From: a virus
Length of the DNA: 64,000 nt
Virus record (IMG/VR): IMGVR_UViG_3300028299_000132
Coordinates: 1 to 64,000 of that record
Strand: one strand, 5' to 3'
Made by a program: the position numbers and the translations under genes. Shown here in pieces: positions 1 to 64,000 of the stretch. Numbering within the stretch: position 1 is the stretch's first letter; each line of letters starts with the position of its first letter. The notes beneath the pieces were generated by a model. It made no database searches. It was given only the letters and a program-made list of their open reading frames with translations, and had not been told where the DNA came from.

Positions 1-243
1 TAAGAATATTAGATATGGTGGTGATGAATTTGCTAGTTGGAGAAAGAGTAGTCATTCTGAGTTGAGAAATAATATTGTTAAAAAATTAATAGATGATGGT
101 TGGAAAACTGTCAAAATGACAAAATATTGATGGTCATAAAAGAATCCAACTTACAAATAGAAAATTAATAGATGTAGATTTAATAAATGTTAATGGAAAA
201 TTAAAATATATTGATTTCCACTGGTAAAAAATAATTATTATGA

Positions 244-1242
244 ATGATATTGATATCTTATGGAACACGACCAGAATATATAAAATTAAAACCATTAATA
301 AAAAAATTTGATGGTGTTATACCAATAAAAACAGTTTTCACTGGTCAACAAATGGATATTGTTGATAAGAATACTGATTATATATTGAATATAAGAGAGG
401 GTGATAATAGATTAGATTCTATTGTTCAGTCAATATTAAATAATGATTATTTATTTGAAGACATAGATTATGTGTTGGTACATGGTGATACAACTAGTGC
501 GATGGCGGTAGCGATAGCGGCATTTCATCGAAAAATAAAAATTATTCATTTAGAAGCTGGTCTTAGAACTTATGATATTCAAAATCCTTATCCAGAGGAG
601 TTTAATAGACAAATGATAGATAAACTATCTAGTATATTATTGTGTCCAACTGAAAATAATAAAAATAATCTAATTGATGAAAAATGTAATGGTGATATAT
701 ATGTTGTTGGTAATACTATTATAGATAATTTAACAGGATATAATAATAAATGTGGATATAATAATAAAGTACTCATCACACTTCATAGAAGAGAAAATCA
801 TAATGATATGGATAAATGGTTTTCTGAGATTTCTAAAATAGCTCTAGAGAATAAAGATTTAGAATTTATTATACCAATTCACCCAAATCCAAATGTATAT
901 AAACATAAAAATTTATTGAAAGGTATTAATGTTATTAAACCACTTAAATATGATGAAATGTTAAAAGAAATATCAGAGTGTTGTTTAGTCATATCTGATA
1001 GTGGTGGAATTCAGGAAGAAGTTTCATATTTTAACAAGAAGGTTATAGTGTGTAGAAAAGTAACAGAAAGGCCAGAAACTCTAGGGTCAAATAGTATTTT
1101 GTGTAAAACATATGATGAATTATATGATATATTTAATAGTATTAAAAATAATTTTGAAATTGATGCTGAAACACCATATGGTGATGGAAAAACATCAGAT
1201 AGAATATTAAAAATAATGAAAGAAGATTGTGGTTATAATTAA
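244..1242 (+). CDS. wecB: UDP-N-acetylglucosamine 2-epimerase (non-hydrolysing)
   Basis: GTRPE, TGQ, VHGDT, HLEAGLRT, PEEFNR, TLHRREN and SDSGGIQEE motifs. Confidence 0.93.
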   Translation: MILISYGTRPEYIKLKPLIKKFDGVIPIKTVFTGQQMDIVDKNTDYILNIREGDNRLDSIVQSILNNDYLFEDIDYVLVHGDTTSAMAVAIAAFHRKIKIIHLEAGLRTYDIQNPYPEEFNRQMIDKLSSILLCPTENNKNNLIDEKCNGDIYVVGNTIIDNLTGYNNKCGYNNKVLITLHRRENHNDMDKWFSEISKIALENKDLEFIIPIHPNPNVYKHKNLLKGINVIKPLKYDEMLKEISECCLVISDSGGIQEEVSYFNKKVIVCRKVTERPETLGSNSILCKTYDELYDIFNSIKNNFEIDAETPYGDGKTSDRILKIMKEDCGYN

Positions 1243-1993
1243 TTCATATGTTGGTAGATTTGGAAATAATATTTTACAATATTATAACCTAATTCAACTA
1301 TCAAAGTTTCTAGATGTTAACCCATCTTCTGTTTATTGGAATGATAGTGAAAATTTTAATGATATTATTGGGGAAACAAAATCAAATAGAAATTCCGTAA
1401 CATATCAGAAAAATATGAGTAAGAATTATTTAAAAGATATAATAAAAGAAAATAATCTTATTATAAATGGTGTTATGGGTGATTTATTTTTTGAATTTGA
1501 TGATATATCAACATTTGATGTTTTTAATTTAAAAATAAAACCAAATATAGAATATGAAAATTCCAAAACAGCGGTTCATTTCAGAGGTGGTGATTTCAGA
1601 CATTGGGCTAATGGAAATGGTATTTTACCTCTAGACTATTATATAAACTCCGTATCAATGGTATTAGAAGATGATAATGATACTAAATTTTATTTATATA
1701 CGGATGATAAAACTCTGAATAATTTCAATGGGTTAGTTGGTTATATGAGAGCAAATAATATAAATCACGAAATAAGTAATAATGATTATATACAAGATTT
1801 CTCTAATATATCAGATTGTGATTATATAATATCAAATCCATCAACATTTACTATATGTGCGTCATTTATTGGTAAACGAAACAAAAAGATAATACATTCA
1901 AACAAGTGGTTTGAATATGCTAAGAATGATATGTTTTGGAATAGATTAAACAATGGTGGAAATGGTGATTATAAATTATGGAAAAAAATATAA
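1229..1993 (+). CDS. Alpha-1,2-fucosyltransferase-like protein (GT11)
   Basis: GRFGN-x-LQY N-terminal motif, VHFRGGDF, and DF...I.SNPSTF. Confidence 0.8.
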   Translation: MVIINSYVGRFGNNILQYYNLIQLSKFLDVNPSSVYWNDSENFNDIIGETKSNRNSVTYQKNMSKNYLKDIIKENNLIINGVMGDLFFEFDDISTFDVFNLKIKPNIEYENSKTAVHFRGGDFRHWANGNGILPLDYYINSVSMVLEDDNDTKFYLYTDDKTLNNFNGLVGYMRANNINHEISNNDYIQDFSNISDCDYIISNPSTFTICASFIGKRNKKIIHSNKWFEYAKNDMFWNRLNNGGNGDYKLWKKI

Positions 1994-1997
1994 AATT

Positions 1998-2789
1998 ATG
2001 AAAATATTAAAAGTATACTTTTACACTGAACTAGAGATAAAATATTTGATATTGAATCTATTAGAATCATATGATTATATAGATAAACTCTTAATATTAG
2101 AATATAATACAACACATACTGGTGATAAAAAGGACTATATATGGGAGGATTATAAACATTTATTTCCAGAAGATAAAATGGATAAAGTTGAATATCACAC
2201 GATTGATTTATCTCATATAATAAAAAAGACTGATAATGAGGATATTATACACAAAGTAAATGAAAGATATATGAGAGGGTATTTTACAAAACTTATTGAT
2301 TTAAAAGATGATGATATAGTCGTATCGGTTGACGCGGATGAAATTATATACGGTGAAATGTATCCAAAATTATTTGATTATGTTGAAAAAAATGGTTTTT
2401 GTACTCTTAAAATGCATCAATTTTTTTATAGATATGATTATTTATGGTATGATAGTGAATGGATAGCACCAATAATTTCAAAATACAAATATCATAAGAA
2501 TGATTTTCCATCCAACTGGAGATATGGTGGAAATGTCACTGAAGACTTTGTTGGATGTCATTTTTCTTGGTGTATGAATGTTGATGATATGATTTATAAA
2601 TTAAATCACTATAGTCACTCACCAACTTATAAAAGATTCGCTGATAAAGAATTATTAGAAAACGCGATAAAAAATAAGATATATCCATTTGATTTGAAGA
2701 AAAAATTTAATATAAAAGTTTTGAATGATGAAGAAAAAGTAAAATATCTTCCTAAAAATTTTGAAAAAATAAATTTATTTAATGATTAA
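1998..2789 (+). CDS. GT17-like glycosyltransferase (beta-1,4-GlcNAc transferase-like)
   Basis: E-x-N-x-THTG, DDIVVSVDADEI and GCHFSW motifs; start moved to the ATG at 1998, just after the upstream stop. Confidence 0.75.
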   Translation: MKILKVYFYTELEIKYLILNLLESYDYIDKLLILEYNTTHTGDKKDYIWEDYKHLFPEDKMDKVEYHTIDLSHIIKKTDNEDIIHKVNERYMRGYFTKLIDLKDDDIVVSVDADEIIYGEMYPKLFDYVEKNGFCTLKMHQFFYRYDYLWYDSEWIAPIISKYKYHKNDFPSNWRYGGNVTEDFVGCHFSWCMNVDDMIYKLNHYSHSPTYKRFADKELLENAIKNKIYPFDLKKKFNIKVLNDEEKVKYLPKNFEKINLFND

Positions 2790-4152
2790 ATTAATAGTTT
2801 TTGACTTAGATGGCGTCCTAGTAACAACAAAAGAATTACATTATCATTCTTTGAATAAATCAATAGAATCAATTGATAGTAAGTATATTATAACTCTAAA
2901 TGAACATCATGAAAAATATGATGGATTACCAACTAGTAGAAAACTTCAAATGTTGACTGTTGAAAAAGGTTTACCAGAAAAATATCATAATCAAATATAT
3001 AGAGATAAACAGAAATATACATTTGATTTAATAAGAGAACAAATAAAAAGAGATGACAGACTAATATCTATTCTTAAACAGTTAAAAGATGATGGATATA
3101 TGGTTTATGTCGCTAGTAACGCGATTCGGGAGACCGTGAAACTTCTTTTATATCATAGTGGACTAATGGAATATGTTGACTATTTTATATCAAATGAGGA
3201 TGTAAAAAATTCTAAACCGAATTCCGAGATTTATCTACGATGTATGACACATTCTGGTGTAAATCCTGATGAAACACTAATCATAGAAGACTCTCCTCGT
3301 GGTATAGAAGCAGCAAGAAACTCTAAGGCACATTTACTTATGGTAAAGAACCCAAATGACGTATCATATGAAAAAATAATTAATTCTATGAAGATTAAAA
3401 ACAAAAATAAATTTAAAATTAATAATTTAAATATTCTTATTCCGATGGCGGGTTTGGGTAGCAGATTTGAAGAAGCCAATTATACGTTTCCTAAACCATT
3501 GATAGATATTTATGGCAAACCAATGATTCAACTAGTTATAGAAAATCTTGGAATAGAAGCAAATTATATTTATGTTGTTCGAAAGGAACATTGTGAAAGA
3601 TTTAATTTAAAAACTTTATTAAATATTATGACTCCTGATTGCAAAATTGTAGAAGTGAACGAAGTAACATCTGGAAGTGCTTGCACGACTTTAATGTCAG
3701 AAAAATTCATAAATAATGATGATATGCTTATGATAGCGAATTCAGATCAATTCATTCAATGGGATCCAATAAATTTTTATTATAAGATGATAGAAACAAA
3801 AGCTGACGGGGGGATACTAACATTTGAATCCATCCACCCAAAATGGTCGTATGCCAAGTTAAATGAAAATGGAATAGTTGAATGTGTTGCTGAAAAAAAT
3901 CCAATATCAAATCATGCAACAGTTGGAATTTATTGGTATTCTAGAGGATCTGATTATGTAAAATATGCTAAACAAATGATAGAAAAAAATATCAGAGTTA
4001 ATGGTGAATTTTATGTTTGTCCCATTTTTAATGAATATATTTTAGATAATAAAAAAATAATTACTTATGATGTTGATAAAATGATGGGATTGGGTGATCC
4101 GGAATCTTTGGAATTTTTTTTAAAAGAATATAAAAACTATGAAAAAGTTTAA
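2782..4152 (+). CDS. HAD phosphatase fused to sugar nucleotidyltransferase
   Basis: FDLDGVL...KP...IEDS (HAD domain), then IPMAGLGSRF...PKPLI and EKNPIS (NTP transferase domain). Confidence 0.88.
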   Translation: MIKLIVFDLDGVLVTTKELHYHSLNKSIESIDSKYIITLNEHHEKYDGLPTSRKLQMLTVEKGLPEKYHNQIYRDKQKYTFDLIREQIKRDDRLISILKQLKDDGYMVYVASNAIRETVKLLLYHSGLMEYVDYFISNEDVKNSKPNSEIYLRCMTHSGVNPDETLIIEDSPRGIEAARNSKAHLLMVKNPNDVSYEKIINSMKIKNKNKFKINNLNILIPMAGLGSRFEEANYTFPKPLIDIYGKPMIQLVIENLGIEANYIYVVRKEHCERFNLKTLLNIMTPDCKIVEVNEVTSGSACTTLMSEKFINNDDMLMIANSDQFIQWDPINFYYKMIETKADGGILTFESIHPKWSYAKLNENGIVECVAEKNPISNHATVGIYWYSRGSDYVKYAKQMIEKNIRVNGEFYVCPIFNEYILDNKKIITYDVDKMMGLGDPESLEFFLKEYKNYEKV

Positions 4153-4459
4153 TTTAAATGATTTTATTAAAGGTTGGTTCGTTGGCTGCTTTGAACCAAC
4201 GATATCTAAAACACCACATTTTGAGGTCGCGATTAAAAGGTATAACAAGGGAGAATATGAAAGTTCACATATTCATAAGATTTCTCAGGAAATTACAGTT
4301 ATAATAGAAGGTGAAGTTGAAATGAATGGTGAGAAATATAAAAAAAATGATATACTACTTATAAGTCCAAATGAAAGTACGGATTTTAAGTGTTTAACAG
4401 ATGTTATAACATGTGTTGTAAAAATACCATCTATAAAAAATGATAAATATGTATTATGA
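4139..4459 (+). CDS. Cupin-fold protein
   Basis: KGWFVG-x-F, HIHKISQEITVIIEG cupin motif; located in a sugar-modification cluster. Confidence 0.75.
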   Translation: MKKFNLNDFIKGWFVGCFEPTISKTPHFEVAIKRYNKGEYESSHIHKISQEITVIIEGEVEMNGEKYKKNDILLISPNESTDFKCLTDVITCVVKIPSIKNDKYVL

Positions 4460-4551
4460 TAAAAGTATATTATAACATTATATCATTTTATATGATTTTA
4501 TTTAACTATGAAAATGGATTTTTCCACTTTCATCAAAAAATATTAAAATAA

Positions 4552-5022
4552 ATGATTAACATATCACATAGAGGAAACTTAGATGGTAAAAATGAAAAAA
4601 GAGAAAATCATCCAGATTATATTTTAGAAGCTATAAATAAAGGTTATCAAGTAGAAGTTGATATATGGTATGTTGATGGTATATGGTATCTAGGACATGA
4701 TTTACCAATTTATAGAATAGATTTTGATTTTATAGACCAATATAGCATATCAGAACATTTATGGTTACACACTAAGAATTTTGAAGCGTTAAAAGAATTA
4801 TCAAAAATGAAAAATGATTTGTATATGTCTTGGTTTAGATATTTTTGGCACCAAACGGATGATTTTACATTGACATCAAATGGATATATATGGACTTATC
4901 CAGGTAAAGATTTAAATGAGAATTCCATATGTGTTTTACCAGAACAAAACAATTATTCATTAGAAGATATAGAAATTTGTTATGGTGTATGTAGTGATTA
5001 CATATTGAAATATGAAGAATAA
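4552..5022 (+). CDS. GDPD/PLC-like phosphodiesterase
   Basis: ISHRGN, ENHP, VEVDIW, LGHD, WLH-x-KN motifs. Confidence 0.75.
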   Translation: MINISHRGNLDGKNEKRENHPDYILEAINKGYQVEVDIWYVDGIWYLGHDLPIYRIDFDFIDQYSISEHLWLHTKNFEALKELSKMKNDLYMSWFRYFWHQTDDFTLTSNGYIWTYPGKDLNENSICVLPEQNNYSLEDIEICYGVCSDYILKYEE

Positions 5023-5047
5023 TATATAAAAAATAATAAATACAATT

Positions 5048-7225
5048 ATGAAGACAGCGTTGATAACAGGTGTGAGTGGCCAAGATGGGTCATACTTATC
5101 AGAATTTTTATTAGATAAGGGATATAAAGTATATGGGATTGTTCGTAGATCATCAGTTCCTGAAAACCAATCATATAGAGTTAATCATCTTTACGATAAT
5201 CCAAATTTTAAATTAGAATATGGTGATTTAGAGGATATTCCATCGTTAGTTCATGTTATTCAAAGAGTAAAGCCACAAGAAATATATAACCTAGCAGCTC
5301 AATCACATGTTAGAATTTCATTTGATGAACCAATATATACCTGTACCGCGAACGCGATTGGGACATTAAATTTATTGGAATCAATTAGAATGACAGATAC
5401 AACGATTCGTATGTATCAAGCGTCTAGTAGTGAGATGTTTGGAAATAATATAGATAGTGATGGATATCAAAGAGAAACAACACCTATGAATCCAGTTAGT
5501 CCATATGGATGTTCTAAAGTATTTTGTTACAATATAACTAGAAATTATAGAAATTCTTATGGATTATTTTTAACCAACGGTATACTTTTTAACCATGAGA
5601 CGATAGCAGGTTTTATGCCAATGATTTATAAAGAAAAAATAGATGGTGAGATTGATATAAAACCAATATCAGAAATTGTAAAATATCACATATCTGATAA
5701 AATGTTATTTGATGAAAATAATAAGAAATATCAAGGATTTAATGTTGATAAAGATTTATTTGTATGGGATAATAATAACTGGACAAAAGTAAAATACGCA
5801 TCATGTTATATACATGATATTGAAAATGATAATAAAAAACCAAAATTCATAGTGTCAAAAAATGCCGCGTATATGGCGAGTGAAAATCATGTGTGTATAA
5901 TGAATAATGGTGAGAAAGAATTTAAAGATATAGAAATAGGTGATCGTGTAAATATTATAAATTATCCAATTAATGATAACTTGAATTATGTGTTATCCGA
6001 AGAAGAATCTGAACTTATTGGATTTATTGTTGGTGATGGATATTTAAATAAAAATAAGAAATTGAGGTTAATATCTAAAGATCCAAATGATTTAGAAAAG
6101 TATTCTAAGTTATGGATAGAAATGGGTGGTACTGTTCATAAATATCAAGGTGTATCAGGATTCAATAAGAATGAAAAAATATGGTATTTTAATTTAAATG
6201 GTAATAAGGAATGGATTGATAAATATCTTTCGGATATTTATGATGAATATCATAAAAAAAGAATACCAAAAATTATATTAAATTCACCTAAAAACATACA
6301 ATTGAGTTTTTTGAATGGATATAATGATGCAGATGGTTTGAAATCAAATCCCTCTAAGTATAAATTTAGAAATTTTAAAACAAATTCAGCGACATTAGCA
6401 TCTGGTTTAATCTATTTATTAAAAAATACAACTAATCAAGAATATAATATAAATGTAGAATATATTTTTAAATATGGTGAAAATAGAATTTATTATTCAA
6501 TAAATATTTTAAGTGATTCTAATAAAGGCCAAAATCATAGAAATAATATTTTAAAATATGAAAAAGTGATTGAACTTTTAAATAAAGGATATTCACAGAG
6601 AAAAATAGAAAGAGATTATAAAATTAATAGAGGATTTATTAGGAAAATACAAAATGGATATATTCCAAATAATGGACATCATCTATCTATTGAAAATGAT
6701 AAAGTAAAAAAAATAATAGAAATGCATGATTATGATGGGTGGTTTTTTGATTTAGAAACGGAGAGTGGCACATTTCATTGTGGAATAGGACAAGGACATG
6801 TTCATAATAGCCCAAGAAGAGGTATTAATTTTGTTACAAATAAAGTATGTAAGATCGCGGTAGAAATAAAAAATGGTATATCAAATGAGTTGAAACTAGG
6901 CAACCTAGATGCTACTAGGGATTGGGGGCACGCGAAAGATTATGTTCGTGCTATGTGGATGATACTTCAACAGGAAAAACCAGATGATTTTGTTTGTGCG
7001 ACAGGAAAATCACATTCTGTTAAAGATTTAGTAAAATATGTTTTTGGAAAATTAGATTTAGACTGGGAGAAATATGTAACAGTTGATGAAAAATATCTAA
7101 GGCCAGAAGAATTAAAAGATTTAAAAGGTGATTCAACAAAATTAAGAAAACAATTGGATTGGGAACCAACATATACATTTGAAACTATGTTAGATGAAAT
7201 GATAGATTATTGGTTAAAAAAATAA
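5048..7225 (+). CDS. gmd: GDP-mannose 4,6-dehydratase containing an intein
   Basis: ALITGVSGQDGSYL, NLAAQSHV, QASSSEMFG, SPYGCSK, GILFNHE//SPRRG and RDWGHAKDYV motifs. Confidence 0.95.
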   Translation: MKTALITGVSGQDGSYLSEFLLDKGYKVYGIVRRSSVPENQSYRVNHLYDNPNFKLEYGDLEDIPSLVHVIQRVKPQEIYNLAAQSHVRISFDEPIYTCTANAIGTLNLLESIRMTDTTIRMYQASSSEMFGNNIDSDGYQRETTPMNPVSPYGCSKVFCYNITRNYRNSYGLFLTNGILFNHETIAGFMPMIYKEKIDGEIDIKPISEIVKYHISDKMLFDENNKKYQGFNVDKDLFVWDNNNWTKVKYASCYIHDIENDNKKPKFIVSKNAAYMASENHVCIMNNGEKEFKDIEIGDRVNIINYPINDNLNYVLSEEESELIGFIVGDGYLNKNKKLRLISKDPNDLEKYSKLWIEMGGTVHKYQGVSGFNKNEKIWYFNLNGNKEWIDKYLSDIYDEYHKKRIPKIILNSPKNIQLSFLNGYNDADGLKSNPSKYKFRNFKTNSATLASGLIYLLKNTTNQEYNINVEYIFKYGENRIYYSINILSDSNKGQNHRNNILKYEKVIELLNKGYSQRKIERDYKINRGFIRKIQNGYIPNNGHHLSIENDKVKKIIEMHDYDGWFFDLETESGTFHCGIGQGHVHNSPRRGINFVTNKVCKIAVEIKNGISNELKLGNLDATRDWGHAKDYVRAMWMILQQEKPDDFVCATGKSHSVKDLVKYVFGKLDLDWEKYVTVDEKYLRPEELKDLKGDSTKLRKQLDWEPTYTFETMLDEMIDYWLKK
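5600..6808 (+). mobile_element. Intein with LAGLIDADG homing endonuclease (403 aa) in gmd
   Basis: Insert splits the conserved NHE|SPRRG; ends HVHN before Ser+1; LIGFIVGDG and FLNGYNDADG motifs; block F FFDLET. Confidence 0.92.
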
Positions 7226-7232
7226 AACAAAA

Positions 7233-9146
7233 ATGATAAAAATATTATTATCAGATGATAAGGAATATATTTTAGAAACATTAGAAATGATTATAGAAGA
7301 ATATATCCCAAATTGTATAATATATAAATCAACTTCTGGAAATCAATGTATTGAATTAGCTAAAAAGTATAAACCAGACTTGATAATAATAGATTATTTT
7401 ATGCCAAAATTGAATGGATGTGAAATTTGTAAGATAATAAAGAATGATTACGAAATAAAATACATACCAATAATATTTATAACTGGTGAAAAAATTTCAT
7501 TAGAAGAAAGAATTGATGGACTAAATATAGGAGCGGACGCGTTCGTTTTTAAACCAATAGAAGATGTTGGTGAATTTATAGCTCAAATAAATGTTATGTT
7601 ACGCATAAAAAACATGGAAGACAAACTGAGAGAAAATCAAGAATTGTTATCATCAAAATATTCAAAATTATTTGAAAATATGATGGATGGATTCGCTTTA
7701 CACGAGATGGTTTTAGATGATAATGGAAATCCCATAGATTATATCTATATGGAGATTAATGAGTCATTCAAAAAACAGGTTGGTATAGAAAAGATTGTTG
7801 GAAAGAGTGTATTGGAATTATTTCCAGGTATGGATAGAGATTGGATTGATATTTATGGAAAAGTAGCGTTAAATGGTGAAGAAATTAGATTTGAAAGATA
7901 TTTTAAACCACTAAATAAATGGTTTTCCATAACAACATTTTCACCAATAAAGAATTTTTTTGTTACAATAAGTTCTGATATAACAGAAAAGAAGGAATCA
8001 TCAGAACAACTAAGAATATTAGTATCAAAATTAAATGAAGAAAAAAACAGAGCGGAAAAATCAGATAGATTAAAATCCTCGTTTCTCGCGAATATTAGTC
8101 ATGAAATTCGAACACCTTTAAATTCAATAGTTGGATTCTCTAGATTATTACTTATGGTTGGAAGGGGTGAAAGAAGAAAGTATGTAAATATAATAGAAAA
8201 AAATTCAGAAATGTTATTAAATTTAATAGATGATATAATAGATTTATCAAAAATAGAATCTAGACAGATAAAGTTAAGGAATGATAGATGTAATTTATTA
8301 GGAATAATAAATGAGGTTCATATGTCAAATACTAGTAAAGATGATGTTAAATTTTATGTAGATGAAGGTCTGACTAACACGGTTATATATACGGATGAAT
8401 TCAGATTAAAACAAATTTTAAATAACCTTATCACAAATTCTATAAAATTTACAGATGATGGACATGTTAAAATAGGATATAAGTTAGAACCAAAAAATAT
8501 ACTATTTTATGTTGAAGATACTGGAATGGGTATTTCAGAGAAAGATAAAGATTATGTTTTTGAAAGATTTACTCAGTTAAACGAAAAAGATAATAGAGAA
8601 TATGGTGGAACTGGTCTTGGATTATCCATTTGTAAAAAAATAGTTGACATTTTAGGTGGTAAAATTTGGTTTGAGTCTGAGGTTGGTAAGGGAACAACAT
8701 TTTATTTTACAATACCATCAGATTATGTTCAAAAGATAAATAATGAGTATGATAGAATTAAAAAGCAACAAAAGAAAAAATATAATTGGAAGGGTAGAAA
8801 AATTCTAATTATAGACGATGATGATTATAGTTCAATGTTAATATCAAGAATATTAGAAAAAACCAATGTTCAAATTAGTTCCGTGGAATCTGCGATTGAG
8901 GCGTTGGTTATGATAGATAAAGAAAAATTTGATGCTATATTATCAGATATAAAATTATCAGATATGAATGGATTTGAGTTAGTTAAGAGAATAAAAATAA
9001 AAACAAATATACCCGTTATCGCTCAAACCGCATACGCGATGATGGATAAACGATCCGAAGCGATAGAAAGTGGGTTTGATGATTATTTAATAAAACCTAT
9101 AGATACATATAAGTTAATAAATACATTAAGTAAATATTTTGATTAA
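7233..9146 (+). CDS. Hybrid sensor histidine kinase (REC-PAS-HisKA-HATPase-REC)
   Basis: N- and C-terminal receiver domains, H-box SHEIRTPLN, N-box NLITNSIKF, DTGMG and GGTGLGL. Confidence 0.93.
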   Translation: MIKILLSDDKEYILETLEMIIEEYIPNCIIYKSTSGNQCIELAKKYKPDLIIIDYFMPKLNGCEICKIIKNDYEIKYIPIIFITGEKISLEERIDGLNIGADAFVFKPIEDVGEFIAQINVMLRIKNMEDKLRENQELLSSKYSKLFENMMDGFALHEMVLDDNGNPIDYIYMEINESFKKQVGIEKIVGKSVLELFPGMDRDWIDIYGKVALNGEEIRFERYFKPLNKWFSITTFSPIKNFFVTISSDITEKKESSEQLRILVSKLNEEKNRAEKSDRLKSSFLANISHEIRTPLNSIVGFSRLLLMVGRGERRKYVNIIEKNSEMLLNLIDDIIDLSKIESRQIKLRNDRCNLLGIINEVHMSNTSKDDVKFYVDEGLTNTVIYTDEFRLKQILNNLITNSIKFTDDGHVKIGYKLEPKNILFYVEDTGMGISEKDKDYVFERFTQLNEKDNREYGGTGLGLSICKKIVDILGGKIWFESEVGKGTTFYFTIPSDYVQKINNEYDRIKKQQKKKYNWKGRKILIIDDDDYSSMLISRILEKTNVQISSVESAIEALVMIDKEKFDAILSDIKLSDMNGFELVKRIKIKTNIPVIAQTAYAMMDKRSEAIESGFDDYLIKPIDTYKLINTLSKYFD

Positions 9147-9153
9147 AATAGGA

Positions 9154-9504
9154 TTATTCTATTTCATTTTTTAATTCAGTAAAACTTGTTGAATCTATAT
9201 CAACATCATCTAATGTATCTATTATATCATTGATAGTTTCTATTATTCCATTTTTAAATATTAGAAATTCATCAGATTTCAAATAAAGAATTTTTAATTT
9301 ATTATTTATCCATTCAAATGGATTTTTATTCCCACATATTCTATTATATTTATCAATGTTGTTTATATAAATATCAGATATTCTATAAATAACATTTTTA
9401 TAAAATTCTAAAGAATCTAAAGCCTTACTCTCTTGATTTTTTTTTAAAAATTCTAATATAACTTGTGTATTTAAATCTAAAATATTAAATATTGAACTTT
9501 TCAT
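9154..9504 (-). CDS. Hypothetical protein
   Basis: ORF only. Confidence 0.6.
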   Translation of the reverse strand: MKSSIFNILDLNTQVILEFLKKNQESKALDSLEFYKNVIYRISDIYINNIDKYNRICGNKNPFEWINNKLKILYLKSDEFLIFKNGIIETINDIIDTLDDVDIDSTSFTELKNEIE

Positions 9505-9566
9505 AGATATTTTATTCTTTTATTATTAAATATACATTATTTTATAATTATTAAAAAATATTTTGA

Positions 9567-10070
9567 TTAATTTATTCCTTTATTAGACCAGATATTAAAT
9601 CCGTCTTTTTCTCCCTCATATTTATAATTGGATGATTGTGATAAGATTCTTATTATTTCTTGACGAGTAAACATATTTTCAAAAGTATAATTTAAATCTT
9701 CTTTGTTTATAAAAGATATTGGTTTTATATCTATGCCATAAATATTTAACATATTTGGTAAGTTTGAATATAATTCTTGCATTGATAATAATACAAGATT
9801 CTCTTTTATTTTTTCATTCATCTGATTTTCTTCTAGTACCATAACATTAAACGCGACACGATTGTTGTTTAGAATATCACCTGTTAAATCATTAACTTTA
9901 AATATATGATTTTTAGAGTCTTCCAAATCAATATAATCCTCATATGTGTTAAAGAAACTAGCTATAATGTTTTTATATGAATCATCCGCTGGTTCTATTT
10001 CAGTGAGAAATTCGCTGACTTTTATCCCAGGTATTACTATGCTTTCAAAATATTGTTCCCAATTTTTCAT
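9567..10070 (-). CDS. Hypothetical protein with leader MKNWEQYFES
   Basis: ORF with the shared N-terminal motif. Confidence 0.65.
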   Translation of the reverse strand: MKNWEQYFESIVIPGIKVSEFLTEIEPADDSYKNIIASFFNTYEDYIDLEDSKNHIFKVNDLTGDILNNNRVAFNVMVLEENQMNEKIKENLVLLSMQELYSNLPNMLNIYGIDIKPISFINKEDLNYTFENMFTRQEIIRILSQSSNYKYEGEKDGFNIWSNKGIN

Positions 10071-10438
10071 TATATCATCCCTTTTTCTTTTAGATATTCC
10101 GTTACTTTTCTAACAATAAACTTTGGATACATTTCTCTTTCTTTCATTGGTATTACATAAAGTATTTTATATCTATATTCTTCAAAATCAAATTTTTCAC
10201 CTACTGTTAATATACCTAATGATATCATTATTCCCTCCATAAATCCTAACATTCTCCAACCACTAATTGAGTTGTCAATAACATTTCCAGATGGACCAGG
10301 TTTTGATATATCATCTTTATAAAACCAATATTTCTTTGATAATCCTTGTTTGTATTTATTTAATGTATTTAATAAGATAGTATCCAATTCATCATCAGAT
10401 AGTGCTTCGTTTATAAAGAAATTTTCAAATTTTTTCAT
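10070..10438 (-). CDS. Hypothetical protein with leader MKKFENFFINE
   Basis: ORF with the shared N-terminal motif. Confidence 0.65.
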   Translation of the reverse strand: MKKFENFFINEALSDDELDTILLNTLNKYKQGLSKKYWFYKDDISKPGPSGNVIDNSISGWRMLGFMEGIMISLGILTVGEKFDFEEYRYKILYVIPMKEREMYPKFIVRKVTEYLKEKGMI

Positions 10439-10441
10439 TGT

Positions 10442-10639
10442 TTAAAATATTTTTTTAATGTAATATTTATTATCAATATCAATATCCATTTCTTTGTGAA
10501 TATTCACATCAACTTCTATACCATTTAATTTTAATTCTGTTTCTAGTTTAGCCAAATAATTAACAAGTCTAGACAAGTTATCATCTCTAGAATCGTAATC
10601 GGAATATTCGTTTAGACTAAAAAATTTATCCTCTTTCAT
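10442..10639 (-). CDS. Small hypothetical protein
   Basis: Tightly packed ORF in a run of minus-strand genes. Confidence 0.55.
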   Translation of the reverse strand: MKEDKFFSLNEYSDYDSRDDNLSRLVNYLAKLETELKLNGIEVDVNIHKEMDIDIDNKYYIKKIF

Positions 10640-10869
10640 TATACAATCTCGCCCTCCAACATATTATAAACTGAATTAATCATTTCAGGACTAGCGTCTG
10701 AAAGATTATTAATAATATATGCTAATTTACCTTCTACTGATGTTTTATGATGTTCTTTAAGAATATCACCACCAATTTCGGTTCTCTTTGTTGGTTTTTT
10801 TAAATCACAACATGATAATTTATCATATTCATTAAAATCTAATAAATTATTTAATTTACTTTTTATCAT
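10639..10869 (-). CDS. Small hypothetical protein
   Basis: Packed ORF preceded by TTAATATATA. Confidence 0.55.
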   Translation of the reverse strand: MIKSKLNNLLDFNEYDKLSCCDLKKPTKRTEIGGDILKEHHKTSVEGKLAYIINNLSDASPEMINSVYNMLEGEIV

Positions 10870-10902
10870 AATTATATTTTATTTTTTATTATATATTAAA
10901 AA

Positions 10903-11559
10903 TTAATTTTCATTTTTATCTTCAAATACTTTAAATGATTTGATATATTTCATATTCTCATCTAATGTATCATCCTGAGAACTAGTATACCATTCATCGT
11001 CAGGTTTATCAACTCTTTCTAGTAACACTCTGTAAAATAGAACATCATAAACTAGATTTTCAAATTTCATATGAGCGTGTGTATTTTGATTATATACCGC
11101 TTCTAAATCATGAAAAACATGTAATATTTTATTAAAATTCTTTTTATCTAAGAAATGCATTCTTATCTCAACATTAGTCATACCTCTTTTTTTATAATTA
11201 TCAACTATTTTATTCAATCTTTGTTCTAGTTCATAACCAAATGACCCGTGGCCAGTAGCGAAAACAACCGCTTCATTCACTTTATCCATATATGAATATC
11301 TCCTGTCTTTTATTGTATCGTTTATTAATTTTCTAACTAGTTTTTTAAAATCTTTACTATCTTTATCCTTGTTTCTATTTAAATAAATAATTTCTAATTC
11401 TGATAATTCATCTATTATTGTTGATATATTTCTTCCAGTTAGATATTTTTTAACATCATTTAATGAAACTTCTAACTTCTCATATCTATCTATTATTATA
11501 TTGATTTGTTTTTCTATTCTCTTTTCAATATTCTCCATATATTTTAATTTTTTATCCAT
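10903..11559 (-). CDS. Hypothetical protein with an internal MKYIKSFKVFE motif
   Basis: ORF; leader-like motif near the C-terminus. Confidence 0.65.
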   Translation of the reverse strand: MDKKLKYMENIEKRIEKQINIIIDRYEKLEVSLNDVKKYLTGRNISTIIDELSELEIIYLNRNKDKDSKDFKKLVRKLINDTIKDRRYSYMDKVNEAVVFATGHGSFGYELEQRLNKIVDNYKKRGMTNVEIRMHFLDKKNFNKILHVFHDLEAVYNQNTHAHMKFENLVYDVLFYRVLLERVDKPDDEWYTSSQDDTLDENMKYIKSFKVFEDKNEN

Positions 11560-12088
11560 AATACCAATCTAATGGTTTTGTTCTTATATCATCCAAATCA
11601 ATAATCAAACCCTCTTTATCTTTCATCTTCTTTATTGATTCCTTTTCCCTATCCATTATTCTATTTAGCACATCTGTGGCGTTATTAGAATAAAGTTCAT
11701 ATATTTCATTAACCAAGTCTATTATTTCTTGTTCTGTCATTTCGGTCGCTTTTATTAGAAATCTCCTGTATTTTAATATCGTATTCCACCTTTCTGGTAT
11801 GGAATTAACAATAGCTTTTTTTGTTATATCCTTTAGAGTCACTCTTCTATCAAGAACCACTAAGTTTATCCATTTATAAACTGTTGATTTGTCAAATGTA
11901 ACTTGATATAAATCAGATTTATAATCAGATTTCTCTTTACTTTTTATAATAACTTTTTCAACAAGTAATTTTTGAAATTGGTTTTCACCATATCCCATAG
12001 AAATCATATAATAAACATCATCATCATCTAAATAAAATTCATCATCTTCCCAATCAAAATCAGCTTCAAATAATTTTAAATATTTCAT
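11552..12088 (-). CDS. Hypothetical protein with leader MKYLKLFEADFDWED
   Basis: Shared leader plus acidic-aromatic motif. Confidence 0.7.
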   Translation of the reverse strand: MKYLKLFEADFDWEDDEFYLDDDDVYYMISMGYGENQFQKLLVEKVIIKSKEKSDYKSDLYQVTFDKSTVYKWINLVVLDRRVTLKDITKKAIVNSIPERWNTILKYRRFLIKATEMTEQEIIDLVNEIYELYSNNATDVLNRIMDREKESIKKMKDKEGLIIDLDDIRTKPLDWYYG

Positions 12089-12123
12089 TACAAACTATTT
12101 TTTTTTATTTATATTTTCATTTT

Positions 12124-12492
12124 TTAATATAAATCTTTATCTACCTCAAATTGTGGATATTTTTCAATTAGTTTAGAATATGAACGAATTTTCCACCCCA
12201 GGCATCCATCCCGGCCTGATACATAAATTAAAACATGATTATTAGCTGTAACTAATTTGTTAATTTCATCTCTTGTTAATTTTATAAAAGCTCCTGGTGA
12301 TTCCTCTACTCCATTACATCTATAATTATCAAATAATATTTTTGGAGAACTATTTGTCATAATATAAACATAATTACAATTATCATCATCATAATATTTA
12401 ACAAATACAAAATCTTGTGAATTTTCTTCATCCATCCATTCAAAATCATCAAAGTCAATGTCTATTTCTTCAAATAATTTTATGTATTTCAT
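12124..12492 (-). CDS. Hypothetical protein with leader MKYIKLFEEIDIDFDDFEW
   Basis: Shared leader plus acidic-aromatic motif. Confidence 0.7.
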   Translation of the reverse strand: MKYIKLFEEIDIDFDDFEWMDEENSQDFVFVKYYDDDNCNYVYIMTNSSPKILFDNYRCNGVEESPGAFIKLTRDEINKLVTANNHVLIYVSGRDGCLGWKIRSYSKLIEKYPQFEVDKDLY

Positions 12493-12503
12493 ATTTTTAT
12501 ATA

Positions 12504-14090
12504 TTAATTTTTCATTTCAAATTTTAAATTACCAGAATTATATACTCTTAGATATTTTAATTCATCCATTATTTCACATTCTGTCTTATTTTTATCATAT
12601 CCTTCCCTAACTAATTTGTCCTTACGAAAATTGAATCTACTATTTCTATTTAGAGTTCTATCAAAATAATAATAGTTTGGTTGTGTTTTTCCTTTATATT
12701 GAAATCCTAATTTTTTATATAAATCACCTACACTCCACGAACGGTCTGCGTATGTTGTAATTATTTTTGGTGAATAATTTTCAATAAAATATTTAAACAA
12801 TTTTTGTGCACCACCAATAACATTGGTATTCAATTTTGAACAAAATCTTAATAATTCATATTCACCCTCTTCTGTACTCTTTTTCCCAATTGAAACTCTT
12901 CTTTTTCCAAACGTCATTAAACTCACTAACTCTTCGTCATAAAAAAGACCAATTTTCACACTTGAGCCAATAAATCCCTGAATATGATTTTTTTCTAAAA
13001 ATTCACGAATTAATTTATTATCATCAATTCCATGAATTTCACATTTTCTTCCATATATTTTATTTCTAGTTTTTCCTAATTTATTTAATATCATTGATTT
13101 AACAATCTTTTCTTTATTGAACCACTCATCTTCATAGATATGAATTAACTGAATTCCTTTTTCTTCACATAATTCTGTTTTTTCTAGATGATAATTTCTA
13201 TCCTTATATAAATCAGAATGCCAGTATATTCCATTAAATTCAAATGCTAATTTTAAATTAGGGATATAAATATCCAACTCTTTCTTTATTAATGACTGAT
13301 TATTTTCCTCTATATCACCATTATAATTATCTTTAATAAAATTTAATATATTTATTTCTTGTCCAGATTGTTTTATTCCTATTAATGGATTACAAATAGT
13401 ACAATATATTAATTTATTTCTATTTCTTTGGTACAAATTTTTAGCTGTTATATTAAAATAGTGACCATTATCACATCTTATATCTATTGTACGATCATTT
13501 TTAAGAATGAAGTTTTTTATATTATATTTTTCTAATTTTTCTAAAGCGTCTTTCTCCCATCGTTTATAAGTTTTTTTATAAAAATCTATAGTTTTACTAT
13601 AGTGTTCAACACCATATCTTTCCATATTAGTATTCTTTCTTCTATCAATTACTTTTTTATTTTCTAATGGAAATTCAACACCATATCTTTCCAAATTAGT
13701 TTTCTTTATTTTGTTTTTTACATCATCTGATAATAATGAACACTCAAATCCATACTTTTTTAAATTTGTTTTCTTAACTTTTTCTTGTATTTCTTTTACT
13801 TTCATAGGATTATCAACACCATATTTATTTAAATAGGATTGTTTTTTTGAACAGTTATGACATAAAAATCTTCCATATTTAAATAAATTTTTATTGTACT
13901 TATAATATGTAATTACTCTTTCTTTTCCACAATCAGAACATATAGATGTTATTCTTACTACTGAACCATTAGATAAATTTTCTGGTTTTATTTTAATAAT
14001 ATCATTTATTTTAACATCAAATCCATTATTTATATAATGTTTTATGTTTCTTTCTTTTACTATTATTTTTAATTCTTTTTCTTTTATCAT
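12504..14090 (-). CDS. Putative free-standing homing endonuclease (Zn ribbon, KKTNLxKYG repeats, PD-(D/E)XK-like nuclease, GNAT-like C-terminus)
   Basis: CxxC pairs, repeats and ELDIYIP...AFEFNGIYWH; paralog of 34450..36270. Confidence 0.75.
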   Translation of the reverse strand: MIKEKELKIIVKERNIKHYINNGFDVKINDIIKIKPENLSNGSVVRITSICSDCGKERVITYYKYNKNLFKYGRFLCHNCSKKQSYLNKYGVDNPMKVKEIQEKVKKTNLKKYGFECSLLSDDVKNKIKKTNLERYGVEFPLENKKVIDRRKNTNMERYGVEHYSKTIDFYKKTYKRWEKDALEKLEKYNIKNFILKNDRTIDIRCDNGHYFNITAKNLYQRNRNKLIYCTICNPLIGIKQSGQEINILNFIKDNYNGDIEENNQSLIKKELDIYIPNLKLAFEFNGIYWHSDLYKDRNYHLEKTELCEEKGIQLIHIYEDEWFNKEKIVKSMILNKLGKTRNKIYGRKCEIHGIDDNKLIREFLEKNHIQGFIGSSVKIGLFYDEELVSLMTFGKRRVSIGKKSTEEGEYELLRFCSKLNTNVIGGAQKLFKYFIENYSPKIITTYADRSWSVGDLYKKLGFQYKGKTQPNYYYFDRTLNRNSRFNFRKDKLVREGYDKNKTECEIMDELKYLRVYNSGNLKFEMKN

Positions 14091-14193
14091 AAAACTCCAT
14101 AGGTATTATTTCTTATTTGTATATAGTAATTTTTGCATACCAAAATAAACATTATCAGAAATTAATGATATATAAAATAAAAAATATTTATTT

Positions 14194-15309
14194 ATGTTAG
14201 TTCAGGATAATGAAAAATTTAACAGATTGATTATCGGTGGAAGAGAATTACTGATAAAAAAGAAATTTCAAGACTCGTATAAAAATTATAAAACCGCGTT
14301 AGATATAAGTCCTGATAATGAATATGTTAAAGAACAAATAAAAAAAATAGAAAAGTATTTTTATCTAGAAAAAAAATATACAGAGAAAAAAGCGGAGTAT
14401 GATTATAACAAAGCGATGCAACTCGCTCTCAAATTAGTTCTAAACGGAACATATGGAGCGTTCGCGAATAAATACTTTGTCCTGTCTAATGCGAAAATCG
14501 CGAACGCGATTACTTCAATGGGTCGTAATGTTATTCAATATATGTTAGAAAATATAGAAAATTATTTTTATAATGAATGGCATAAAGATGTAGAATCACA
14601 TAAATTACTTGGATTGGAATATTTAGTACAAAATAAAAATGATAATAATTATTATTTTCTTAATAGAAATTACGAATCAATTGACAGACCATTCTCACAA
14701 TTCAATACTGGTGATATGCACAATGATATTCTAAAATCTAGAAATATTCCAATAAGTAGATTAAAGAAAGTTGAAGAATATGAAGTTGGTGATTGGAAAA
14801 TTTTATATGAATATCATATTTTTGATTTTAGTAATGTAAAACCATTAGATAATAATCCAGGTTGGGAAATGATAGATGAAAAAAGAATATCAAATCCAGA
14901 TGAGATATTTAAATCGTATACAGGTGAGAATCATTTATTAATTTATGGTGATACAGATTCAATTTTTTCTGATACACAGATAGATACAGATAAAGGAATA
15001 TATACTATCGAAGAATTATATAATAATAATATTAAAAATGGTTCCGCTGGAGTTACATTAAAAGGTCATGAATCTGTTAATTGTAAAGAAAAGGTTTTAA
15101 ACTGGGATAATGATTTATATTATGCACAAGTTAAAAGGATTATAAGACATAAAGTATCAAAACCAAAATGGAAGTTAAAAACAAAAACAGGTAAAGAAAT
15201 AATAGCAACTAATGATCACTCAATGATTGTTTTTAGGTCTGGTAAAAAACTAGAAGTCAAACCATCTAATATTTTAAGAACTGATAAAATATTGGTTGTA
15301 AAAAAATGA
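14194..15309 (+). CDS. Family-B DNA polymerase fragment (motif B to YGDTD) fused to the N-half of a split intein
   Basis: QLALKLVLNGTYG (motif B), LIYGDTD, then intein block A SIFSDTQI and block B IIATNDH, ending at a stop. Confidence 0.92.
   Translation: MLVQDNEKFNRLIIGGRELLIKKKFQDSYKNYKTALDISPDNEYVKEQIKKIEKYFYLEKKYTEKKAEYDYNKAMQLALKLVLNGTYGAFANKYFVLSNAKIANAITSMGRNVIQYMLENIENYFYNEWHKDVESHKLLGLEYLVQNKNDNNYYFLNRNYESIDRPFSQFNTGDMHNDILKSRNIPISRLKKVEEYEVGDWKILYEYHIFDFSNVKPLDNNPGWEMIDEKRISNPDEIFKSYTGENHLLIYGDTDSIFSDTQIDTDKGIYTIEELYNNNIKNGSAGVTLKGHESVNCKEKVLNWDNDLYYAQVKRIIRHKVSKPKWKLKTKTGKEIIATNDHSMIVFRSGKKLEVKPSNILRTDKILVVKK
14959..15306 (+). mobile_element. Split intein N-half (IntN, 116 aa)
   Basis: Begins with Ser right after YGDTD; TIEELY, TxDH block B; no C-terminal HN. 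Confidence 0.9.
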
Positions 15310-15350
15310 TATTTTTAATTTTATATATAGTTTAGGAAGGTGTTGTAATT

Positions 15351-16445
15351 ATGCTCAATAATATTACATTTATAGAAAAATCAAAAAAAATTCATGGAGA
15401 CAAATATGATTATTCTTCAGTTGAATATGAAAAATCAAATATAAAAGTTAAAATAATTTGTAAAAAACATGGTGTATTTTTTCAAACACCTTCTGCTCAT
15501 TTACAAGGAAGGGGGTGTGTTATTTGTGGGGGGAGTAAAAAATATACAAATGATTTATTTATTAAAAAATCAAAAAAAATTCACGGAGACAAATATGATT
15601 ATTCTTTAGTTGATTACAAATCAATGAAAAGTAAAGTAAAAATTATTTGCAGAAAACATAAGATTTTTGAACAAAAACCAGAAAGTCATCTAAATGGTCA
15701 TATCTGTAAAAGGTGTTATAATGAGAATAGAACAATGACAGATGTGAAATTCATAAAAAAATCAAAAGATCTTCACGGAGATAAGTACGATTACTCATTA
15801 GTCGATTATAAAAATTCTAAAACTAAAGTAAAGATAATCTGTAAAGAACATGGTGTTTTCGAACAGGTTCCATCCGCTCATTTAAGTGGACAAGGATGTA
15901 AATATTGTGCAGATATCACTAAAAGATTAACTATAATGGATTTCATAAAAAAATCAAAAGAGATTCACGGAGATAAGTACGATTATTGTAATGTAAAATA
16001 TGTTAATAATTATACAAAAGTTGAAATAATATGTGATAAACATGGTAGTTTTTTCCAATCACCTAATTATCATATGCTAGGGCAGGGGTGCCCAAATTGT
16101 CAAATAAGTCTATTGGAGAATAATATTAAAAAATTATTAGATAAAAATAATATAAATTATGAACAACAAAAAACTTTTGAGGATTGTAAAAATATTAATA
16201 AGTTACCGTTTGATTTTTACTTAATAGATTTTAAAATATGTATAGAATGTAATGGGAAACAACATTATAAACCAGTAAAATATTTTGGTGGAGACAAAAC
16301 ACTAAGTTATATACAAAAAAATGATAAAATTAAAAAAACATTTTGTATAGAAAATAATATAAAATATATTGAAATTAGTTATTTAATGTTAGAAAATGAA
16401 ATAGAAAAAATTATAGATGATGTAAAAGATGGAATATTATTTTGA
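15351..16445 (+). CDS. Free-standing endonuclease between the split-intein halves
   Basis: Four repeats of FIxKSKxxHGDKYDY...KVxIICxxH...CxxC and a C-terminal PFDFYL...IECNGKQHY Vsr/PD-(D/E)XK-like domain. Confidence 0.85.
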   Translation: MLNNITFIEKSKKIHGDKYDYSSVEYEKSNIKVKIICKKHGVFFQTPSAHLQGRGCVICGGSKKYTNDLFIKKSKKIHGDKYDYSLVDYKSMKSKVKIICRKHKIFEQKPESHLNGHICKRCYNENRTMTDVKFIKKSKDLHGDKYDYSLVDYKNSKTKVKIICKEHGVFEQVPSAHLSGQGCKYCADITKRLTIMDFIKKSKEIHGDKYDYCNVKYVNNYTKVEIICDKHGSFFQSPNYHMLGQGCPNCQISLLENNIKKLLDKNNINYEQQKTFEDCKNINKLPFDFYLIDFKICIECNGKQHYKPVKYFGGDKTLSYIQKNDKIKKTFCIENNIKYIEISYLMLENEIEKIIDDVKDGILF

Positions 16446-16557
16446 TGAAGTAGAAAGTTGTGAATTGATAGGCGGATTTGAAGAAGAATATGTATATGAT
16501 ATAGAGGTGAATGACGATACTCACACATTTATTGCAAATGATATTTTGGTACACAAT
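16429..16557 (+). mobile_element. Split intein C-half (IntC, 43 aa)
   Basis: Blocks F and G ending in HN, followed by Ser+1. Confidence 0.92.
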
Positions 16558-17409
16558 AGTCTGTATATCAGTTATTTACCAATTATTAAATCCGTTGGAT
16601 TTACTGGAAACGAACTAGAGTTTATATTACATGTTGATAAAGTTTTTGTAAAGAAACTATTTAAAAAGTTTTTGGATGAGTACGCGGAACCATATGATGT
16701 TGAGAATGAACACGATTTTGAATTAGAGACAATCAATAAGTCTGCGATACACTTAGAGAAAAAACATTATATCAATAACGTTGTATGGGAAGATGGTATA
16801 TTTTATGATAGTTTATCATATTTCTTCCCAAAAGGAATTGAGATCGTTCGTTCATCTACACCATCTTTTGTTAGAGGAAAAAATCAACAAGGTGGAATTT
16901 GGGATTTCATAAGATATTTATTTTCCAATCCAGATAATTTAGATATAAGAAATGTTTTGAGATTAGTAAAGGAACAGAGAAAAGCGTTTGAAATGGATGA
17001 TATAGAAAACATCAGTATGAATACATCATGTACGAATTATGATGATAAGGTTGTTAATGATGTAACTAGCATAGAAGTAACAAAAGGTTCACATTTTTCT
17101 ATTAAAGCGGCCGCTTTTCATAATTATTTGTTGAATAAAAATTCTGAATATAAGACAAAATATGATATGATAAAATCTGGTAAGATAAAATATTATTATT
17201 GTAATAGTTCATTAAATAATGTTTTCGCTTATATGAGGAGTTTTCATCCATATGAAATAACTGAAAAAGAAGGAGTTATAATTGATTATGAGGTTCAATT
17301 TGAAAAATGTTATTTAACATTGGTGAATAAATTTATAGAACCACTAGGACTACCTATGATAAACAAAAGATTATCAGTATTAAATTCACTGTTTGATTTC
17401 AAAAAGTAA
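16429..17409 (+). CDS. C-half of a split intein fused to the C-terminal palm/thumb fragment of family-B DNA polymerase
   Basis: VYDIEV...HTFIANDILVHN|SLY; then FELE, KKHY and KGIEIVRSSTP polB motifs. Confidence 0.92.
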   Translation: MEYYFDEVESCELIGGFEEEYVYDIEVNDDTHTFIANDILVHNSLYISYLPIIKSVGFTGNELEFILHVDKVFVKKLFKKFLDEYAEPYDVENEHDFELETINKSAIHLEKKHYINNVVWEDGIFYDSLSYFFPKGIEIVRSSTPSFVRGKNQQGGIWDFIRYLFSNPDNLDIRNVLRLVKEQRKAFEMDDIENISMNTSCTNYDDKVVNDVTSIEVTKGSHFSIKAAAFHNYLLNKNSEYKTKYDMIKSGKIKYYYCNSSLNNVFAYMRSFHPYEITEKEGVIIDYEVQFEKCYLTLVNKFIEPLGLPMINKRLSVLNSLFDFKK

Positions 17410-17411
17410 AG

Positions 17412-18227
17412 TTATATTCTTTCTATAATTAGTTTTGTGTGTGTTGTATTTTTTATCACTATTCCAAACGCTTTAATAATTCTTTTCTGTATTGGTTCAA
17501 ATATGAAATTATTTTTGTAAATCATCTTATAATTTCTTGGTATTTTTTTATATAATGTTTCTAGGGTTATTGGTAAATAATTTTCTTTAACCTCCCGTTC
17601 CCAATTATCTATGTAAGAAAATTTCAATAACCAATGTAAAAATGTTCTATAATCATTATCTATTAGACCCCAGATGTTTTCAAAAGAGTTGAGATATTTT
17701 TTATCCGATAGTTTATTAACTTTTTTAACATCTTCTAAAAATTCTTCTTTACTAATACTCGCTGATGGTATCATATCACGGATAACAATATATTTAAAAC
17801 AACCACCAAAAACTTTTTCTTCCCAAAACTTTTTAATTTCTTTTGTATCAGAATAAGAATATACTTCGTGTATAACACTAGATAATAACAATACTGAATT
17901 TTTATAATTTTTAGCTATATTTATAACATCATTCCAATTATTGGTAAATTTAGCGGATGGGACATTTGATTTAGCTAGATTTAACATATCTGTAGAAACA
18001 TCATATCCAACTAATTGTATTGAAGAATCTGTTTTATTTATATTTTTTAATATTTTTCCGTCAGCACATCCAAAATCAACTATTAAATCAGTATCTATTT
18101 TTTCCATAAAAAATAACTTATCTACTACTGATTTCTCTAATCCTTTATTGTAACTACTAATATTTTCTATAGGTGATTCCTTTACCTTTTCTAATAATCT
18201 AAATATTTTATATGAATATAGTCTCAT
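17412..18227 (-). CDS. Class I SAM-dependent methyltransferase
   Basis: IVDFGCADG, VGYDVS and LSSVIHE motifs. Confidence 0.8.
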   Translation of the reverse strand: MRLYSYKIFRLLEKVKESPIENISSYNKGLEKSVVDKLFFMEKIDTDLIVDFGCADGKILKNINKTDSSIQLVGYDVSTDMLNLAKSNVPSAKFTNNWNDVINIAKNYKNSVLLLSSVIHEVYSYSDTKEIKKFWEEKVFGGCFKYIVIRDMIPSASISKEEFLEDVKKVNKLSDKKYLNSFENIWGLIDNDYRTFLHWLLKFSYIDNWEREVKENYLPITLETLYKKIPRNYKMIYKNNFIFEPIQKRIIKAFGIVIKNTTHTKLIIERI

Positions 18228-18253
18228 AAAAGATATATATTAAAATATTCTTA

Positions 18254-19744
18254 TCATTTAGTTGATTCTGGTCTTCTCGCAGCGGAACGATGAGAATATC
18301 TACCTGGTATCGTCACTGAAGTTTGTGTAGGTTGTTCAATTACATTTTTTTTTTCTAATTTTTCATTTATAACTCTCAGTTTGTAATCAAATTCAGCTTT
18401 CATATCTCGTATTATATCTTCTACATTGTCCTTATTATCAATATTTTGAAGTCTTTCACCCATATTTTCTATATATTCTTTGAAATCGTCTTTAAGATTT
18501 TCTGTATAGTCATTTATCAAATTTTTTATTTTGTCATCAGTATAATCTTTCTTCAAATTACCAATTTGATATTTTATATTATCTAATTCTGTCTTAATAT
18601 CATCATAATCTGATGTATTTGATATCAATTCAGTTATTTCTTTTTCTTCAAAAATAGATGTGTCAACAGAATTGTCAAGAGTTTTTTTTTCACTCTCAGT
18701 TGTATCTTCCTGACTTACAATATCTTCCGTTTCTTCTTGTTTTTCACTGATAATCTCTGATTCTAATTCATCAGTAACCACTTCGGGTTCTAGATTCTCG
18801 ATTTTTTCTTTTTTCTTGAAAACTTTTTTGAAACTATTAAGAATGTCAATTTTCTTTTTCTTCTTAGGGTCCTCAACAACAATTATCCGATTATCGTCTA
18901 ATTCACCAATTTTAACCATTGAAAGTCTATTAGCGACGATTATAAGTAATATCGCGAATGGGTCAAACACGAATATGATTAAAGATATCAAAAATCCAAC
19001 AACATCATCCATAGGTTTTCCTGATAAATCAGCGAGATATTTTAATGGCCCAATTTCTACCGAGATATCAGAACTTTCTAATTCTAATATTTCCCTATCA
19101 TATTTACTTATTGAATCGTTTAAAGAGTTTATTTTTGCGTATAATTGTGTATTTTGTTCTCTTAAATCATTTATCTGAGTATCAACTTCTTTTATATTAT
19201 TTTGTGTTTCTCTCGCTCTGTTTCTAAATACAGAACTTTGATTATTAGTTAATGTAGTATCAGTACTCTTGTTATAAAGATTTGATACAACATTTTCTTG
19301 TGTAGTTCTATTTCCTATATAAGTATTTATTTGATTATTTTTACTATCAATTTCTTTTTGATATCTATCAATTTCTAATTGAAATGTAGATTTTCGTTGG
19401 TCTGCGATTTTGGTTTCTTTTTGTATAGTTGTATATTTATTTGAAGTCGCATCGTACGCGTTTTTTAAAAACCCATATATACCAAGTGATGTTAAAGACA
19501 TTATACCAACAATCATACAGATGGATATAAATTTTATAATATTAGAGAAAATTTTCCAAAATCTGTATATAACACTAACATATACTAATTTTCCAAATTC
19601 TAAAGCCCCAAACAATATTAATGCTGATATTCCCGCACCAGCGAACAGTTTAGAGAGACCAAAAACACTAAAATACGCTGCGGTTCCAGCGATAACAATA
19701 GCTGTGAATGATAACAAAAGTACAAACAACCATGTTTTTTTCAT
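18254..19744 (-). CDS. Membrane protein with long coiled coils
   Basis: Three N-terminal hydrophobic segments, a coiled coil, an internal TM segment (IIFVFDPFAILL) and an acidic tail. Confidence 0.7.
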   Translation of the reverse strand: MKKTWLFVLLLSFTAIVIAGTAAYFSVFGLSKLFAGAGISALILFGALEFGKLVYVSVIYRFWKIFSNIIKFISICMIVGIMSLTSLGIYGFLKNAYDATSNKYTTIQKETKIADQRKSTFQLEIDRYQKEIDSKNNQINTYIGNRTTQENVVSNLYNKSTDTTLTNNQSSVFRNRARETQNNIKEVDTQINDLREQNTQLYAKINSLNDSISKYDREILELESSDISVEIGPLKYLADLSGKPMDDVVGFLISLIIFVFDPFAILLIIVANRLSMVKIGELDDNRIIVVEDPKKKKKIDILNSFKKVFKKKEKIENLEPEVVTDELESEIISEKQEETEDIVSQEDTTESEKKTLDNSVDTSIFEEKEITELISNTSDYDDIKTELDNIKYQIGNLKKDYTDDKIKNLINDYTENLKDDFKEYIENMGERLQNIDNKDNVEDIIRDMKAEFDYKLRVINEKLEKKNVIEQPTQTSVTIPGRYSHRSAARRPESTK

Positions 19745-20034
19745 AATTTTTCTTATTTTTTGTATCCTGTATATATTTTTAAAAAAATATCATTAAAAGT
19801 TGTATTTTTCTAGTAATATTTTTTACTATATACGACTTACATACATATATAGAAGTTTTTATATCTAGTTAAAAATCAGATAGATATAAAAATAAAAATA
19901 AACAAATATAAGTTTATTTATTGGTTCATAACATTTTATCTAGAATAAAAATAGAAGATAACCTTGTCTTTTTTGGGTTTTTTTACAAAAAATGTGCGAG
20001 TATGGTTATAAAATCACAAAAATAAAAAAATATA

Positions 20035-20679
20035 ATGAAAAATGAAATCACATTTAAAAAACTACTATACCCAATCTTAATAACACTATATTTTTTATCA
20101 ATGGTATGTTATATTGCGTACCTAGATACTGAAAAAACAAATTTGAAAAACGACAACAAAATCTTAGCTGATTCATTGATGATAGCTAGAGATTCAGCGA
20201 ATACTCTTATTATGACATCTGATTCTTTAATCGAGGAGTTAAAAAGAACAAAAGATTTCTATAATTTCCTTTATGATATCGCTGATAGAGAAAGTGGGAT
20301 AAATCAATATTCTACGAATAAATATGGGATGATGGGATTATTTCAATTTAGTCCAAAGACACTCAGGTTCCTAGGGTTGGAAGTTAATAGGAGAACTTAT
20401 CTATCAGATGTGGATTTACAGGTAAATTCAATGATTTCTTATATGAAATTCAATAAAGTAAGATTATCTAGATATATAAAAAAATATGATGGTAAAAAAT
20501 ACAGAGGAGTTCATATAACAGAGAGTGGGTTACTCGCTGGAGCACATTTAGTGGGTGCAGGTGGTGTTATTGAATTTTTTGATAGACAGGGTAAGTATAA
20601 TATGTGTGACGCAAACAATGTACATGTATCAACATATATAAGGGATTTTTCAGGACACAATATGGCACTCCTGAATTAA
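20035..20679 (+). CDS. Membrane-anchored lytic transglycosylase/lysozyme-like protein
   Basis: N-terminal TM, RESG...N.YG.MGLFQF and ITESGLLAGAHLVG. Confidence 0.75.
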   Translation: MKNEITFKKLLYPILITLYFLSMVCYIAYLDTEKTNLKNDNKILADSLMIARDSANTLIMTSDSLIEELKRTKDFYNFLYDIADRESGINQYSTNKYGMMGLFQFSPKTLRFLGLEVNRRTYLSDVDLQVNSMISYMKFNKVRLSRYIKKYDGKKYRGVHITESGLLAGAHLVGAGGVIEFFDRQGKYNMCDANNVHVSTYIRDFSGHNMALLN

Positions 20680-21098
20680 AATGTTATATTACCCAAATCA
20701 AATGAAAATGAATTACTTTTGAGTTTTGGTGGTTTTTTTGATAGGGGATATTTTTTGAATTTATTATTTATTGAATTGTTACAAGATTTTTTTAAACTAA
20801 CTAACAGTTTTGATAATTTTGTATAACCAAAATAAGATAATCTGTTACTTGGATATATTTCTAATATCTCTTGTCTTATTTTTGTCTTATTATTATAATA
20901 GTAAATAATAATACTATTAAATTCTTTTCTTTCATTATGTATGTGTAAATCAATATTAAGATATTTATTGTCTGTTATTTTATGGTTTGCTGAAAATATA
21001 TAAAATTTACTAGTTATGTTATATGAATATGACCAATCCAATTTATTGGTTTTAGTAAAATTTATAATATTATTTATGATTTTAGAATCTTTATCCAT
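20676..21098 (-). CDS. Hypothetical protein
   Basis: ORF only. Confidence 0.55.
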   Translation of the reverse strand: MDKDSKIINNIINFTKTNKLDWSYSYNITSKFYIFSANHKITDNKYLNIDLHIHNERKEFNSIIIYYYNNKTKIRQEILEIYPSNRLSYFGYTKLSKLLVSLKKSCNNSINNKFKKYPLSKKPPKLKSNSFSFDLGNITF

Positions 21099-21694
21099 TA
21101 TGATTTATTTCTAATAGCCTTTATTACGGTTTCTTTACTTATTTTATTATGTTTTAAAAAATCTTTAAGACTATTGTGAGTAAGAACTTGCATTAAAGTA
21201 AAATTATCACCCAACATACAAGTATAATATCCTGTTACTTTTTCTTCATCTGTTAAATTTTCCCATTCATCCAAATGTTCAATAGAATTATCACTTACCG
21301 CTGTTGGACACATACCAATGGGTTCTTCTTGTAAATTTTCCCAAGGTCTATCCATCTTGGTGTTTAAATTAGAAAATTCTACATATCCATCTGAAACAGG
21401 TTTGTCTATTTCATTATGTTTTGAATCCATAAATTTTACATTAAAACTAACTAAACTCTTCATATTTTCGGATTTCGTTAGGTTATATAATTTATCTATA
21501 TCAAATTTAATATTTTTTATTCTAAATATCAAATTATTTTCATCATTTTTAAAATTTCTTAAAAACATCATAAGATCCTGAATAAAGGGTCCGAATTCAC
21601 TAGATCCTTTCCTAAATTCACCAAATTCAGAAAATTTTATGATTCTATCATCGGTTGGTACTAATAAATCTTCAAATTTTTTATAATTCTTCAT
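21098..21694 (-). CDS. Hypothetical protein with leader MKNYKKFED
   Basis: The internal ATG at 21694 gives the shared leader. Confidence 0.6.
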   Translation of the reverse strand: MKNYKKFEDLLVPTDDRIIKFSEFGEFRKGSSEFGPFIQDLMMFLRNFKNDENNLIFRIKNIKFDIDKLYNLTKSENMKSLVSFNVKFMDSKHNEIDKPVSDGYVEFSNLNTKMDRPWENLQEEPIGMCPTAVSDNSIEHLDEWENLTDEEKVTGYYTCMLGDNFTLMQVLTHNSLKDFLKHNKISKETVIKAIRNKS

Positions 21695-22001
21695 CTTCTT
21701 CCTCATCAAAGACATTTTTTATTTCATAATCTTTCATTTCTGAACTAACCTTCTCTCTTATCTCTTCAACTGGTTTATGTAACATTTTCTTATCAATTGG
21801 TATTTCAATTTCATCATCAAAATCATCATCAACACTATTTTCTAGTTCTTCAATACTTTCATTATTAAAGTTAATTTCATCTTCCCATACATCCGATGGT
21901 GTATTTTTAATATTTTTCAGTGTATCATCTTCTTCTATATCAATTTGATTATCCAATTTACTTTCTTTAATAAATTTACTGAAATTTTTTAAATATTCCA
22001 T
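21681..22001 (-). CDS. Acidic hypothetical protein with leader MEYLKNFSKFIKE
   Basis: Shared leader; very D/E-rich, ends FDEEEDEEL. Confidence 0.65.
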   Translation of the reverse strand: MEYLKNFSKFIKESKLDNQIDIEEDDTLKNIKNTPSDVWEDEINFNNESIEELENSVDDDFDDEIEIPIDKKMLHKPVEEIREKVSSEMKDYEIKNVFDEEEDEEL

Positions 22002-22018
22002 TTTAATATTTTATTTTT

Positions 22019-22381
22019 TTAAATTAAAGTAACCATATCAACCTCTGGGTATTCCTCTAATTTATGTAGTTCTCCATTATTTTTTATATAAATAATACCA
22101 GTAAAAGCCCATTTATGAAGTATTTCAAATCCATCATCTTTTAATTTTTCAATAAAAATATTGATATCACCATCTGGATAGTAAAATCTAGTCTTTAATG
22201 AAACACGATAATCTTTCACTGGGGTGGCTGCCATAGGAGCGGCATCAATACTACTAATATTATCTGATTTTCCAAAGACATTAATTCCTAGATTTTTTTT
22301 TATATTATCTAGTATAGGCCAATTACTTTTATTTATTTCATTTATTTCTGAAAATTCTTCAAAATATTTTATAGTATTCAT
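22019..22381 (-). CDS. Hypothetical protein with leader MNTIKYFEEF
   Basis: Shared leader. Confidence 0.65.
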   Translation of the reverse strand: MNTIKYFEEFSEINEINKSNWPILDNIKKNLGINVFGKSDNISSIDAAPMAATPVKDYRVSLKTRFYYPDGDINIFIEKLKDDGFEILHKWAFTGIIYIKNNGELHKLEEYPEVDMVTLI

Positions 22382-22501
22382 AATATTTTATTTTTTTACA
22401 ACAATTATGTTGTGTATCTTTATATATTAAAAAAAAATGTTAAAAAATATATTTCATAATATCATTTAACTTTATTATATTTAAGAAAAAATTTACAACA
22501 T

Positions 22502-23905
22502 ATGAGTAAAATAGTTGACACTTTATTTGATGGTATATTAGTATATGATGACTCTAATCATATACAGAAAGAGGAAGTTGTTGAAGAAACTAAATCAAAG
22601 ACAGATTACAAGAAATACACATCAAAATTTTTCTTTCCAAAAAAGAAAGAAGAAGAAATAAATGAGGATGATGATACTCCGAGATATAAATGTGATACAA
22701 TGTCAACTATGAGTGTATCTGGTTTTATTGATTTATTGGAAGATAATGGATATAAAAGTGGTGTAAAGAAATGGAATGTTTTTATACCAAATGGATATAA
22801 TGATATTGATGAAAAATTAAAAAAAGTAAAAATATCCAATGATGAACAATTTATATTCGCTATTCCAGGGTGTGATAATCTAGTTAGTAAATATAATGTT
22901 TGGAAGAGTTTAGTGGATAAATACGGCCGTGAAACCGCGTCAACCATCGTTCCAGAATCATTTTTACTAGATAATAAAGAAGATGTTGAATTATTAAAAA
23001 AATTTGATAATCAGAAGTTTATCCTAAAGAAAAAGAAACAACGAAAACTTGGATTAAAATTAGTTGATAAAATTGAAGATATTTCAAAACTAAAAAAAGA
23101 AGAATACACAATAGCACAAAAATACTTAAAACCATTTCTAGTTAATGACAGGAAAGTAAATCTTAGAATATACTTACTTATTACATTGAAAAACAATGAA
23201 ATAACTATTTATGTTTCAAAATTTGGTTCCTGCATTTATACAAAACACGAATATGATCATAGTTCGTGTGATTTTGAAAAAAATATCACATCATATAATA
23301 TGGATTTATCAATCTATGAAGAGAATCCATTGACACTAGAACAATTAAAAACTTATCTGAAAAATAATGGGTTCGACCACATTGATATTTTTTCTAAAAT
23401 AGAGAATAAGATAAAATTGTTTATTTGTGCGATAAAAGATCAATTGGGTGATGAAAAATTTAATAAAAATATGTGTTTTCAGGTTTTTGGTATGGATTTT
23501 ATCCTAGATGAGAATTTAGACCCATTTCTATTAGAATGTAATAAAGGTCCAGAGATGAAACCAAAGGTAACACAAATAGAAGATCCAGATGATATTACAG
23601 AGGATATGATAAATCAAATTAATATTCTTAAAGAAACATTAAATAATGGTGATGATGGCATTGACAAAATCAAAAAGATTAAATCTTGTTACATAAAAAT
23701 TTATAAAGGATTTCCAAAAAATGTTTCAAGAACTGTTATAATGGAAAGAATTGAAAAATTCTATAAAGAAGAAAAAGAACTTGATTCATATCCAAATGGT
23801 TATATAACAGGAAATGGAATTAAAGTTCAAAAAGATACATTACATATAATGAATCTCATAGAGAATAATGAAAATAATGGATTTATAAAAGTTGATGTTA
23901 AATGA
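22502..23905 (+). CDS. Tubulin-tyrosine ligase / polyglutamylase family ATP-grasp enzyme
   Basis: PESFLL, FILKK...QRKLG, IAQKYL.PFLVNDRKVNLRIYLL and FQVFGMDFILDENLDPFLLECNKGP. Confidence 0.85.
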   Translation: MSKIVDTLFDGILVYDDSNHIQKEEVVEETKSKTDYKKYTSKFFFPKKKEEEINEDDDTPRYKCDTMSTMSVSGFIDLLEDNGYKSGVKKWNVFIPNGYNDIDEKLKKVKISNDEQFIFAIPGCDNLVSKYNVWKSLVDKYGRETASTIVPESFLLDNKEDVELLKKFDNQKFILKKKKQRKLGLKLVDKIEDISKLKKEEYTIAQKYLKPFLVNDRKVNLRIYLLITLKNNEITIYVSKFGSCIYTKHEYDHSSCDFEKNITSYNMDLSIYEENPLTLEQLKTYLKNNGFDHIDIFSKIENKIKLFICAIKDQLGDEKFNKNMCFQVFGMDFILDENLDPFLLECNKGPEMKPKVTQIEDPDDITEDMINQINILKETLNNGDDGIDKIKKIKSCYIKIYKGFPKNVSRTVIMERIEKFYKEEKELDSYPNGYITGNGIKVQKDTLHIMNLIENNENNGFIKVDVK

Positions 23906-23954
23906 ACTACTTTTAGCACGCCTAAAACAGTTGTTTTCTTTGATGGTAAAATGT

Positions 23955-23985
23955 AAAAAAAGGACTTCATTTGAAGTCCTTTTTT
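23955..23985. terminator. Bidirectional intrinsic terminator
   Basis: A-tract, GGACTTCA-TT-TGAAGTCC stem-loop and T-tract between convergent genes. Confidence 0.85.
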
Positions 23986-24691
23986 ATGGTAATCCAGCTA
24001 TATTTCCTTGTTTATTTTTTATCTTATAATCATAAAATAATATAAGATATTCCTCTAATGATGTATTCAATCCATCGGTTCCGATTATTTTACCATTAGT
24101 TCTTAGATATGTTTTAACAGTATTAAAACCAACCAAATGTGATGCTGCAACAATCCCAGTTCTTGTTATAGGAATATTGTTAATTTTTTTATTTTTGTAT
24201 TTTTTTATATAATCTTTCATATAAACATTTTCAATCAACCATAGGTATCTTTCAACAACTACCAATTGATCAGCGGGTGGAAATATAAAAGGATTTTTCT
24301 TAAAGTCTTGTGTTTTAATGTGTGAATATCCGACATCCGTTCTCGCTCTATGACCAATCTGCCATAATCCAATATGACCACTAGTTGTATCTCTCCAATT
24401 TCCATCGGATTCTCTTACCGCTAAATCATAAAGAAAATGTTCATAATTTTTATTTTTAGCGTTTGGTAGTATTCTTTTTAATAATTTTTTATTATCTTCT
24501 GGTATATTTTTACCTAATTTTATTGATTTTAGTTTTCTAATGTAAATACTATCAACTATTCTATATTCTTTTTTAATAATTTCAATTGGTTTATAAATAG
24601 TTATTATTGATAATTCTTTACCAGTTGATGATGTTATATCATATGGCATAAGTAAAAATAAAAGAGAAAGTATTGATATAATAATTTTCAT
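23984..24691 (-). CDS. Second lytic transglycosylase/lysozyme-like protein
   Basis: Signal peptide/TM, RESDG...GLWQIG and ITRTGIVAASHLVG; paralog of 20035..20679. Confidence 0.72.
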   Translation of the reverse strand: MKIIISILSLLFLLMPYDITSSTGKELSIITIYKPIEIIKKEYRIVDSIYIRKLKSIKLGKNIPEDNKKLLKRILPNAKNKNYEHFLYDLAVRESDGNWRDTTSGHIGLWQIGHRARTDVGYSHIKTQDFKKNPFIFPPADQLVVVERYLWLIENVYMKDYIKKYKNKKINNIPITRTGIVAASHLVGFNTVKTYLRTNGKIIGTDGLNTSLEEYLILFYDYKIKNKQGNIAGLP

Positions 24692-24770
24692 TTATAAATT
24701 TTTTTAATGAATTCAAATATAAATAAAAAAATTAAATAAAAAAATTATTTTATATTTATGATTTTATTTT

Positions 24771-24780
24771 TTAATATATA
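24771..24780 (+). promoter_or_regulatory. Putative phage (late) promoter TTAATATATA, representative copy
   Basis: The motif recurs about 20 times just upstream of starts, in the orientation of the downstream gene. Confidence 0.65.
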
Positions 24781-24797
24781 CAAAAAAACTATAAAGG

Positions 24798-26081
24798 ATG
24801 AAATTAAAACAATATAAAGATTTCATTTATGAAGCGGAGGAATTTGATATCTTAGACGAATTAGATGATGAATTTGATAGCATAACATTATCAGATAGAT
24901 TGAAAAATAGATTATTAACATTAAAAAAAGGTCAGTCATCTAAGATATCAGTTGGTGATGTGATTGTAAAAAATGATAAAGGTGATGGAAAACTCCCAAA
25001 ACATGCCATTGATTTTTTAAATAAAAAGAAGAGATTCAAAGTACTAAGAATGAACGATAAGGGTAAATTAGATTTAGGATGTAGTGAAGTATATAGAAGA
25101 GAATCTGATAATAAGAAAATAAGAAAAGTTTTTTATTTTTCTCCAAATAGATTTATGAAAACAGATAACTTAGATCCAGTATCACAATTTATTCTATCAC
25201 TAGAAGATATAGAAAAGAAAAATCTTATTGACACACCACTAGATTTCTTAGATGTTGATATGAAGGGTAATTTCACCTTTTTGTCTAGAAGATTTGTTGA
25301 ACCAGGAACGGATTCGTTTAAATCAGCGAAAAGGCAGCCAGCGGGGTTGAATAAAATATTAAATAGAATAGTAACAAAAGAATATTATGACACTAATTTA
25401 AAATCAAGAGATATAGAATTGTTCCTTAATCAATGGAGAGCGTTATTTGATACATCCTTAAATGCAAGAGTTTTAGAAGGTAATGATATTTTAGATGTAT
25501 ATAATCGTGAATTAATGAGTGATGGATGGAAACATTCTTCATGTGCAGCTTTCAATAGTTTAAAATCCGCGGATGTTAATAAATTTAAAGTATTTACAGA
25601 AAATCCACAAGTAAAAGCTCTCGCGATATACTCTAAGGGTAAAATACAGGGTAGGAGATTAATGTTTGATGGAATACAGAGTGAGACACATGGTAAATAT
25701 AAAAAAGGAGACCATGTTAAAATATTAAACAATTTCTATGGTGAAGGTGGTTCTGGTTCCAAAGTTGATCAGGTTATGTTAGAATGGGCGAAAGATAATG
25801 GTGTTGGTCATGTTGGTGGTGGTTATGGTGGAGGTATGGGCAGAGGATCTGGTGGTGTGAAAGATATATTTAGAATAAAATTAGATAACACTAGATTTCC
25901 TTCTTTTCCACCCATAGATATTTTCTATGTTAATTTCAAAACAAATGAAGTATCTTATCCAAATCCAGGTGGTGCTGGATGGCAGCAGATGTATGGTGCT
26001 CGTTGTCCAAAAGATTTGTTAGTTAAATCAAAAGTTTCATCCATATTCAAAAAAGATAAAGAAGAACCAACTGAAGATTAA
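24798..26081 (+). CDS. Hypothetical protein with leader MKLKQYKDFIYE
   Basis: Shared leader and a Gly-rich linker. Confidence 0.7.
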   Translation: MKLKQYKDFIYEAEEFDILDELDDEFDSITLSDRLKNRLLTLKKGQSSKISVGDVIVKNDKGDGKLPKHAIDFLNKKKRFKVLRMNDKGKLDLGCSEVYRRESDNKKIRKVFYFSPNRFMKTDNLDPVSQFILSLEDIEKKNLIDTPLDFLDVDMKGNFTFLSRRFVEPGTDSFKSAKRQPAGLNKILNRIVTKEYYDTNLKSRDIELFLNQWRALFDTSLNARVLEGNDILDVYNRELMSDGWKHSSCAAFNSLKSADVNKFKVFTENPQVKALAIYSKGKIQGRRLMFDGIQSETHGKYKKGDHVKILNNFYGEGGSGSKVDQVMLEWAKDNGVGHVGGGYGGGMGRGSGGVKDIFRIKLDNTRFPSFPPIDIFYVNFKTNEVSYPNPGGAGWQQMYGARCPKDLLVKSKVSSIFKKDKEEPTED

Positions 26082-28201
26082 GAAGCAGCTGGACCTGTTA
26101 CCTCAGGAACAACTAGTTTTGGTGGTGTAATATTTTCACCTGGTGGTTTAGGAGCTGTTGGTGGAATAACTGGACCCCATCCAAGATTTAATTTTAGTTG
26201 AATAACATTACTAACATTAGAAATATCAGTTAGATTCTTTATTTTACTAATATGTACTCTTTCAATAACATATGTATTATCATAATTATAATATATTGAT
26301 AATCCAAGTTTGAGTATCTGATTTCTTATATTATTTTTCTCGTTTGTTGATAATCCATCTTTCATATAAATTATAACATTTCTATAATAGTCTATATCAG
26401 ATTGATCCTTTATTGGTCTAAGAGGAAGATTTTCTTCCTTAAATGGACTTCTACTGTTTTTTTTATCATCAACTAGATATTTTTTAACTTCTTTTTGAGT
26501 TTTTACAGAAGAATCTAATTTTGGATCTTCTTCAACCTCCGTTATTATTTCTTCACTATCATCCAAGAAATCAACATCTTCAAATATTCTGAATTTTCCA
26601 GAATATAATAAAGTTCTTGTATCATTTCCAACAACGGTTAGATAAAAATTATCAAAATCATTATCATATATTTTTTTTATTAATCTAACATCACTTTCTT
26701 GTATTTTATATACAACTGTTCCTAATTTTATATTATTTTGATCACTTTCATAGAATATTTGTTTTTCTATCATTTCTGTATCAGACTTAAATATTAATGT
26801 TAGTTTAGCGTTACTTAAAACATCTGTTAAATCATATGGTTCTGGAACACTATCTTTAGTTATTTGTCTACTTATTTTAAATTTTATAACATTATCAAAC
26901 GGTGTAAGTAATATTGTTAATTTTCCAATAGCTTTGTATTCACTAGATCCACTACTACTTCTAGTACTATTTATAAGAACTTTGTAGTTACTTATTAATA
27001 ATGGATATGGAACTTTTGTTATTCCATATGTATTTGAATATTTTAAATTAGGATTTTCAACATATTTATCAGATCTATAATTATAAATCTTTGGTTTTGT
27101 TATAGTATCTATTTGTAATCTAGATAGTTTCTTACCATATTTGAATAAATTAGAAGTTAAACCAATTGACGATCTCCTAATAATACTACTATTATCAACC
27201 AAATCTTTTATATGCATTTCAACATCTATCGCAGCGGTTGTGTTTGAGTATTTAAATATAGGTCTATATTCAACTTTTTGAGCGAAATTCTCAGTTACTA
27301 AAAATTTAACAGGAAATCCACTTTGAACATTCTCTTCATATAATGTAATAATATATTCTATGTTTATTTTTCTTCCTCTTTCTTCTAACTCTCTAACGAA
27401 GTTATCTAAATTCTCATTGGAATCATTATAAAACCCATATATTTCAAAGAAATCCCAAGTATCAGATTCTTGTATTGTTACACCTAATGATTGATATTCC
27501 GCAGTCTTTGATAAACTAGTTTTGAATGTATCACCAATATAGAAATAATTAGTACCAAGTACATTCTCTTTACTTATAATAAATGAAAAATCTATAAATA
27601 TAGGAGTGTTTAAATTAAGACCACCTAATGTTATATTTGAATTTATAGAATTATCTATTGGTCTATTGTTATCAGAATTTACTAATCTCTGATTAGATAC
27701 TATATCAATAGATGGTATTGATAATTCTATATATTTTCCCCATTCTTTTTCACCATATTTAAAAGGAGAACCTATCTGCATTATTTTCTCTATGTTTGGA
27801 TCACTTTTGTCATAATAATAATTTGAGAACCAACATAATTTCTTTGTTTCATAATCGTAACAATATACTTTAAATAAAAATCCTACATAATCATCAAAAT
27901 TATAATTGAATGGAAAATTAATATTTATTTTATCATATTGTATAGGTGCTGAAAAATAATCTTGAATCTTTAGAAAATTAAATTTACTAGAATCATATTT
28001 AGCGTATTTTTTTAAAACTGGGTCAACATTAAACAATGTATAATCAATAATATTGTTATTAGATGAAACAGATACGAAATTTCTAGTCTGTGTTTTTAAG
28101 TTTGACCACACTGAGTAATTTTCAGATATGCTACCATTTGAATATATCCATTCTATTAATACATCCTCTTGTATATTTATGAATTTTTTATTTTCACTCA
28201 T
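26078..28201 (-). CDS. Large hypothetical protein, possibly structural
   Basis: 707 aa, preceded by TTAATATATA, Pro-rich tail. Confidence 0.6.
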   Translation of the reverse strand: MSENKKFINIQEDVLIEWIYSNGSISENYSVWSNLKTQTRNFVSVSSNNNIIDYTLFNVDPVLKKYAKYDSSKFNFLKIQDYFSAPIQYDKININFPFNYNFDDYVGFLFKVYCYDYETKKLCWFSNYYYDKSDPNIEKIMQIGSPFKYGEKEWGKYIELSIPSIDIVSNQRLVNSDNNRPIDNSINSNITLGGLNLNTPIFIDFSFIISKENVLGTNYFYIGDTFKTSLSKTAEYQSLGVTIQESDTWDFFEIYGFYNDSNENLDNFVRELEERGRKINIEYIITLYEENVQSGFPVKFLVTENFAQKVEYRPIFKYSNTTAAIDVEMHIKDLVDNSSIIRRSSIGLTSNLFKYGKKLSRLQIDTITKPKIYNYRSDKYVENPNLKYSNTYGITKVPYPLLISNYKVLINSTRSSSGSSEYKAIGKLTILLTPFDNVIKFKISRQITKDSVPEPYDLTDVLSNAKLTLIFKSDTEMIEKQIFYESDQNNIKLGTVVYKIQESDVRLIKKIYDNDFDNFYLTVVGNDTRTLLYSGKFRIFEDVDFLDDSEEIITEVEEDPKLDSSVKTQKEVKKYLVDDKKNSRSPFKEENLPLRPIKDQSDIDYYRNVIIYMKDGLSTNEKNNIRNQILKLGLSIYYNYDNTYVIERVHISKIKNLTDISNVSNVIQLKLNLGWGPVIPPTAPKPPGENITPPKLVVPEVTGPAAS

Positions 28202-28250
28202 TATAATTAAATGATTTTAGACTATATATTAAATAATGTATATTCAAAAT

Positions 28251-28287
28251 AAAAAAAAGGTCTGTTCAATGAACAGACCTTTTTTTT
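28251..28287. terminator. Intrinsic terminator
   Basis: A-tract, GGTCTGTTCA-A-TGAACAGACC inverted repeat and T-tract. Confidence 0.85.
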
Positions 28288-28489
28288 AATTCATAAGTTT
28301 GAAAGGTTTTAACTTATTTTTTAATTCATCGTTACTAACTAAATCTGCATATCCATCCGCTTTTTCATAAGCATCTGATTCAGTTAAAGCTTTAACATAA
28401 AATTGAAGGATTTCACCACTCGTAAGTGTGATATCCACAAACCAATATCTAATTGGTTGTTCCTGGTTTTCGTGTTTTTTGTTTTCCAT
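28286..28489 (-). CDS. Small hypothetical protein
   Basis: ORF ending at the terminator. Confidence 0.55.
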   Translation of the reverse strand: MENKKHENQEQPIRYWFVDITLTSGEILQFYVKALTESDAYEKADGYADLVSNDELKNKLKPFKLMN

Positions 28490-28519
28490 AATTTTTCAGA
28501 TTAAATCTGAAAAATTATG
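28487..28519. repeat. Perfect inverted repeat with 16-bp arms
   Basis: CATAATTTTTCAGATT-A-AATCTGAAAAATTATG, covering the start codon of 28286..28489. Confidence 0.85.
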
Positions 28520-28569
28520 ATGAATCTAGTTTTTTCATATTATTGTATATATTAATAATAAATAAAAGT

Positions 28570-29412
28570 TTATTTTCTACCCCCAGATTTATTCAGAACC
28601 GATTTACTTGGTGCAGAATAAGAATTTGATTTAGTTGGGGAATAGTTACTTTTAGTTGGCTGGGTTCTTTGGTACTGAGATGGTTGAGTTCTAGTAGGTT
28701 GAGTTTGTTTGTAAGTGGGTGTAGTTATAGTTGGGTGTGTAGTTTTTATTGGAGTTGGTCTAGTATATTTTGGTATTGTAGTTGGTCTAGTATATTCATT
28801 ATTACTTTTTGGTTGTCTATAAGTAGGTGATGTATAATTTTGTATTTTGTTTTGGGGTTTCTGTCTTTGATTTTGAATAACTGGTTTTTGTTGGATAGTT
28901 TTTTGATTTTGTGGATTTTGATTTCCACCACCATATCTTCTACCATAATAAGAATTAGTGTAACCATTATTCCAATTGTTATGATGATTCCAATAATATC
29001 TGTAAGGATAATAATATGGATAGTAACCATAATAATATGGATAATACCCATAAGGATAATAATTATAATAGTATGGGTAATATGGATAATTGTACCAATA
29101 TGTGTAATATGGTGACCAATAGTAATAATTTGGAGTTAAATTAAAACTTATGTAAATATTATAATTTGGTTCTGTTTCATATTGTTGATATCCAGATTGA
29201 TACGAATCAGATTGTGATGATTTATCTTCTGTGTAATCATCATAATAAGTTTTATTTTCATCAACATACTGTGCTGTATCATTTTTCTGTGATTGATATG
29301 ACATCATTCTGATTTCTTCTCTAGTTTTATAAGTTGGTTGAACAACTTTTTGTGAACAACTCATCGTAATGAATGAAGATAGAATTACGATGATGAAATA
29401 TATTTTTTTCAT
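28570..29412 (-). CDS. Putative lipoprotein with Tyr-rich and Pro/Thr/Gln-rich low-complexity regions
   Basis: Signal peptide ending TMS-C; YYPYYYG tract. Confidence 0.65.
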   Translation of the reverse strand: MKKIYFIIVILSSFITMSCSQKVVQPTYKTREEIRMMSYQSQKNDTAQYVDENKTYYDDYTEDKSSQSDSYQSGYQQYETEPNYNIYISFNLTPNYYYWSPYYTYWYNYPYYPYYYNYYPYGYYPYYYGYYPYYYPYRYYWNHHNNWNNGYTNSYYGRRYGGGNQNPQNQKTIQQKPVIQNQRQKPQNKIQNYTSPTYRQPKSNNEYTRPTTIPKYTRPTPIKTTHPTITTPTYKQTQPTRTQPSQYQRTQPTKSNYSPTKSNSYSAPSKSVLNKSGGRK

Positions 29413-29456
29413 ATTCTTTTGTTTTTTATATATTATACAACAATTATCATACCAAA

Positions 29457-30401
29457 TTATGTGAATTTTATTTTATTTATAACAAAATCAATTAATTCAT
29501 CACTATCTAAATCAATAATATCATTCTCCCATATGGTTATAAGTTTATATCCTTTAGATTCAGCGTATTTCTTTTTTATTCTATCTTTATTCCATATTGT
29601 TACAGCTCTAACTTTTTTGAATGGAAATTCCATAACATCACTTTTTGAATACTTTTTTGGATTCGCGTGCCAAAAATCATCGTTCACTTCTATTAAAATA
29701 TATGTATTATCTAATTTTAAATCAAATTTTTTTATACCTATTTTAAAGTTTTTAGTATATGTTAGGTTCAATTTATCTAGACATGATGAGACTTTTGATT
29801 CAATTGGTTTGTGATTATTCATTATTTCATTTTTTTCCTCATCTATTAGATTATTCCAATGGGTGTAATATACCCCAATCAATTTTCTGAATTCACTTTC
29901 TAATACATCATCATTTTTTAATAAATTCATATCAATATTTTTATTGAAGAATAATTCATTTTTAATCCATTCATAATGTTCTTTATTATCTGATAAATTG
30001 TTTTCAACACCTTTTTTATGAGAGTATTCTTTTTTTCTTTTTATTGATTCTAATTTTGATATGTTATCAACTCCATATTTATCTAAACATGTTTTTTTGT
30101 ATTTTTTTGATGATATTAATTTAGAACTTTTTTTCAAGTCTCTTTTTTTTATCTCAAAATGATCTAATAAGAATAATATATTTCTATAACTTATCCCGTA
30201 TTCTTTTCTTATGTCTGGGAGACTATTCAACTTTATAATATATTCATTATATAAATTATTCTTGTTACTCAAAATAGGAAAATTATAACTTATATAAACC
30301 AATTTTGTATTATAATCATCATTGAGGTTATTTCTATCACATCTATAGATATGATGACCATCATATCTATTTATTTTCTTCTTACAAAAGGGACATCTCA
30401 T
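29457..30401 (-). CDS. Putative homing endonuclease (KKTCLDKYG repeat, PD-(D/E)XK/Vsr-like)
   Basis: CPFC, YGVDNISKLE and FDLKL...IEVNDDFWHANP; likely start at the ATG at 30401. Confidence 0.7.
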   Translation of the reverse strand: MRCPFCKKKINRYDGHHIYRCDRNNLNDDYNTKLVYISYNFPILSNKNNLYNEYIIKLNSLPDIRKEYGISYRNILFLLDHFEIKKRDLKKSSKLISSKKYKKTCLDKYGVDNISKLESIKRKKEYSHKKGVENNLSDNKEHYEWIKNELFFNKNIDMNLLKNDDVLESEFRKLIGVYYTHWNNLIDEEKNEIMNNHKPIESKVSSCLDKLNLTYTKNFKIGIKKFDLKLDNTYILIEVNDDFWHANPKKYSKSDVMEFPFKKVRAVTIWNKDRIKKKYAESKGYKLITIWENDIIDLDSDELIDFVINKIKFT

Positions 30402-30543
30402 AAAATTATATATTTTACAGAAAAGATGGATTTTTTCTAATTTATCAGTATGAAAATCAGACAAAAAATGAAAAAAAATATTAATATATAAGAAAAAAAG
30501 TAAATTATATTCTAGAAATATAATAAAAAAAAATCTTAATTAT

Positions 30544-33500
30544 ATGCCAATTAGTGATAGAAATTTAGGAAAATACAAAGTTCCTGGGATCTATATTGAA
30601 GAAGTTGATGAGTCAGTGATACAATTACCGATTCAAGAAGTTCTAATAAACTTAGTTCCAGGATTTTCAAAAAAGGGACCATTTAATAAACCTGTTAAGG
30701 TTAACACAAAACAGGATTTTGAAAAAATATTTGGAACCATTGATAAAGGCCTTGAAACAAAAGGATCATTCTTCCATAGAACAGTAAATACTATGTTGGA
30801 ACAAGGTCCAGTATGGGCACTTAATTTATTAAGTACAGATCCAACAAGGGATAAATTAAAATGGAAATCAATTTCCGCGTCATCCCAATATGATAATGGT
30901 TCACTTGTTTCTTCACCATACGAAAATTTCTTTAATAGACAGGATTTCTGGGAAAGAGATCCAGATTCTTTTAATGACATCGTTGTCGCGAACAATAGTG
31001 GTAGTGAAGATACGGAAAGATTGTTACATATAACAAATATGTCAGATAGAACTATAACAACATTTTTATTTAAATCTAGTGCAAAAGGATTTGATGTTAC
31101 CGCTGAACAATGGTATGGTGGTAGAGATAAAGTTCCATTATTTATGTTTCCAAAAGATTGGATTTCTGATTATATGATTAGTGTTTTAGTTGTCTATGGT
31201 GACTGGACAAATTATGATGATTTGAGTTCCGATTCAATATGGAGTACATATTTTAATTCAACTGGTTTAATAAAATCAAAAGTTGAGACTTTCGCTAATC
31301 ATAATCTAGTTACAACATTAGCGTTTTATGATGTATCATTGATTCCAGGATTTAAAGATCTGAATAACAGAAATATGTATATTAAAGATGTTATAAACAA
31401 CGACACTGACAAGACAGGTTTATTCTGTACTTATAATGAAGATGAATTATTAAATTCAGATTATTATAAAGGTAAACTAGATTTACTTGGTCAAACTTTA
31501 GTTGGGAATGAAACAAAAAAGGTTATAGATTTCCTATCTTACAATGAATCTATAAGTGAATATTTAACATTTACTGAGAAAAATTTGAATTCTGTTGGTA
31601 ATACATTCGCGAATTATGGTACAGTGCCAATTGATTTTGACACAGCGTGGCTTTCTGGTAGAACTGGTAGTTGGACGAATTGGTATACTGGTGGTATAAC
31701 AGCGACAACATCATCGTCATTAACAACAAATATGGTAACTTGTGATGGAACTAATATTACTTTAGCAGCTACTACGAATTTGAGTGTCAACGATGTTATT
31801 TATTTTGATAAAAATTTTTCAATTATTGAAAGAACAAAAGCGTATTATGTAAAAACCATTGGTGGTAGTGTTATAACAGTATCAACAGAAAGAGGCGGAC
31901 CAGCGGTAACAAATATTGTTACTGGTTCAACAACTGATGTTAATTTATATAAAATAGCTTATGGTTTTGATAATAACGGTGGAACTGGTTATTACAATAT
32001 AGGATCTACTAGATATTATTTAACTGGTGTAACAGATGCGTTCTTAAATCCATTTACTATTTCAACCTCATCATCTACTTATAGTAGAATTGATGTATTA
32101 TATCTAAATAGTGATAATACATCAGTAAAAACACTACAAGGGACTCAGGTTATTGGAACCGCTCCATCGTTACCAAATTATATTTTAAATAATACCAATT
32201 CTATAATTTTAGGATCATTGAAAACTACATATACTGATGGTGTTTGGAGTTTCACATATAGTGGTGTAACAGTTGATAATAATGGGTATATTCCACTAGG
32301 AACAAGTTATATTACAACAAATAGTGGTACAACAACCGCCGGAGTTAACTATTTAGATTTGATATTTACCGGTACATATGGTTCATCTAGTGATTGGACA
32401 AATTACACAAAATTAAGAAATCTCAAAATATATAACGAATTATCCACAAAATTGGCTTCTGGAAAGGGTGTTATGATTAAAACAAATGGTTATAAATTTG
32501 AAATCTCATCACCGTCCTCATATGACGCTACGGTATCAGACAACGCTAGATTAAGAATCTATTTTGATGATACCGAATCACCATATGATTATTTTGATAC
32601 ATCAACAAATAGTTTCATATTGTATTACATAAATGATGAATTTATGGTAGGTGATGGTAGTGTATCTACATTTACAACATCAATGAAACCACAGGTAGAA
32701 TCAACAGAGGGTATCATCTCTACATATTCATCATTATATACATCTTATTATGATGGGTTAATTAATAATGGTGATTATTTCTTTATCAATAACGATAGTG
32801 GCAGTACTGGAACCGATAATAGAATATATATGAAGATGTATTTCGCTCCATTATTAACAGTAAATTTTTATGATGACGCGGAAATGACATCATCATATTC
32901 AATTTCTGGATTTGATACAAATTATGGTAGTGAACTAATAGTTTATTCTGATAAATCTAATTGGAAACAGACAATTGAAATTGAAAAACCATCAACTATA
33001 ATAGATACAACAAATACTACAGTAATTTATGTTAATAAGACTAGATATTCAGAAATAACAAAGGGTAGTTTCTTGGAAGCGTATTATGATACTTCATATT
33101 ATGATTCTCCAGGTACTGGGTATCTAAATGGTGAAGTTCCTAAAAAGTTTACAAGAATTGTTAATGTTCTTAACGATACAGTTGATACAACATTGAAAAT
33201 TCTTTATACTGACGCTCCAATTAAGATAAACTATATAGTAACAACTGGTTCTACAAATGACTATTATACAACCGCTTATTCTTCAATTGATAATTATGTG
33301 ACAGATTATAAGGGAGTCGCGATAACACCATTTATTATTCATTCGGATTCTATTCCAAACGCCACAGAAGCTAGACAAACATCAATTCTAAATGTTATCG
33401 CTAGTGGAACTAGATTAGCGAAAGGATTAACTAACAAGAATAGAATCTCATGGAGATATCTAGTTGATTCATTTGGAATGGGGTTGATCGCGAATTCTAA

Positions 33501-34350
33501 ACAACAACTAGTGGATCTTTGTGGTAAAAAAATAAATTCATTAGGATTCTTGAATATGCCAAGTGCGAAATTGTTTAAGAAATCTTCTAATCCAAGTTTC
33601 GTAAATTCTGATAATTCTTTAAATATGGAGTATATCAAAGAAGGTGCAGACACGAGTAAAAATCCAGATTTCTATTACTCATTTGGTGAAGGAGTTGGAC
33701 AATCTTGTGTATCTTATTGGTTCCCATATATTAAAACAGATCAAGAATCTACAAAATTTATTCCACCATCTGGTGAAATAGCTAAAACATTTATGGGTAA
33801 ATTTACAACCATAAACGCTAGTATTAAACCTTGGACTATTCTTGGTGGTGTTATAAGAGGTAAACTATTAAATGTTAGAGAAACCGAAATCAGATTCACA
33901 TACGATGATTTAGAATCATTGAATGAAATGAACTCAAATCCAATTGATTATGTTGAAAACTATGGATATATAATCAATAGTGATAATACCGCTCAAGTTT
34001 ATCCATATTCTTCTTTAAGTCTAATTCACTCAAGAGAAGTCCTAATTGAACTTGAAAATAGATTATATGATATGTTACTTAACTATCACTGGAGATTTAA
34101 CACCCCAGAAATTCGCTCTGAAATCAAATACAGAGCAGATCAGATTTGTAAAGAATTGAGAGAATCTGACGCGTTGTATGCTTACAGAAATGTATGTGAT
34201 AAGACAAACAATACAGATTATATAATTGGCTTACAAATGGGGATACTTGACACGTACTGCGAAGTAATCAAGGGTATGGGTATTATTGTAAATCAAATTA
34301 CCATTCTCAAGAAAGGTACTATAGAATCTTCGGGGTTCTTAACACCATAA
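30544..34350 (+). CDS. Contractile tail sheath protein (T4 gp18-like) with a large insertion
   Basis: PGIYIEEVD and GFSKKGPFNKP at the N-terminus; PPSG...PW...GG.RG, FN.PE.R and VCDKTNNT at the C-terminus. Confidence 0.9.
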   Translation: MPISDRNLGKYKVPGIYIEEVDESVIQLPIQEVLINLVPGFSKKGPFNKPVKVNTKQDFEKIFGTIDKGLETKGSFFHRTVNTMLEQGPVWALNLLSTDPTRDKLKWKSISASSQYDNGSLVSSPYENFFNRQDFWERDPDSFNDIVVANNSGSEDTERLLHITNMSDRTITTFLFKSSAKGFDVTAEQWYGGRDKVPLFMFPKDWISDYMISVLVVYGDWTNYDDLSSDSIWSTYFNSTGLIKSKVETFANHNLVTTLAFYDVSLIPGFKDLNNRNMYIKDVINNDTDKTGLFCTYNEDELLNSDYYKGKLDLLGQTLVGNETKKVIDFLSYNESISEYLTFTEKNLNSVGNTFANYGTVPIDFDTAWLSGRTGSWTNWYTGGITATTSSSLTTNMVTCDGTNITLAATTNLSVNDVIYFDKNFSIIERTKAYYVKTIGGSVITVSTERGGPAVTNIVTGSTTDVNLYKIAYGFDNNGGTGYYNIGSTRYYLTGVTDAFLNPFTISTSSSTYSRIDVLYLNSDNTSVKTLQGTQVIGTAPSLPNYILNNTNSIILGSLKTTYTDGVWSFTYSGVTVDNNGYIPLGTSYITTNSGTTTAGVNYLDLIFTGTYGSSSDWTNYTKLRNLKIYNELSTKLASGKGVMIKTNGYKFEISSPSSYDATVSDNARLRIYFDDTESPYDYFDTSTNSFILYYINDEFMVGDGSVSTFTTSMKPQVESTEGIISTYSSLYTSYYDGLINNGDYFFINNDSGSTGTDNRIYMKMYFAPLLTVNFYDDAEMTSSYSISGFDTNYGSELIVYSDKSNWKQTIEIEKPSTIIDTTNTTVIYVNKTRYSEITKGSFLEAYYDTSYYDSPGTGYLNGEVPKKFTRIVNVLNDTVDTTLKILYTDAPIKINYIVTTGSTNDYYTTAYSSIDNYVTDYKGVAITPFIIHSDSIPNATEARQTSILNVIASGTRLAKGLTNKNRISWRYLVDSFGMGLIANSKQQLVDLCGKKINSLGFLNMPSAKLFKKSSNPSFVNSDNSLNMEYIKEGADTSKNPDFYYSFGEGVGQSCVSYWFPYIKTDQESTKFIPPSGEIAKTFMGKFTTINASIKPWTILGGVIRGKLLNVRETEIRFTYDDLESLNEMNSNPIDYVENYGYIINSDNTAQVYPYSSLSLIHSREVLIELENRLYDMLLNYHWRFNTPEIRSEIKYRADQICKELRESDALYAYRNVCDKTNNTDYIIGLQMGILDTYCEVIKGMGIIVNQITILKKGTIESSGFLTP

Positions 34351-34370
34351 CCTATCTAATTAATTTTACT

Positions 34371-34401
34371 AAAAAAGGGAACAGAAATGTTCCCTTTTTT
34401 T
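34371..34401 (+). terminator. Intrinsic terminator after the tail sheath gene
   Basis: AAAAAAGGGAACA-GAAA-TGTTCCCTTTTTTT. Confidence 0.88.
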
Positions 34402-34449
34402 ATTTTTAGACCTGTTCATTTTTATATATAGGAGTAAAAGATACTCCAT

Positions 34450-36270
34450 ATGAATGCTATAGAATTAATAAAAGAAAAGAATAATCGTGGTGGAATAATG
34501 TACAATGAAAGATATCTTATGAAAAATTATCTAGATATCTATGAGTTAATAATAAGTTTTTGTAATAAAAATAATTTAGATGATATTTCATTTAATAGAA
34601 AAGTTTATCATTTTGTTAATGACATAAAAGAGAAAAATATAAAGTGTTCTAATCCTTTTTGTGATAATTATGTAGAATTTAAAAATTCTAATATTGGTTA
34701 CAGACGATATTGTTCAAATAAATGCGTTGGTAGTGATCCAAAAATTATAAAAATAAAAGAGAAAAAATCTTTAGAAAAATTTGGAACTCGCACACCAGCT
34801 GAATCAGATATAATTAAGGAAAAAATTATAAAAACTAATTTGGAAAAATATGGAAGGAAAGTTCCGATACCAATAAATGAAATAAATAAAAAGTTACAAG
34901 AAAAATATAATGTTGAAAATATCTCACAAATAGATTATATAAAAAATAAAGTAAAAGAAACAAAATTATTAAAATATGGTGATTCTGGATATAATAATTA
35001 TGAACAAATAAAAAAGACCAATAAAGAAAGATATGGATATGAGTGTTCTTTTCAGAATGAATTAGTTAAAGAAAAAATAAAGAAAAAATTTCTTATAAAG
35101 TATGGTTATGAACATCCTTCTAAGAATGATATAATAAAACAAAAAACGAAGGAGACAATGTTGAAATTATATAATTGTGAAAATCCTTCACAATCAGATT
35201 ATATTCAAAAAATAAAAAGGATTAATAAAATAAATAAAACTTTAAAAAGATATGATTATTTAAATATCATTGATGTTGATTATGATAATAAAATATTTAA
35301 ATTTGAATGTGTTAAAGGACATAAATATGAAATTTCTTTTGAATTGTTTCAAAATAGAAAAAGAATAGATACGGAATTATGTATTAAATGTAATCCAATA
35401 AAGTCAAATAGTGGGCAAGAAATTCAGTTACAAGATTATATAAAGTCTAATTATGATGGAAAAATAAGTTTAAATGATAGAAATATTGTTGGTAAAGAAT
35501 TAGATATTTACATTCCTGGACTTAAACTAGCGTTTGAATTTAATGGTATTTATTGGCATAATGAATTATATAAATCCCCTAATTATCATTTAAAAAAGAC
35601 AGATCTGTGTGAAGAAAAAGGAATACAACTAATACATATATATCAAGATGATTGGATTTATAAAAACGATATTGTTAAATCAATGATATTAAATAAGTTA
35701 GGAAAAACCGAAAATAAAATTTATGCCCGTAAAACAGAAATTCGTGAAATAACTGATAATAAATTAATCAGAGAGTTTTTAGAAAAAAATCATATTCAAG
35801 GATTTATTGGAAGTAAAATAAAATTAGGATTATTTTATAATGAAGAATTAGTTAGTTTAATGATTTTTGGTAATTTAAGAAAAAATTTAGGAACAATTAA
35901 AAATGAGAACCATTATGAATTATTGAGATTTTGTTCCAAATTAAATACAAATGTTGTTGGTGGGGCTAATAAATTATTTAAGTATTTTATTAATGAATAT
36001 AAACCAGAATCTGTAATAAGTTACGCGAATCGTTCATGGACTAAAACTGATGATAATCTATATCTAAATTTAGGATTTAATTTTGTTCATAAAACACAAT
36101 CAAATTATCATTATGTAGTTGATGGAGTCAGAAGAAACAGATTTTTATATAGAAAGGATGTTTTGATTAAAGAAGGATATTCTCCAGATAAAACAGAAAG
36201 AGATATTATGTTTGAGAGAGAAATTTATAGAATTTATGATAGTGGGTGTTTGAAATTTGAATTTATTTAA
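34450..36270 (+). CDS. Putative free-standing homing endonuclease, paralog of 12504..14090
   Basis: YCSNKC, KTNLEKYG repeats, ELDIYIP..AFEFNGIYWH and YELLRFCSKLNTNV. Confidence 0.75.
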   Translation: MNAIELIKEKNNRGGIMYNERYLMKNYLDIYELIISFCNKNNLDDISFNRKVYHFVNDIKEKNIKCSNPFCDNYVEFKNSNIGYRRYCSNKCVGSDPKIIKIKEKKSLEKFGTRTPAESDIIKEKIIKTNLEKYGRKVPIPINEINKKLQEKYNVENISQIDYIKNKVKETKLLKYGDSGYNNYEQIKKTNKERYGYECSFQNELVKEKIKKKFLIKYGYEHPSKNDIIKQKTKETMLKLYNCENPSQSDYIQKIKRINKINKTLKRYDYLNIIDVDYDNKIFKFECVKGHKYEISFELFQNRKRIDTELCIKCNPIKSNSGQEIQLQDYIKSNYDGKISLNDRNIVGKELDIYIPGLKLAFEFNGIYWHNELYKSPNYHLKKTDLCEEKGIQLIHIYQDDWIYKNDIVKSMILNKLGKTENKIYARKTEIREITDNKLIREFLEKNHIQGFIGSKIKLGLFYNEELVSLMIFGNLRKNLGTIKNENHYELLRFCSKLNTNVVGGANKLFKYFINEYKPESVISYANRSWTKTDDNLYLNLGFNFVHKTQSNYHYVVDGVRRNRFLYRKDVLIKEGYSPDKTERDIMFEREIYRIYDSGCLKFEFI

Positions 36271-37366
36271 TTATTTCATTTTTAAACTCATTTTTTAATT
36301 TCAAAAATATTTTAAATATTTTTATTTCCGAATCATTTAATTTTGTGTCTGTCCAATATCCAGGGTGTTTTTGAATTGTTGAATCATCTAGTTTCTTTTT
36401 GAAATCTATAAGCGTATGTACATTATTTTCACCAGTATTTCGGTCACTAGTCAAAATTATATCATTATAATCAATCATAAGAAATGTATACCCATCTTGT
36501 ATTTGTTTAAATTCAGCTATATATGAATTATTTTTTATTTTTTTATTTAAAATAACAACCCAGAAATACCCATCTATGATATGTTGGTTGTATATTTTCT
36601 CAGATATAGTACACCAGTATGGGTATTTTATTATATTCATTGATTCATAAGTGAATGGTTGATAAATCAACCATTCATCATCTTCATAATATATTTTTAT
36701 ATCATTTGATTTTTTTAATTTTGATATATTATCTGCACTTATTAATGATTCAGTGCCTCTAACATATTTTATCCATTCTTTAGGAGTCTCAAACATAGAT
36801 ATTTTACCTCTCAATAGACCAATATCTATATTATCAATAAATCTTTTTTTATCAAATCGTCCAGGATTAAATAGAACATTTCTAAGATTAAAAAAATTAT
36901 CTTTCTTCCTATCCTTTAATTCTTTTTTTAAAAATCCAGGAGCCCATTTATCTATAAATTTATTTGTATCTATATCTTTTTTAATGTTGTTTATATCTAT
37001 TATAAGAGAAGAATGATAATTATCTATCTGTTTAATATATTTATCTATGTCTATTTTAATATTGTGATTAACAATTAAATCAATACACCTCATTATGTTA
37101 TCTAATATAGATTTCTTATCTCTTCCATTACGATTATATAATTCTAGATATAATAATCTAGTGAACAAATATAAATATCCAAGTTTACCTAAAGATTTTA
37201 AATTATTTTTTATTATTGAGTATATTTCTAAAAAATTCTTCCATTCCTCATCTGTTTGTAAATACCTACCCTCCATCCCACCGTGTTTTGATGTCCCTTT
37301 AGGTCTATTATTTACAAATTTTTCAGCTTGCTGTAAATTTTCAAATATTTTATAATCTTTTATCAT
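36263..37366 (-). CDS. Hypothetical protein with leader MIKDYKIFEN
   Basis: Shared leader; WLIYQPFTYES...WCT motif. Confidence 0.65.
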   Translation of the reverse strand: MIKDYKIFENLQQAEKFVNNRPKGTSKHGGMEGRYLQTDEEWKNFLEIYSIIKNNLKSLGKLGYLYLFTRLLYLELYNRNGRDKKSILDNIMRCIDLIVNHNIKIDIDKYIKQIDNYHSSLIIDINNIKKDIDTNKFIDKWAPGFLKKELKDRKKDNFFNLRNVLFNPGRFDKKRFIDNIDIGLLRGKISMFETPKEWIKYVRGTESLISADNISKLKKSNDIKIYYEDDEWLIYQPFTYESMNIIKYPYWCTISEKIYNQHIIDGYFWVVILNKKIKNNSYIAEFKQIQDGYTFLMIDYNDIILTSDRNTGENNVHTLIDFKKKLDDSTIQKHPGYWTDTKLNDSEIKIFKIFLKLKNEFKNEIIK

Positions 37367-38595
37367 AGATATTTAGACATTAATTTTAATAGTTCTCCTC
37401 TATTTATTGGTTTTGATATGTACTCATTACATCCTAATTTCATCATACGGTCTTTATCATCCATGTACGCGAACGCGGATTGAACTATGATTGGTATATT
37501 ATTTTTATTACCCCTTATTATTTCTATGATTTTATCACCATCAATATCTGGTAATCTTATATCTAACAATAATAAATCATATTTTTTATTTTTTACCATT
37601 TCTAAACATTCCTTTCCTGTTTTAGCCCAATCTAAATTACATAATGTTGAATGTAATATTTCTCGTATTAGATTAAAATTATCTTTTATATCCTCAGTAA
37701 TAAGTATTTCTTTATGGATAAAATCATAATCAATTAACTTTTCAGATTTTTCTATTTTTTCCTCACTTACTTCAACTGGTAAAATAAAATAAAATTCTGT
37801 TCCTTTATTTAGTTCTGATTTTACATAAATTTTTCCACCAAGTAATTCTATTATTCCTTTTGATATTGATAATCCAAGTCCAGTTCCTTTTAAATATTCT
37901 TTTCTATTAACTTGGTAAAATCTATTAAAAATTTCTTCTTGATCTTCTTCACTTATACCAATCCCAGTGTCTTTAACATAGAATTTTATATTATTATTTT
38001 CTACAATTTCACATCCATATTCAATAAATCCTTTATCCGTGAATTTTATTGAATTACTTATTAGATTATCAATCACTTGTTTTAATCTAGTTCTATCTGA
38101 AATAATATTACAATCATCTAAATCTTCTGGTAAATAATATAATAATTTTATTTTTTTATTTAGTAATTTTTGATTTATTGAAAACGATTCATATATTTCT
38201 TCAATTAAATTATATAAAGAAAATGATATTTTTTCTAATCTTAACTCACCGACTTCTATTTTAGAAAAATCAATTATATCATTTATTAATGACATTAATT
38301 GACTCCCATTTTTATTTATAACATCTAGATATTTTTTTATTTGTTGTTCATTGAATCCATTTGTTGTTAATAATTCAGAAAATCCTATTATACTATTCAT
38401 AGGAGTTCTTATTTCATGACTCATATTCGCTAAGAACATTGATTTGAGTCTATCGGATTTTTCAGCTTTTTCTTTTTCTTCTTTTAATCTTTCGTTTTTC
38501 TCTGTTAACTCCTTAATAATTTCTCTTAACTCTAATTCTAATTCTCTAATCTCATTTTCTTTCTTATGTTCAAGAAATTCTTTACCATTAGCCAT
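37363..38595 (-). CDS. Hybrid histidine kinase (HisKA-HATPase-REC) with no evident sensor domain
   Basis: SHEIRTPMN, NLISNSIKF, DTGIG, GTGLGL and a C-terminal receiver (LLDIRLP). Confidence 0.92.
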   Translation of the reverse strand: MANGKEFLEHKKENEIRELELELREIIKELTEKNERLKEEKEKAEKSDRLKSMFLANMSHEIRTPMNSIIGFSELLTTNGFNEQQIKKYLDVINKNGSQLMSLINDIIDFSKIEVGELRLEKISFSLYNLIEEIYESFSINQKLLNKKIKLLYYLPEDLDDCNIISDRTRLKQVIDNLISNSIKFTDKGFIEYGCEIVENNNIKFYVKDTGIGISEEDQEEIFNRFYQVNRKEYLKGTGLGLSISKGIIELLGGKIYVKSELNKGTEFYFILPVEVSEEKIEKSEKLIDYDFIHKEILITEDIKDNFNLIREILHSTLCNLDWAKTGKECLEMVKNKKYDLLLLDIRLPDIDGDKIIEIIRGNKNNIPIIVQSAFAYMDDKDRMMKLGCNEYISKPINRGELLKLMSKYL

Positions 38596-38609
38596 TTTAA
38601 TAATTTTTT

Positions 38610-38864
38610 TTATCTAATATTCCAATTTTGAGGTAATATTTCTAATTTTCCCATTTCTTTAGCTCTTTTTACAATCCATCTTTTAGTTTTGTCTGGATCT
38701 TTCGCTCTACCCCAAGATTTAATCGCGTTTTTCAAATCTTGGACTGTTACAATAGGAAAACTTCCATCTTTCATCGCTTTTCCTTTATCAGCTAAGTCTC
38801 CACGTTTTTCTGATGAGAATTTTCTTTCCAATAAATATTCTCCAAATAATTTTAAATGATTCAT
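38610..38864 (-). CDS. Small protein with leader MNHLKLFGEYLLE and a G.AMKDGSFPI motif
   Basis: Leader plus DGSFPI...DLKNAI...GRA, a motif I associate with phage head-associated proteins. Confidence 0.65.
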   Translation of the reverse strand: MNHLKLFGEYLLERKFSSEKRGDLADKGKAMKDGSFPIVTVQDLKNAIKSWGRAKDPDKTKRWIVKRAKEMGKLEILPQNWNIR

Positions 38865-38873
38865 TTTAATTTA

Positions 38874-39032
38874 TTATTTTTTAATAAATTCAACAGATAT
38901 ATTACCTGTATCGTAATCAATGTCAGTTATAACCGCGTCTAGGAGAGTATCACCTTCCTTATATTTTATTTCTTGATCAATTTCGTAATCATCCACGACA
39001 TAATCATCTGGATCTAGAATTTTTACATTCAT
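38874..39032 (-). CDS. Small acidic protein (52 aa, not in the ORF track)
   Basis: Hand-translated MNVKILDPDDYVVDD...VEFIKK; fills the gap between same-strand genes. Confidence 0.6.
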   Translation of the reverse strand: MNVKILDPDDYVVDDYEIDQEIKYKEGDTLLDAVITDIDYDTGNISVEFIKK

Positions 39033-39040
39033 ATATTTCA

Positions 39041-39394
39041 TTAACCTCTAATGTTTTTTAATAATCCATTCATTGAACTTCCAAAAAACGCTGCTGGATC
39101 AACTTGTTCAATTGGTTCATTTGTAGCTCTAACTGGTTTATGAGAGTTCATAGAATAAGGACTTGTTTTGAAATCTCCATAATAATCATATTTACTAGTT
39201 TTTTGACCATTTCTCATTATTTCAATATTATGAGAAAAATGTTGTTCCATCAAACTTGTATCATCCTGTATAACAGTTGGTTGTGTTGGTTCAACATTTT
39301 GAAAACTATTTACCTGATTATCAAAATATTGACTTAACGCTTCGTGTTCACTATTTCGTCTAGTTATCTTAAAATTTCCCATTATTCTCTCCAT
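39041..39394 (-). CDS. Hypothetical protein
   Basis: ORF only. Confidence 0.6.
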   Translation of the reverse strand: MERIMGNFKITRRNSEHEALSQYFDNQVNSFQNVEPTQPTVIQDDTSLMEQHFSHNIEIMRNGQKTSKYDYYGDFKTSPYSMNSHKPVRATNEPIEQVDPAAFFGSSMNGLLKNIRG

Positions 39395-39395
39395 A

Positions 39396-39872
39396 TTATC
39401 CTCTTGTATTTTGTATAATAAGTTTTATCATATCTAGTCTAATATCATCTGTACACCAGTATCCTAACTCTTCATTATAGTCCAATTCTATAAAGTATGA
39501 GGTAATCATATCATATTCCTGAAATGTGATTTTTATTATCTCTCCACTAGGAATAAACAACAAATCTATAAAATCATCATTTTTCATTTTCTTTTTCATA
39601 TTTTTACCATTACGATAAATTGACTCAAATATACTATTATTTTCCCTATATTTCAATTCTTTTGTGAATATTTCTATGAGATTTTTCCCACGATTCTTAC
39701 CATATACTTTAATATGTTTTTGAACATACGGAATGAGATTATTTAACTGACTATTTGTTATATTTTTTAATTTTATTCTTCTACCTTCTTTGGTTGACCA
39801 AACAAAATCATTTCTCAATTTAAGGAATTTATCATCAAAATCTATATCTTCAAATAATTTTAAATATTTCAT
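39396..39872 (-). CDS. Leader-bearing protein (MKYLKLFEDIDFDD) with a C-terminal PSGE domain
   Basis: Leader; DLLFIPSGEIIKIT. Confidence 0.7.
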   Translation of the reverse strand: MKYLKLFEDIDFDDKFLKLRNDFVWSTKEGRRIKLKNITNSQLNNLIPYVQKHIKVYGKNRGKNLIEIFTKELKYRENNSIFESIYRNGKNMKKKMKNDDFIDLLFIPSGEIIKITFQEYDMITSYFIELDYNEELGYWCTDDIRLDMIKLIIQNTRG

Positions 39873-39876
39873 ATTC

Positions 39877-40842
39877 TTATTTTACAATTTTTAAAAATAG
39901 ATCAAATTTTATTTCCTTTCTACCATCTTTAGTATAACTTCCCGAACTTGGTGAATAGTATCCACCAATAGTATAATTATAATTAATATCCCAATTCCCC
40001 CATTTTATTGATTGTAATACCCTCTTATTTTTTTCTGTTACTTTAATACACCAATTTTGTGGTACTTTTGGTTTTGGTTCTTCTTCTTCATATTCCCAAT
40101 CATTTTCATCAAAATCTATACTTTCCTTTATATTACCAATTACTGTAATTCTATCATCTCCTATTAATGATATATTATCCCCACTATTGACAACTTTACA
40201 GAATTCTATTCTAGGATAATCGTAGTTATTGTATTCTGGTACTAATGATGGCACCTTAAATTCTTTGACAGAAATCTTTCTCCATGATTTATATATCTTC
40301 TCCTCTTTTTTATATTCATATACATGTATTTTTTTACCACTTATATTATCATTTAACCAGTTTATAAATTTGTGAATATCTTTACCTACGTGTTCATATA
40401 ATTCATATAATATAAATTCCTCTTTATCAAATGGTTCCTCATCTTCATAATCCCAATCATCAAAGTCAATTGATTCAGTTATTACTTTTTGAAAATAATC
40501 ATCCATTTTTTCATCATCTTCAACAAAAAATTTCCATCCAGAGTGAGGTAGTTCTATTTTTCCCCTAAAAAAATACACTGTAACCTTCTGATGTGGATGA
40601 TTCTTCCTAGTTCTATTAGAAGTATAGGCATCAGTATAGACACCAGTTTTATCTTTTCTTATTCTTTCAATCTTTAATTCTTCACCAACATCAAATTCTG
40701 ACGCGAATCTAAATACGGGGTGTTCATAAGACTTTATACATCTGACTATATCACCAGCTTTAAACTTATCTCCAATTGTTTCTGGTTCATTTTCCCAATC
40801 AAAATCAAAATCTATTTCTTCGTATAATTTAATATATTTCAT
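39877..40842 (-). CDS. Multi-module protein with three IDFD..W acidic linkers
   Basis: MKYIKLYEEIDFDFDWE, ITESIDFDDWDYE and IKESIDFDENDWE. Confidence 0.7.
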   Translation of the reverse strand: MKYIKLYEEIDFDFDWENEPETIGDKFKAGDIVRCIKSYEHPVFRFASEFDVGEELKIERIRKDKTGVYTDAYTSNRTRKNHPHQKVTVYFFRGKIELPHSGWKFFVEDDEKMDDYFQKVITESIDFDDWDYEDEEPFDKEEFILYELYEHVGKDIHKFINWLNDNISGKKIHVYEYKKEEKIYKSWRKISVKEFKVPSLVPEYNNYDYPRIEFCKVVNSGDNISLIGDDRITVIGNIKESIDFDENDWEYEEEEPKPKVPQNWCIKVTEKNKRVLQSIKWGNWDINYNYTIGGYYSPSSGSYTKDGRKEIKFDLFLKIVK

Positions 40843-40907
40843 AGTACAGTTATATATTTAATTTTAATCTCCGTTTTTTAATATATATCAAAAAACAATA
40901 TGTATTT

Positions 40908-41528
40908 ATGAATGACGATGAATTAAAGAAAATTAAACTAACAACAAATATTGAAAATCTAAAACAGACAATTAAAGACTTAAAGGATGAGAGTTCAATG
41001 AATATTAATGATTTGATACCAAATAACATATTACCTGGATTAAATATAGAGATATATGATTATGATAAAGATATTGAGTTAATAAAAGAGGAGTCAGAGG
41101 AGACTTTAGAATGTATATCTAGTTTATATTTAAATGATGAAACAATGATGAATAAGAATATAAATCGACTGATAAAAAATGATGCAGATGAAATAGGTGA
41201 TATAAAATTTTCATTGTCTTGTGCGAAACGAGGTTTAATAAATTGTATGACACAACTAGACTCTGGTTCGAATGACCCTGAAATGCATAACGCTGTTAAT
41301 TCATACCAAAAAGAAATCAGAGAGTCAAATAAAACAATTCATGATTTATTAAATAAAATGAAGATATTTTATAAAGATTTAAGGGATGAATTAAAAACCG
41401 ATAATAATATAAATGTTGGTAAAGAACTTTTGGATTATGATGGTGATGATTTAAAAATTGTTGATAAATCAGAGATGAATAGATTAATAGAACAATATAA
41501 AAAAGATCCAACTCTACTTAAAGAATAA
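40908..41528 (+). CDS. Helical protein, possible terminase small subunit (gp16-like)
   Basis: LDSGSNDPEMHNAV followed by a coiled coil loosely resembles the gp16 central motif; weak. Confidence 0.35.
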   Translation: MNDDELKKIKLTTNIENLKQTIKDLKDESSMNINDLIPNNILPGLNIEIYDYDKDIELIKEESEETLECISSLYLNDETMMNKNINRLIKNDADEIGDIKFSLSCAKRGLINCMTQLDSGSNDPEMHNAVNSYQKEIRESNKTIHDLLNKMKIFYKDLRDELKTDNNINVGKELLDYDGDDLKIVDKSEMNRLIEQYKKDPTLLKE

Positions 41529-41744
41529 TTCCGTTAATATATTCATTATTTTTTCTCTGTCTTTATCTTCATAAAAATATGAATATATTGGAATATATTT
41601 AATATTCATATAATCTTCCGAGAACGCTACAAAATAAACTAATTTTTCTTGTTTTAGATTATATAATTCAAAATCAGTGATTTCTAATATTTCTCCACTA
41701 GGATATCCAACTAAATCTAATATTTTTTTATTTGATTTCTTCAT
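41514..41744 (-). CDS. PSGE-family small protein
   Basis: DLVGYPSGEILEIT. Confidence 0.65.
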   Translation of the reverse strand: MKKSNKKILDLVGYPSGEILEITDFELYNLKQEKLVYFVAFSEDYMNIKYIPIYSYFYEDKDREKIMNILTELFFK

Positions 41745-42150
41745 TTACATCCCTAACCTTTTCTATATCATCTTTTATATATACACCATCAGTACCTCTG
41801 AATTTAACCATATATAATATATCACTAGGACTATATATCTTACTTAAATTTCTTCCATTAATTAACTGTCCATCATATTCAATAATATCAACTACCTCTC
41901 CAACTTTTCCTATTTTCTTGATTCTTACAACAGTACCTTTTTTAATTTCATATAATATTTCTATTATTTCATCATAATCTTCATCATTAAATTCCCAATA
42001 TTCCCCCTCCATACCTACATCGTAATTGATGTTAATATATGGTAATAATATATAAGCTTCATCATTTGTTATTGTTATTATTTGACCACTTGGTAGTCCA
42101 ACCAAGATATCATCTTCAAATCTATCATATCTATTTGGATCATAATGCAT
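41728..42150 (-). CDS. PSGE-family protein with an SH3/KOW-like C-terminus
   Basis: ILVGLPSGQIITIT; KKGTVVRIK..GKVGEV. Confidence 0.65.
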   Translation of the reverse strand: MHYDPNRYDRFEDDILVGLPSGQIITITNDEAYILLPYININYDVGMEGEYWEFNDEDYDEIIEILYEIKKGTVVRIKKIGKVGEVVDIIEYDGQLINGRNLSKIYSPSDILYMVKFRGTDGVYIKDDIEKVRDVNEEIK

Positions 42151-42544
42151 CTTGCACTAAAAATATTTTTTGATTATTTAAGTTCCCTTTCAATAGATTT
42201 TCTAGATTGACATAAATCTGTAATTCGAATTCTATACGATTATCACCAAATGTTACAGCGTAACCATCTTTTCCTAACGAACTCGCTATCACTCCAGTTA
42301 TTCTACCATATCCATGTAATTGATGAAAGATTTTATCTCCTATTTTAATATTGTAAAAAATCATACTCTTTATATCCTCCCTCAAATCATCTCTAAATAC
42401 ATAAGAATCTATTTTTACACCATTAAAATATTCTAAATATTTAACAAATTTTACAAGTACTAAATCATATAAAGACGATTCTCTACATTTCAAAACCTCT
42501 CCACTAGGAATTCCAACGATATCAGTAATTGGCCCTCTTTTCAT
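42140..42544 (-). CDS. PSGE-family protein with an SH3-like C-terminus
   Basis: DIVGIPSGEVL; IGDKIFHQLHGYGRI. Confidence 0.65.
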   Translation of the reverse strand: MKRGPITDIVGIPSGEVLKCRESSLYDLVLVKFVKYLEYFNGVKIDSYVFRDDLREDIKSMIFYNIKIGDKIFHQLHGYGRITGVIASSLGKDGYAVTFGDNRIEFELQIYVNLENLLKGNLNNQKIFLVQDAL

Positions 42545-42702
42545 AAACTAACTTGTCGTATTATATTTTTATTTGTGTCTTTATAAATAAAACATTCAAA
42601 TTCAAAACTCCAATATACTAATTTTCTTTTTAATAAAAAATCTGCACTAGCTTTTTCTTTTTTCATAACCTCACCACTTGGGTATCCATATATTTCAATC
42701 AT
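42541..42702 (-). CDS. PSGE-family small protein (53 aa, not in the ORF track)
   Basis: Hand-translated MIEIYGYPSGEVMKK...; ATGA overlaps with the genes on both sides. Confidence 0.7.
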   Translation of the reverse strand: MIEIYGYPSGEVMKKEKASADFLLKRKLVYWSFEFECFIYKDTNKNIIRQVSL

Positions 42703-42914
42703 ATTTCATCAATATAAAAAATCTTATACTTATATTCATCTTTTGATATGTACCCGTGAACATCTTTCATATCACCATCAATATCAACAAATCTTTTGTA
42801 TGTTATAAATTTAGTACTAATTAATTTATTTAAATTTCTTCTATTAACTGTAATAACCTCACCACTAGGTAATAATAAAATTTCAAATGTTTTTTCATCA
42901 AATCTTAAAACCAT
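42699..42914 (-). CDS. PSGE-family small protein
   Basis: EILLLPSGEVITVN. Confidence 0.65.
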   Translation of the reverse strand: MVLRFDEKTFEILLLPSGEVITVNRRNLNKLISTKFITYKRFVDIDGDMKDVHGYISKDEYKYKIFYIDEI

Positions 42915-42950
42915 AGTACAAAATTAATGATTTTTTTTTATAAAAAAAAA

Positions 42951-44315
42951 TCAAAGAGTTCTTATTTGATGAACCATCAAAACTTTTTCATTCATAACTC
43001 TTTGAATTTTTTTTGGTTCTACTGGTCTATCCCACATCATTGATATACGCCATCTGACACCAGATAAATCATCTATTATTTTATTTTTGAATAAATCTAT
43101 CCATTTTAAACCATTTAAATTACCTGATCCTTCAAAAACTCCCATTATATTTGAAAGATTTCCGATACCTGGATGACCACCAACTTTCGTAAATATTTTT
43201 CTGTAATGAAATTCTTGTCTAAAGAAATCTAAAACATGATGTGTATAATCACCAAGATCTTCAACAATATAACCATCTTTCAATCTAGGTAATTCTTCTC
43301 TTTGGATATTAGCTATCCCATTTGTATCCGCTACTTGTAAAGATGGTCCAAATTGTAACATAATAAAATCAACTCTGTGCCCTCTTAAACCTTCTGTGTT
43401 TCTTAAATCTTGATTAATTATCGCTCTCGCTCTTAACGCATTTGCCCAAGTACCAGCTGGTACATATGCCATTCTACCAATTATTTGATATCCATCTTTT
43501 TTAATAACTCCACCACCCCACCATTTATCGTAAAATTCTTTTTGATCATTATATACAACTTTTTGTTCCTTTCCTCTAGTTCTTTCTGACATTATTCTAA
43601 TTCTTTCTCTACCATCTGTTATAAAATCTTTTTCTACACCTCTTCTGTCAACATTATTCTCAGGATATAACATTTTGAAATTAAGGAATATATTTATTAT
43701 AGATAATGATGCGTTGTGAGCTACCTCTATTAGAGTTCTATAATCACCTCTTTTTATTAATTGATTAAACGCGCCCGCGAAAAATAGTTTTGGTTTATCA
43801 AATTGTCTTATATCATTTAAATTAAAATTCAAAATAGTTTCTATATCAACATCATACATTTGATATTTCGCACCATCTACCATATCAATAACATCCAATA
43901 TTACAGAATCAGTTGGTAATCCTAATTGTAAACATATTCCTTCGTACGCACTGCTTGTTTTTGTTTTTATTGAATTTAGACTCTGTTTTTCTATATCTCC
44001 ACCCTTTTCAACAAAAGACCCATGATGGTCAATATAAACATCAACTTCATCATTATCTTCTGCATAATCAAGAGCTATGTTTATATAACGATCATCTAAT
44101 TGTATGTTACGCCACCCTTCCTGGTAATTTACCACACCATATCCAACAATTTCGAATCCATGATTTCGTAGATAATCTCTCATAACAATTGCACTCATAA
44201 TTCCATCTAGGTCATCGTGCATGAATATCATACATTGTTTCCCTACTTTACCTTTTTCTATCCAATATTCTTCTGAATTTGTTATTGTAGGAGCTCCTTC
44301 AAATAGTTTTCTCAT
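42951..44315 (-). CDS. DHH-family phosphoesterase
   Basis: HDDLDG, LDY, IDHH and C-terminal GGH motifs. Confidence 0.8.
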   Translation of the reverse strand: MRKLFEGAPTITNSEEYWIEKGKVGKQCMIFMHDDLDGIMSAIVMRDYLRNHGFEIVGYGVVNYQEGWRNIQLDDRYINIALDYAEDNDEVDVYIDHHGSFVEKGGDIEKQSLNSIKTKTSSAYEGICLQLGLPTDSVILDVIDMVDGAKYQMYDVDIETILNFNLNDIRQFDKPKLFFAGAFNQLIKRGDYRTLIEVAHNASLSIINIFLNFKMLYPENNVDRRGVEKDFITDGRERIRIMSERTRGKEQKVVYNDQKEFYDKWWGGGVIKKDGYQIIGRMAYVPAGTWANALRARAIINQDLRNTEGLRGHRVDFIMLQFGPSLQVADTNGIANIQREELPRLKDGYIVEDLGDYTHHVLDFFRQEFHYRKIFTKVGGHPGIGNLSNIMGVFEGSGNLNGLKWIDLFKNKIIDDLSGVRWRISMMWDRPVEPKKIQRVMNEKVLMVHQIRTL

Positions 44316-45129
44316 TTATATTTATTTTATTTTTTAATTCATTTTCAAAATATTTATCATCTTTTATATATTTACTACAATTTAAATGTCTTCTCGTGAT
44401 ACATAAATTATTAATGTTTCCAATTGTTATAACGTCTATATTATCCATATATCCTTGATATATGGATGTTTTATGATCTATAGTTGGATAATTTTTATCA
44501 AATTTGGTATTATTTTTAATATATTTGTTGTCATAATAATCAAACCCATCCCATTTTTCAAATAATTCTTTTTTGTTTTTTCTTGTTTCTCTATTTACAA
44601 GTCTTTTATATATTTCAAATTCTTTTAATTCATCATCTGGTATTTGATTTCCATTTTTTATTCTACTTATTCTTGATTTTTCTACTATTCTCTCAGATTT
44701 TCTAGGGTATTCAACCCCATGATTTTTGATCATTGTTTTTTTACACATATCTTTTATTTTTTCGGATTGGAATACATTCTCAACCCCCCAGTTTTTAATA
44801 TTAGTTTTTATTTTTTTATCCTTTACATATTCTAACTGAGATATGTTCTCAACACCAAATTCTTTAATAAGTTTTTTCTTCATGTATTTTTTAGTACATA
44901 TCGGACACAAGTATCCATCAATAATTCTTTGATTATAGTGGTCATATCTAATAAATCGTGTATAGTCACATTTATCACATTTTACCTTTATATCAATATG
45001 TGAACCTTTTGTTAAATGATCAATTGGGATTTTAATGATATCATTATATTTGATGTTATATCCCAATTCTCTATAATGATTAATATTATGATTTATTATT
45101 TTAGCATATACTTCCTTTGTAATTATCAT
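44299..45129 (-). CDS. Putative HNH-type homing endonuclease
   Basis: N-terminal Zn module shared with 12504..14090, GVEN repeats and TIDHK...NL...R..N..K. Confidence 0.7.
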   Translation of the reverse strand: MIITKEVYAKIINHNINHYRELGYNIKYNDIIKIPIDHLTKGSHIDIKVKCDKCDYTRFIRYDHYNQRIIDGYLCPICTKKYMKKKLIKEFGVENISQLEYVKDKKIKTNIKNWGVENVFQSEKIKDMCKKTMIKNHGVEYPRKSERIVEKSRISRIKNGNQIPDDELKEFEIYKRLVNRETRKNKKELFEKWDGFDYYDNKYIKNNTKFDKNYPTIDHKTSIYQGYMDNIDVITIGNINNLCITRRHLNCSKYIKDDKYFENELKNKININEKTI

Positions 45130-45183
45130 TCTTTAATTTTCCTATTTATCTTATATATTAAAAAAATTAAATAAGAAAATTAA

Positions 45184-45786
45184 TCATTTAAGAATATTTT
45201 TCAATGCTAATTTTATTAAACTTTTAAATTTAATTGGTGGGTTGGATATAATAACAAAACTACTATTTCCTTTAACTTTCATATTTGATATGTTTTCAGA
45301 TATCATTTTTTTCTTTATGAAATGATTTATAAGATTTTCAACAAATGGTTTCATATCAAATCCATCTTTAATCTTAACTATATGAAGTTCATTATTTTTT
45401 TCAACAATAAAATATTTAGATTCCTTATAATGTGGTAGTATGGAGTTTATATCCTTTTGTTTCATTTCATCTGGAAAGAAAACAACTGATTTGTTTTTAT
45501 TACCATAATTAGGATCTTTTCTAAAATCTGAATAAATAGATGGTGTTATAATTTTATCTTCATCTATTTTTAAGTTATTTTGTAATTTTACATTCACTGG
45601 GTAATGTTCTAATATCTGATCAAATAGATACGCTTTTGTTTTTGAAGAACTACCAATAACAGTATTTACAATATAATTTTCATTATAAATATTAACAATA
45701 GAGCCTTTGATTTCAAAACCATCATTTTCAACAACAACAGTGTCACCTATTTTTATACCATTTAATTCTGTAATATTCTTACCCAT
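45184..45786 (-). CDS. Hypothetical protein
   Basis: ORF preceded by the promoter-like motif. Confidence 0.6.
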   Translation of the reverse strand: MGKNITELNGIKIGDTVVVENDGFEIKGSIVNIYNENYIVNTVIGSSSKTKAYLFDQILEHYPVNVKLQNNLKIDEDKIITPSIYSDFRKDPNYGNKNKSVVFFPDEMKQKDINSILPHYKESKYFIVEKNNELHIVKIKDGFDMKPFVENLINHFIKKKMISENISNMKVKGNSSFVIISNPPIKFKSLIKLALKNILK

Positions 45787-45873
45787 TATTTATGTTAATT
45801 TGTATTATATATAAAAAGAAGAAAGTCAATTTTTGTAAATTGCCTCTCTTCTTTTTATAAATATGAATTATAA

Positions 45874-46467
45874 TTATATTTGTTCTCTTGGTTGAATTTG
45901 TTGTGCTGTTCTTTGTGTTTGTGATTGTTGGCTAAATTGTGGTTTTTGTCCTTGACCTTGTAATCTTTGTGGTTTTTGACCCTGTAGTTGTGGTTGTCCC
46001 TGTAGTTGACCCAATTGTCCTTGTAGTTGTGGTTGTCCTTGTAGTTGTGGTTGTCCCTGTAGTTGACCCAATTGTCCTTGACCTAAATCAAAATCTTCAT
46101 CACCTAAATCTAAATCTTGGATTTGTTGGCCACCTAATTGAACTTGTCCTTGACCTTGTACTCCACCTTGTATTAACCCTTGTTTTTCTGGCATCAATAC
46201 ATCACCTGGAATATTTTCAATATTCAAATATGATGTTGATACATATTTTGCGATTTCTTCCGCGATTTCCATATCTGAATATAATCTCTTAATATCCTGT
46301 CCACTTTCATCTTTAATTTTTTTAACATACGAGCTAACCAATGAAAAAGGTATGTCAATATTTACTCTTACCTTATAATGGTCATCAAATGCTATAACTG
46401 TTTCGTTTAGCTTGCCACCACGCTTTTTGCCTTGAAATTCACCAAATCTAAATACGCTCTTATTCAT
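45874..46467 (-). CDS. Protein with a Gln/Gly-rich repetitive C-terminus
   Basis: QLQGQP and GQLGQ repeats. Confidence 0.65.
   Translation of the reverse strand: MNKSVFRFGEFQGKKRGGKLNETVIAFDDHYKVRVNIDIPFSLVSSYVKKIKDESGQDIKRLYSDMEIAEEIAKYVSTSYLNIENIPGDVLMPEKQGLIQGGVQGQGQVQLGGQQIQDLDLGDEDFDLGQGQLGQLQGQPQLQGQPQLQGQLGQLQGQPQLQGQKPQRLQGQGQKPQFSQQSQTQRTAQQIQPREQI
45983..46080. repeat. Coding 18-bp tandem repeat
   Basis: TGTAGTTGTGGTTGTCC and TGTAGTTGACCCAATTGTCC variants. Confidence 0.75.
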
Positions 46468-46553
46468 AATATTCTTTTATTTTTTAATTATATATAAAAA
46501 TATAATTATCATTTTTTTCAATAGTATATAGTAATATTTTTATTCAATTTTTT

Positions 46554-47375
46554 TTATTTTTTACCCCATCTCCAACTCCATATGTTATAATGAACAGATA
46601 CACCCATACTCCATCCAAATCTTGGATTGGCTAAATTATAATCTGTGTTTAATCCAAATCCAACATAAGGGCCAAATGAGAAATTCTTAGGTTTCAATGG
46701 TGTTTTCTCTGGAGCTTTATCTAATATAAATACACCATCCAAATTATTTATTTGGATTTTTGGTGATGGTGATATCGCGTAAACCTCATATTTATCATTC
46801 AAATTTCTAAATCCATATGTTATATTTATTTTTGTTAGATTTGTTTCAAAAATGGTTGTATCTGGTTTTAATACCCATTTTTTATTTATAAAATCTGGAT
46901 AAGCATAAAATCTACTAAAACCAGTTAAATATTGCTCAAATCCTTTATCTTTAAATTTACTTTCAAATTTTAAAGCGTAATTATTTGTATTACTATCAAT
47001 TATAACCAATTCATTGCCAGCGGTTAATCCACCTAAATCACCAGATACTTTTGTATCAATCGCCGCTATCACATCACCTTTTAGATTTTTTAGTTGATTA
47101 TATAAATCTTGATTGTATTTTTTTAAATCTTTGATTTCATTTATAACATAATTATCTTTTGATGTTATAAAAGCGTTAAGCTTTCTATTAAATTCTTCAA
47201 AAAGACTATCTTTTGAAGCGTTCCAATTTTGAGTGTTTTGTTTTTGTTGAAATTCCCATTGTGCTCTCTCTGTTTTTAATGTAGAACATGTCTGAAATAA
47301 AAATACAGACACTATTACTAATGCTATAAAAAATATTATAGGATAGTATTTTTTTATGATAGTTAAAAAGTTCAT
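46554..47375 (-). CDS. Membrane-anchored protein with an amphipathic beta-rich C-terminus
   Basis: N-terminal TM, coiled coil and GPYVGFG...GWSMGVSVHYNIW. Confidence 0.6.
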   Translation of the reverse strand: MNFLTIIKKYYPIIFFIALVIVSVFLFQTCSTLKTERAQWEFQQKQNTQNWNASKDSLFEEFNRKLNAFITSKDNYVINEIKDLKKYNQDLYNQLKNLKGDVIAAIDTKVSGDLGGLTAGNELVIIDSNTNNYALKFESKFKDKGFEQYLTGFSRFYAYPDFINKKWVLKPDTTIFETNLTKINITYGFRNLNDKYEVYAISPSPKIQINNLDGVFILDKAPEKTPLKPKNFSFGPYVGFGLNTDYNLANPRFGWSMGVSVHYNIWSWRWGKK

Positions 47376-47418
47376 AATATTTTTTTTTATTTATATATAA
47401 TGAATTAATGGTTCATTT

Positions 47419-49431
47419 TTATTTGTTTGTTGGGGGATTATATGGAAACCATTGTTTATTTTTACCACCACTAGGTGGTGTTCCATTCTTATACCAATTC
47501 GCTGGTGGTGATATAAAATTTCCAGATACCCAATCACCATCAAAGAAATCACCATAAAAATTTCCATTGTAGAAAGTTCCCCCACTCCATCCACCATACG
47601 CTGTATAATTTCCACCAACTGTTGTTCCAGAGTTAAAGAATGATCCATTATAAAACTTACCATCTAACCAATTCATATATAATTTAGCTGTAGAATTTTT
47701 TATTTTTTCCAATGGTGTACCAAATGACCCATTATTCCAAGTACCACCACTCCAATTTACAATAAATGATGTGGTTATTGTTGAATTGTATCTTGGCCCC
47801 ATATGAATTCCATTAAATACACCGTTCATCCATTTAACCTTTCTAATTATAGAATTATTAACAATTCCATTATTAAATGTTCCATTTTCCCAATAATTAT
47901 TATTAAGATATCCACCATTAAATGTACCATTCTCCCATTTATATAGTGCATTCGTGGTATAATATGTCAAACCAGATAATCTATTGTCAAATATACCATC
48001 ATTAAATGTTCCATTTTTCCAATATATTTCAGACAAATATCCACCATTAATTGTGCCACACCACCATGTTGATTTATTTATGGAACCATTATAAATAGTC
48101 ATGCCACTAAGATCACATCCAGTAAAATCACCATTGTTAATTGTTCCACTATAAAAAATTGTATCAAATGTTGGTACAAGTGATACAAACACAGAACTCG
48201 TTATTGATCTACCAACAACTTTTCCATTATTAAATATACCATTGTACCAGGTAGACGATAAAAAATCTCCATTATTAAATATTCCAGTATACCATGTGGA
48301 ATTTTGAAACATTCCACCATTAAATGTTCCACCACTCCATTCACCATTAAATGTTCCGTCATTGAATGTTCCACCACTCCAATATGATCTTATGAAATTT
48401 CCATTATTAAATATTCCATTTTCCCATGTTGATCCAGAAAAAGTTCCATTATTAAATATTCCAGTATACCAATACTTATTTATAAATGATCCAGAATTCC
48501 ATATTCCATTATTCCAAGATGGTAATCCAAAAAACCCATCATCCCATATCCCATAAATCCATATTACTGAATTATTTATAGAAGATCCACTGAAATATCC
48601 ATTATTTATTGTTCCACCAGTAAATATACAATCTGTGAATAGTCCACCATTTATTGTACACGCGGATAACACGCAATCTGTAAAATATCCATTGTCTATA
48701 GTAGATCCAGATATAAGTTGATTTTTTACATATGTATAACCATATTCATTATTGTTAAAACTGTAATAAAGAGAATAGGATGAATCATTTTTTGTATTTA
48801 TAGTTCTATAAAAAGAATCATATTTGTCTGATATATTTATCATTTTAGTTGTTCCACTCAATATAATTGCTTGATAAATGGTTATATCATCCGCGGTAGA
48901 TCCAGTTTGTTCATTTAATAGAACATGTTTAAAAACAGCACAATCAATATCACCTTTCAAAAATTCTTGATTATTAACATATATTTTTGTAACATAGTGA
49001 TTATAAATTGATTTATTTCTAAATTTTTCATCAAAATTTCTATTAATTACAAATTGATTTTTATTATTGTTTATATCAATTACTTTATATCCCTTTACAT
49101 ATGGATGATAATACCAATTTGTACACCCACTTACTTCTATGAGGTTATCTAAAACATATGTTAAATCAGTATAATTCACATTTGTATCACCCGAAACAGC
49201 ACAAAAATAAACAATATCACCTATTATTAAATTTGAGTTTACTCTTGTTGTTAATCTCATTTTACCATTATCTTCACCTATAAATGGTAACAATTCAACC
49301 GCGTTAGCACTTAATAGATATTCAGTTTTTCTATTTTTATTTAATTGAGTATCTATTCTTGATGTTTTATTATTGACACTTTCAGTTGAAGTGGAATAAG
49401 ACCCAAAACTTTCTGCGGATGATATAGTCAT
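47419..49431 (-). CDS. Beta-solenoid-like repeat protein (W..G.FN.G.F repeats), probably a virion component
   Basis: Many 5- and 10-residue GTFNGG/WxNG repeats; upstream promoter-like motif. Confidence 0.65.
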   Translation of the reverse strand: MTISSAESFGSYSTSTESVNNKTSRIDTQLNKNRKTEYLLSANAVELLPFIGEDNGKMRLTTRVNSNLIIGDIVYFCAVSGDTNVNYTDLTYVLDNLIEVSGCTNWYYHPYVKGYKVIDINNNKNQFVINRNFDEKFRNKSIYNHYVTKIYVNNQEFLKGDIDCAVFKHVLLNEQTGSTADDITIYQAIILSGTTKMINISDKYDSFYRTINTKNDSSYSLYYSFNNNEYGYTYVKNQLISGSTIDNGYFTDCVLSACTINGGLFTDCIFTGGTINNGYFSGSSINNSVIWIYGIWDDGFFGLPSWNNGIWNSGSFINKYWYTGIFNNGTFSGSTWENGIFNNGNFIRSYWSGGTFNDGTFNGEWSGGTFNGGMFQNSTWYTGIFNNGDFLSSTWYNGIFNNGKVVGRSITSSVFVSLVPTFDTIFYSGTINNGDFTGCDLSGMTIYNGSINKSTWWCGTINGGYLSEIYWKNGTFNDGIFDNRLSGLTYYTTNALYKWENGTFNGGYLNNNYWENGTFNNGIVNNSIIRKVKWMNGVFNGIHMGPRYNSTITTSFIVNWSGGTWNNGSFGTPLEKIKNSTAKLYMNWLDGKFYNGSFFNSGTTVGGNYTAYGGWSGGTFYNGNFYGDFFDGDWVSGNFISPPANWYKNGTPPSGGKNKQWFPYNPPTNK

Positions 49432-49506
49432 TAAACTTTTATTTTTTTAGTATATATAAAAACAAAAACATCTATATATGATATATTAAAAAAATAAAAG
49501 ATAATA

Positions 49507-49827
49507 ATGAACGATAAGAAGAAACAAGTTATGGAATTATTAAATTTAGCGTTTGTTGACAACTATGAATTTTTTAGAGATACAATTGATAAGATAAATC
49601 TTTTGTTTAAAAAATATAAAATAGATTACAAATATGATTATAATTCTTTTTGTAGAGAATATATTCAAAAATGTATGATTGTTATTGATGAGAATCCAGA
49701 TATAGATATATCTGATAATAAATATTTTTTAGTATATGGTGCGATTGCCGCGAGTATGGTCTATGATAAAGAACAGGAAGACAAAGAAAAAAATAATAAA
49801 AAGAATGAATCTACTGATACCGAGTGA
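49507..49827 (+). CDS. Hypothetical protein
   Basis: ORF only. Confidence 0.55.
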   Translation: MNDKKKQVMELLNLAFVDNYEFFRDTIDKINLLFKKYKIDYKYDYNSFCREYIQKCMIVIDENPDIDISDNKYFLVYGAIAASMVYDKEQEDKEKNNKKNESTDTE

Positions 49828-50932
49828 AAAAGTTAATGAAATTTTAGAAAAACTAATGAATTTCTATTCTAAAGTTCCAACTATACAAGACTATTTTCTA
49901 GAGAGAAAAAGAGAAAAAGTAAAAGATATTGATTATGAGAAATTTACAGTTGATTTCTTTAATGATAATACGATTCGACCAAAAGATATGGATATATCAG
50001 TTGATTTAATTAATTCTACTATATTTAATAATTCTGTTCAAATAATAACATCTCTTCCACTAGAATCACAAATAGGTAGACAGATGACGATAGGTGTTAA
50101 AGAAAACAACACAAATAAATATCTTGGTTTTATAAGATTATCATCACCTGTTCTGACAGTTAAACCTAGAAATGAATTTTTCGGCCAGACTGTTACACCA
50201 AAAATGGTTAATCGTTATATGATAAACGGAGCGGTTATTGTACCTGTACAACCTTTTGGTTATAATTATCTTGGTGGAAAATTGTTAGCGTTGGTATGTT
50301 GTTCTCGTGATATTATTAATATGTTTAATAAAAAATATGATATGGATCTATGTTTTATGGAAACAACATCATTATATGGTGATATCAAGGGAGTCTCTCA
50401 ATATGATGGATTAAAACCATATATAAGATATCATGGTATGACAGAATCTAAATTATTTTTATTTCCAAATGAGGATGTTTATTATGAAATAAGAGATTAT
50501 ATGAGAAAATTATATGGTGAAGAAAAATGGAATGGTAGTCTAGTGGATCCAAAACCATCTGGTCCTAAAATGAGAGAATATACTAAAGTTATTCAAATAT
50601 TAAAATTTCATTTGAAAGAATATAATAAAGATAAATTGGATGAGTTTAATAAGTTTATAGAAAATTCAATGAGATCAAAAACCAAAAAACGATATTATTA
50701 TTCAATGTTTGGATATGATAATGTTAAAGAATACGTTCTATCTGATGGAAAAATAGATTTAATAAAAAGAGAAAATTTTGATAATTATGAGTTAGATAAT
50801 TTAATAAAATGGTGGAAAAATAAATCTCAAAATAGATGGGAAAAATTAAATGAAGAAGGAAAAATCAAAAATGAATTAGAAATATATACTACTGAAAATA
50901 TTGATACAAAAAATCATAATATAATAAGATGA
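49805..50932 (+). CDS. DUF4338/DruA-like protein
   Basis: GR...LGFIRLSSP, VPVQPFGYNYLGGKLLAL and ETTSLYG...SQYDG. Confidence 0.7.
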   Translation: MNLLIPSEKVNEILEKLMNFYSKVPTIQDYFLERKREKVKDIDYEKFTVDFFNDNTIRPKDMDISVDLINSTIFNNSVQIITSLPLESQIGRQMTIGVKENNTNKYLGFIRLSSPVLTVKPRNEFFGQTVTPKMVNRYMINGAVIVPVQPFGYNYLGGKLLALVCCSRDIINMFNKKYDMDLCFMETTSLYGDIKGVSQYDGLKPYIRYHGMTESKLFLFPNEDVYYEIRDYMRKLYGEEKWNGSLVDPKPSGPKMREYTKVIQILKFHLKEYNKDKLDEFNKFIENSMRSKTKKRYYYSMFGYDNVKEYVLSDGKIDLIKRENFDNYELDNLIKWWKNKSQNRWEKLNEEGKIKNELEIYTTENIDTKNHNIIR

Positions 50933-51261
50933 GATGTCTAATAGACGAGATGGATCAACACTTTGTTGAAGAATATGAAGATATCATAAAATATAAATTT
51001 AATATAGAGAAAATATTGGATCAAATGGGATTTGATTCGTTCATCTCATACAATGATTTCTGTATAAGAATAAGAAAAAATATTATAGAAAAAATAGATA
51101 AGGAAAATATAAATAAACTAGACAGTACGATTTTTTCTGGAGTTTTAAACAAAGTTTTAAGAGATAAAATGAGGGAAGATAAAGAATATGAGAAAAAACT
51201 TGTATCATATTTTAATGATTTTGACCTAATAAATACTATAAATAACATAGATAAGAGTTAG
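50929..51261 (+). CDS. Hypothetical protein
   Basis: ATGA overlap with the upstream gene. Confidence 0.55.
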   Translation: MRCLIDEMDQHFVEEYEDIIKYKFNIEKILDQMGFDSFISYNDFCIRIRKNIIEKIDKENINKLDSTIFSGVLNKVLRDKMREDKEYEKKLVSYFNDFDLINTINNIDKS

Positions 51262-51397
51262 AAAAATTACTATATATTTTTGTGATTATTTTAAAACTTT
51301 TTTATTTTTTAATAATACAATAACAAGTCAATTCTAAGCTTAAATAGATTTGAATTAATGAAAGCTTACCTTTCATCAAAAAACAATTAAAGTCCTT

Positions 51398-52363
51398 ATG
51401 GAAAAAAATTATTTAGACGACAGCTTTTTGTTTGAAACAACAGAAGAGTCACAACAACAAGAACTTTCTTTTTTAGATAAAGAAAGAAGAAATCAAGATG
51501 GTATTTATCGTCCAACGTTAGATCAAGCGAAAGACGCTAAAGAGGGTTACAAATCCACAATCAGATTTATCAGAAACATCTCAAGAGATGGTAGAATCGG
51601 CCCAGCGGCTATTGAAAAACATATTCATTATGTTGATCTTCCAAATCACGCTGATGTTAGAGGTTACTATGAATGTGGTAAAAATTTATCACCAAAATGT
51701 GATCTTTGCACATTTTACTGGAAGCTCGCGAAATCTAACAACCAAGCGGATGTTGAAAAAGCAGATCTTATTGGCAGAACAACCAAATATTACAGTTATG
51801 TAATGATTTTAGAAGACGAACAACAACTAGAATTAGTTGGAAAAATTATGATTTTTTCTTATGGATATCAAATCAAAGAAAAAATTGAAGCGGAAAGAAA
51901 AGGTGAAGTAGAAGAAAAATGTAACATTTTTGATTTTGTCACTGGTAAAGATTTCAGACTTATTATTAAAGAAAAGACAAGAAGAAATAATAAGGCTGTA
52001 CCAACTTACGAATTTAGTCAATTTAGATCAGAATCACCTATTAAAATCTACAACGAAAAAACACAGAAATTTGTTGAAGCGAAAGTAGATGACGAAGGTA
52101 AAATTTCTGATGTTAAATGGCAACAAAAAATCAAGGAAACTATTCTTGGTAGAGACGAAAACGTTAATATTGAAGATCATGAACCACAACCTTGGGATGA
52201 TGAAACTCAAAATAAAGTAGAAAAAGTTATTTCTATTTTATCGGGTGAAGATATTGACTTCGCGGAAGAATCTATCCGTGTAGCTGAAAAATCACCATCC
52301 ACATTTGATGAAGATAGTGGTGACGATACAGTTGATGATTTCTTTGATTTTGATGATAATTAA
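51398..52363 (+). CDS. Single-stranded DNA-binding protein (T4 gp32-like)
   Basis: IRFI, H...C...CDLC Zn motif, GKIMIFSYG, FDFVTGKDFRL and acidic tail DDFFDFDDN. Confidence 0.85.
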   Translation: MEKNYLDDSFLFETTEESQQQELSFLDKERRNQDGIYRPTLDQAKDAKEGYKSTIRFIRNISRDGRIGPAAIEKHIHYVDLPNHADVRGYYECGKNLSPKCDLCTFYWKLAKSNNQADVEKADLIGRTTKYYSYVMILEDEQQLELVGKIMIFSYGYQIKEKIEAERKGEVEEKCNIFDFVTGKDFRLIIKEKTRRNNKAVPTYEFSQFRSESPIKIYNEKTQKFVEAKVDDEGKISDVKWQQKIKETILGRDENVNIEDHEPQPWDDETQNKVEKVISILSGEDIDFAEESIRVAEKSPSTFDEDSGDDTVDDFFDFDDN

Positions 52364-52415
52364 TTGATATTCAATAGATTATCAAATGTTTCATAATCTT
52401 TGTTAATGATAAACA

Positions 52416-52453
52416 AAAAGAAAAATCCACTAGAAATGGTGGATTTTTCTTTT
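52416..52453. terminator. Bidirectional terminator
   Basis: AAAAGAAAAATCCAC-N8-GTGGATTTTTCTTTT between convergent genes. Confidence 0.8.
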
Positions 52454-52468
52454 ATTAGATTTAAAATA

Positions 52469-53296
52469 TTAACTCTTATTTCTTTTCAGATAATCTATTT
52501 CTCGTTTTGTTAAGGATTTCATTCCAGAATCATTTATTTTGTCTAGAATATCATCCATTGATAATGGTTTTTCAATTTTAACACCATTTCTATGGTGTGT
52601 TTGTTTTACAACTTTTTTCTTCCTTTTAATAAACCCAGCAAAGAAATCAACTATTTTATCCATAAATGAATTGATATAAACTCCTTTTCTGTAGTATAAT
52701 CCAAAGATTAATCCATATAAAATACCACACAAATGACATATCGCTGATCCATCAAGTGTTAAAATTTGAATTAAAATAAAAAATAGTACAATCCATTTTA
52801 ATTTTATTGGTATAAAGAAATATAAACGAATTTCCATATTTGGTTTAATAATACCGATAGCGGTTAAAAGAGCGAATATAACCGCTGACGCACCGACACC
52901 ATACAATCCCATTGGGAAAATGTTCATAAATATGACAATTAAAATACCAGCGAATATAGAACTAGTTAGATAAAATGATAGTAATTTTCTATCATCCTCA
53001 ATTATGTTACAAAACATCATACTAGTAAAAAAGAAGAATATCATATTCATTATGAAGTGCATAAATCCAGCGTGTAGAAAACTATAGGTTATTAAACTCC
53101 ATGGTGTTATTAACATCATCATTATATCTCTTTTTAGATAGAATAAATCTTTGAATATATTTGTTGATTCAATGACATTACAACTAGATGACGCGGTTCC
53201 AATAATCGCCATTACAATAGCGGTTATAACAAATCCAATAAGATTAGTTATTAGAATACCATTTAAGTACTTATTATTAAGCATATTGTTAAACAT
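52469..53296 (-). CDS. Rhomboid intramembrane serine protease (Bacteroidota type)
   Basis: PWSLITYSFLHAGFMHFIMNM, GASA (catalytic Ser), CHLCG (catalytic His) and C-terminal DDILDKINDSGMKSLT. Confidence 0.88.
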   Translation of the reverse strand: MFNNMLNNKYLNGILITNLIGFVITAIVMAIIGTASSSCNVIESTNIFKDLFYLKRDIMMMLITPWSLITYSFLHAGFMHFIMNMIFFFFTSMMFCNIIEDDRKLLSFYLTSSIFAGILIVIFMNIFPMGLYGVGASAVIFALLTAIGIIKPNMEIRLYFFIPIKLKWIVLFFILIQILTLDGSAICHLCGILYGLIFGLYYRKGVYINSFMDKIVDFFAGFIKRKKKVVKQTHHRNGVKIEKPLSMDDILDKINDSGMKSLTKREIDYLKRNKS

Positions 53297-53420
53297 TTCT
53301 TGTTGTTTTTTATGATGATATTAAATAAATCTTTTTATTTATTAATTTCGTTTTCTCAAATATAAGAATAAAAACAAAAACTAAAAAATAAAAATGGAAT
53401 TTTTCATTACATTTATTATA

Positions 53421-54663
53421 TGAACTACTACAACACTAAAGATGTTGTAGTTTCTAGAACTTAAACAAGTTCCTTCTCTTTCAACGCTTCAACGCCTGTG
53501 CCATCAAATGATGGTCTTATTTTGGCTCTGCGTTTGTAATCGGATGTTCCACCCGATATATTTTTTCTACATCCTTCATTGAGAATGTTGATTGCTGCAT
53601 TTATATCTCTATCAAGAATTTCGCCACACTCTTTACAAGTCCAAGTTCTATCTTTTAATGTTAAAGAACTATTGATATAACCACATTTAGAACAGGTTTT
53701 ACTTGAAGGAAAAAACCTATCTATATGTACGATTTCTTTATCATTCCATTCTGCTTTGTATGTTAAAATATCAATGAATTTACCCCAACTAACATCACCA
53801 ATGGATTTTGCTAATTTATGGTTTTTCATCATTCCTTTTACATTCAAATCTTCAAGATAGATTTTATCAAATTGATTTACAAGGTTTAATGTAGTTTTAT
53901 GAATTAAATCCATTCTTGAATTGGTTATTTTTTCGTGGATTTTTGATACTTTAACTCTTTTCTTTTCATAATGGTTACTACCTTTTATTTTTCTTGATAG
54001 ATGTTTTTGATTTTTGGATAAAAGTCTTTCATAGTGTTTAAGAAATCTATGGTTCTTGATTTTCGTTCCATTAGATAACACTAAAAAATCTTTTATTCCT
54101 AAATCTATTCCTACTGAATTTCCAGTTTTAACTGATGGAGTATATTCCTTTTCAGTTAGAATTGAAACAAAATACTTTCCAGTAGGGGTTTTACTTAATG
54201 TTGCTTTTTTTATTTTTCCTTTAATCTCTCGTTCCATTATCATTTTTATTCCATCATTAAATTTAGGAAAGTATATTTTATTTTCCTCATTTTTAACATG
54301 TTGTGGTACGGTAAATGAATTTCTTGATTTTTTTGACTTAAAACGAGGAAATTGAGTTCTTTTATTAAAGAAATTTTGATATGACATTTCCAAACATTTT
54401 AATGAATACTGGAGTGTTTGTGAATTAATTTCTTTCAACCATTCAGTTTTTTCATTCTTTTTTAATTTAGTTAAATAACCTGATTGTTTATTATAAGTAA
54501 TTGATTTTTTGTTATTTAAGTATTCTTCTTTTCTTTGGTTAAGGAAGTAATTATACACATATCTAACTGAACCAAAATGTTTATTTAAAAGAACTTCTTG
54601 TTCTTTTGTTGGGTTCAATCTAAATTTGTATGTATATTTAATTTCTTTCATATAATTATTCAA
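53421..54663 (-). mobile_element. IS200/IS605-family element carrying tnpB only, with right-end hairpin
   Basis: tnpB followed by CTACAACA..TGTTGTAG hairpin ending GTAGTTCA on the minus strand; no tnpA seen; left end not located. Confidence 0.75.
53461..54663 (-). CDS. tnpB: RNA-guided endonuclease TnpB
   Basis: YKFRLNPT HTH, RuvC motifs GIDLG / LEDL / DRDINAA, and CSKC..CKEC Zn finger. Confidence 0.95.
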   Translation of the reverse strand: MNNYMKEIKYTYKFRLNPTKEQEVLLNKHFGSVRYVYNYFLNQRKEEYLNNKKSITYNKQSGYLTKLKKNEKTEWLKEINSQTLQYSLKCLEMSYQNFFNKRTQFPRFKSKKSRNSFTVPQHVKNEENKIYFPKFNDGIKMIMEREIKGKIKKATLSKTPTGKYFVSILTEKEYTPSVKTGNSVGIDLGIKDFLVLSNGTKIKNHRFLKHYERLLSKNQKHLSRKIKGSNHYEKKRVKVSKIHEKITNSRMDLIHKTTLNLVNQFDKIYLEDLNVKGMMKNHKLAKSIGDVSWGKFIDILTYKAEWNDKEIVHIDRFFPSSKTCSKCGYINSSLTLKDRTWTCKECGEILDRDINAAINILNEGCRKNISGGTSDYKRRAKIRPSFDGTGVEALKEKELV

Positions 54664-54762
54664 AACTAATTTCTTTTGTATAACTATATATAATTAAAAA
54701 ATAATGAATTTTTTCCATCGTGGTTTTATTGGTGTGGTCTTTATAAAAAAAATTAAATAAAA

Positions 54763-54972
54763 ATGATAACACTTTCATCGGGATATAGACCATTATTTAG
54801 AGACTAGATAAATACTTTTTGTTCTAATAATGATATCATAATTACATATAAAAGTAATCTTGGTAATGGTAGATATGATGATTTTTATAATTTTTATGGT
54901 GATGTACATAATATTGACAAATTGGAAAAATATGTTAATCAACTTGAAGAGAAAAGAAAAAAACAAAAATGA
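54763..54972 (+). pseudogene. Small ORF interrupted by one in-frame TAG
   Basis: ATG at 54763, TAG at 54805-54807; the frame stays open to a TGA overlapping the next ATG. Confidence 0.45.
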
Positions 54973-55259
54973 ATTTAACACCCTTTGACACCGAAAACGA
55001 AACAGTATCTTTTAGTGATTATAATGTAAAAAAACTGAAAGATAAACTAACAAAAGAATTATCAAGTTATCCATTTGAAACAGAAAAATCTATAAAATCA
55101 ATAATATCAGATATATGTTATGATTTTGTTGAAAGTAGGAGAATATACGATTACAGAATTTGTACAAATAGTGGTGATGGAATATTAACGACTGATGTTT
55201 ATGTAAGAGAGAAAAAAACTTCTGAGGTATTAGATATAAAAATAAATATAAAAGAATGA
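54969..55259 (+). CDS. Hypothetical protein
   Basis: ORF in an overlapping run. Confidence 0.6.
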   Translation: MNLTPFDTENETVSFSDYNVKKLKDKLTKELSSYPFETEKSIKSIISDICYDFVESRRIYDYRICTNSGDGILTTDVYVREKKTSEVLDIKINIKE

Positions 55260-55531
55260 AACACATAACAAGAGAAGAAGCTAAAAATAATGTAAAAACA
55301 GTTTTGGGTATAAAAGATAAAAGTAGAACCGAAACATATGATAGAATAATGGATGAAATATATGAGTTGATAGAAAAATCATCACTGAGAGGTTTAGATT
55401 TTTGTAGATATTATTTTGATAATGATGAGGAGAAGGAGATTATTGATGATATTATTTTGACTCTAAAAGATGATGGGTTTGGTTATGGAATTGATTATAA
55501 TCTGAAAAAATTAGATGTACGCTGGAAATAA
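55256..55531 (+). CDS. Hypothetical protein
   Basis: ORF in an overlapping run. Confidence 0.6.
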   Translation: MKHITREEAKNNVKTVLGIKDKSRTETYDRIMDEIYELIEKSSLRGLDFCRYYFDNDEEKEIIDDIILTLKDDGFGYGIDYNLKKLDVRWK

Positions 55532-55914
55532 TGGATTTTAAAGATATAGTAAATAGTATTTTTATAAATAGGAGTAGATATTCTAAGATTTCTGATGAAG
55601 ATAAAGAAAAGAATTTTTTTATTATAAACAGAAAATTTTCAAGAAATTATCCAAAAGTAGCACAATTTTTTAACAATAAATCAATCAATAAGTGTGACGC
55701 GGTGGATCGTTGGTTTATGTTATTTGAAAATGAAAGAAGAATACCTCAATGGTATTGGGGAAATAGAAATAAAAAACAAAAGTCTAATAATTTATCAAAC
55801 AATCAGATATTATTAATGATGGAAAAATTGGAATTACCAGAAAATGATGTTCTATTCTTGAATAAGTACTATAAAGAAGATTTAGATAAAGAGATAAAAA
55901 GATACAAAAATTAA
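55531..55914 (+). CDS. Possible clamp-loader small subunit (gp62-like)
   Basis: F..IVNSIF...FFIINRKFS...W.W pattern and size resemble gp62. Confidence 0.45.
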   Translation: MDFKDIVNSIFINRSRYSKISDEDKEKNFFIINRKFSRNYPKVAQFFNNKSINKCDAVDRWFMLFENERRIPQWYWGNRNKKQKSNNLSNNQILLMMEKLELPENDVLFLNKYYKEDLDKEIKRYKN

Positions 55915-56252
55915 TTTATATTTCTTCTAAGTTTTTTAATTTTTTCTGTTGCCCCTAGATTGATTAAATCAATCATTTTTTCTTCTTTTTCTTTTTTGAT
56001 ATTCATCTCTTCTTCCCATTCTTCATCATCCAATCTAGGTCTTAATAATTTATAATATTTTTCTTTTGGAATTGGTTTAACTTTATTTGAACCACAATAT
56101 TTACAATGGTGTGTTTCTTCATTAAACAGATTATATAACGCGTTACAATCTGGACAATGATAATAGGTTGTTAACACATCTGATGTTGTCATTGGTAGAT
56201 ATTCAGTTCCTTTTGGTTGTTCCGCGTATTCGTTAAATCTTTTTAATTTCAT
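55911..56252 (-). CDS. Zn-ribbon protein with leader MKLKRFNEY
   Basis: CPDC...CKYC. Confidence 0.65.
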   Translation of the reverse strand: MKLKRFNEYAEQPKGTEYLPMTTSDVLTTYYHCPDCNALYNLFNEETHHCKYCGSNKVKPIPKEKYYKLLRPRLDDEEWEEEMNIKKEKEEKMIDLINLGATEKIKKLRRNIN

Positions 56253-56266
56253 ATTTCTTTATTTTT

Positions 56267-57265
56267 TTAATACACATCATCCAACGCCGCCCAAACTTTG
56301 GTTAATTTCTTTTTCAATACTTTTCCAGCGTGTCTTATGTAGTTTTGATATTTTATCATTTCAAATTCTAATTCTTTATCCGATAATAATTCAAATTCCT
56401 TTTGTTTATTTTTATTAACCATTTTTTTAATAAATCCGAATTTTCTTAGTAGTGGTTCATTTTCTGTTATTTCTTTATTGGTTCTTTGTTTTGTTATAAA
56501 TTTTAGATATTTAAATAAATAACTAAGAAATTCTTTATCTTCCTGTGTCATATCTAGAAATAATTTATGCATATCAAAATCTTCCATCATGATTGCAATA
56601 TTATAAATATTCCTAGTTCTAAGAGTTTTAACAAAATAATCTCTTTTCCATTTATCTATTAATCTTTTTTGTTCGTCTGTAAATTCACCTTTTATATTAT
56701 TCTTTTTTCTGAAGTCATTTATATATTTTTCCATTAATCCTTTTATCTGACCATAAAACTGAACAACATTTGAATTTACCTCAGTATCAGACGCTCTATA
56801 AAGAAGATATTGAAACATTTGTATATTTCCTTTTTTGAATTCGGTATCGCTATTTAATAGTCTTTCTGATGATCCAGTTATAACATTTCCTTTCATATCC
56901 ATTCTTTTACCCAATTTTGTAAACTGTAACGCGTGATTAAGTTCGTGATATATTACACTTTTTTTAAGAGTTCCTAACAATAAATATATTTCAGAGTTTC
57001 CAGATTTGAATTTTTTACTTTTACCCGTATGAAGAGCCGCAAGATTTACTCTACCTTCATCCGCTAATTTTTCATCAACATCTACTGGATCATAAACAAT
57101 AGTTATTTTATTTATATTTAAGTTTCCTGGTATTACATCTCTATGAAATTCATATGTACCTTTACCTTTACCTTGTTTATGTATCATATCTGATATAAAA
57201 TCTGATATATCAACAACATCCTGATTTACACCAACTCTTTCATTTAGATAATATAAATATTTCAT
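56267..57265 (-). CDS. HExxH-motif protein (possible metallopeptidase) with leader MKYLYYLNE
   Basis: VIYHELNHALQ; the start at 57265 follows the promoter-like motif. Confidence 0.6.
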   Translation of the reverse strand: MKYLYYLNERVGVNQDVVDISDFISDMIHKQGKGKGTYEFHRDVIPGNLNINKITIVYDPVDVDEKLADEGRVNLAALHTGKSKKFKSGNSEIYLLLGTLKKSVIYHELNHALQFTKLGKRMDMKGNVITGSSERLLNSDTEFKKGNIQMFQYLLYRASDTEVNSNVVQFYGQIKGLMEKYINDFRKKNNIKGEFTDEQKRLIDKWKRDYFVKTLRTRNIYNIAIMMEDFDMHKLFLDMTQEDKEFLSYLFKYLKFITKQRTNKEITENEPLLRKFGFIKKMVNKNKQKEFELLSDKELEFEMIKYQNYIRHAGKVLKKKLTKVWAALDDVY

Positions 57266-57383
57266 AACTCTATATATAAAAAAATCATATATGATTTTTT
57301 TTATTCTAGTTGGAATAAAATCCCCCATTTTTTTAAAACATTATGAATAAATATTCATATAAAAAATAAAAAAATTATACAAA

Positions 57384-57620
57384 ATGGAAATATTAAGACC
57401 TCTAGATGTAGAAAAAGTAATACCCGAGAATATTGAAAAGAAAAAGAAATCGGATGAAAAATCAAAAATTGAAACTATTAAACTTATAGAAATTAGATTA
57501 TCCGAATCTATAAAAAAGAAAATTAAGATACCACTATCTAATATAAATAGGAATGTTGTTAGAAATATTGTTAAAGTGTATAGAAAAAATGGATGGTCTG
57601 TAAAATATAGTGATGAATGA
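57384..57620 (+). CDS. Hypothetical protein
   Basis: ORF only. Confidence 0.5.
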   Translation: MEILRPLDVEKVIPENIEKKKKSDEKSKIETIKLIEIRLSESIKKKIKIPLSNINRNVVRNIVKVYRKNGWSVKYSDE

Positions 57621-57812
57621 TCATTTAGATGGATGCTTACATTTAGAACAAAAAGAGGAATATTTAATATTTTTTAAAAAATAAAAAAATAAAATGGGAC
57701 AATCAATAAAAAAAAGACAATCAAAAAGATATAGTAAAAATCGTTCTAATAAAGTAAAAAATAGAAAATTAATTGAAAATAATATAGAAGTATTAAAAAA
57801 ATTAGAAATAAA

Positions 57813-58787
57813 ATGATTAAATGTGAATTGAGTTTTGATATTACGGATGAAATTGAAATAAATATAAAATGTTTTGATGAATCTGATGTGGAAAAATTAT
57901 TTATATTGGAAATATTTGATCTAGATACTAATCTTCGCGTCTTTAATAAGGAGTATTCTATTAAAAAATTTATACATATATGGTGTACATTAGGCCATGG
58001 GATTAAACATTATTATCCATCCTTTCGTGAATTTATTAATGGATACAGAATAAAATTAACCAATTTAGCAACAAATGAAATAGAATTTGATGATGTATTA
58101 TTAACAAAACAATATAGTAGGACGAAGTTTATAGATAAGAACAATTTATTATCCAATAAAGAAGTACAAATGATATATCAAAATTTTATAAATTTTTTTA
58201 AATTATTAAAAAATAACTGTTTAAATATTAAAGATGATGATATTATTGTTGATCTTGGTAGTTCTATTGGATTATTTACAGCGTACGCATTGGAACAGAG
58301 TCCAAATATAAAATCAATAAATGTTGAAATGAATTCAATATTTCATAATATTTGTTCTGATACATTCAAGGATAATAAAAATATAATTCCAATTAATAAA
58401 GCGATTTATAAGAATTCAAATGAAACTATTGATATGTATTCGGATGTAGAGAATTTTTCTAGTTTCTCATCTAATATAGTTAATAATAGCACATTTGTAA
58501 AAAAGATACCAACTATATCTCTAGAAGATATAATAAATAAATACAATTTGGATAGAATATCTTTATTAAAAGTTGATATAGAGGGATATGAATATGAATT
58601 ATTTGAAAATTTAGATGATAACATTTTATCAAAAATAGATAAGATACATCTAGAGTTTCATAAAACAAAAGATAATAATGATAGATTAATTTTAATAAAT
58701 AGATTATTAAAATATGGATTTAAGATAAATAATTCTATTGAATCGGATACACTAGATGATAATAATATGTGGAATTTTAATAGGTAA
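57813..58787 (+). CDS. FkbM-family methyltransferase
   Basis: IVDLGSSIG, LLKVDIEGYE and LEFH motifs. Confidence 0.85.
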   Translation: MIKCELSFDITDEIEINIKCFDESDVEKLFILEIFDLDTNLRVFNKEYSIKKFIHIWCTLGHGIKHYYPSFREFINGYRIKLTNLATNEIEFDDVLLTKQYSRTKFIDKNNLLSNKEVQMIYQNFINFFKLLKNNCLNIKDDDIIVDLGSSIGLFTAYALEQSPNIKSINVEMNSIFHNICSDTFKDNKNIIPINKAIYKNSNETIDMYSDVENFSSFSSNIVNNSTFVKKIPTISLEDIINKYNLDRISLLKVDIEGYEYELFENLDDNILSKIDKIHLEFHKTKDNNDRLILINRLLKYGFKINNSIESDTLDDNNMWNFNR

Positions 58788-58829
58788 TATGTTCACATTA
58801 TTTTTTGTAAATAAAAAAAATTAAAAAAA

Positions 58830-59774
58830 ATGAATAAAAATAGCATAATATATGTCGCTGGACATAAGGGAATGGTTGGTAATGAAATATATCAAACACT
58901 TGTTAATCAAGGATATACAAATATTGTAACAAAATCATTTGAAGAATTGGATTTACGAAAACAAGATTATGTTGAACATTTTTTTATAAAGGAAAGACTA
59001 GAATATGTATTTATCGCGGCGGCGAAAGTTGGTGGTATAATCGCTAATTCAACATATCCCGCAGAATTTTTGTATGATAATATAATGATTCAGACAAATA
59101 TAATACATTGTGCGTATAAATATGGGGTTAAAAAGTTGGTTTTCCTTGGATCTAGTTGCATTTACCCAAAGATGTGTCCACAACCAATTAAAGAAGAATA
59201 TCTGTTATCAGGATATTTAGAACCAACCAACGACGCGTACGCGATAGCGAAAATTTCTGGTATAATGATGTGTAATAAATATAATAAACAATATGGAACA
59301 AAATTTATCTCATTAATGCCTACTAATCTATATGGTAGTATTAATGATAATTATGATTTGGAAAAATCTCATGTTCTTCCAGCGATGATTCGTAAATTTC
59401 ACGAAGCTAAAAAACAAGATAAACCATTTATGGAATTGTGGGGAACAGGAAGTCCAATGAGAGAGTTTCTTCATGTTCGTGATATGGCGGAATCCGCGGT
59501 ATATTGTATGTTGAATTATGAAGATTACTCTGAACATGTTAATATCGGAACAGGTGTTGATGTAACAATAAAACAAGTCGCTGGAATAGTTAAAGATATA
59601 GTTGGATATGAAGGTGAAATAAGATGGGACACAACAAAACCAGATGGTACACCTAGAAAACTATTAGATGTTTCAAAAATAAATAATATGGGATGGAAAC
59701 ATACAATAGATATAGAAGATGGTATTAAAATGACTTATAAGGAATTGTTGGAAAAACATAAATTATTTAATTAA
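58830..59774 (+). CDS. fcl: GDP-L-fucose synthase
   Basis: AGHKGMVG, AAKVGGI, LGSSCIYP, YAIAK, PTNLYG, WGTGSPMREFL and DGTPRK motifs. Confidence 0.96.
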   Translation: MNKNSIIYVAGHKGMVGNEIYQTLVNQGYTNIVTKSFEELDLRKQDYVEHFFIKERLEYVFIAAAKVGGIIANSTYPAEFLYDNIMIQTNIIHCAYKYGVKKLVFLGSSCIYPKMCPQPIKEEYLLSGYLEPTNDAYAIAKISGIMMCNKYNKQYGTKFISLMPTNLYGSINDNYDLEKSHVLPAMIRKFHEAKKQDKPFMELWGTGSPMREFLHVRDMAESAVYCMLNYEDYSEHVNIGTGVDVTIKQVAGIVKDIVGYEGEIRWDTTKPDGTPRKLLDVSKINNMGWKHTIDIEDGIKMTYKELLEKHKLFN

Positions 59775-59831
59775 TAATATTCTATTTTTTCTTTTTTATC
59801 AAGAAGATAAAATTTGTTATTTACTTTGAGT

Positions 59832-60887
59832 TCAAAGTTTTATATTTTTTAGTTGTGGATCATATTCATAACTAAAATTATTATCTGCTTCATATTTTCT
59901 AATCATTCTAATCAATTTTTCTATTTTTGGATAGTTTTTGTATATTATTAAAACTTTATTAAGGTCTTTAGTCTTATTGGGATCAAATCTACCTCCTGTG
60001 GTTATTTCAGAACTATCCATAGTACTTTTTCTATGGAAGTCTATTATGTAATAGAAATCTGGATCTTTTAATATTTTTCTTATAACTTTTCTTCCATCAT
60101 ATGTAGATTCCTCATCTACTATTAAATATCCACAATGTTTTATAAACGATTTAAATACTTTATATCCAAATCCAATATTTTTTATCATACTTGAAAGATG
60201 TATAAATCCTTGCATATGTGCAGTAAATCTAATATGACCAAAATGTGACTTTTCATCTCTTTTACTCAAAAAGAAAAACCATTTATTTTTCTCATTTTCA
60301 ACTCCAACAGACGAGATTAATCCCAATCTTTCTATTTTATTCTCTAGATTTTTATTTTTCAATTTGAGAAAATATCTTTTATCTCCTGGATACCGCGTCC
60401 CTTTTCTTTCTATAAAATAAATATCCTCATCTGATATATTTTTCAGTTTATTAATAACATTATTTATTTCAAATCTTTTTATAAAATTAGGTTTATGGGT
60501 TGATCTTTTAAATATAGCACGATCTTTTATGTTACTTAAGAAAAAATTTGGATTGTCTTTGTACCACTCTTCTGTTATATTTTCTTTAATATATTGTATT
60601 TTTTCTCTTTCATCTAATAGATAGAATCTATTATCAACTTTTAATTCAAATTCTCCAATTTTATTCTTTTTAACATCTTGTAATATACCCTCAACATATT
60701 TTGACCACCAATCTACTTTAAACCTAACTTGTTTACCTATTAGTTGTTTAAGATTCAGATAGTTTTCTTCATGTTTTAATGACGAATTTGTAAAAGGATT
60801 ATCATATTCTAATGTTGTGTATGGTTCATATTCTTCCCAGTCCATATCATCAAAATCAATATCTTCAAATAATTTTATATATCTCAT
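59832..60887 (-). CDS. Hypothetical protein with leader MRYIKLFEDIDFDDMDWEE
   Basis: Shared leader plus acidic-aromatic motif. Confidence 0.7.
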   Translation of the reverse strand: MRYIKLFEDIDFDDMDWEEYEPYTTLEYDNPFTNSSLKHEENYLNLKQLIGKQVRFKVDWWSKYVEGILQDVKKNKIGEFELKVDNRFYLLDEREKIQYIKENITEEWYKDNPNFFLSNIKDRAIFKRSTHKPNFIKRFEINNVINKLKNISDEDIYFIERKGTRYPGDKRYFLKLKNKNLENKIERLGLISSVGVENEKNKWFFFLSKRDEKSHFGHIRFTAHMQGFIHLSSMIKNIGFGYKVFKSFIKHCGYLIVDEESTYDGRKVIRKILKDPDFYYIIDFHRKSTMDSSEITTGGRFDPNKTKDLNKVLIIYKNYPKIEKLIRMIRKYEADNNFSYEYDPQLKNIKL

Positions 60888-60898
60888 AGAGATATATA

Positions 60899-61411
60899 TT
60901 AAAAATACATTATGTATTTTTCATCAAAATGTGTTTTATTCTCGTCTAGAACTTTATAGAAATTAGTTGGATTATTTTCTTGTGAATTTTTAATCATCAT
61001 TTCTAATGATTCTTTACTAACATCAATATCACATTTAATTGATTCAAATATATCTTTTATAACATCTATTTTTTCAACAATATTCTCAATTGAATGATTA
61101 TTACCTATATTTATTATGTATTCTGTACTAAAATAATCTTCATATTCATAATAATCATATTTTTCAAGTAAATAATTATATTCATATGGAACTAGATTTT
61201 CATCTTTGGAAAATATTTCTATTATATCACCATTTCTTTTTCCTCTATAGACATAAATACTGTTTAATTCAACTATGTTATCAATATTTTTGTGTTCCCA
61301 TTTATTCCCCCACACTTCTGTTAATCTTTTTTTTAATAATTCAGGAAATTCTCTACTGCTTATAGTATCCGTTTCTGGATAAACACTAATTATTAAATAA
61401 TAACTCTCCAT
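60899..61411 (-). CDS. Hypothetical protein
   Basis: ORF only. Confidence 0.55.
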   Translation of the reverse strand: MESYYLIISVYPETDTISSREFPELLKKRLTEVWGNKWEHKNIDNIVELNSIYVYRGKRNGDIIEIFSKDENLVPYEYNYLLEKYDYYEYEDYFSTEYIINIGNNHSIENIVEKIDVIKDIFESIKCDIDVSKESLEMMIKNSQENNPTNFYKVLDENKTHFDEKYIMYF

Positions 61412-61416
61412 TTTAT

Positions 61417-62163
61417 TTAATTAATTTTTGATTTGATATATTCAAATATTTTATTTTTTATATTATCTCGTTTTTCTCCTTCTAGTAACAAGTCAAATAA
61501 TTGATTAAAATATTTATTATCAATTATTTGTTTAAACATAAATTGTGAATTAAAATCAAATGCCCATGATAACATTAATAATGTTAAGTCAGTATCAGAT
61601 TTTATTTCACTATAATTTTTTGTTTGTTCATTCATTATTAATTTATAAAAACCATCATCTATTTCTGTTATTTTGTTGTTGTCAATGTAATATTTTATAT
61701 GTACTCTATAAATATCCAATTTATCAAAATCTCTGATTAATTTACAATAATGTAATGTTTCATCATCACAATCGTTAGTTAAAGAGAATTTGTTATGATT
61801 AAATATAGACGATGATATAATATTTCTTTCTTTTTCAGAAAAATCTTCTAATAAATTTTCATTATTTATAACTTTACACCCTAGATATCCATGATCAACA
61901 GATTTAAAATCATCAAATGTCTGATATATATCTAATTGTGAGAATCTTCCAATATCATGAAATAATGAAATGAATTTTAAAACTTTTTCATTTTCTTTTA
62001 ATTTACTTTCTTTTAAGTATTTTATTGAATTTCCATAAACATAAAATGAGTGTTCCTTTTTTACATCTATATGTTTTTGTCTGTCTTTATCATCATATAT
62101 GAACTTATCTGTGTAGTTCTTAAAAAATTTAATATATTCCTTCATTTTTATATATCTTTTCAA
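61417..62163 (-). CDS. HD-domain phosphohydrolase
   Basis: KEHS, LFHDIGRF, DHG, HNK and IRDFDKLD motifs. Confidence 0.85.
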   Translation of the reverse strand: MKRYIKMKEYIKFFKNYTDKFIYDDKDRQKHIDVKKEHSFYVYGNSIKYLKESKLKENEKVLKFISLFHDIGRFSQLDIYQTFDDFKSVDHGYLGCKVINNENLLEDFSEKERNIISSSIFNHNKFSLTNDCDDETLHYCKLIRDFDKLDIYRVHIKYYIDNNKITEIDDGFYKLIMNEQTKNYSEIKSDTDLTLLMLSWAFDFNSQFMFKQIIDNKYFNQLFDLLLEGEKRDNIKNKIFEYIKSKIN

Positions 62164-62226
62164 AAATTATATTCCAAAAACATTAAAATGTTTCCTTATA
62201 TTTTAATATATAAAATAAAAACAAAT

Positions 62227-63222
62227 ATGAGAAACTTTTTTTATCAAATCAGATTTTATTTTTATTTGATTTTCACAAATAGATTTAAAAAAGAAACAAT
62301 AAATTCAATCAGTAAAGATGGGTGGATATTAATATTCAATGATGAGTTTGAAGGAACCGAGTTAGATAAAACTAAATGGGCAACCGAAGAACCTTGGATA
62401 GTTAAAAATGGAACAGCGTGGATTGATAGTCAAGTATTAGTTAAAGATGGTGAGTGTTTGTTAACATCAGATAATTATTGTGGGACTCTTCCAATTATTG
62501 ATTGTAATGGTGAACATTATGATGTTAAAACATGTAGTGGTCAAATATTTACATACCCATCGTTATATAAAAAATATGGGTATTATGAAACTAGAACCAA
62601 GGTTCTTCCAGGTGGTATAAGATATTGGCCCGCGTTTTGGTTCGCATCTCGTGAATCTTGGCCACCAGAAATTGACCAATACGAATATATGGCGGCTGGT
62701 GACACTCGTAGAATGACAATGACATATCATTGGTTATCTGATAAAGAGAATTGGGATGAGATTTGGAGTTTGATAAATGAATGTCACAAAAAAGGTTTTC
62801 TTCCGACTGTTTTATCAACTATAAACGAAAATATCAAATATATGCAGAATCCTAACGAACCACCACCTTGGAGTTCAGAAAAACAAACATATATAGATAA
62901 ATTAAATTCTTTAAGAATTCATAAAATGCATGTCACTGGGTTGAATAATATGGATTTTGATAAACATTATCATACATATGGAATGAAATGGGAAGAAGGT
63001 AAGAATGGTGAAAAAGATAGAATAACTTGGTATTTTGATAATTTAGCTGTTAAAACATTAAGAGATGGTCAATGGGTGAATTTTGGTAAATATGTACAAT
63101 TACCTGAACATCCAATGTATACTATTATTGGTAATGGATCGACTCCAGGTTATGAATTTTTACCAGGACAACATCCCGCGAGTGTTCGTGTAAGTTATTT
63201 TAGGTGTTATATAGAAAAATGA
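62227..63222 (+). CDS. Glycoside hydrolase family 16
   Basis: LIFNDEF.G..LD..KW, YGYYE, WPAFW, EIDQYE catalytic motif and HTYG..W. Confidence 0.85.
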   Translation: MRNFFYQIRFYFYLIFTNRFKKETINSISKDGWILIFNDEFEGTELDKTKWATEEPWIVKNGTAWIDSQVLVKDGECLLTSDNYCGTLPIIDCNGEHYDVKTCSGQIFTYPSLYKKYGYYETRTKVLPGGIRYWPAFWFASRESWPPEIDQYEYMAAGDTRRMTMTYHWLSDKENWDEIWSLINECHKKGFLPTVLSTINENIKYMQNPNEPPPWSSEKQTYIDKLNSLRIHKMHVTGLNNMDFDKHYHTYGMKWEEGKNGEKDRITWYFDNLAVKTLRDGQWVNFGKYVQLPEHPMYTIIGNGSTPGYEFLPGQHPASVRVSYFRCYIEK

Positions 63223-63235
63223 TTATATTTAAATT

Positions 63236-63577
63236 ATGGATATAAATATTAATTGGTTCAAAGATGAATCTTTTACGGAAATGATGCTGATATTAAGTAG
63301 AATTCTTAATAAGTTTATGATAAGAAGAGATAGATTTAAAATAGATAAATATCCTGATTTATTTATGAATTTATTGGAATTTGAATTAAAACAATTAGAT
63401 GATATTTATGATTGTTCTTATGATAGTCGTACAGGAATTATATCATTTTTCTGTAGAACTTACGAAATAACATATTGTGCTGATATAGAGCTATATACAT
63501 CTAGTTTTGATGTTATGAAGGAATATATTGTTGATTCAACAACTGGTGAAATTATAGAAGAGTTTAATTCTTATTAA
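63236..63577 (+). CDS. Hypothetical protein
   Basis: ORF only. Confidence 0.5.
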   Translation: MDININWFKDESFTEMMLILSRILNKFMIRRDRFKIDKYPDLFMNLLEFELKQLDDIYDCSYDSRTGIISFFCRTYEITYCADIELYTSSFDVMKEYIVDSTTGEIIEEFNSY

Positions 63578-63912
63578 AGAATTGTTCTTTTCATCATTCT
63601 ATTTTTGATTATTTCTTCAGAATGACTGTCCCATTCAATAAAAAATTCATTCTTTTCAAATTCTTTTACATTTTTAATGAAATTTTCATCTTCATAAAAC
63701 ATTACAAATGAATTAGTTACAGAATTATCTTTTATTTTTTCATATTCATTTAAAATTTTTTTGTACTTTCTAATGGATTCGTTGTATCTATCCAATATGG
63801 TATCATAATCATCATATGATGATGGTGAGTTAAAATCAACCATTTTAACTACTGATGGCTTTGGTGGTGGAACCACTGTTAATCTTTTGTAATATAATAC
63901 ACACTGAAACAT
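63574..63912 (-). CDS. Hypothetical protein
   Basis: ORF only. Confidence 0.5.
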   Translation of the reverse strand: MFQCVLYYKRLTVVPPPKPSVVKMVDFNSPSSYDDYDTILDRYNESIRKYKKILNEYEKIKDNSVTNSFVMFYEDENFIKNVKEFEKNEFFIEWDSHSEEIIKNRMMKRTIL

Positions 63913-64000
63913 ATATATATATATTAATTATTTAATTTCTTCTATTACAAAGATACAAAAAATTTAATTATTATACAAAAATGTTATGGGTTTCTAGAAT

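Follow-up and report, generated by a model that had tools for sequence, protein, structure and literature searches.

A fractured DNA polymerase gene in a probable megaphage: a predicted split intein and a free-standing endonuclease gene at motif C

Described systems closest to the locus

The combination of a split intein with a free-standing, often Vsr-like, homing endonuclease has been described in phage DNA-metabolism genes under the name of fractured genes, and the portion of that paper drawn on here cites the gp43 polymerases as intein-free, HEG-split genes (Dassa et al. 2009, NAR 37:2560). Division of gp43 itself is known from the T4-like phages 25, 31, 44RR, 65 and 133, in which the break falls at the finger tip and the gp43A and gp43B pieces assemble without covalent joining (Petrov and Karam). 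Naturally split class-1 inteins of the Ser1/Ser+1 type are known from the phage polymerases Aes123 PolB1 (T4-like Aeromonas phages, PDB 9HTH), CP21 PolB1, LCGC14 PolB2 and GOM-OPS-1 PolB2. Inteins of the Aes123 type have a "cysteine-less chemistry" and consist of two halves, of about 120 and 39 aa, with the split lying at the endonuclease-insertion position. Ser1/Ser+1 split inteins without cysteine chemistry are rare and wanted for protein ligation, and recent papers have so far described only a handful of them (Aes123, CP21, LCGC14, GOM-OPS-1 and PolB16). Tenacibaculum phages PTm1 and PTm5 (AP019524 and AP019525) carry three ORFs, ORF-239, ORF-240 and ORF-241, annotated in turn as "intein-containing split DNA polymerase precursor", "VSR endonuclease" and "DNA polymerase"; the PTm1 layout is known from this GenBank annotation. 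The archaeon Nanoarchaeum equitans likewise has a family-B polymerase whose assembly depends on a natural split intein (Neq Pol).

The locus considered here lies in a window of 64,000 nt (IMGVR_UViG_3300028299_000132, positions 1 to 64,000) from a 98-kb contig. It comprises three ORFs on the plus strand, ORF1 (14194-15309, 371 aa), ORF2 (15351-16445, 364 aa) and ORF3 (16429-17409, 326 aa), which the original prediction read as part of polB running into an intein N-half, an endonuclease gene, and an intein C-half running into the rest of polB. These positions and this reading were confirmed base for base. PTm1 has the same insertion site, intein allele and gene order (N-half, Vsr-type endonuclease, C-half), and its polB is likewise in three pieces. 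The PTm1 N-half is 50% identical to that of the window over 139 aa of motif C flank and intein, with a nearly identical core from RHKVSK to TDKIL, and the PTm1 C-half reads MEY.FDE.ES...ILVHN/S, like the one in the window (the slash marks the splice junction). The two loci differ in that PTm1 has a shorter endonuclease, of 261 aa, which can be aligned to ORF2 only at the nuclease motif. They differ also in the place of the N-terminal polB piece, which in PTm1 is found some 2 kb upstream, beyond two intervening ORFs, and which is absent from our contig.

Comparison with Aes123 PolB1 yields a more distant homology. The N-half of the window matches 9HTH with an E-value of 3.3e-9 (39.8 bits) in an alignment that starts from the identical DTD junction, its RH aligns to the KH of 9HTH in block NX, and the T-x-D-H motif is shared; the chemistry of the Aes123 type is cysteine-less, whereas each half in the window has one non-catalytic Cys. 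The Aes123 PolB1 and PTm1 inteins occupy the same DTD/S site; the original prediction had named YGDTD/S as a known polB insertion site. The further description of the intein halves as a "new" pair does not hold, because PTm1 is annotated with the same allele and layout and because Ser1/Ser+1 PolB split inteins are already characterised tools. Judged from its sequence, the locus belongs to a family that is already known and used in protein engineering, and, as to the orthogonality that had been proposed, cross-reaction of its halves with close relatives should be expected. The fractured genes of Dassa et al. (2009), in the portion drawn on here, have the same architecture, the same Vsr-like D/E/H/D motifs and control elements that arrive with the endonuclease gene, but ORF2 adds four treble-clef zinc-finger repeats. 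Neq Pol, in contrast, is archaeal and thermophilic, and its halves are unlinked in the genome with no endonuclease gene between them.

The contig has a GC content of 25% and represents about 12% of the expected genome (CheckV completeness 12%). Gene matches place its source as a very large bacteriophage that is related to the >630-kb uncultured phages LR7565xx. A giant eukaryotic virus had been suspected from the 25% GC, the 12% completeness and a GDP-mannose dehydratase intein; this candidate was dropped because the matches of the polB pieces are to RB69 gp43 and to phage families of PHROG, and because the best database matches are uncultured megaphages and Tenacibaculum phage PTm1.

Polymerase pieces, intein halves and endonuclease gene

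ORF1 begins with an N-extein of 255 aa (14194-14958, plus strand) that matches the Pfam DNA_pol_B profile at positions 147-255. This middle piece of polB contains the finger tip, motif B (KLVLNGTYG) and the palm as far as motif C, which it enters as HLLIYGDTD; ORF1 residues 42-128 align with RB69 gp43 523-607. The C-extein of 283 aa in ORF3 (16558-17409, plus strand) supplies the Ser+1 that completes motif C, the remaining palm and the thumb. It matches PHROG 262 DNA polymerase over positions 580-854 of 856 and is 59% identical to the 735-kb uncultured phage LR756501. The two exteins are contiguous in intein-free relatives, where YGDTDS... is uninterrupted. The original prediction took ORF1 for the front of polB; ORF1 does carry the stretch from motif B to YGDTD, but it starts at the finger tip, and the N-terminal piece is encoded elsewhere.

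A search for the exonuclease domain and motif A on the 98-kb contig found neither, and we attribute the missing first piece of this genome to the contig covering only about 12% of what is expected. Three near-complete relatives each have exactly one exonuclease piece elsewhere in the genome. Their exonuclease/motif-A gene lies 50-120 kb from the C-part, on the opposite strand in two of them, whereas the gp43A and gp43B genes of T4-like phages are 2 bp to 3 kb apart. The N pieces of relatives are separate genes of about 495 aa, and in one relative (G001) residues 163-485 of 493 align to RB69 188-505. The finger tip, immediately ahead of motif B, is where the C-part ORF starts in all 32 relatives examined, intein-free ones included, and there is no intein at this break. 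Because the exonuclease/motif-A part is a gene separate from the motif-B/C/thumb part, polB has the T4-type finger-tip split of gp43A/gp43B, and the enzyme would consist of three polypeptides. We propose that this T4/RB69-type family-B polymerase is encoded in three pieces, ORF1 and ORF3 being pieces 2 and 3, and that piece 1, with the exonuclease domain, motif A and the first helix of the fingers, would join the rest non-covalently at the finger tip, in the manner of gp43A and gp43B in some T4-like phages. The largest known phages would then tolerate an essential polymerase made from three gene products, with one non-covalent and one trans-spliced join predicted.

Directly after YGDTD, ORF1 continues into an intein N-half of 116 aa that ends at a TGA (14959-15309, plus strand; TGA at 15307-15309). 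This half matches the Pfam Intein_splicing profile at positions 7-95 and contains Ser1, the RH of block NX (intein residues 63-64) and the TNDH of block N3 (residues 84-87). The C-half of 43 aa that opens ORF3 (16429-16557, plus strand) matches profile positions 117-155 and ends in VHN, followed by SLYISY. In Pfam terms ORF1 is thus DNA_pol_B plus Intein_splicing, and ORF3 is Intein_splicing. Ser1, the R/K-H of NX, TNDH and VHN/S are invariant in 26 loci; the key residues of the N-half are invariant in 20 split loci, as are YVYD, H-F-I, LVHN and S+1 of the C-half in 20 loci. An Arg or Lys before the NX His is specific to Ser1 inteins (PMC10189870), and by such residue criteria the intein is of class 1, Ser1/Ser+1 (oxyester) subgroup. 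The Pfam matches in both halves, the match to 9HTH and the invariant residues bear out the prediction of a natural split intein at the YGDTD/S site of a phage polB. Its halves are encoded on separate ORFs and, as aligned, it is broken at the canonical endonuclease-insertion loop; the break position is identical in 21 split loci, and cis relatives run continuously across it. The split-intein layout of this polB is real, and it is probably functional.

The intein is under purifying selection, with a dN/dS of about 0.19 across 199 split-split pairs, equal to that of the cis forms, although this value is approximate since dS is near saturation (about 1.2). The net charges of the halves are complementary, at +12 for the last 55 residues of the N-half and -13 for the C-half. 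A complex model of the N-half with the C-half scored 0.85, compared with 0.00 for the best of 3 controls. Among solved complexes 58 of 80 attained that mark, and among mismatched pairs 2 of 110; these counts are rough because the alignments were our own. Contact agreement between the runs is at least 93%, the partner pLDDT is at least 80, and both splice junctions lie in the interface. Since split-intein complexes have been solved, the score may reflect likeness to these rather than independent evidence.

Between the two half ORFs, on the same strand but in a frame different from that of ORF1 and ORF3, lies the free-standing homing-endonuclease gene ORF2 (15351-16445, plus strand), so that the description of the locus as a fractured gene stands. 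The ORF3 ATG is situated 17 nt inside the end of ORF2, and the endonuclease and C-half ORFs overlap in 15 of 17 loci. The ORF2 product combines its zinc-finger repeats with a putatively Vsr-like nuclease domain at the C-terminus (approximately 16068-16442) and matches Pfam DUF4379 (treble clef) and the endonuclease families PHROG 559/681/9084/7140. The nuclease domains of 15 endonucleases from two families all have D49, E60, G63 and H66, and at least 90% of them also have D86. The conserved D, E, H and D correspond to Vsr D51, position 62, H69 and D97, and the D-to-E spacing of 11 is that of Vsr. A PDB search with the single ORF2 sequence gave no meaningful match and a Pfam search with the second endonuclease family returned nothing, while the nuclease-domain profile matched only AbaSI, and weakly (E 0.0054). 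The N-terminal cleavage domain of AbaSI is Vsr-like. The motifs and this weak profile match point to a Vsr-like (EDxHD) assignment for ORF2, whose nuclease activity and target are predicted.

A promoter-like element, TTTATATATA, is found at 15320-15329 on the plus strand, 21 nt upstream of the ORF2 start codon. ORF2 is also preceded by a Shine-Dalgarno-like run, GGAAGG. The window contains 8 copies of TTTATATATA, against 4.5 expected; for four of them, a listed ORF starts about 20-30 nt further downstream. The spacer between the IntN stop and the endonuclease gene holds an element of the TATATATA type in at least 12 related loci, among which both endonuclease families are represented. We regard the TTTATATATA/TATATATA element as a putative promoter; a search for terminator-like sites found none, and a sigma-70 scan was uninformative in this AT-rich DNA. 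In the proposed history, ORF2, bringing its own TATATATA promoter-like element, would have broken a Ser1/Ser+1 intein at the canonical endonuclease-insertion loop, and the endonuclease would act selfishly, carrying the cassette during co-infection into alleles that lack the endonuclease or the intein.

Predicted trans-splicing and alternative explanations

We suggest that the C-half, which is acidic (-13), would associate with the C-terminal part of the N-half, which is basic (+12), and that the halves would fold into one HINT domain and perform protein trans-splicing via oxyester intermediates. The reaction would link ...YGDTD to SLY..., free the intein halves and give one covalent chain from motif B to the thumb. 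Of the ways in which motif C and the thumb could come to form a single chain, protein trans-splicing is the best supported, by the homology to the experimentally active Aes123 PolB1, the invariant catalytic residues, the purifying selection and the supportive complex model. The halves are intact in loci that have lost the endonuclease (L027, L029 and L030) and in L037, where a remnant of 127 aa is left of it. Nothing supports the additional suggestion that the split intein gates phage replication.

The intein halves might instead only dock the polymerase pieces, or splice very inefficiently, so that the working enzyme would consist of three chains with the intein still in place. Split NrdA and the gp43A/B enzymes divided at the finger tip do function without covalent joining, and natural split inteins can be inefficient: the wild-type Aes123 PolB1 intein (9HTH), which trans-splices in vitro, does so at only about 30% (PMC11923092). 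However, a folded HINT domain of 159 aa would then lie within the beta-hairpin of motif C, where the catalytic aspartates are, and docking alone would not need Ser1, the NX His, TNDH, HN and Ser+1 to be invariant in 26 loci; we therefore consider such a complex improbable. We give still less credence to the view that polB is a decaying, non-functional remnant, broken by the selfish endonuclease, in a phage replicated by another polymerase. The absence of the N-terminal piece from the contig and the selfish endonuclease genes that crowd the neighbourhood would fit decay, but all pieces are open, motifs B and C are intact, the pieces are kept in dozens of contigs, and the intein dN/dS is about 0.2. 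Moreover, one exonuclease piece is retained elsewhere in each of three near-complete relatives, and PTm1, a cultured and viable phage, shares the layout.

Trans-splicing would be unnecessary if the halves were joined before or during translation into an ordinary cis-intein, through a group I or II intron with ORF2, recoding or frameshifting. Vsr-like endonuclease genes occur in group I introns, and ORF1 and ORF3 share a frame. An Rfam scan of 14000-17600 for introns or structured RNA found no family at E <= 1, there are 41 non-coding bases between ORF1 and ORF2 while ORF2 and ORF3 overlap, which leaves no space for a ribozyme core, and at neither junction does the RNA fold better than shuffled sequence, so that no significant RNA structure was seen. 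Read-through of the TGA would gain nothing, since an in-frame TAA follows three codons on, and ORF2 is in another frame. In relatives the halves sit in different frames, and HEG-less relatives retain the stop and the new ATG, which makes joining at this level hardly credible. The ORF1 stop could finally be an artefact of assembly or sequencing in a contig of metagenomic origin, the true gene having a contiguous intein. Yet an entire 1.1-kb endonuclease gene separates the halves, the identical 371-aa ORF1 product comes from JGI, Logan and ENA on 3 contigs, and the exact ORF1, ORF2 and ORF3 proteins are recorded by these three sources on 2-4 contigs each. Because of these records, and because twenty other split loci from separate IMG/VR records stop at the identical intein position, an assembly error is very unlikely, the least probable of the readings weighed here. 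Taken as a whole, the account of a three-piece polB and a fractured gene with trans-splicing and a selfish endonuclease seems to us highly probable.

Alternative alleles at the intein site

The comparison with relatives that the original prediction had proposed was carried out on 32 related megaphage loci. The site is empty in some, and in others it holds a contiguous mini-intein or a split one. The split forms contain either of two Vsr-type endonuclease families that look unrelated, an IS605-type TnpB insertion in the gap or a decayed endonuclease, or have lost the endonuclease. The N-half stop codons of the split relatives are TAA (12), TGA (8) and TAG (1). In public data the N-half is carried by at least 380 protein clusters.

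The intein tree indicates at least 5 independent switches between cis and split forms, some of them between near-identical polymerases; trees were made by fast methods and their support values are approximate. Horizontal spread of the intein was also considered: intein halves share 60-88% identity between loci with C-exteins that share only 30-65%. The trees of intein and extein, however, agree in broad outline, and the whole is compatible with either recent homing or unusually strong conservation. If the switches are independent events in situ, the clade would be a natural experiment on intein splitting and possibly on re-fusion. We lean slightly towards the interpretation that a single megaphage clade here shows one Ser1 intein allele at each of the stages of the proposed gene-breaking cycle, on top of a finger-tip-divided, unlinked polymerase.

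The locus and its several hundred relatives enlarge the Ser1/Ser+1 family and constitute a library of hundreds of split inteins, some without any cysteine (L026). Natural cis/split pairs that are nearly alike in sequence could reveal the changes that accompany splitting. A single site here records a fast turnover of selfish endonuclease genes; current concepts are unchanged, and the 2009 fractured-gene model is illustrated with a fuller series of intermediates.

Directly upstream of the polB middle piece, and outside the intein, is a syntenic neighbour of 528 aa on the minus strand (12504-14090), a DUF7487-type homing-endonuclease-like gene identified by Pfam DUF7487 and PHROG 3339 "homing endonuclease" (E 1e-130). 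At least 10 related loci, intein-free ones among them, have a homologue of it (48-58% identity), in one orientation or the other, directly adjoining the C-part of polB on the 5' side.

The fractured polymerase locus and its intein

The region 14194-17409 holds three ORFs, all on the plus strand. ORF1 (14194-15309, 371 aa) contains polymerase motif B (KLVLNGTYG) and motif C as far as YGDTD, followed by a 116-residue intein N-half that begins with Ser, includes RH and TNDH, and ends at a TGA stop with a TAA after it. ORF2 (15351-16445, 364 aa) is in a different frame from ORF1 and follows a 41-nt spacer containing TTTATATATA and a GGAAGG run. ORF3 (16429-17409, 326 aa) overlaps the 3' end of ORF2 by 17 nt and encodes 43 residues ending in VHN, then SLYISY and the remaining polymerase. 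Pfam assigns DNA_pol_B and the front of Intein_splicing to ORF1 and the back of Intein_splicing to ORF3. Since the ORFs lie as originally predicted and carry these polymerase and intein domains, the three-gene layout is confirmed, and the locus is real.

The window comprises the first 64 kb of an IMG/VR virus contig 98 kb long, which has ~25% GC and an estimated share of the genome of ~12%. The C-extein is 59% identical to that of the 735-kb uncultured phage LR756501/LR756503, with further matches to other uncultured phages of >460 kb and to Lak phages; the LR7565xx and LR745206 records have been handled as megaphages (PMC9723777). ORF1 aligns to residues 523-607 of RB69 gp43, and the polymerase pieces fall in phage DNA polymerase families of PHROGs. 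A giant eukaryotic virus was considered as the source and dropped, as all of these matches indicate a phage.

The locus is probably a functional fractured polB with a predicted Ser1/Ser+1 split intein. The N-half matches PDB 9HTH from the same DTD junction (E-value 3.3e-9). That structure is of the Aes123 PolB1 intein, which comes from T4-like Aeromonas phages, is naturally split, uses Ser1/Ser+1 and trans-splices in vitro (PMC11923092). Its relatives CP21, LCGC14 and GOM-OPS-1, as well as the PolB16 intein, whose native N-extein likewise ends in GDTD, are characterised tools. Ser1, the NX His preceded by R/K, TNDH, YVYD and LVHN|S are invariant in 26 loci, in agreement with the split intein at DTD|S proposed at the outset; an NX histidine with Arg or Lys before it is specific to Ser1 inteins (PMC10189870). 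The last 55 residues of the N-half carry a net charge of +12 and the C-half one of -13, in keeping with electrostatic capture, a step described for split inteins. The dN/dS ratio, with dS near saturation, is ~0.19 over 199 split-split pairs, equal to that of contiguous forms. A predicted complex of the halves had a score of 0.85 (best of 3 controls: 0.00), with contact agreement between runs of at least 93%, partner pLDDT of at least 80 and both junctions in the interface. Among 80 solved complexes, 58 attain the mark applied, as do 2 among 110 mismatched pairs (rough counts, own alignments used). Because split-intein complexes have already been solved, this result may indicate likeness to them and is not independent proof.

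Such an arrangement is widespread and has been recognised before. The cultured Tenacibaculum phage PTm1 has the same three-gene layout by annotation ('intein-containing split DNA polymerase precursor', 'VSR endonuclease', 'DNA polymerase'), with an intein core nearly identical to that of the window and an N-terminal polymerase piece 2 kb upstream. Public data contain the N-half in no fewer than 380 protein clusters (90% identity), mostly of 200-380 aa, the size of the split form. The intein thus belongs to a kind already known, and no support was found for its gating phage replication.

The window encodes a further intein candidate. A GDP-mannose 4,6-dehydratase of 725 aa (5048-7225, plus strand) matches the dehydratase profile in two stretches with LAGLIDADG_3 between them; these matches identify the insert as a second intein, contiguous this time, whose host is a sugar-nucleotide enzyme.

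Allele states and alternative explanations

In IMG/VR, 32 distinct related loci were found, which supplied the intact and contiguous relatives called for in the original prediction: YGDTDS is uninterrupted in 6, and 5 have a contiguous mini-intein of 159-170 aa. The intein is split around an ORF2-type endonuclease in 4 loci, the window included, and in 11 around a second endonuclease family (366-400 aa, lacking Pfam matches) with the same nuclease motif, one of these having extra gap ORFs. The halves are separated by a 127-aa endonuclease remnant in one locus, by 76-210 nt alone in three, and in another by an IS605-type TnpB encoded on the other strand. Across the extein tree these states are interspersed, with 11 or more changes between them. 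In the intein tree the contiguous forms are each nested separately, giving 5 changes between contiguous and split forms, and sister pairs such as L024 (contiguous)/L026 (split) and L017 (contiguous)/L011 (split) are well supported. An allele series this complete within one phage clade is unusual and adds to the interest of the locus.

Other accounts of the interrupted gene can be weighed against these data. Identical ORF1, ORF2 and ORF3 proteins are on record in JGI, Logan and ENA (2-4 contigs each) and the stop falls at the same intein position in 20 other split loci, so an assembly artefact is very unlikely. An intron that carries ORF2 and joins the halves is unlikely: no Rfam match was found in 14000-17600 and no RNA structure, the non-coding sequence amounts to 41 nt alone, and related loci have the halves in different frames or still split where the endonuclease is missing. 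Amber suppression is no explanation either, as it has no effect on a TGA with a TAA behind it. That polB is a dead gene is also improbable: its frames are open, its motifs are conserved, selection on it is purifying, and PTm1, a viable cultured phage, has the same layout. Non-covalent docking of the intein halves with no splicing is a less likely possibility; docking alone leaves the invariance of every splicing residue unexplained.

Some of the relatives have additional features. L024 (8343-8825) and L026 (8343-8693 and 9932-10060) form a natural contiguous/split pair of nearly identical sequence, all without cysteine. In L011 (IMGVR_UViG_3300037067_004891) the TnpB (8940-10133, minus strand; OrfB_IS605, Cas12f1-like TNB and HTH domains) lies inside a 2.1-kb gap between the halves; its close relative L017 has a contiguous mini-intein, and L019 an empty site.

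The endonuclease and its probable control element

ORF2 combines four treble-clef zinc-finger repeats with a nuclease domain at the C-terminus, and matches phage endonuclease PHROGs. In an alignment with 14 gap-encoded endonucleases from relatives, four residues (D, E, G and H) never vary and at least 90% of sequences have a final D; D and E are spaced as in Vsr. A profile of these nuclease domains matches, weakly (E-value 0.005), the N-terminal cleavage domain of AbaSI, which is Vsr-like. In 15 of 17 loci the C-half ORF begins before the endonuclease ORF has ended. A TATATATA-type element occurs in the pre-endonuclease spacer of at least 12 loci, and 4 of the 8 copies of TTTATATATA in the window have a listed ORF starting ~20-30 nt downstream. 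On the basis of this recurrence and position, the motif ascribed to the endonuclease is probably a real control element travelling with its gene. Dassa et al. reported control elements that move with the endonuclease gene at other loci.

A third polymerase piece

ORF1 is not the front of polB, as had been assumed: it starts just before motif B, and no exonuclease domain occurs anywhere on the 98-kb contig. The C-part is an ORF of its own with the same start point in all relatives examined, intein-free ones included. In each of three near-complete relatives, of 640, 675 and 243 kb, a single separate exonuclease/motif-A gene of ~495-510 aa is found 50-120 kb from the C-part. Residues 163-485 of the 493-aa piece from the 640-kb relative align to RB69 188-505, including the RKxHK finger helix. 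By this alignment the break is the 'split finger tip' of gp43A/gp43B in some T4-like phages. There the pieces are active and co-purify, and the genes are 2 bp to 3 kb apart, whereas in the megaphage relatives they are unlinked. A three-piece enzyme with an unlinked first piece lends the locus further interest.

The finger-tip residues 1-60 of ORF1 (14194-14380) resemble a TPR-type helical hairpin, as do the N-termini at loci L041 and L043, and a TPR_1 match is precomputed for one relative in the database, P0073. Speculatively, this segment could serve as an assembly module for the unlinked piece. Relative to RB69 there is also a ~110-aa insertion between motifs B and C (ORF1 residues ~130-245, ~14580-14930), as residue 128 pairs with RB69 607 and residue 248 with RB69 616. 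It is common to L003 and L004 and much shorter in PTm1 and many relatives; no family match to it was found.

A DUF7487-type endonuclease-like gene of 528-606 aa adjoins the 5' end of the C-part in most relatives. The window has such genes at 12504-14090 (minus strand) and 34450-36270 (plus strand), and one lies just upstream of the C-part in L004, L006, L010, L012, L014, L015, L025, L028 and L037. The gene encodes a zinc ribbon and repeats, together with an E-F-N-G..W-H nuclease motif and an additional C-terminal domain of ~200 aa. It occurs by the C-part in both orientations, at intein-free loci too, with several copies per locus, and may be a scar of the endonuclease that produced the finger-tip split. 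In the 640-kb relative an ORF2-type endonuclease (locus L117, 2251-3390, plus strand), with four zinc-finger repeats and F-D-F-Y...I-E-F-D-G..H, adjoins the unlinked N-terminal piece in divergent orientation; endonuclease genes thus flank all polymerase pieces in the clade.

Elsewhere the window encodes two hybrid histidine kinase/response-regulator proteins (7233-9146, plus strand; 37363-38595, minus strand), both with HisKA, HATPase_c and Response_reg domains, a tubulin-tyrosine-ligase family protein (22502-23905, plus strand) and a DruA-like (Druantia) protein (49736-50932, plus strand).

What the first reader, a model, noticed from the sequence alone, without database searches (positions are those of the whole stretch)
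14194..14960. The polymerase is in at least three pieces: no motif A or exonuclease domain, and a TPR-like cap instead
Seen: the N-fragment starts with a TPR-like helical hairpin (YKNYKTALDISPDNEYV) and goes straight into the fingers motif B. Neither fragment contains DxxSLYPS or the Exo motifs, the upstream gene is divergent, and there is a long insert between motifs B and C. Inference: the exonuclease/motif-A half is encoded elsewhere and joins non-covalently, as in two-subunit gp43A/B phages. The enzyme would then need both subunit assembly and trans-splicing.
Basis: partly seen in the sequence, partly recalled or inferred. Interest (0 to 1): 0.72.

Follow-up and report, generated by a model that had tools for sequence, protein, structure and literature searches.

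The report
Split phage DNA polymerase, TPR-capped half
This gene is the back half (second finger helix, palm, thumb) of a T4-type DNA polymerase that huge Bacteroidota phages encode as two far-apart genes; that layout is already known, but this lineage adds a small TPR cap at the cut and a domain with no known fold.

Summary
ORF 14194-15309 starts with a TPR-like helix hairpin, runs into the motif B finger helix, and has about 105 extra residues before YGDTD. Motif A and the exonuclease motifs are absent from this gene and from the whole 98-kb record. The upstream gene is divergent.

The inference is largely right, but the arrangement is not new. The cut lies at the fingertip, where gp43A ends in T4-like phages such as Acinetobacter phage Stupor.

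- **Complete relatives:** each of three megaphages (640-735 kb) carries one N-half gene of about 500 aa (exonuclease, motif A, first finger helix) and one C-half gene, 116-120 kb apart.
- **Other relatives:** the halves lie 10 kb to about 173 kb apart, or are adjacent in reversed order.
- **This record:** it is a fragment (CheckV 12% complete), so its own N-half was not seen.
- **Cultured precedent:** Tenacibaculum phage PTm1 is already annotated with the same three pieces, including the split intein and a Vsr endonuclease gene.

Three features appear to be new. A single TPR motif was gained once in this sub-clade. A conserved beta-rich insert has no match among solved structures. The two genes lie very far apart. 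A complex model supports assembly of the halves but does not show it.

The scan noted the same stretch before (e1-6016824). Modest interest: a new variant of a known kind.

The parts
12504..14090 (-). Divergent upstream gene, 528 aa. It looks like a mobile endonuclease (DUF7487 repeats plus a weak Vsr/MTES_1575-like match) and is multi-copy in close relatives.
   Evidence: PF24308, E 1.5e-17. L159 holds 2 copies and L161 holds 4. The intein-free relatives L160 and L163 have none.
14091..14193 (.). AT-rich intergenic region of 103 bp between the divergent genes. The promoter of the C-half gene presumably lies here.
   Evidence: The divergent junction is also present in the intein-free relatives L160 and L163. 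No promoter was tested.
14194..14319 (+). N-terminal cap, aa 1-42: a single TPR-like motif with helix A (aa 3-21) and helix B (aa 25-38).
   Evidence: It was gained once in the capped clade.
14320..14466 (+). Second finger helix (helix P equivalent), aa 43-91. It contains motif B, KLVLNGTYGA, at 14431-14460.
   Evidence: K80, N84, Y87 and G88 are invariant. It aligns to RB69 residues 523-606.
14587..14928 (+). Beta-rich insert domain, about aa 132-245, between the fingers/palm helix and motif C.
   Evidence: Folded alone at pLDDT 89.6. No match among solved structures: Foldseek best E 0.55, VIA best Z 3.2. It is conserved across the clade and shorter in uncapped forms.
14944..14958 (+). Motif C, YGDTD, the catalytic aspartates. 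This is the last stretch of N-extein before the intein.
   Evidence: Y251, D253 and D255 are invariant.
14959..15309 (+). N-terminal part of the split intein (aa 256-371) and the stop codon.
   Evidence: PF14890, E 7.4e-9. It is 69% identical to the matching part of phage PTm1.
15351..16445 (+). Free-standing homing-endonuclease-like gene lying between the two intein halves, in a different reading frame.
   Evidence: The polymerase frame has 39 stops across this stretch. PTm1 has an annotated VSR endonuclease at the same place.
16429..16557 (+). C-terminal part of the split intein (aa 1-43), ending in VHN just before Ser.
   Evidence: PF14890, E 8.6e-6. It is 74% identical to PTm1.
16558..17409 (+). 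C-extein: the rest of the palm (KKHY at 16759-16770), the thumb, and the C-terminal LNSLFDF (17380-17400).
   Evidence: It is 59% identical to the fused relative P0073.

Best explanation
ORF 14194-15309 encodes the first piece of the C-terminal subunit of a fingertip-split, T4/RB69 gp43-type family B DNA polymerase from a Bacteroidota-type megaphage.

**How the active enzyme is made up (inferred).**
- The N-subunit is about 500 aa. It carries the N-terminal domain, the 3'-5' exonuclease, motif A and the first finger helix with its Arg/Lys pair. It is encoded by a separate gene that lies outside this 98-kb fragment.
- The C-subunit carries the second finger helix with motif B, the rest of the palm with motif C and KKxY, and the thumb.
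- The two associate non-covalently. The two finger helices pair as an intermolecular antiparallel hairpin, and the palm sheet is completed across the interface.

**What is particular to this genome.** The C-subunit is itself made from two polypeptides. These must be joined by trans-splicing of a split intein at YGDTD|S, and a free-standing endonuclease gene lies between the two intein halves.

**The TPR motif.** The N-terminal single TPR motif is a clade-specific add-on. It packs on the start of the second finger helix, which serves as its capping helix. The most likely role is to stabilise the cut fingertip and to touch the acidic C-terminal tail of the N-subunit.

**Shown versus inferred.** Shown: the domain content, the position of the split, the conservation, and the arrangement in relatives. 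Inferred: that this phage has an N-half, that the pieces assemble, that the intein splices, and what the cap does.

**What the confidence covers.** The figure of 0.85 is for the two-gene, three-polypeptide architecture. The proposed role of the cap is held at only about 0.4-0.5.
For: **Domain content.**
- PF00136 matches profile positions 147-206 and 220-255 only.
- The intein splicing domain is found at the end of one ORF and at the start of the other.

**Catalytic residues are invariant on both halves.**
- C-half: K, N, Y, G of motif B, the two Asp of motif C, and the KKxY Lys.
- N-half: Exo I D/E, Exo II, Exo III, DFxSLYP, and the finger R468/K472.

**Position of the split.**
- The N-half profile aligns to RB69 up to residue 504, and the C-half begins at RB69 523.
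- The match to Acinetobacter phage Stupor ends exactly at the end of its annotated gp43A.

**Two genes per genome.**
- The halves are 116-120 kb apart in three complete megaphages.
- Of 30 long IMG/VR records that hold a C-half, 19 also hold a stand-alone N-half ORF of 466-536 aa. Ten of the 30 are at least 90% complete, and 9 of those 10 have it. The halves lie 14 to about 173 kb apart.
- In Lak-B8 the halves are about 9-13 kb apart. In G004 and G005 the C-half ORF is directly followed by the N-half ORF.

**A viable precedent.** The cultured phage PTm1 is annotated with the N-half, an intein-containing middle piece, a VSR endonuclease and a C piece.

**Close relatives (62-74% identity).**
- They show the same stand-alone capped C-half at a divergent junction, some with the intein and some without.
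- None has an N-half within the fetched DNA. Only L163 has a full 10 kb on each side; the other contigs end sooner.

**Complex model** (C-half P0020 with N-half P0121 residues 300-504).
- ipSAE is 0.86 and the best of 3 controls is 0.00.
- That mark was reached by 58 of 80 solved complexes and by 2 of 110 mismatched pairs. The counts hold only roughly, because my own alignments were used.
- The runs agree in at least 91% of contacts, and the partner's pLDDT is at least 69.
- Helix 53-82 of the C-half contacts helix 457-504 of the N-half.
- Palm strands 242-255 and 294-317 contact N-half 377-414.
- Cap residues 19, 22-23 and 25 touch the N-half.
- Because single-chain relatives such as RB69 are solved, the pass may reflect likeness to those structures rather than binding of this pair.

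**The cap.**
- It maps as one gain on the tree, built with the cap's own columns left out (SH-aLRT 91).
- N-halves that share a genome with a capped C-half have tails of 35-37 residues after the conserved Arg. Those paired with uncapped C-halves have 30-32.

**Literature.**
- Natural fingertip splits of gp43 are known, and phage 25 gp43A and gp43B co-purify with polymerase activity (PMC2988022, PMC3061061).
- Pfu polymerase split at the fingertip is fully active (PMC3061061).
Against: - **The N-half of this phage was not observed.** The record is a fragment, and gene order is not collinear with LR756501.1. Its existence and position are therefore extrapolated from relatives.
- **No expression, assembly or splicing data exist for this phage or its close relatives.**
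- **The TPR call is weak for the window protein alone.** It scores 14.6-14.8 bits against cut-offs of about 27. Helical matches at Z 8-11 can be a common arrangement, as the tool itself notes. A single TPR motif is atypical.
- **The cap contact is small.** Only four cap residues touch the N-half in one model of a 50%-identical relative.
- **The tail-length contrast is thin.** It rests on few independent lineages.
Confidence: 0.85

Rival explanations
1. The C-half is a decaying relic or a non-catalytic paralogue. The phage would replicate with another polymerase, and no partner N-half would exist.
For: Neither an N-half nor motif A is present in the 98 kb available. The gene is also broken by mobile elements.
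Against: - All catalytic residues are invariant across 42-56 homologues, with 46-78% pairwise identity.
- Both intein halves are intact and match the viable phage PTm1 at 69% and 74% identity.
- Complete relatives have exactly one N-half and one C-half, and no other polB.
Confidence: 0.04
2. The two halves are joined covalently, either by a second split intein at the fingertip or by RNA splicing across a group I intron.
For: This genome and its relatives are rich in inteins, homing endonucleases and, in related jumbo phages, group I introns (PMC12880540). Endonuclease-like genes flank both halves in relatives.
Against: - N-halves end in a plain amphipathic helix with no intein N block.
- C-halves begin Met plus TPR with no intein C block. 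Pfam finds the splicing domain only at the YGDTD|S site.
- No Rfam family, including group I introns, matches in 11000-19000 at E up to 1.
- In complete relatives the halves lie 116-120 kb apart on opposite strands.
Confidence: 0.03
3. The N-terminal hairpin is not an assembly cap. It would instead be a docking site for another replisome or host protein (helicase, primase, clamp loader or a chaperone-like factor), or a neutral helical extension of the fingertip.
For: - TPR motifs are generic protein-binding modules.
- Uncapped C-halves in sister clades evidently work without it.
- Only four cap residues contact the N-half in the model.
Against: - The cap sits exactly at the cut end of the finger.
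- It is conserved across two sub-clades that share little other sequence in this segment.
- N-half tails are longer where the cap is present.
Confidence: 0.35

Closest known systems
gp43A/gp43B bicistronic DNA polymerases of T4-like phages (Aeromonas phages 25, 44RR, 31, 65; Acinetobacter phage 133 and its relative Stupor). Sources: Petrov et al. 2006 and 2010, as cited in PMC3061061 and PMC2988022.
   Same: - The family is the same (gp43-type family B).
- The split point is the same, at the fingertip between the two finger helices. Stupor gp43A ends where the N-half family ends.
- The subunits are synthesised separately and associate non-covalently.
   Different: - In those phages the two cistrons are 2 bp to 3 kb apart on one strand.
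- In this clade they lie 10 kb to about 173 kb apart, often on opposite strands or in reversed order.
- Stupor gp43B is 390 aa. The C-half here is about 538 aa once spliced, because of the TPR cap and the insert of about 105 aa.
Tenacibaculum phage PTm1 (Shirahamavirus) ORF-236, ORF-239, ORF-240 and ORF-241, GenBank AP019524
   Same: - The three polymerase pieces are the same.
- The fingertip split is the same.
- The split intein sits at the same YxDTD|S site, with intein halves 69% and 74% identical to the window's.
- An endonuclease gene lies between the intein halves.
   Different: - The N-half is only about 2 kb upstream on the same strand.
- There is no TPR cap, and the motif B to C segment is much shorter (N-extein 145 aa against 255 aa).
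- The exteins are only 28-38% identical.
PhiKZ DNAP-N/DNAP-C (gp82/gp50) split family B polymerase, cryoEM preprint PMC13648687
   Same: - It is a two-gene family B polymerase that forms a stable 1:1 complex.
- The C-subunit has extra sequence both at its N-terminus and between the fingers and motif C.
   Different: - The PhiKZ split lies in a palm insertion after motif A, and both finger helices are on DNAP-C.
- Its insertion is mainly helical and is built from three segments.
- Here the cut is at the fingertip, and the insert is beta-rich with no structural match.
Fractured genes: a split intein with a free-standing homing endonuclease gene between the halves (Dassa et al. 2009, PMC2677866)
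   Same: The arrangement at 14959-16557 matches: the N part of the intein ends one ORF, an endonuclease ORF follows, and the C part of the intein starts the next ORF.
   Different: This concerns the second break, not the finding's N-terminal break. Here it sits inside a gene that is already split.

Membership tests
Family B DNA polymerase, T4/RB69 gp43 type (Pfam PF00136) | Motif B, KxxxNSxYG, on the second finger helix | tested here: met
   KLVLNGTYGA is at aa 80-89. K80, N84, Y87 and G88 are invariant. PF00136 E 6.3e-12, 45.4 bits against a cut-off of 23.
Family B DNA polymerase, T4/RB69 gp43 type (Pfam PF00136) | Motif C, YGDTDS, and the KKxY motif | tested here: met
   YGDTD is at aa 251-255, with Ser supplied after the intein. 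KKHY is at 16759-16770.
Family B DNA polymerase, T4/RB69 gp43 type (Pfam PF00136) | Motif A, DxxSLYPS, with the first catalytic Asp on the same polypeptide | tested here: not met
   It is absent from the ORFs and from the whole 98-kb record. In relatives it is present on the separate N-half gene.
Family B DNA polymerase, T4/RB69 gp43 type (Pfam PF00136) | 3'-5' exonuclease domain (PF03104; Exo I-III) | tested here: not met
   There are no PF03104 matches in the record at E up to 10. In relatives the domain is on the N-half.
gp43A/gp43B-type fingertip-split polymerase | The break lies between the two finger helices | tested here: met
   The N-half aligns to RB69 up to residue 504 and the C-half from 523. 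Stupor gp43A ends at the same position. The fused relative P0073 bridges the gap.
gp43A/gp43B-type fingertip-split polymerase | A complementary N-half gene in the same genome | not testable with these tools
   The record is a fragment, 12% complete. The feature is met in every complete relative examined.
gp43A/gp43B-type fingertip-split polymerase | The two polypeptides assemble into an active enzyme | not testable with these tools
   Only a model is available: ipSAE 0.86 against 0.00 for the best control, on a relative pair. Biochemistry exists for phage 25 and for split Pfu (PMC2988022, PMC3061061), but not for this clade.
Tetratricopeptide repeat (Pfam TPR_1, TPR_2, TPR_11) | Sequence match above the curated threshold | tested here: inconclusive
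   The window scores 14.6-14.8 bits against cut-offs of 26.8-27.8. Of 56 homologues, 20-21 hit TPR_1 or TPR_2 at E up to 0.1, best 4.9e-6.
Tetratricopeptide repeat (Pfam TPR_1, TPR_2, TPR_11) | Helix A-turn-helix B fold followed by a capping helix | tested here: met
   Helices 3-21, 25-38 and 43-91 at pLDDT about 97. Cpr7 Z 10.9 (rmsd 2.6 over 64) and Sti1 Z 10.2 (rmsd 1.3 over 60). Z in this range can be a common helical arrangement.
Tetratricopeptide repeat (Pfam TPR_1, TPR_2, TPR_11) | A tandem array of three or more motifs forming a groove | tested here: not met
   There is only one motif before the finger helix.
Fractured gene (split intein plus free-standing endonuclease gene) | Intein halves at the ORF end and the ORF start, with an endonuclease ORF between them and no read-through | tested here: met
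   PF14890 is found on both ORFs. There are 39 in-frame stops of all three kinds between 15307 and 16423. Intein-free alleles exist in close relatives.

The most novel reading that the evidence does not exclude
After the polymerase was cut at the fingertip, one megaphage lineage recruited a single TPR motif as a dedicated heterodimerisation clamp. The clamp would grip the acidic, amphipathic C-terminal tail of the N-subunit, much as co-chaperone TPR domains grip EEVD tails. It would compensate for the lost covalent link and allow the two genes to drift more than 100 kb apart. The orphan beta-domain between motifs B and C would be a second lineage-specific module of this two-subunit enzyme.
Probability: 0.3. 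Interest if true: 0.5.

Novelty: new variant of a known kind. Interest (0 to 1): 0.36.

Why it matters
- **Annotation of huge phages.** The replicative polymerase of the largest known phages (Mahaphage/Lak-type and many jumbo relatives) is obligatorily a two-gene enzyme, and here a three-polypeptide one. This affects how polB is used as a marker, how completeness is judged, and how these genomes are annotated. Half-length polB genes in these genomes are not pseudogenes.
- **A natural experiment on split enzymes.** The clade offers capped and uncapped versions, versions with and without the intein, adjacent, permuted and distant gene pairs, and one fused form.
- **Possible tools.** The TPR cap and the insert with no known fold are candidates for engineering split polymerases. 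An engineered fingertip split in Pfu changed nucleotide-analogue tolerance (PMC3061061).

Tried and rejected
The contigs of the closest protein hits (P0001-P0012, P0150) could not be fetched.
- **The N-half was not found in this record.**
  - Searches used Pfam PF03104, tblastn with a fused relative and three N-halves, a small profile against six-frame ORFs, and a motif A regular expression.
  - Nothing was found.
- **The 116-120 kb spacing cannot be transferred to this genome.** Shared genes with LR756501.1 exist, but their order is not collinear.
- **The listing of cluster members gave no accessions that pair an N-half with a window-like C-half**.
- **The N-half group P0148-P0164 is not clearly the window's partner clade.**
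  - A copy identical to P0150 lies in metagenome 3300037087, as does a capped C-half.
  - That C-half is only 48% identical to the window and sits on a different contig.
  - The partner clade remains unidentified.
- **A group I intron or other known RNA was rejected.** No Rfam match in 11000-19000 at E up to 1.
- **Stop-codon reassignment that would make the intein continuous was rejected.**
  - There are 39 stops of all three kinds in frame.
  - The standard code already gives near-full coding.
- **The whole-model Foldseek search against solved structures gave no significant match** (best E 0.23). Its top local hits were TPR domains.
- **The insert domain folded alone gave no match**. This shows neither that the fold is new nor what it does.
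- **No promoter was read in 14091-14193.** There is no clear Bacteroidota -7 motif by eye, and this was not pursued.

Full report
**What is there**

The window is the first 64 kb of a 98,091-base virus record with 25% G+C. CheckV rates it 12% complete, which implies a genome of several hundred kb.

ORF 14194-15309 (+, 371 aa) matches Pfam DNA_pol_B only over profile positions 147-206 and 220-255. It ends with the N part of an intein splicing domain. ORF 16429-17409 begins with the C part of that domain (...VHN|S) and carries the rest of the palm and thumb. An endonuclease-like ORF (15351-16445) lies between them in another frame. The polymerase frame has 39 stops of all three kinds between 15307 and 16423. 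The break is therefore real and not a matter of genetic code.

The landmarks are as follows.

| Feature | Residues |
|---|---|
| Motif B, KLVLNGTYGA | aa 80-89 |
| Motif C, YGDTDS | aa 251-256 |

The upstream gene (12504-14090) is on the other strand.

**The missing half**

Neither this gene nor any of the 98 kb holds an exonuclease domain or motif A.

- PF03104 gives no match at E up to 10.
- A fused relative's first 500 residues find nothing by tblastn.
- Three N-halves from relatives, and a profile built from them, find nothing better than E about 0.25.
- A motif A pattern is absent in all six frames.

**Relatives settle the interpretation**

The nearest database proteins (64-71% identity) are 535-547 aa. 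That is the length of the spliced C-half. They carry PF00136 alone, and of the 120 listed hits only one is a fused 973-aa protein.

The best matches among deposited phages are the 735-kb and 634-642-kb 'huge phages' and the Lak megaphages. These form the Mahaphage clade, which is predicted to infect Bacteroidetes (PMC7162821).

In three complete or near-complete relatives, polB is two genes. These are LR756501.1, G003 (640 kb, terminal repeats, 100% complete) and G001 (676 kb).

- The N-half is 493-504 aa from its first Met. It has the exonuclease domain and PF00136 positions 18-157.
- The C-half lies 116-120 kb away on the opposite strand.
- There is no complete polB elsewhere.

The N-half ends inside the first finger helix, just after the conserved Arg/Lys pair. 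The fused relative P0073 shows that the break lies at the loop between the two finger helices.

Mapping on RB69 gp43 gives the same answer. The N-half aligns up to residue 504 and the C-half from residue 523.

The stand-alone N-half is a large family of at least 1204 proteins, about 484-508 aa. Catalytic residues are invariant on both halves.

Spacing between the halves varies widely.

| Genomes | Arrangement |
|---|---|
| LR756501.1, G003, G001 | 116-120 kb apart, opposite strands |
| 19 of 30 long IMG/VR records | N-half ORF present, 14 to about 173 kb from the C-half |
| IMG/VR contig 3300025715_000021, capped C-half | about 10 kb apart on one contig |
| Lak-B8 | about 9-13 kb apart, C-half first |
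| G004, G005 | adjacent, in reversed order |
| PTm1 | about 2 kb apart |

Ten of the 30 long IMG/VR records are at least 90% complete, and 9 of those 10 hold the N-half.

Close relatives of the window were recovered from metagenomes at 62-74% identity. They have the same stand-alone capped C-half at a divergent junction. Some carry the intein-plus-endonuclease allele (L159, L161) and some have an uninterrupted gene of 536-538 aa (L160, L163, L164). None has an N-half within the DNA fetched. Only L163 has a full 10 kb on each side.

**How it most likely works**

The enzyme is a non-covalent heterodimer in which the fingers are rebuilt from one helix of each subunit.

A complex model was made for a relative pair, C-half P0020 with residues 300-504 of N-half P0121.

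- It scored ipSAE 0.86, with the best of three controls at 0.00.
- That mark was reached by 58 of 80 solved complexes and by 2 of 110 mismatched pairs. These counts hold only roughly, because my own alignments were used.
- The runs agree in at least 91% of contacts, and the partner's pLDDT is at least 69.

The contacts have heptad-like spacing between C-half helix 53-82 and N-half helix 457-504. The motif A strands (377-414) pair with the motif C and KKxY strands (242-255, 294-317).

Single-chain relatives such as RB69 are solved. The pass may therefore reflect likeness to those structures, and it does not show binding.

Published work supports feasibility.

- gp43A and gp43B of phage 25 co-purify and polymerise (PMC2988022).
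- Pfu polymerase cut at the fingertip behaves like the wild type (PMC3061061).
- The differently split PhiKZ polymerase forms a stable 1:1 complex (PMC13648687).

In this genome the C-subunit must first be ligated by trans-splicing. That PTm1 is a cultured lytic phage with the same arrangement argues the arrangement works.

**The TPR-like cap**

AlphaFold2 predicts helices 3-21 and 25-38 packed on the start of a 49-residue helix that carries motif B, at pLDDT about 97. Residues 1-64 align with the last TPR plus capping helix of co-chaperone TPR domains.

- Cpr7: Z 10.9, rmsd 2.6 over 64 residues.
- Sti1 TPR2AB: Z 10.2, rmsd 1.3 over 60 residues.
- Foldseek local hits: rmsd 0.8-1.8 over 38-62 residues, but E 0.23 or worse.
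- For helical repeats, the tool warns that such Z values may reflect only a common arrangement.

By sequence the window's own match is sub-threshold. Even so, 20-21 of 56 family members hit TPR_1 or TPR_2, with a best E of 4.9e-6.

The cap is absent from the 453-486-aa C-halves and from PTm1. On a tree built without the cap's own columns, capped forms make one group (SH-aLRT 91). One gain therefore suffices.

In the complex model only cap residues 19, 22-23 and 25 touch the N-half, near its C-terminus. N-halves from genomes with a capped C-half have tails of 35-37 residues after the conserved Arg. Those from uncapped genomes have 30-32.

I read the cap as a stabiliser of the cut fingertip that also touches the partner's tail. 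This is inference, at roughly 40-50% confidence. A role in docking some other protein is not excluded.

**The insert**

About 105 extra residues lie between the palm helix and motif C. They fold confidently (pLDDT 89.6) as a beta-rich domain. No match was found among solved structures: Foldseek best E 0.55, VIA best Z 3.2. The insert is conserved across the clade and is shorter in uncapped forms. Its function is unknown.

**Comparison with what is known**

Fingertip-split gp43 is established. Stupor gp43A (502 aa) ends exactly where this N-half family ends. PTm1 already carries the three-piece annotation.

The split intein with an endonuclease gene between its halves is the 'fractured gene' arrangement (PMC2677866). 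Jumbo gut phages are also reported to have polymerase genes split by endonuclease insertions (PMC12880540).

What differs here is the cap, the insert, and the very large and variable distance between the genes.

**Verdict**

- The class is known, and this is a new variant of it.
- This phage's own N-half remains unseen.

Noticed in passing
window 14959-15306 and 16429-16557, compared with L023 (PTm1): The intein halves are 69% and 74% identical between this megaphage and phage PTm1, while the flanking polymerase exteins are only 38% and 28% identical. The endonucleases between the halves share only a C-terminal stretch at 24% identity. This suggests recent horizontal spread of the intein. Intein-free alleles exist in close relatives (L160, L163, L164).
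   Followed up: partly
window 12504-14090 and 34450-36270; L159, L161; L009, L011, L012: DUF7487-containing genes that look like endonucleases are multi-copy. The window has two, L161 has four copies of the 528-aa type, and similar genes flank both polymerase halves in LR756501.1, G001 and G003. The 528-aa gene is absent next to the intein-free alleles.
   Followed up: partly
G004:C1:18077-20709 and G005:C1:8427-11059: In these phage contigs the C-half ORF (451 aa) is directly followed by the N-half ORF (525 aa). The gene order is circularly permuted relative to the protein.
   Followed up: no
P0073 (973 aa, from a 3.2-kb JGI contig): This is the only fused polB among the 120 listed C-half hits. 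On the C-half tree it sits inside the split clade, on a long branch. It could be a secondary re-fusion or an artefact.
   Followed up: partly
window 7233-9146 and 37363-38595: Two hybrid histidine kinase/response-regulator genes (HisKA, HATPase_c, Response_reg) are encoded by the phage.
   Followed up: no
window 22502-23905 and 2782-4152: The window also has a tubulin-tyrosine-ligase-family gene and a fusion of a HAD phosphatase with a nucleotidyl transferase.
   Followed up: no
whole 98-kb record: Among ORFs of 150 aa or more, the stops are TAA 56, TGA 19 and TAG 2. The standard code gives near-full coding, so TAG is rare but there is no sign that it is reassigned. Lak relatives do show in-frame TAG.
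   Followed up: partly
C-termini of W01-like C-halves (for example P0020, residues about 530-566): The W01-like capped C-halves carry an extra acidic tail after the conserved LNSLFxF ending. The window-like forms lack it and end at LNSLFDFKK.
   Followed up: no

What the first reader, a model, noticed from the sequence alone, without database searches (positions are those of the whole stretch)
22502..23905. Tubulin-tyrosine-ligase/polyglutamylase-family enzyme in a tailed phage
Seen: a full set of TTL-type ATP-grasp motifs (QKY, RKVNLRIY, FGMDF, LLECNKGP). Established: TTL/TTLL enzymes ligate Tyr, Glu or Gly to acidic protein segments and are mainly eukaryotic or giant-virus enzymes. Inference: this is a phage protein-modification system. 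Candidate substrates are a PhuZ-like tubulin, host FtsZ, or the Glu-rich phage proteins nearby (21681..22001 ends FDEEEDEEL, and several leaders carry DWEEE-type motifs).
Basis: partly seen in the sequence, partly recalled or inferred. Interest (0 to 1): 0.78.

Follow-up and report, generated by a model that had tools for sequence, protein, structure and literature searches.

The report
Tubulin-ligase-type enzyme in huge phage
A lake-water bacteriophage with a probably 700-800 kb genome encodes an intact enzyme of the tubulin-tyrosine-ligase family although no tubulin gene was found in its contig or in its complete relative; its likeliest targets are the glutamate-rich peptide tags that abound in the phages that carry the enzyme.

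Summary
ORF 22502-23905 (+, 467 aa) is a real member of the TTL family: Pfam PF03133 scores 89 bits against a cut-off of 20; the AlphaFold model has pLDDT 90 and aligns to TTLL6 at Z 31.8 and to TTL at Z 30; the ATP, Mg and acceptor-binding residues are invariant in 108 homologues.

The virus is a contractile-tailed huge phage. The window encodes a 1268-aa tail sheath, and about 50 genes of the 98-kb contig have homologues in the 735-kb Mahaphage LR756501.

The phage TTLs form one well-supported clade beside a large giant-virus (NCLDV) TTL radiation. Which group gave the gene to the other is unresolved.

No tubulin or PhuZ was found in the contig or in the complete relative.

Two substrate leads emerged:
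- A small acidic-tail protein is divergently transcribed next to the TTL gene in 4 of 4 contigs of the window's sublineage.
- Acidic tryptophan tags (DPYGEExW, or DFDDxDWEWEEE here) are abundant in most TTL-bearing phage records examined and at background level in two TTL-less relatives examined in bulk; the exact DPYGEExW pattern is absent from all five comparison genomes. This amounts to one evolutionary event, so it is suggestive only.

Activity, the amino acid added and the target are all untested. This scan reached a similar reading on another genome (e1-5754352). I found no paper reporting a phage TTL.

The parts
22502..23905 (+). TTL-family ATP-grasp ligase gene (467 aa)
   Evidence: ORF. 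Pfam PF03133 89 bits. Model pLDDT 89.8; Z 31.8 to TTLL6 and Z 30 to TTL.
22502..22669 (+). Residues 1-56: variable, probably disordered N-terminal extension
   Evidence: pLDDT 47-59. Poorly conserved in alignments A1 and A2. It lacks the N-terminal hydrophobic helix that most giant-virus homologues carry.
22670..23566 (+). Residues 57-355: TTL core (N, central and C domains) holding the catalytic set K176, Q206, K218, R222, D332, E345, N347
   Evidence: These residues are invariant in 108 homologues. This part aligns to TTLL6 and TTL at rmsd 2.7-2.9 A over 315-320 residues.
23570..23728 (+). Residues 357-409: helical insert found only in the window's sublineage
   Evidence: Alignment A1. Helices 367-381 and 387-400 in the model.
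23729..23821 (+). Residues 410-440: segment shared by both phage sublineages and absent from the giant-virus forms (helix, then YPxGYxxGxG)
   Evidence: Alignments A1 and A2.
23822..23902 (+). Residues 441-467: C-terminal element KVQKD...NNGF shared with the giant-virus homologues
   Evidence: Alignment A1. It closes the TTL C domain in the structural alignment.
22382..22501 (.). 120-bp AT-rich upstream spacer holding TATCTTTATATA (22415-22426); possible promoter, unproven
   Evidence: Sequence. The motif occurs once in the window, but 27 of 100 shuffles also give at least one match, so it is not significant.
23956..23985 (.). 13-bp-stem hairpin flanked by an A run and a T run: a terminator that could serve both the TTL gene and the convergent gene 23984-24691
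   Evidence: It is the only terminator-like site in 21500-24900.
21681..22001 (-). 106-aa very acidic protein (pI 4.1) with an MEYLKNF leader, a conserved PSxxW motif and the tail NVFDEEEDEEL; candidate substrate
   Evidence: It is divergently transcribed next to the TTL gene here and in L087, L088 and L089. No homologue in LR756501.
22019..22381 (-). 120-aa leader-bearing ORF lying between the acidic protein gene and the TTL gene, in this phage only
   Evidence: no counterpart in L087-L089, where the two genes are about 80-100 bp apart.
30544..34350 (+). Tail sheath protein (1268 aa): shows that the virus is a contractile-tailed phage
   Evidence: 54.5% identical over its full length to LR756501, and 27-31% identical to annotated tail sheaths of Flavobacterium, Tenacibaculum and Sphingomonas phages and to Lak phages.
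11552..12088 (-). Example of a leader plus acidic Trp tag (MKYLKLFEADFDWEDDE...); candidate TTL target class
12124..12492 (-). Leader plus acidic Trp tag (…EEIDIDFDDFEWMDEE)
39877..40842 (-). Leader plus acidic Trp tag (…EEIDFDFDWENEP)
59832..60887 (-). Leader plus acidic Trp tag (…EDIDFDDMDWEEYEP)

Best explanation
The gene encodes a catalytically intact ATP-grasp amino-acid ligase of the TTL/TTLL family. It is carried by a Mahaphage-type huge myovirus from lake water; the predicted host phylum of its relatives is Bacteroidetes. Like its eukaryotic relatives, it would activate a protein carboxylate with ATP (a Glu side chain or a C-terminus in an acidic stretch) and add an amino acid, most plausibly Glu. 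The target is not tubulin. The likeliest targets are the phage's own Glu-rich, Trp-containing peptide tags: DFDDxDWEWEEE after MKYLKLFE-type leaders in this phage, and DPYGEExW in the LR756501 lineage. The acidic-tail protein encoded next door may be a target as well. Shown: family membership, fold, an intact active site, the phage context, the absence of detectable tubulin, and the co-occurrence with the tags. Inferred: enzymatic activity, the amino acid added and the target. My odds: active protein ligase about 0.85; target is the phage's own acidic tags about 0.3-0.35. The confidence given here is for the whole statement, target included.
For: Family and fold: Pfam TTL 89 bits; PDB sequence hits are TTL and TTLLs only; model pLDDT 89.8; VIA-align Z 31.8 to TTLL6, rmsd 2.7 A over 320 residues, and Z 30 to TTL spanning the whole enzyme.
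Active site: K130, K176, Q206, K218, R222, Y224, D332, E345 and N347 are invariant in 108 homologues.
Phage context: tail sheath; 58 of 174 ORFs of at least 70 aa (shadow frames included) hit LR756501, i.e. about 50 genes; that genome belongs to the Mahaphage clade, whose largest members are predicted to infect Bacteroidetes (PMC7162821).
No tubulin.
Tags: LR756501 carries 102 DPYGEExW tags. The TTL-bearing contigs G001, G002 and G004 carry 24, 24 and 7. All five comparison genomes have none: LR756502, LR756504, LR745206 and Lak-A1, which lack TTL, and LR756500, which has only a sub-threshold ATP-grasp hit.
Trp in an acidic context: 4.9% of Trp residues in this contig and 2.0% in LR756501, against 0.4% in LR756502 and 0.6% in Lak-A1 (Fisher p 2e-11 to 2e-4).
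LR756502 keeps the MKHLKxY leaders but has no acidic tag after them.
An acidic-tail neighbour sits beside the TTL gene in 4 of 4 contigs of this sublineage.
Exact-match fragments of the ORF occur in contigs of two lake metatranscriptome libraries. This is only a weak hint of transcription, because DNA carry-over is not excluded.
Against: No biochemical evidence exists. The TTL-bearing phages form one lineage: the TTL clade has SH-aLRT 100, and the sheath of LR756501 is closer to the window's than those of the TTL-less genomes. The co-occurrence of tag and TTL is therefore a single evolutionary event, and any other lineage-specific gene would fit it equally well. One TTL-bearing contig (G003, record of L006) has no exact DPYGEExW match. 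Giant-virus loci with the sister TTLs show no such tags. The tags are not linked to the TTL gene by position. The acidic neighbour has no homologue in LR756501, and its adjacency may simply reflect general synteny among close relatives. The canonical Asp of the K-x-D-x-R motif is Asn (N220) in this viral clade; what this does to activity is unknown.
Confidence: 0.4

Rival explanations
1. The ligase modifies a host (bacterial) protein to take over or disable a host function. Possible targets are FtsZ, ribosomal protein S6 (as RimK does), RNA polymerase or a defence protein.
For: Phage enzymes that modify host proteins are common; established knowledge includes the T4 ADP-ribosyltransferases, and the same role has been proposed for phage R2K ATP-grasp ligases (PMC4431377; PMC7824862). 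In the LR756501 lineage the TTL gene lies beside an R2K ATP-grasp gene and a GroEL-like chaperonin gene. No partner is conserved across the whole phage clade.
Against: No host is known, so no host target can be examined. It does not explain why acidic tags and TTL occur in the same phages.
Confidence: 0.25
2. The dedicated substrate is the 106-aa acidic protein encoded divergently upstream (21681-22001). The ligase would extend or cap its tubulin-tail-like C-terminus (…DEEEDEEL), and the two genes would form a two-gene module.
For: Divergent adjacency holds in the window and in L087, L088 and L089. The tail stays acidic although its sequence drifts (alignment A4). Among about 150 non-nested ORFs of the contig, only 2 have at least 6 Asp or Glu in their last 12 residues.
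Against: These four contigs are syntenic over the whole block 18-24 kb, so adjacency may be inherited and not selected. In the window a 120-aa ORF separates the two genes. LR756501, which also has TTL, has no homologue of this protein.
Confidence: 0.12
3. It ligates an amino acid to a non-protein carboxylate, such as a cell-wall or glycan component or a metabolite, as many other ATP-grasp enzymes do.
For: The gene lies between two SLT-type lytic transglycosylase paralogues (20035-20679, Pfam SLT 29 bits; 23984-24691, homologous to it). The window also holds sugar-nucleotide genes.
Against: Sequence and fold place it squarely among the protein-modifying TTL and TTLL enzymes. YheC/D falls below its cut-off and RimK gives no hit. 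The SLT neighbours are not next to the TTL gene in the LR756501 lineage.
Confidence: 0.1
4. It modifies a phage tubulin (PhuZ/TubZ-like) encoded in the missing 85-90% of this genome.
For: Only about 12% of the genome is in hand. Some huge phages encode PhuZ (PMC7162821).
Against: The complete 735-kb relative that carries a TTL has no Pfam Tubulin match and no tubulin signature motif in a plausible ORF. Caveat: Pfam sheath and terminase models also failed on these divergent genomes, so sensitivity is limited.
Confidence: 0.03
5. It is an inactive or purely structural remnant of a gene transferred between giant viruses and phages.
For: The canonical Asp of K-x-D-x-R is Asn.
Against: All the ATP, Mg and acceptor ligands are invariant across 108 sequences that are down to 25% identical, which indicates purifying selection on catalysis. 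The Asn is itself conserved in at least 90% of the clade.
Confidence: 0.03

Closest known systems
TTL-family proteins of giant viruses (Nucleocytoviricota), described in PMC11915834 and annotated in ChlorV (PMC13196603)
   Same: They are the nearest sequence relatives, 30-41% identical. They share the clade-specific RKxNLRIY and LLExNKGP motifs and the C-terminal KVQxD...NxF element. Function is untested in both groups.
   Different: The giant-virus forms are shorter (about 360-400 aa). Most carry an N-terminal hydrophobic helix and they lack residues about 357-440. Their hosts have tubulin, whereas this virus infects bacteria. Their loci show no acidic Trp tags.
TTLL6 and TTLL7 tubulin polyglutamylases (PDB 6VZT, 4YLR)
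   Same: Best structural and sequence match among solved structures: Z 31.8, rmsd 2.7 A over 320 residues, E 2e-10. The three-domain core and the catalytic residues are the same.
   Different: About 20% identity. Nothing shows a counterpart of the cationic microtubule-binding domain. There is a different helical insert after the core, and no tubulin substrate is available.
Tubulin tyrosine ligase, TTL (PDB 4I4T chain F, 3TIG)
   Same: Model residues 59-467 align to TTL residues 1-381, that is the whole enzyme, at Z about 30.
   Different: 19-20% identity, and Asn replaces the motif Asp. TTL recognises the tubulin dimer body (established knowledge), which has no equivalent here.
RimK (polyglutamylation of ribosomal protein S6) and R2K ATP-grasp ligases of phages
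   Same: These are prokaryotic or phage ATP-grasp enzymes that add, or are predicted to add, amino acids to proteins (PMC4431377). An R2K gene lies next to the TTL gene in L004 and L007.
   Different: They belong to other ATP-grasp families. The window protein gives no Pfam hit to RimK or R2K.
TTL homologue of the 735-kb phage LR756501 and earlier scan note e1-5754352
   Same: Same phage clade of TTLs: 40.7% identity over residues 57-464.
   Different: The gene neighbourhood differs: chaperonin and R2K there, acidic-tail protein here. The tag sequence differs too: DPYGEExW there, DFDDxDWEWEEE here.

Membership tests
TTL/TTLL family (Pfam PF03133) | Profile score above the curated cut-off | tested here: met
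   89 bits against 20.1, covering residues 117-356 and profile positions 10-265 of 292. The genome search gave 90.3 bits.
TTL/TTLL family (Pfam PF03133) | Three-domain TTL fold (N, central and C domains around the ATP-grasp site) | tested here: met
   Z 31.8 to TTLL6, 30.0 to TTL and 29.6 to TTLL11. rmsd 2.7-2.9 A over 315-321 residues, spanning model residues 57-467. The model is predicted, with pLDDT 89.8.
TTL/TTLL family (Pfam PF03133) | ATP-binding lysines, the hinge Q-x-Y, and the Mg ligands D...E-x-N | tested here: met
   K176, Q206, K218, D332, E345 and N347 are invariant in 108 sequences. They align with the corresponding TTLL6 motifs. E345 matches the Glu of LLE[VI]N that is mutated in 'ligase-dead' TTLLs (from my own knowledge).
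TTL/TTLL family (Pfam PF03133) | Arg of K-x-D-x-R, which in TTL/TTLLs contacts the acceptor carboxylate (from my own knowledge) | tested here: met
   R222 is invariant.
TTL/TTLL family (Pfam PF03133) | Asp of the K-x-D-x-R motif | tested here: inconclusive
   It is Asn (N220) here and in at least 90% of the phage plus giant-virus clade, whereas the eukaryote-like TTLLs P0102 and P0103, and also P0101, keep Asp. I do not know the functional weight of this residue.
TTL/TTLL family (Pfam PF03133) | Tubulin as the substrate | tested here: not met
   No Pfam Tubulin match and no tubulin signature in the contig or in the complete relative LR756501. Non-tubulin substrates are known for TTLLs (PMC13052805, listed), so this does not exclude membership.
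TTL/TTLL family (Pfam PF03133) | ATP-dependent amino-acid ligation to a protein | not testable with these tools
   Needs an enzyme assay.
YheC/D-like and RimK-type ATP-grasp ligases | Profile score above the curated cut-off | tested here: not met
   YheCD scores 19.1 bits against a cut-off of 26.8, on residues 298-354 only. ATPgrasp_ST scores 16.6 against 31.4. RimK gives no hit.
Caudoviricetes, Mahaphage-type huge phage (context claim) | Tail genes and shared gene content with a recognised huge phage | tested here: met
   The tail sheath is homologous to annotated sheaths of cultured phages. 58 ORFs have homologues in LR756501, some in collinear blocks. The relative L004 has a gp5-type baseplate hub domain and a gp44-type clamp loader. 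The Pfam sheath and terminase models themselves gave no hits.

The most novel reading that the evidence does not exclude
The phage TTL writes an aminoacyl mark (for example glutamylation) on a short, near-invariant acidic Trp tag carried by dozens to more than 100 phage proteins (DPYGEExW in the LR756501 lineage, DFDDxDWEWEEE here). This would be a virus-encoded, proteome-wide modification code in a bacterial virus, perhaps steering packaging, processing or assembly. The same ancestry would then cast doubt on the assumed tubulin role of the giant-virus TTLs.
Probability: 0.3. Interest if true: 0.9.

Novelty: new variant of a known kind. Interest (0 to 1): 0.68.

Why it matters
TTL/TTLL enzymes are regarded as a eukaryotic tool for marking tubulin and a few other acidic proteins. 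An intact member conserved in a clade of bacterial viruses, with no tubulin gene found in the contig or in the complete relative, means the family has a function outside the eukaryotic cytoskeleton. It also offers a compact, probably soluble enzyme for studying how TTL-type ligases choose their substrates. The co-occurrence with highly repeated acidic tags gives a concrete and cheap experiment. If it works, it would reveal a new kind of phage-encoded protein modification, and it would prompt a re-reading of the giant-virus TTLs, whose tubulin role is so far only assumed (PMC11915834). I found no paper reporting a TTL in a phage.

Tried and rejected
- Complex prediction, with the TTL core plus ATP and Mg against the last 47 residues of the acidic neighbour, returned 'no answer' (score 0.08 against a mark of 0.32). 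This is neither support nor evidence against binding.
Gene contexts therefore came from the search for related loci and the fetch from genomes.
- PHROGs and NCBIfam gave nothing for the protein.
- A single-sequence scan of viral contigs found nothing; the alignment-based scan worked.
- Pfam Phage_sheath_1 and Terminase_6C found nothing in the contig, in LR756501 or in three related contigs. The sheath was identified instead by tblastn to annotated phages. This shows that Pfam-level absences, including that of tubulin, are of limited weight in these genomes.
- There are no conserved neighbours between the window and the 80 viral loci.
- The candidate promoter word TATCTTTATATA is not significant, and sigma-70-type matches fall below the shuffle expectation.
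- The free tree drew the phage clade among giant-virus branches, but the AU test does not reject giant-virus monophyly (p 0.82, with a higher likelihood). I therefore dropped any claim about nesting or about which group was the donor.
- The genome-contig scan, with one strict motif, found only two short MAG contigs. That is too narrow a pattern to claim absence from cellular genomes.
- The weak PF03133 hit in LR756500 (18.6 bits) is a 329-aa ATP-grasp protein of another type by eye. I did not pursue it.
- I did not try to predict the amino-acid specificity (Glu, Tyr or Gly), because I had no reliable residue map.
Full report
**The gene.** ORF 22502..23905 (+) encodes 467 aa.
- Pfam assigns it to the tubulin-tyrosine-ligase family: PF03133, 89 bits, E 4e-25, residues 117-356, cut-off 20.1.
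- The only other Pfam matches are sub-threshold scraps of YheC/D (19 bits) and ATPgrasp_ST (17 bits) on the last beta-strands that all ATP-grasp enzymes share. RimK does not match.
- PHROGs and NCBIfam have nothing for it.
- phmmer against all PDB sequences returns only TTLL6 (E 2e-10), TTLL7, TTL, TTLL11 and TTLL3. The alignment pairs KPFLVNDRKVNLRIYLLIT with the TTLL6 K-F-D-L-R strand, and FGMDF...LLECNKGP with FEILGFD...LLEVNHSP.

**Structure.** An AlphaFold2 model built on 108 homologues has mean pLDDT 89.8 and pTM 0.85. Only residues 1-56 are of low confidence.
- Foldseek ranks TTLL6, TTLL11, TTLL7 and TTL first.
- VIA-align gives Z 31.8 to TTLL6 (rmsd 2.7 A, 320 residues) and Z about 30 to TTL. 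Model residues 59-467 cover TTL residues 1-381, that is the whole enzyme.
- About 90 residues are not matched. They correspond to a helical segment after the catalytic core. Residues 357-409 occur only in the window's sublineage, and residues 410-440 occur in all phage forms but not in giant-virus forms.

**Active site.** K130, K176, Q206, K218, R222, Y224, P276, D332, E345 and N347 are invariant across 108 sequences that are down to about 25% identical.
- These include the ATP lysines, the Arg of K-x-D-x-R and the Mg ligands D...E-x-N.
- One difference from canonical TTLs stands out: the Asp of K-x-D-x-R is Asn (N220) in at least 90% of this viral clade. The eukaryote-like TTLLs P0102 and P0103, and also P0101, keep Asp.
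- This pattern points to a working enzyme under selection. It does not tell which amino acid is added.

**What the virus is.** The window is the first 64 kb of a 98,091-bp IMG/VR contig that CheckV rates 12% complete, which implies a genome of roughly 700-800 kb. GC content is about 25%.
- The 1268-aa ORF at 30544-34350 is a tail sheath. It is 54.5% identical over its full length to a protein of LR756501, 47% to the 634-642 kb phages LR756502, LR756504 and LR745206, about 30% to the Lak phages, and 27-31% to annotated tail sheaths of cultured Flavobacterium, Tenacibaculum and Sphingomonas phages.
- 58 of 174 ORFs of at least 70 aa in the contig (shadow frames included, so about 50 genes) hit LR756501 at 25-62% identity, some in collinear blocks: 26-34 kb matches 588-600 kb, and 45-52 kb matches 614-622 kb.
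- LR756501 is the 735-kb genome of the Mahaphage clade, whose largest members are predicted to infect Bacteroidetes (PMC7162821).
- 'Tailed phage' is therefore correct.
- Other window genes fit a huge phage: an intein-split family B DNA polymerase, sugar-nucleotide enzymes, two hybrid histidine kinases, TnpB and an SLT lytic transglycosylase.
- The contig occurs in several lake-water metagenomes. Short exact-match fragments of the TTL ORF (22722-22872, 23291-23478, 23221-23468) occur in contigs of two metatranscriptome libraries. This is only a weak hint of expression, because DNA carry-over cannot be excluded.
- The gene looks monocistronic. A 120-bp spacer lies upstream and a two-way hairpin terminator lies at 23956-23985.

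**Relatives and origin.**
- The word-indexed search found 103 homologues, 100 of them at E below 1e-32. None has an informative name: the sources give only 'hypothetical protein' or 'Uncharacterized protein'.
- The exhaustive search found 2454 at E<1e-3 and 151 at E<1e-30.
- Among 50,697 phage records, only LR756501 and its duplicate LR756503 have a homologue (40.7% identity, residues 57-464).
- In IMG/VR, the five best loci (39-43% identity, full length) are non-GVMAG contigs. L004, L005, L007 and L008 are syntenic with LR756501 around the TTL gene; L006 shares only the TTL gene.
- 45 of the other 75 loci carry GVMAG names, that is giant-virus MAGs. These are 30-41% identical and shorter. Most start with a hydrophobic helix.
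- TTL homologues in Nucleocytoviricota are already described, with a presumed tubulin role (PMC11915834; PMC13196603).
- A maximum-likelihood tree was built from 69 sequences, rooted on two eukaryote-like TTLLs, with the quick search. All 22 phage-type sequences form one clade (SH-aLRT 100). It splits into the window's sublineage (13 sequences, support 100) and the LR756501 sublineage (9 sequences, support 91).
- The free tree drew this clade among giant-virus branches. However, the AU test does not reject a tree in which all giant-virus sequences form one clade (p 0.82, with a likelihood 18 units higher). The phage and giant-virus TTLs are each other's closest relatives and share the Asn variant, but who gave the gene to whom is open.
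- A strict-motif scan of 185,579 prokaryote species genomes found only two short MAG contigs.

**Is there tubulin?** Pfam Tubulin finds nothing in the contig. It also finds nothing in the complete LR756501 or in the records of four other TTL-bearing contigs, while it rings in 13 of 14 control genomes.
- The tubulin signature [SAGLV]GG[TS]G[STA]G occurs in no plausible ORF of either genome. The single match lies in a 2830-aa Gly-rich ORF.
- Caveat: Pfam models for the sheath and terminase also missed these divergent phages. A very divergent PhuZ is therefore not excluded, nor is one in the unseen part of this genome.

**Neighbourhood.** Across the 80 viral loci no neighbour is shared with the window.
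- In the LR756501 sublineage (L004, L005, L007, L008, L084), the TTL gene lies just downstream of a GroEL-like chaperonin gene (Pfam Cpn60_TCP1, 275 bits). In L004 and L007 it follows an R2K-clade ATP-grasp gene, and an SMC/SbcC-like ATPase gene lies further upstream. None of these genes is in the 98-kb contig.
- In the window's own sublineage, three independent metagenome contigs (L087, L088 and L089, with TTLs 55-61% identical) keep a small, divergently transcribed gene right upstream of the TTL gene. This is the homologue of window 21681-22001. The product has 106-120 aa and pI about 4. It has an M-x-x-L-K-N-F leader, a conserved PSxxW motif and an acidic tail: NVFDEEEDEEL, NVFEEEEEENED, DVFAEKEKENEE or NVFDEEEKENDD.
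- These contigs are, however, syntenic with the window over the whole 18-24 kb block, so the adjacency may simply be inherited. LR756501 has no homologue of the small protein.

**The acidic tags.** While looking for acidic candidates I found that LR756501 carries 102 copies of a near-invariant peptide, DPYGEE-x-W, in about 90 ORFs. It sits right after an MI[KT]x[FY] leader, at the very C-terminus, or between domains.
- This contig has the related form: 16 ORFs begin with MKY[IL]KLFE-type leaders, and many continue with IDFDDxDWEWEEE(P). First-stage notes e1-6016829, e1-6021522 and e1-6021523 describe these leaders and linkers.
- The close relative L088 has both styles. One DPYGEEDW tail is on the gene just downstream of its TTL gene.
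- Exact back-translated DPYGEExW matches:

| Genome or contig | TTL | Matches |
|---|---|---|
| G001 | yes | 24 |
| G002 | yes | 24 |
| G004 | yes | 7 |
| G003 (record of L006) | yes | 0 |
| LR756502, LR756504, LR745206, LR756500, Lak-A1 | see below | 0 each |

- Pfam TTL is absent from four of those last five genomes. LR756500 has only a sub-threshold hit in another kind of ATP-grasp protein.
- A motif-free measure is the share of Trp residues with at least 4 Asp or Glu within three positions on either side:

| Source | Share of Trp in acidic context |
|---|---|
| This contig (TTL+) | 4.9% |
| LR756501 (TTL+) | 2.0% |
| LR756502, first 400 kb (TTL-) | 0.4% |
| Lak-A1, first 400 kb (TTL-) | 0.6% |
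| Giant-virus loci | 0.2-0.5% |

- Fisher tests between TTL-bearing and TTL-less genomes give p from 2e-11 to 2e-4.
- LR756502 keeps 32 MKHLKxY-type leaders in 400 kb, but no acidic Trp tag follows them. The leader is thus general in these phages, while the acidic tag travels with TTL.
- Because TTL-type enzymes act on Glu in acidic stretches (established knowledge), the tags are a natural candidate substrate.
- Limits: the TTL-bearing phages are one lineage, so this is one evolutionary coincidence, and any other lineage-specific gene would fit it as well. No modification has been shown. An earlier follow-up in this scan reached the same suggestion on another genome (e1-5754352).

**Mechanism proposed.** By homology, the enzyme binds ATP and Mg through K176, K218, D332, E345 and N347. 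It would form an acyl-phosphate on a substrate carboxylate held by R222, and an amino group of a free amino acid would then attack. All steps are inferred from the family. Glu is the most likely amino acid added, given the closest structural match to glutamylases, but that is weak ground.
- My odds that it is an active protein ligase are about 0.85.
- Odds for the target: phage acidic tags 0.3-0.35, a host protein 0.25, the acidic neighbour 0.12, a non-protein carboxylate 0.1, phage tubulin 0.03, inactive 0.03.

**Literature.** Full-text searches for TTL with phage, bacteriophage, jumbo, huge or megaphage found no report of a phage TTL. The 224-genome jumbo-phage survey mentions R2K ATP-grasp ligases but never TTL (PMC7824862).

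**Verdict.** This is a new variant of a known enzyme family in an unexpected host setting, and it comes with a concrete, testable substrate hypothesis.

Noticed in passing
LR756501 (loci L095-L131), whole genome; also the records of L004, L005 and L007: A near-invariant 8-residue peptide, DPYGEE-x-W, occurs 102 times in about 90 ORFs of the 735-kb phage. It sits after N-terminal MI[KT]x[FY] leaders, at extreme C-termini, and between domains. It occurs 7-24 times in three related contigs and not at all in five other huge phages.
   Followed up: partly
LR756502, first 400 kb (loci L138-L157): 32 ORFs start with MKHLK[KT][YF]-type leaders like those of the window phage, but none is followed by an acidic Trp tag. 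The leader and the tag are therefore separable features.
   Followed up: partly
window 30544-34350 (+): An unusually long (1268 aa) tail sheath protein with no Pfam hit. It was identified only by tblastn to annotated sheaths of Bacteroidota jumbo phages and Lak phages. The neighbouring 707-aa ORF 26078-28201 is also conserved in LR756501 (45% identity).
   Followed up: partly
L004 7273-8892 and 8993-9874; L084 17164-18777: In the LR756501 lineage the TTL gene follows a GroEL-like chaperonin gene whose product ends in ...PPMY instead of the usual Gly-Met repeats. In L004 and L007 it also follows an R2K-clade ATP-grasp gene, so two different predicted protein ligases sit side by side.
   Followed up: no
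loci L009-L083 (giant-virus MAG contigs): Most giant-virus members of this TTL clade begin with a hydrophobic helix, either a membrane anchor or a signal. That sits oddly with the assumed cytosolic tubulin role.
   Followed up: no
window 12504-14090 (-), 34450-36270 (+), 44299-45129 (-): Three paralogues of a DUF7487 protein (Pfam 65-67 bits for the first two). The related contig L088 has three more copies within 21 kb. This looks like a multi-copy, possibly mobile gene family.
   Followed up: no
window 20035-20679 (+) and 23984-24691 (-): Two paralogous proteins lie 1.8 kb upstream and 80 bp downstream of the TTL gene. The first scores Pfam SLT 29 bits, the second has no Pfam hit. Both have hydrophobic N-termini.
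   Followed up: no
window 7233-9146 (+) and 37363-38595 (-): Two hybrid histidine kinase/response-regulator proteins (HisKA + HATPase_c + Response_reg) are encoded by the phage. Both have homologues in LR756501.
   Followed up: no
window 49736-50932 (+) and 53461-54663 (-): A DruA-like protein (Pfam 61.5 bits), which belongs to the Druantia defence family, and a TnpB/IS605 OrfB transposase-type gene.
   Followed up: no
window 18254-19744 (-): A 496-aa membrane protein with coiled coils and a weak DUF4407 match. It is 68-74% identical in L088 and L089 and 42% in LR756501, making it the best-conserved gene of the block that holds the TTL gene.
   Followed up: no
L137 1348-2337 (-) (LR756500): A 329-aa ATP-grasp protein with an MKFIKPYEEF leader and a weak TTL-profile match (18.6 bits). 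It is probably another kind of ligase in a 462-kb phage that lacks the tags.
   Followed up: no
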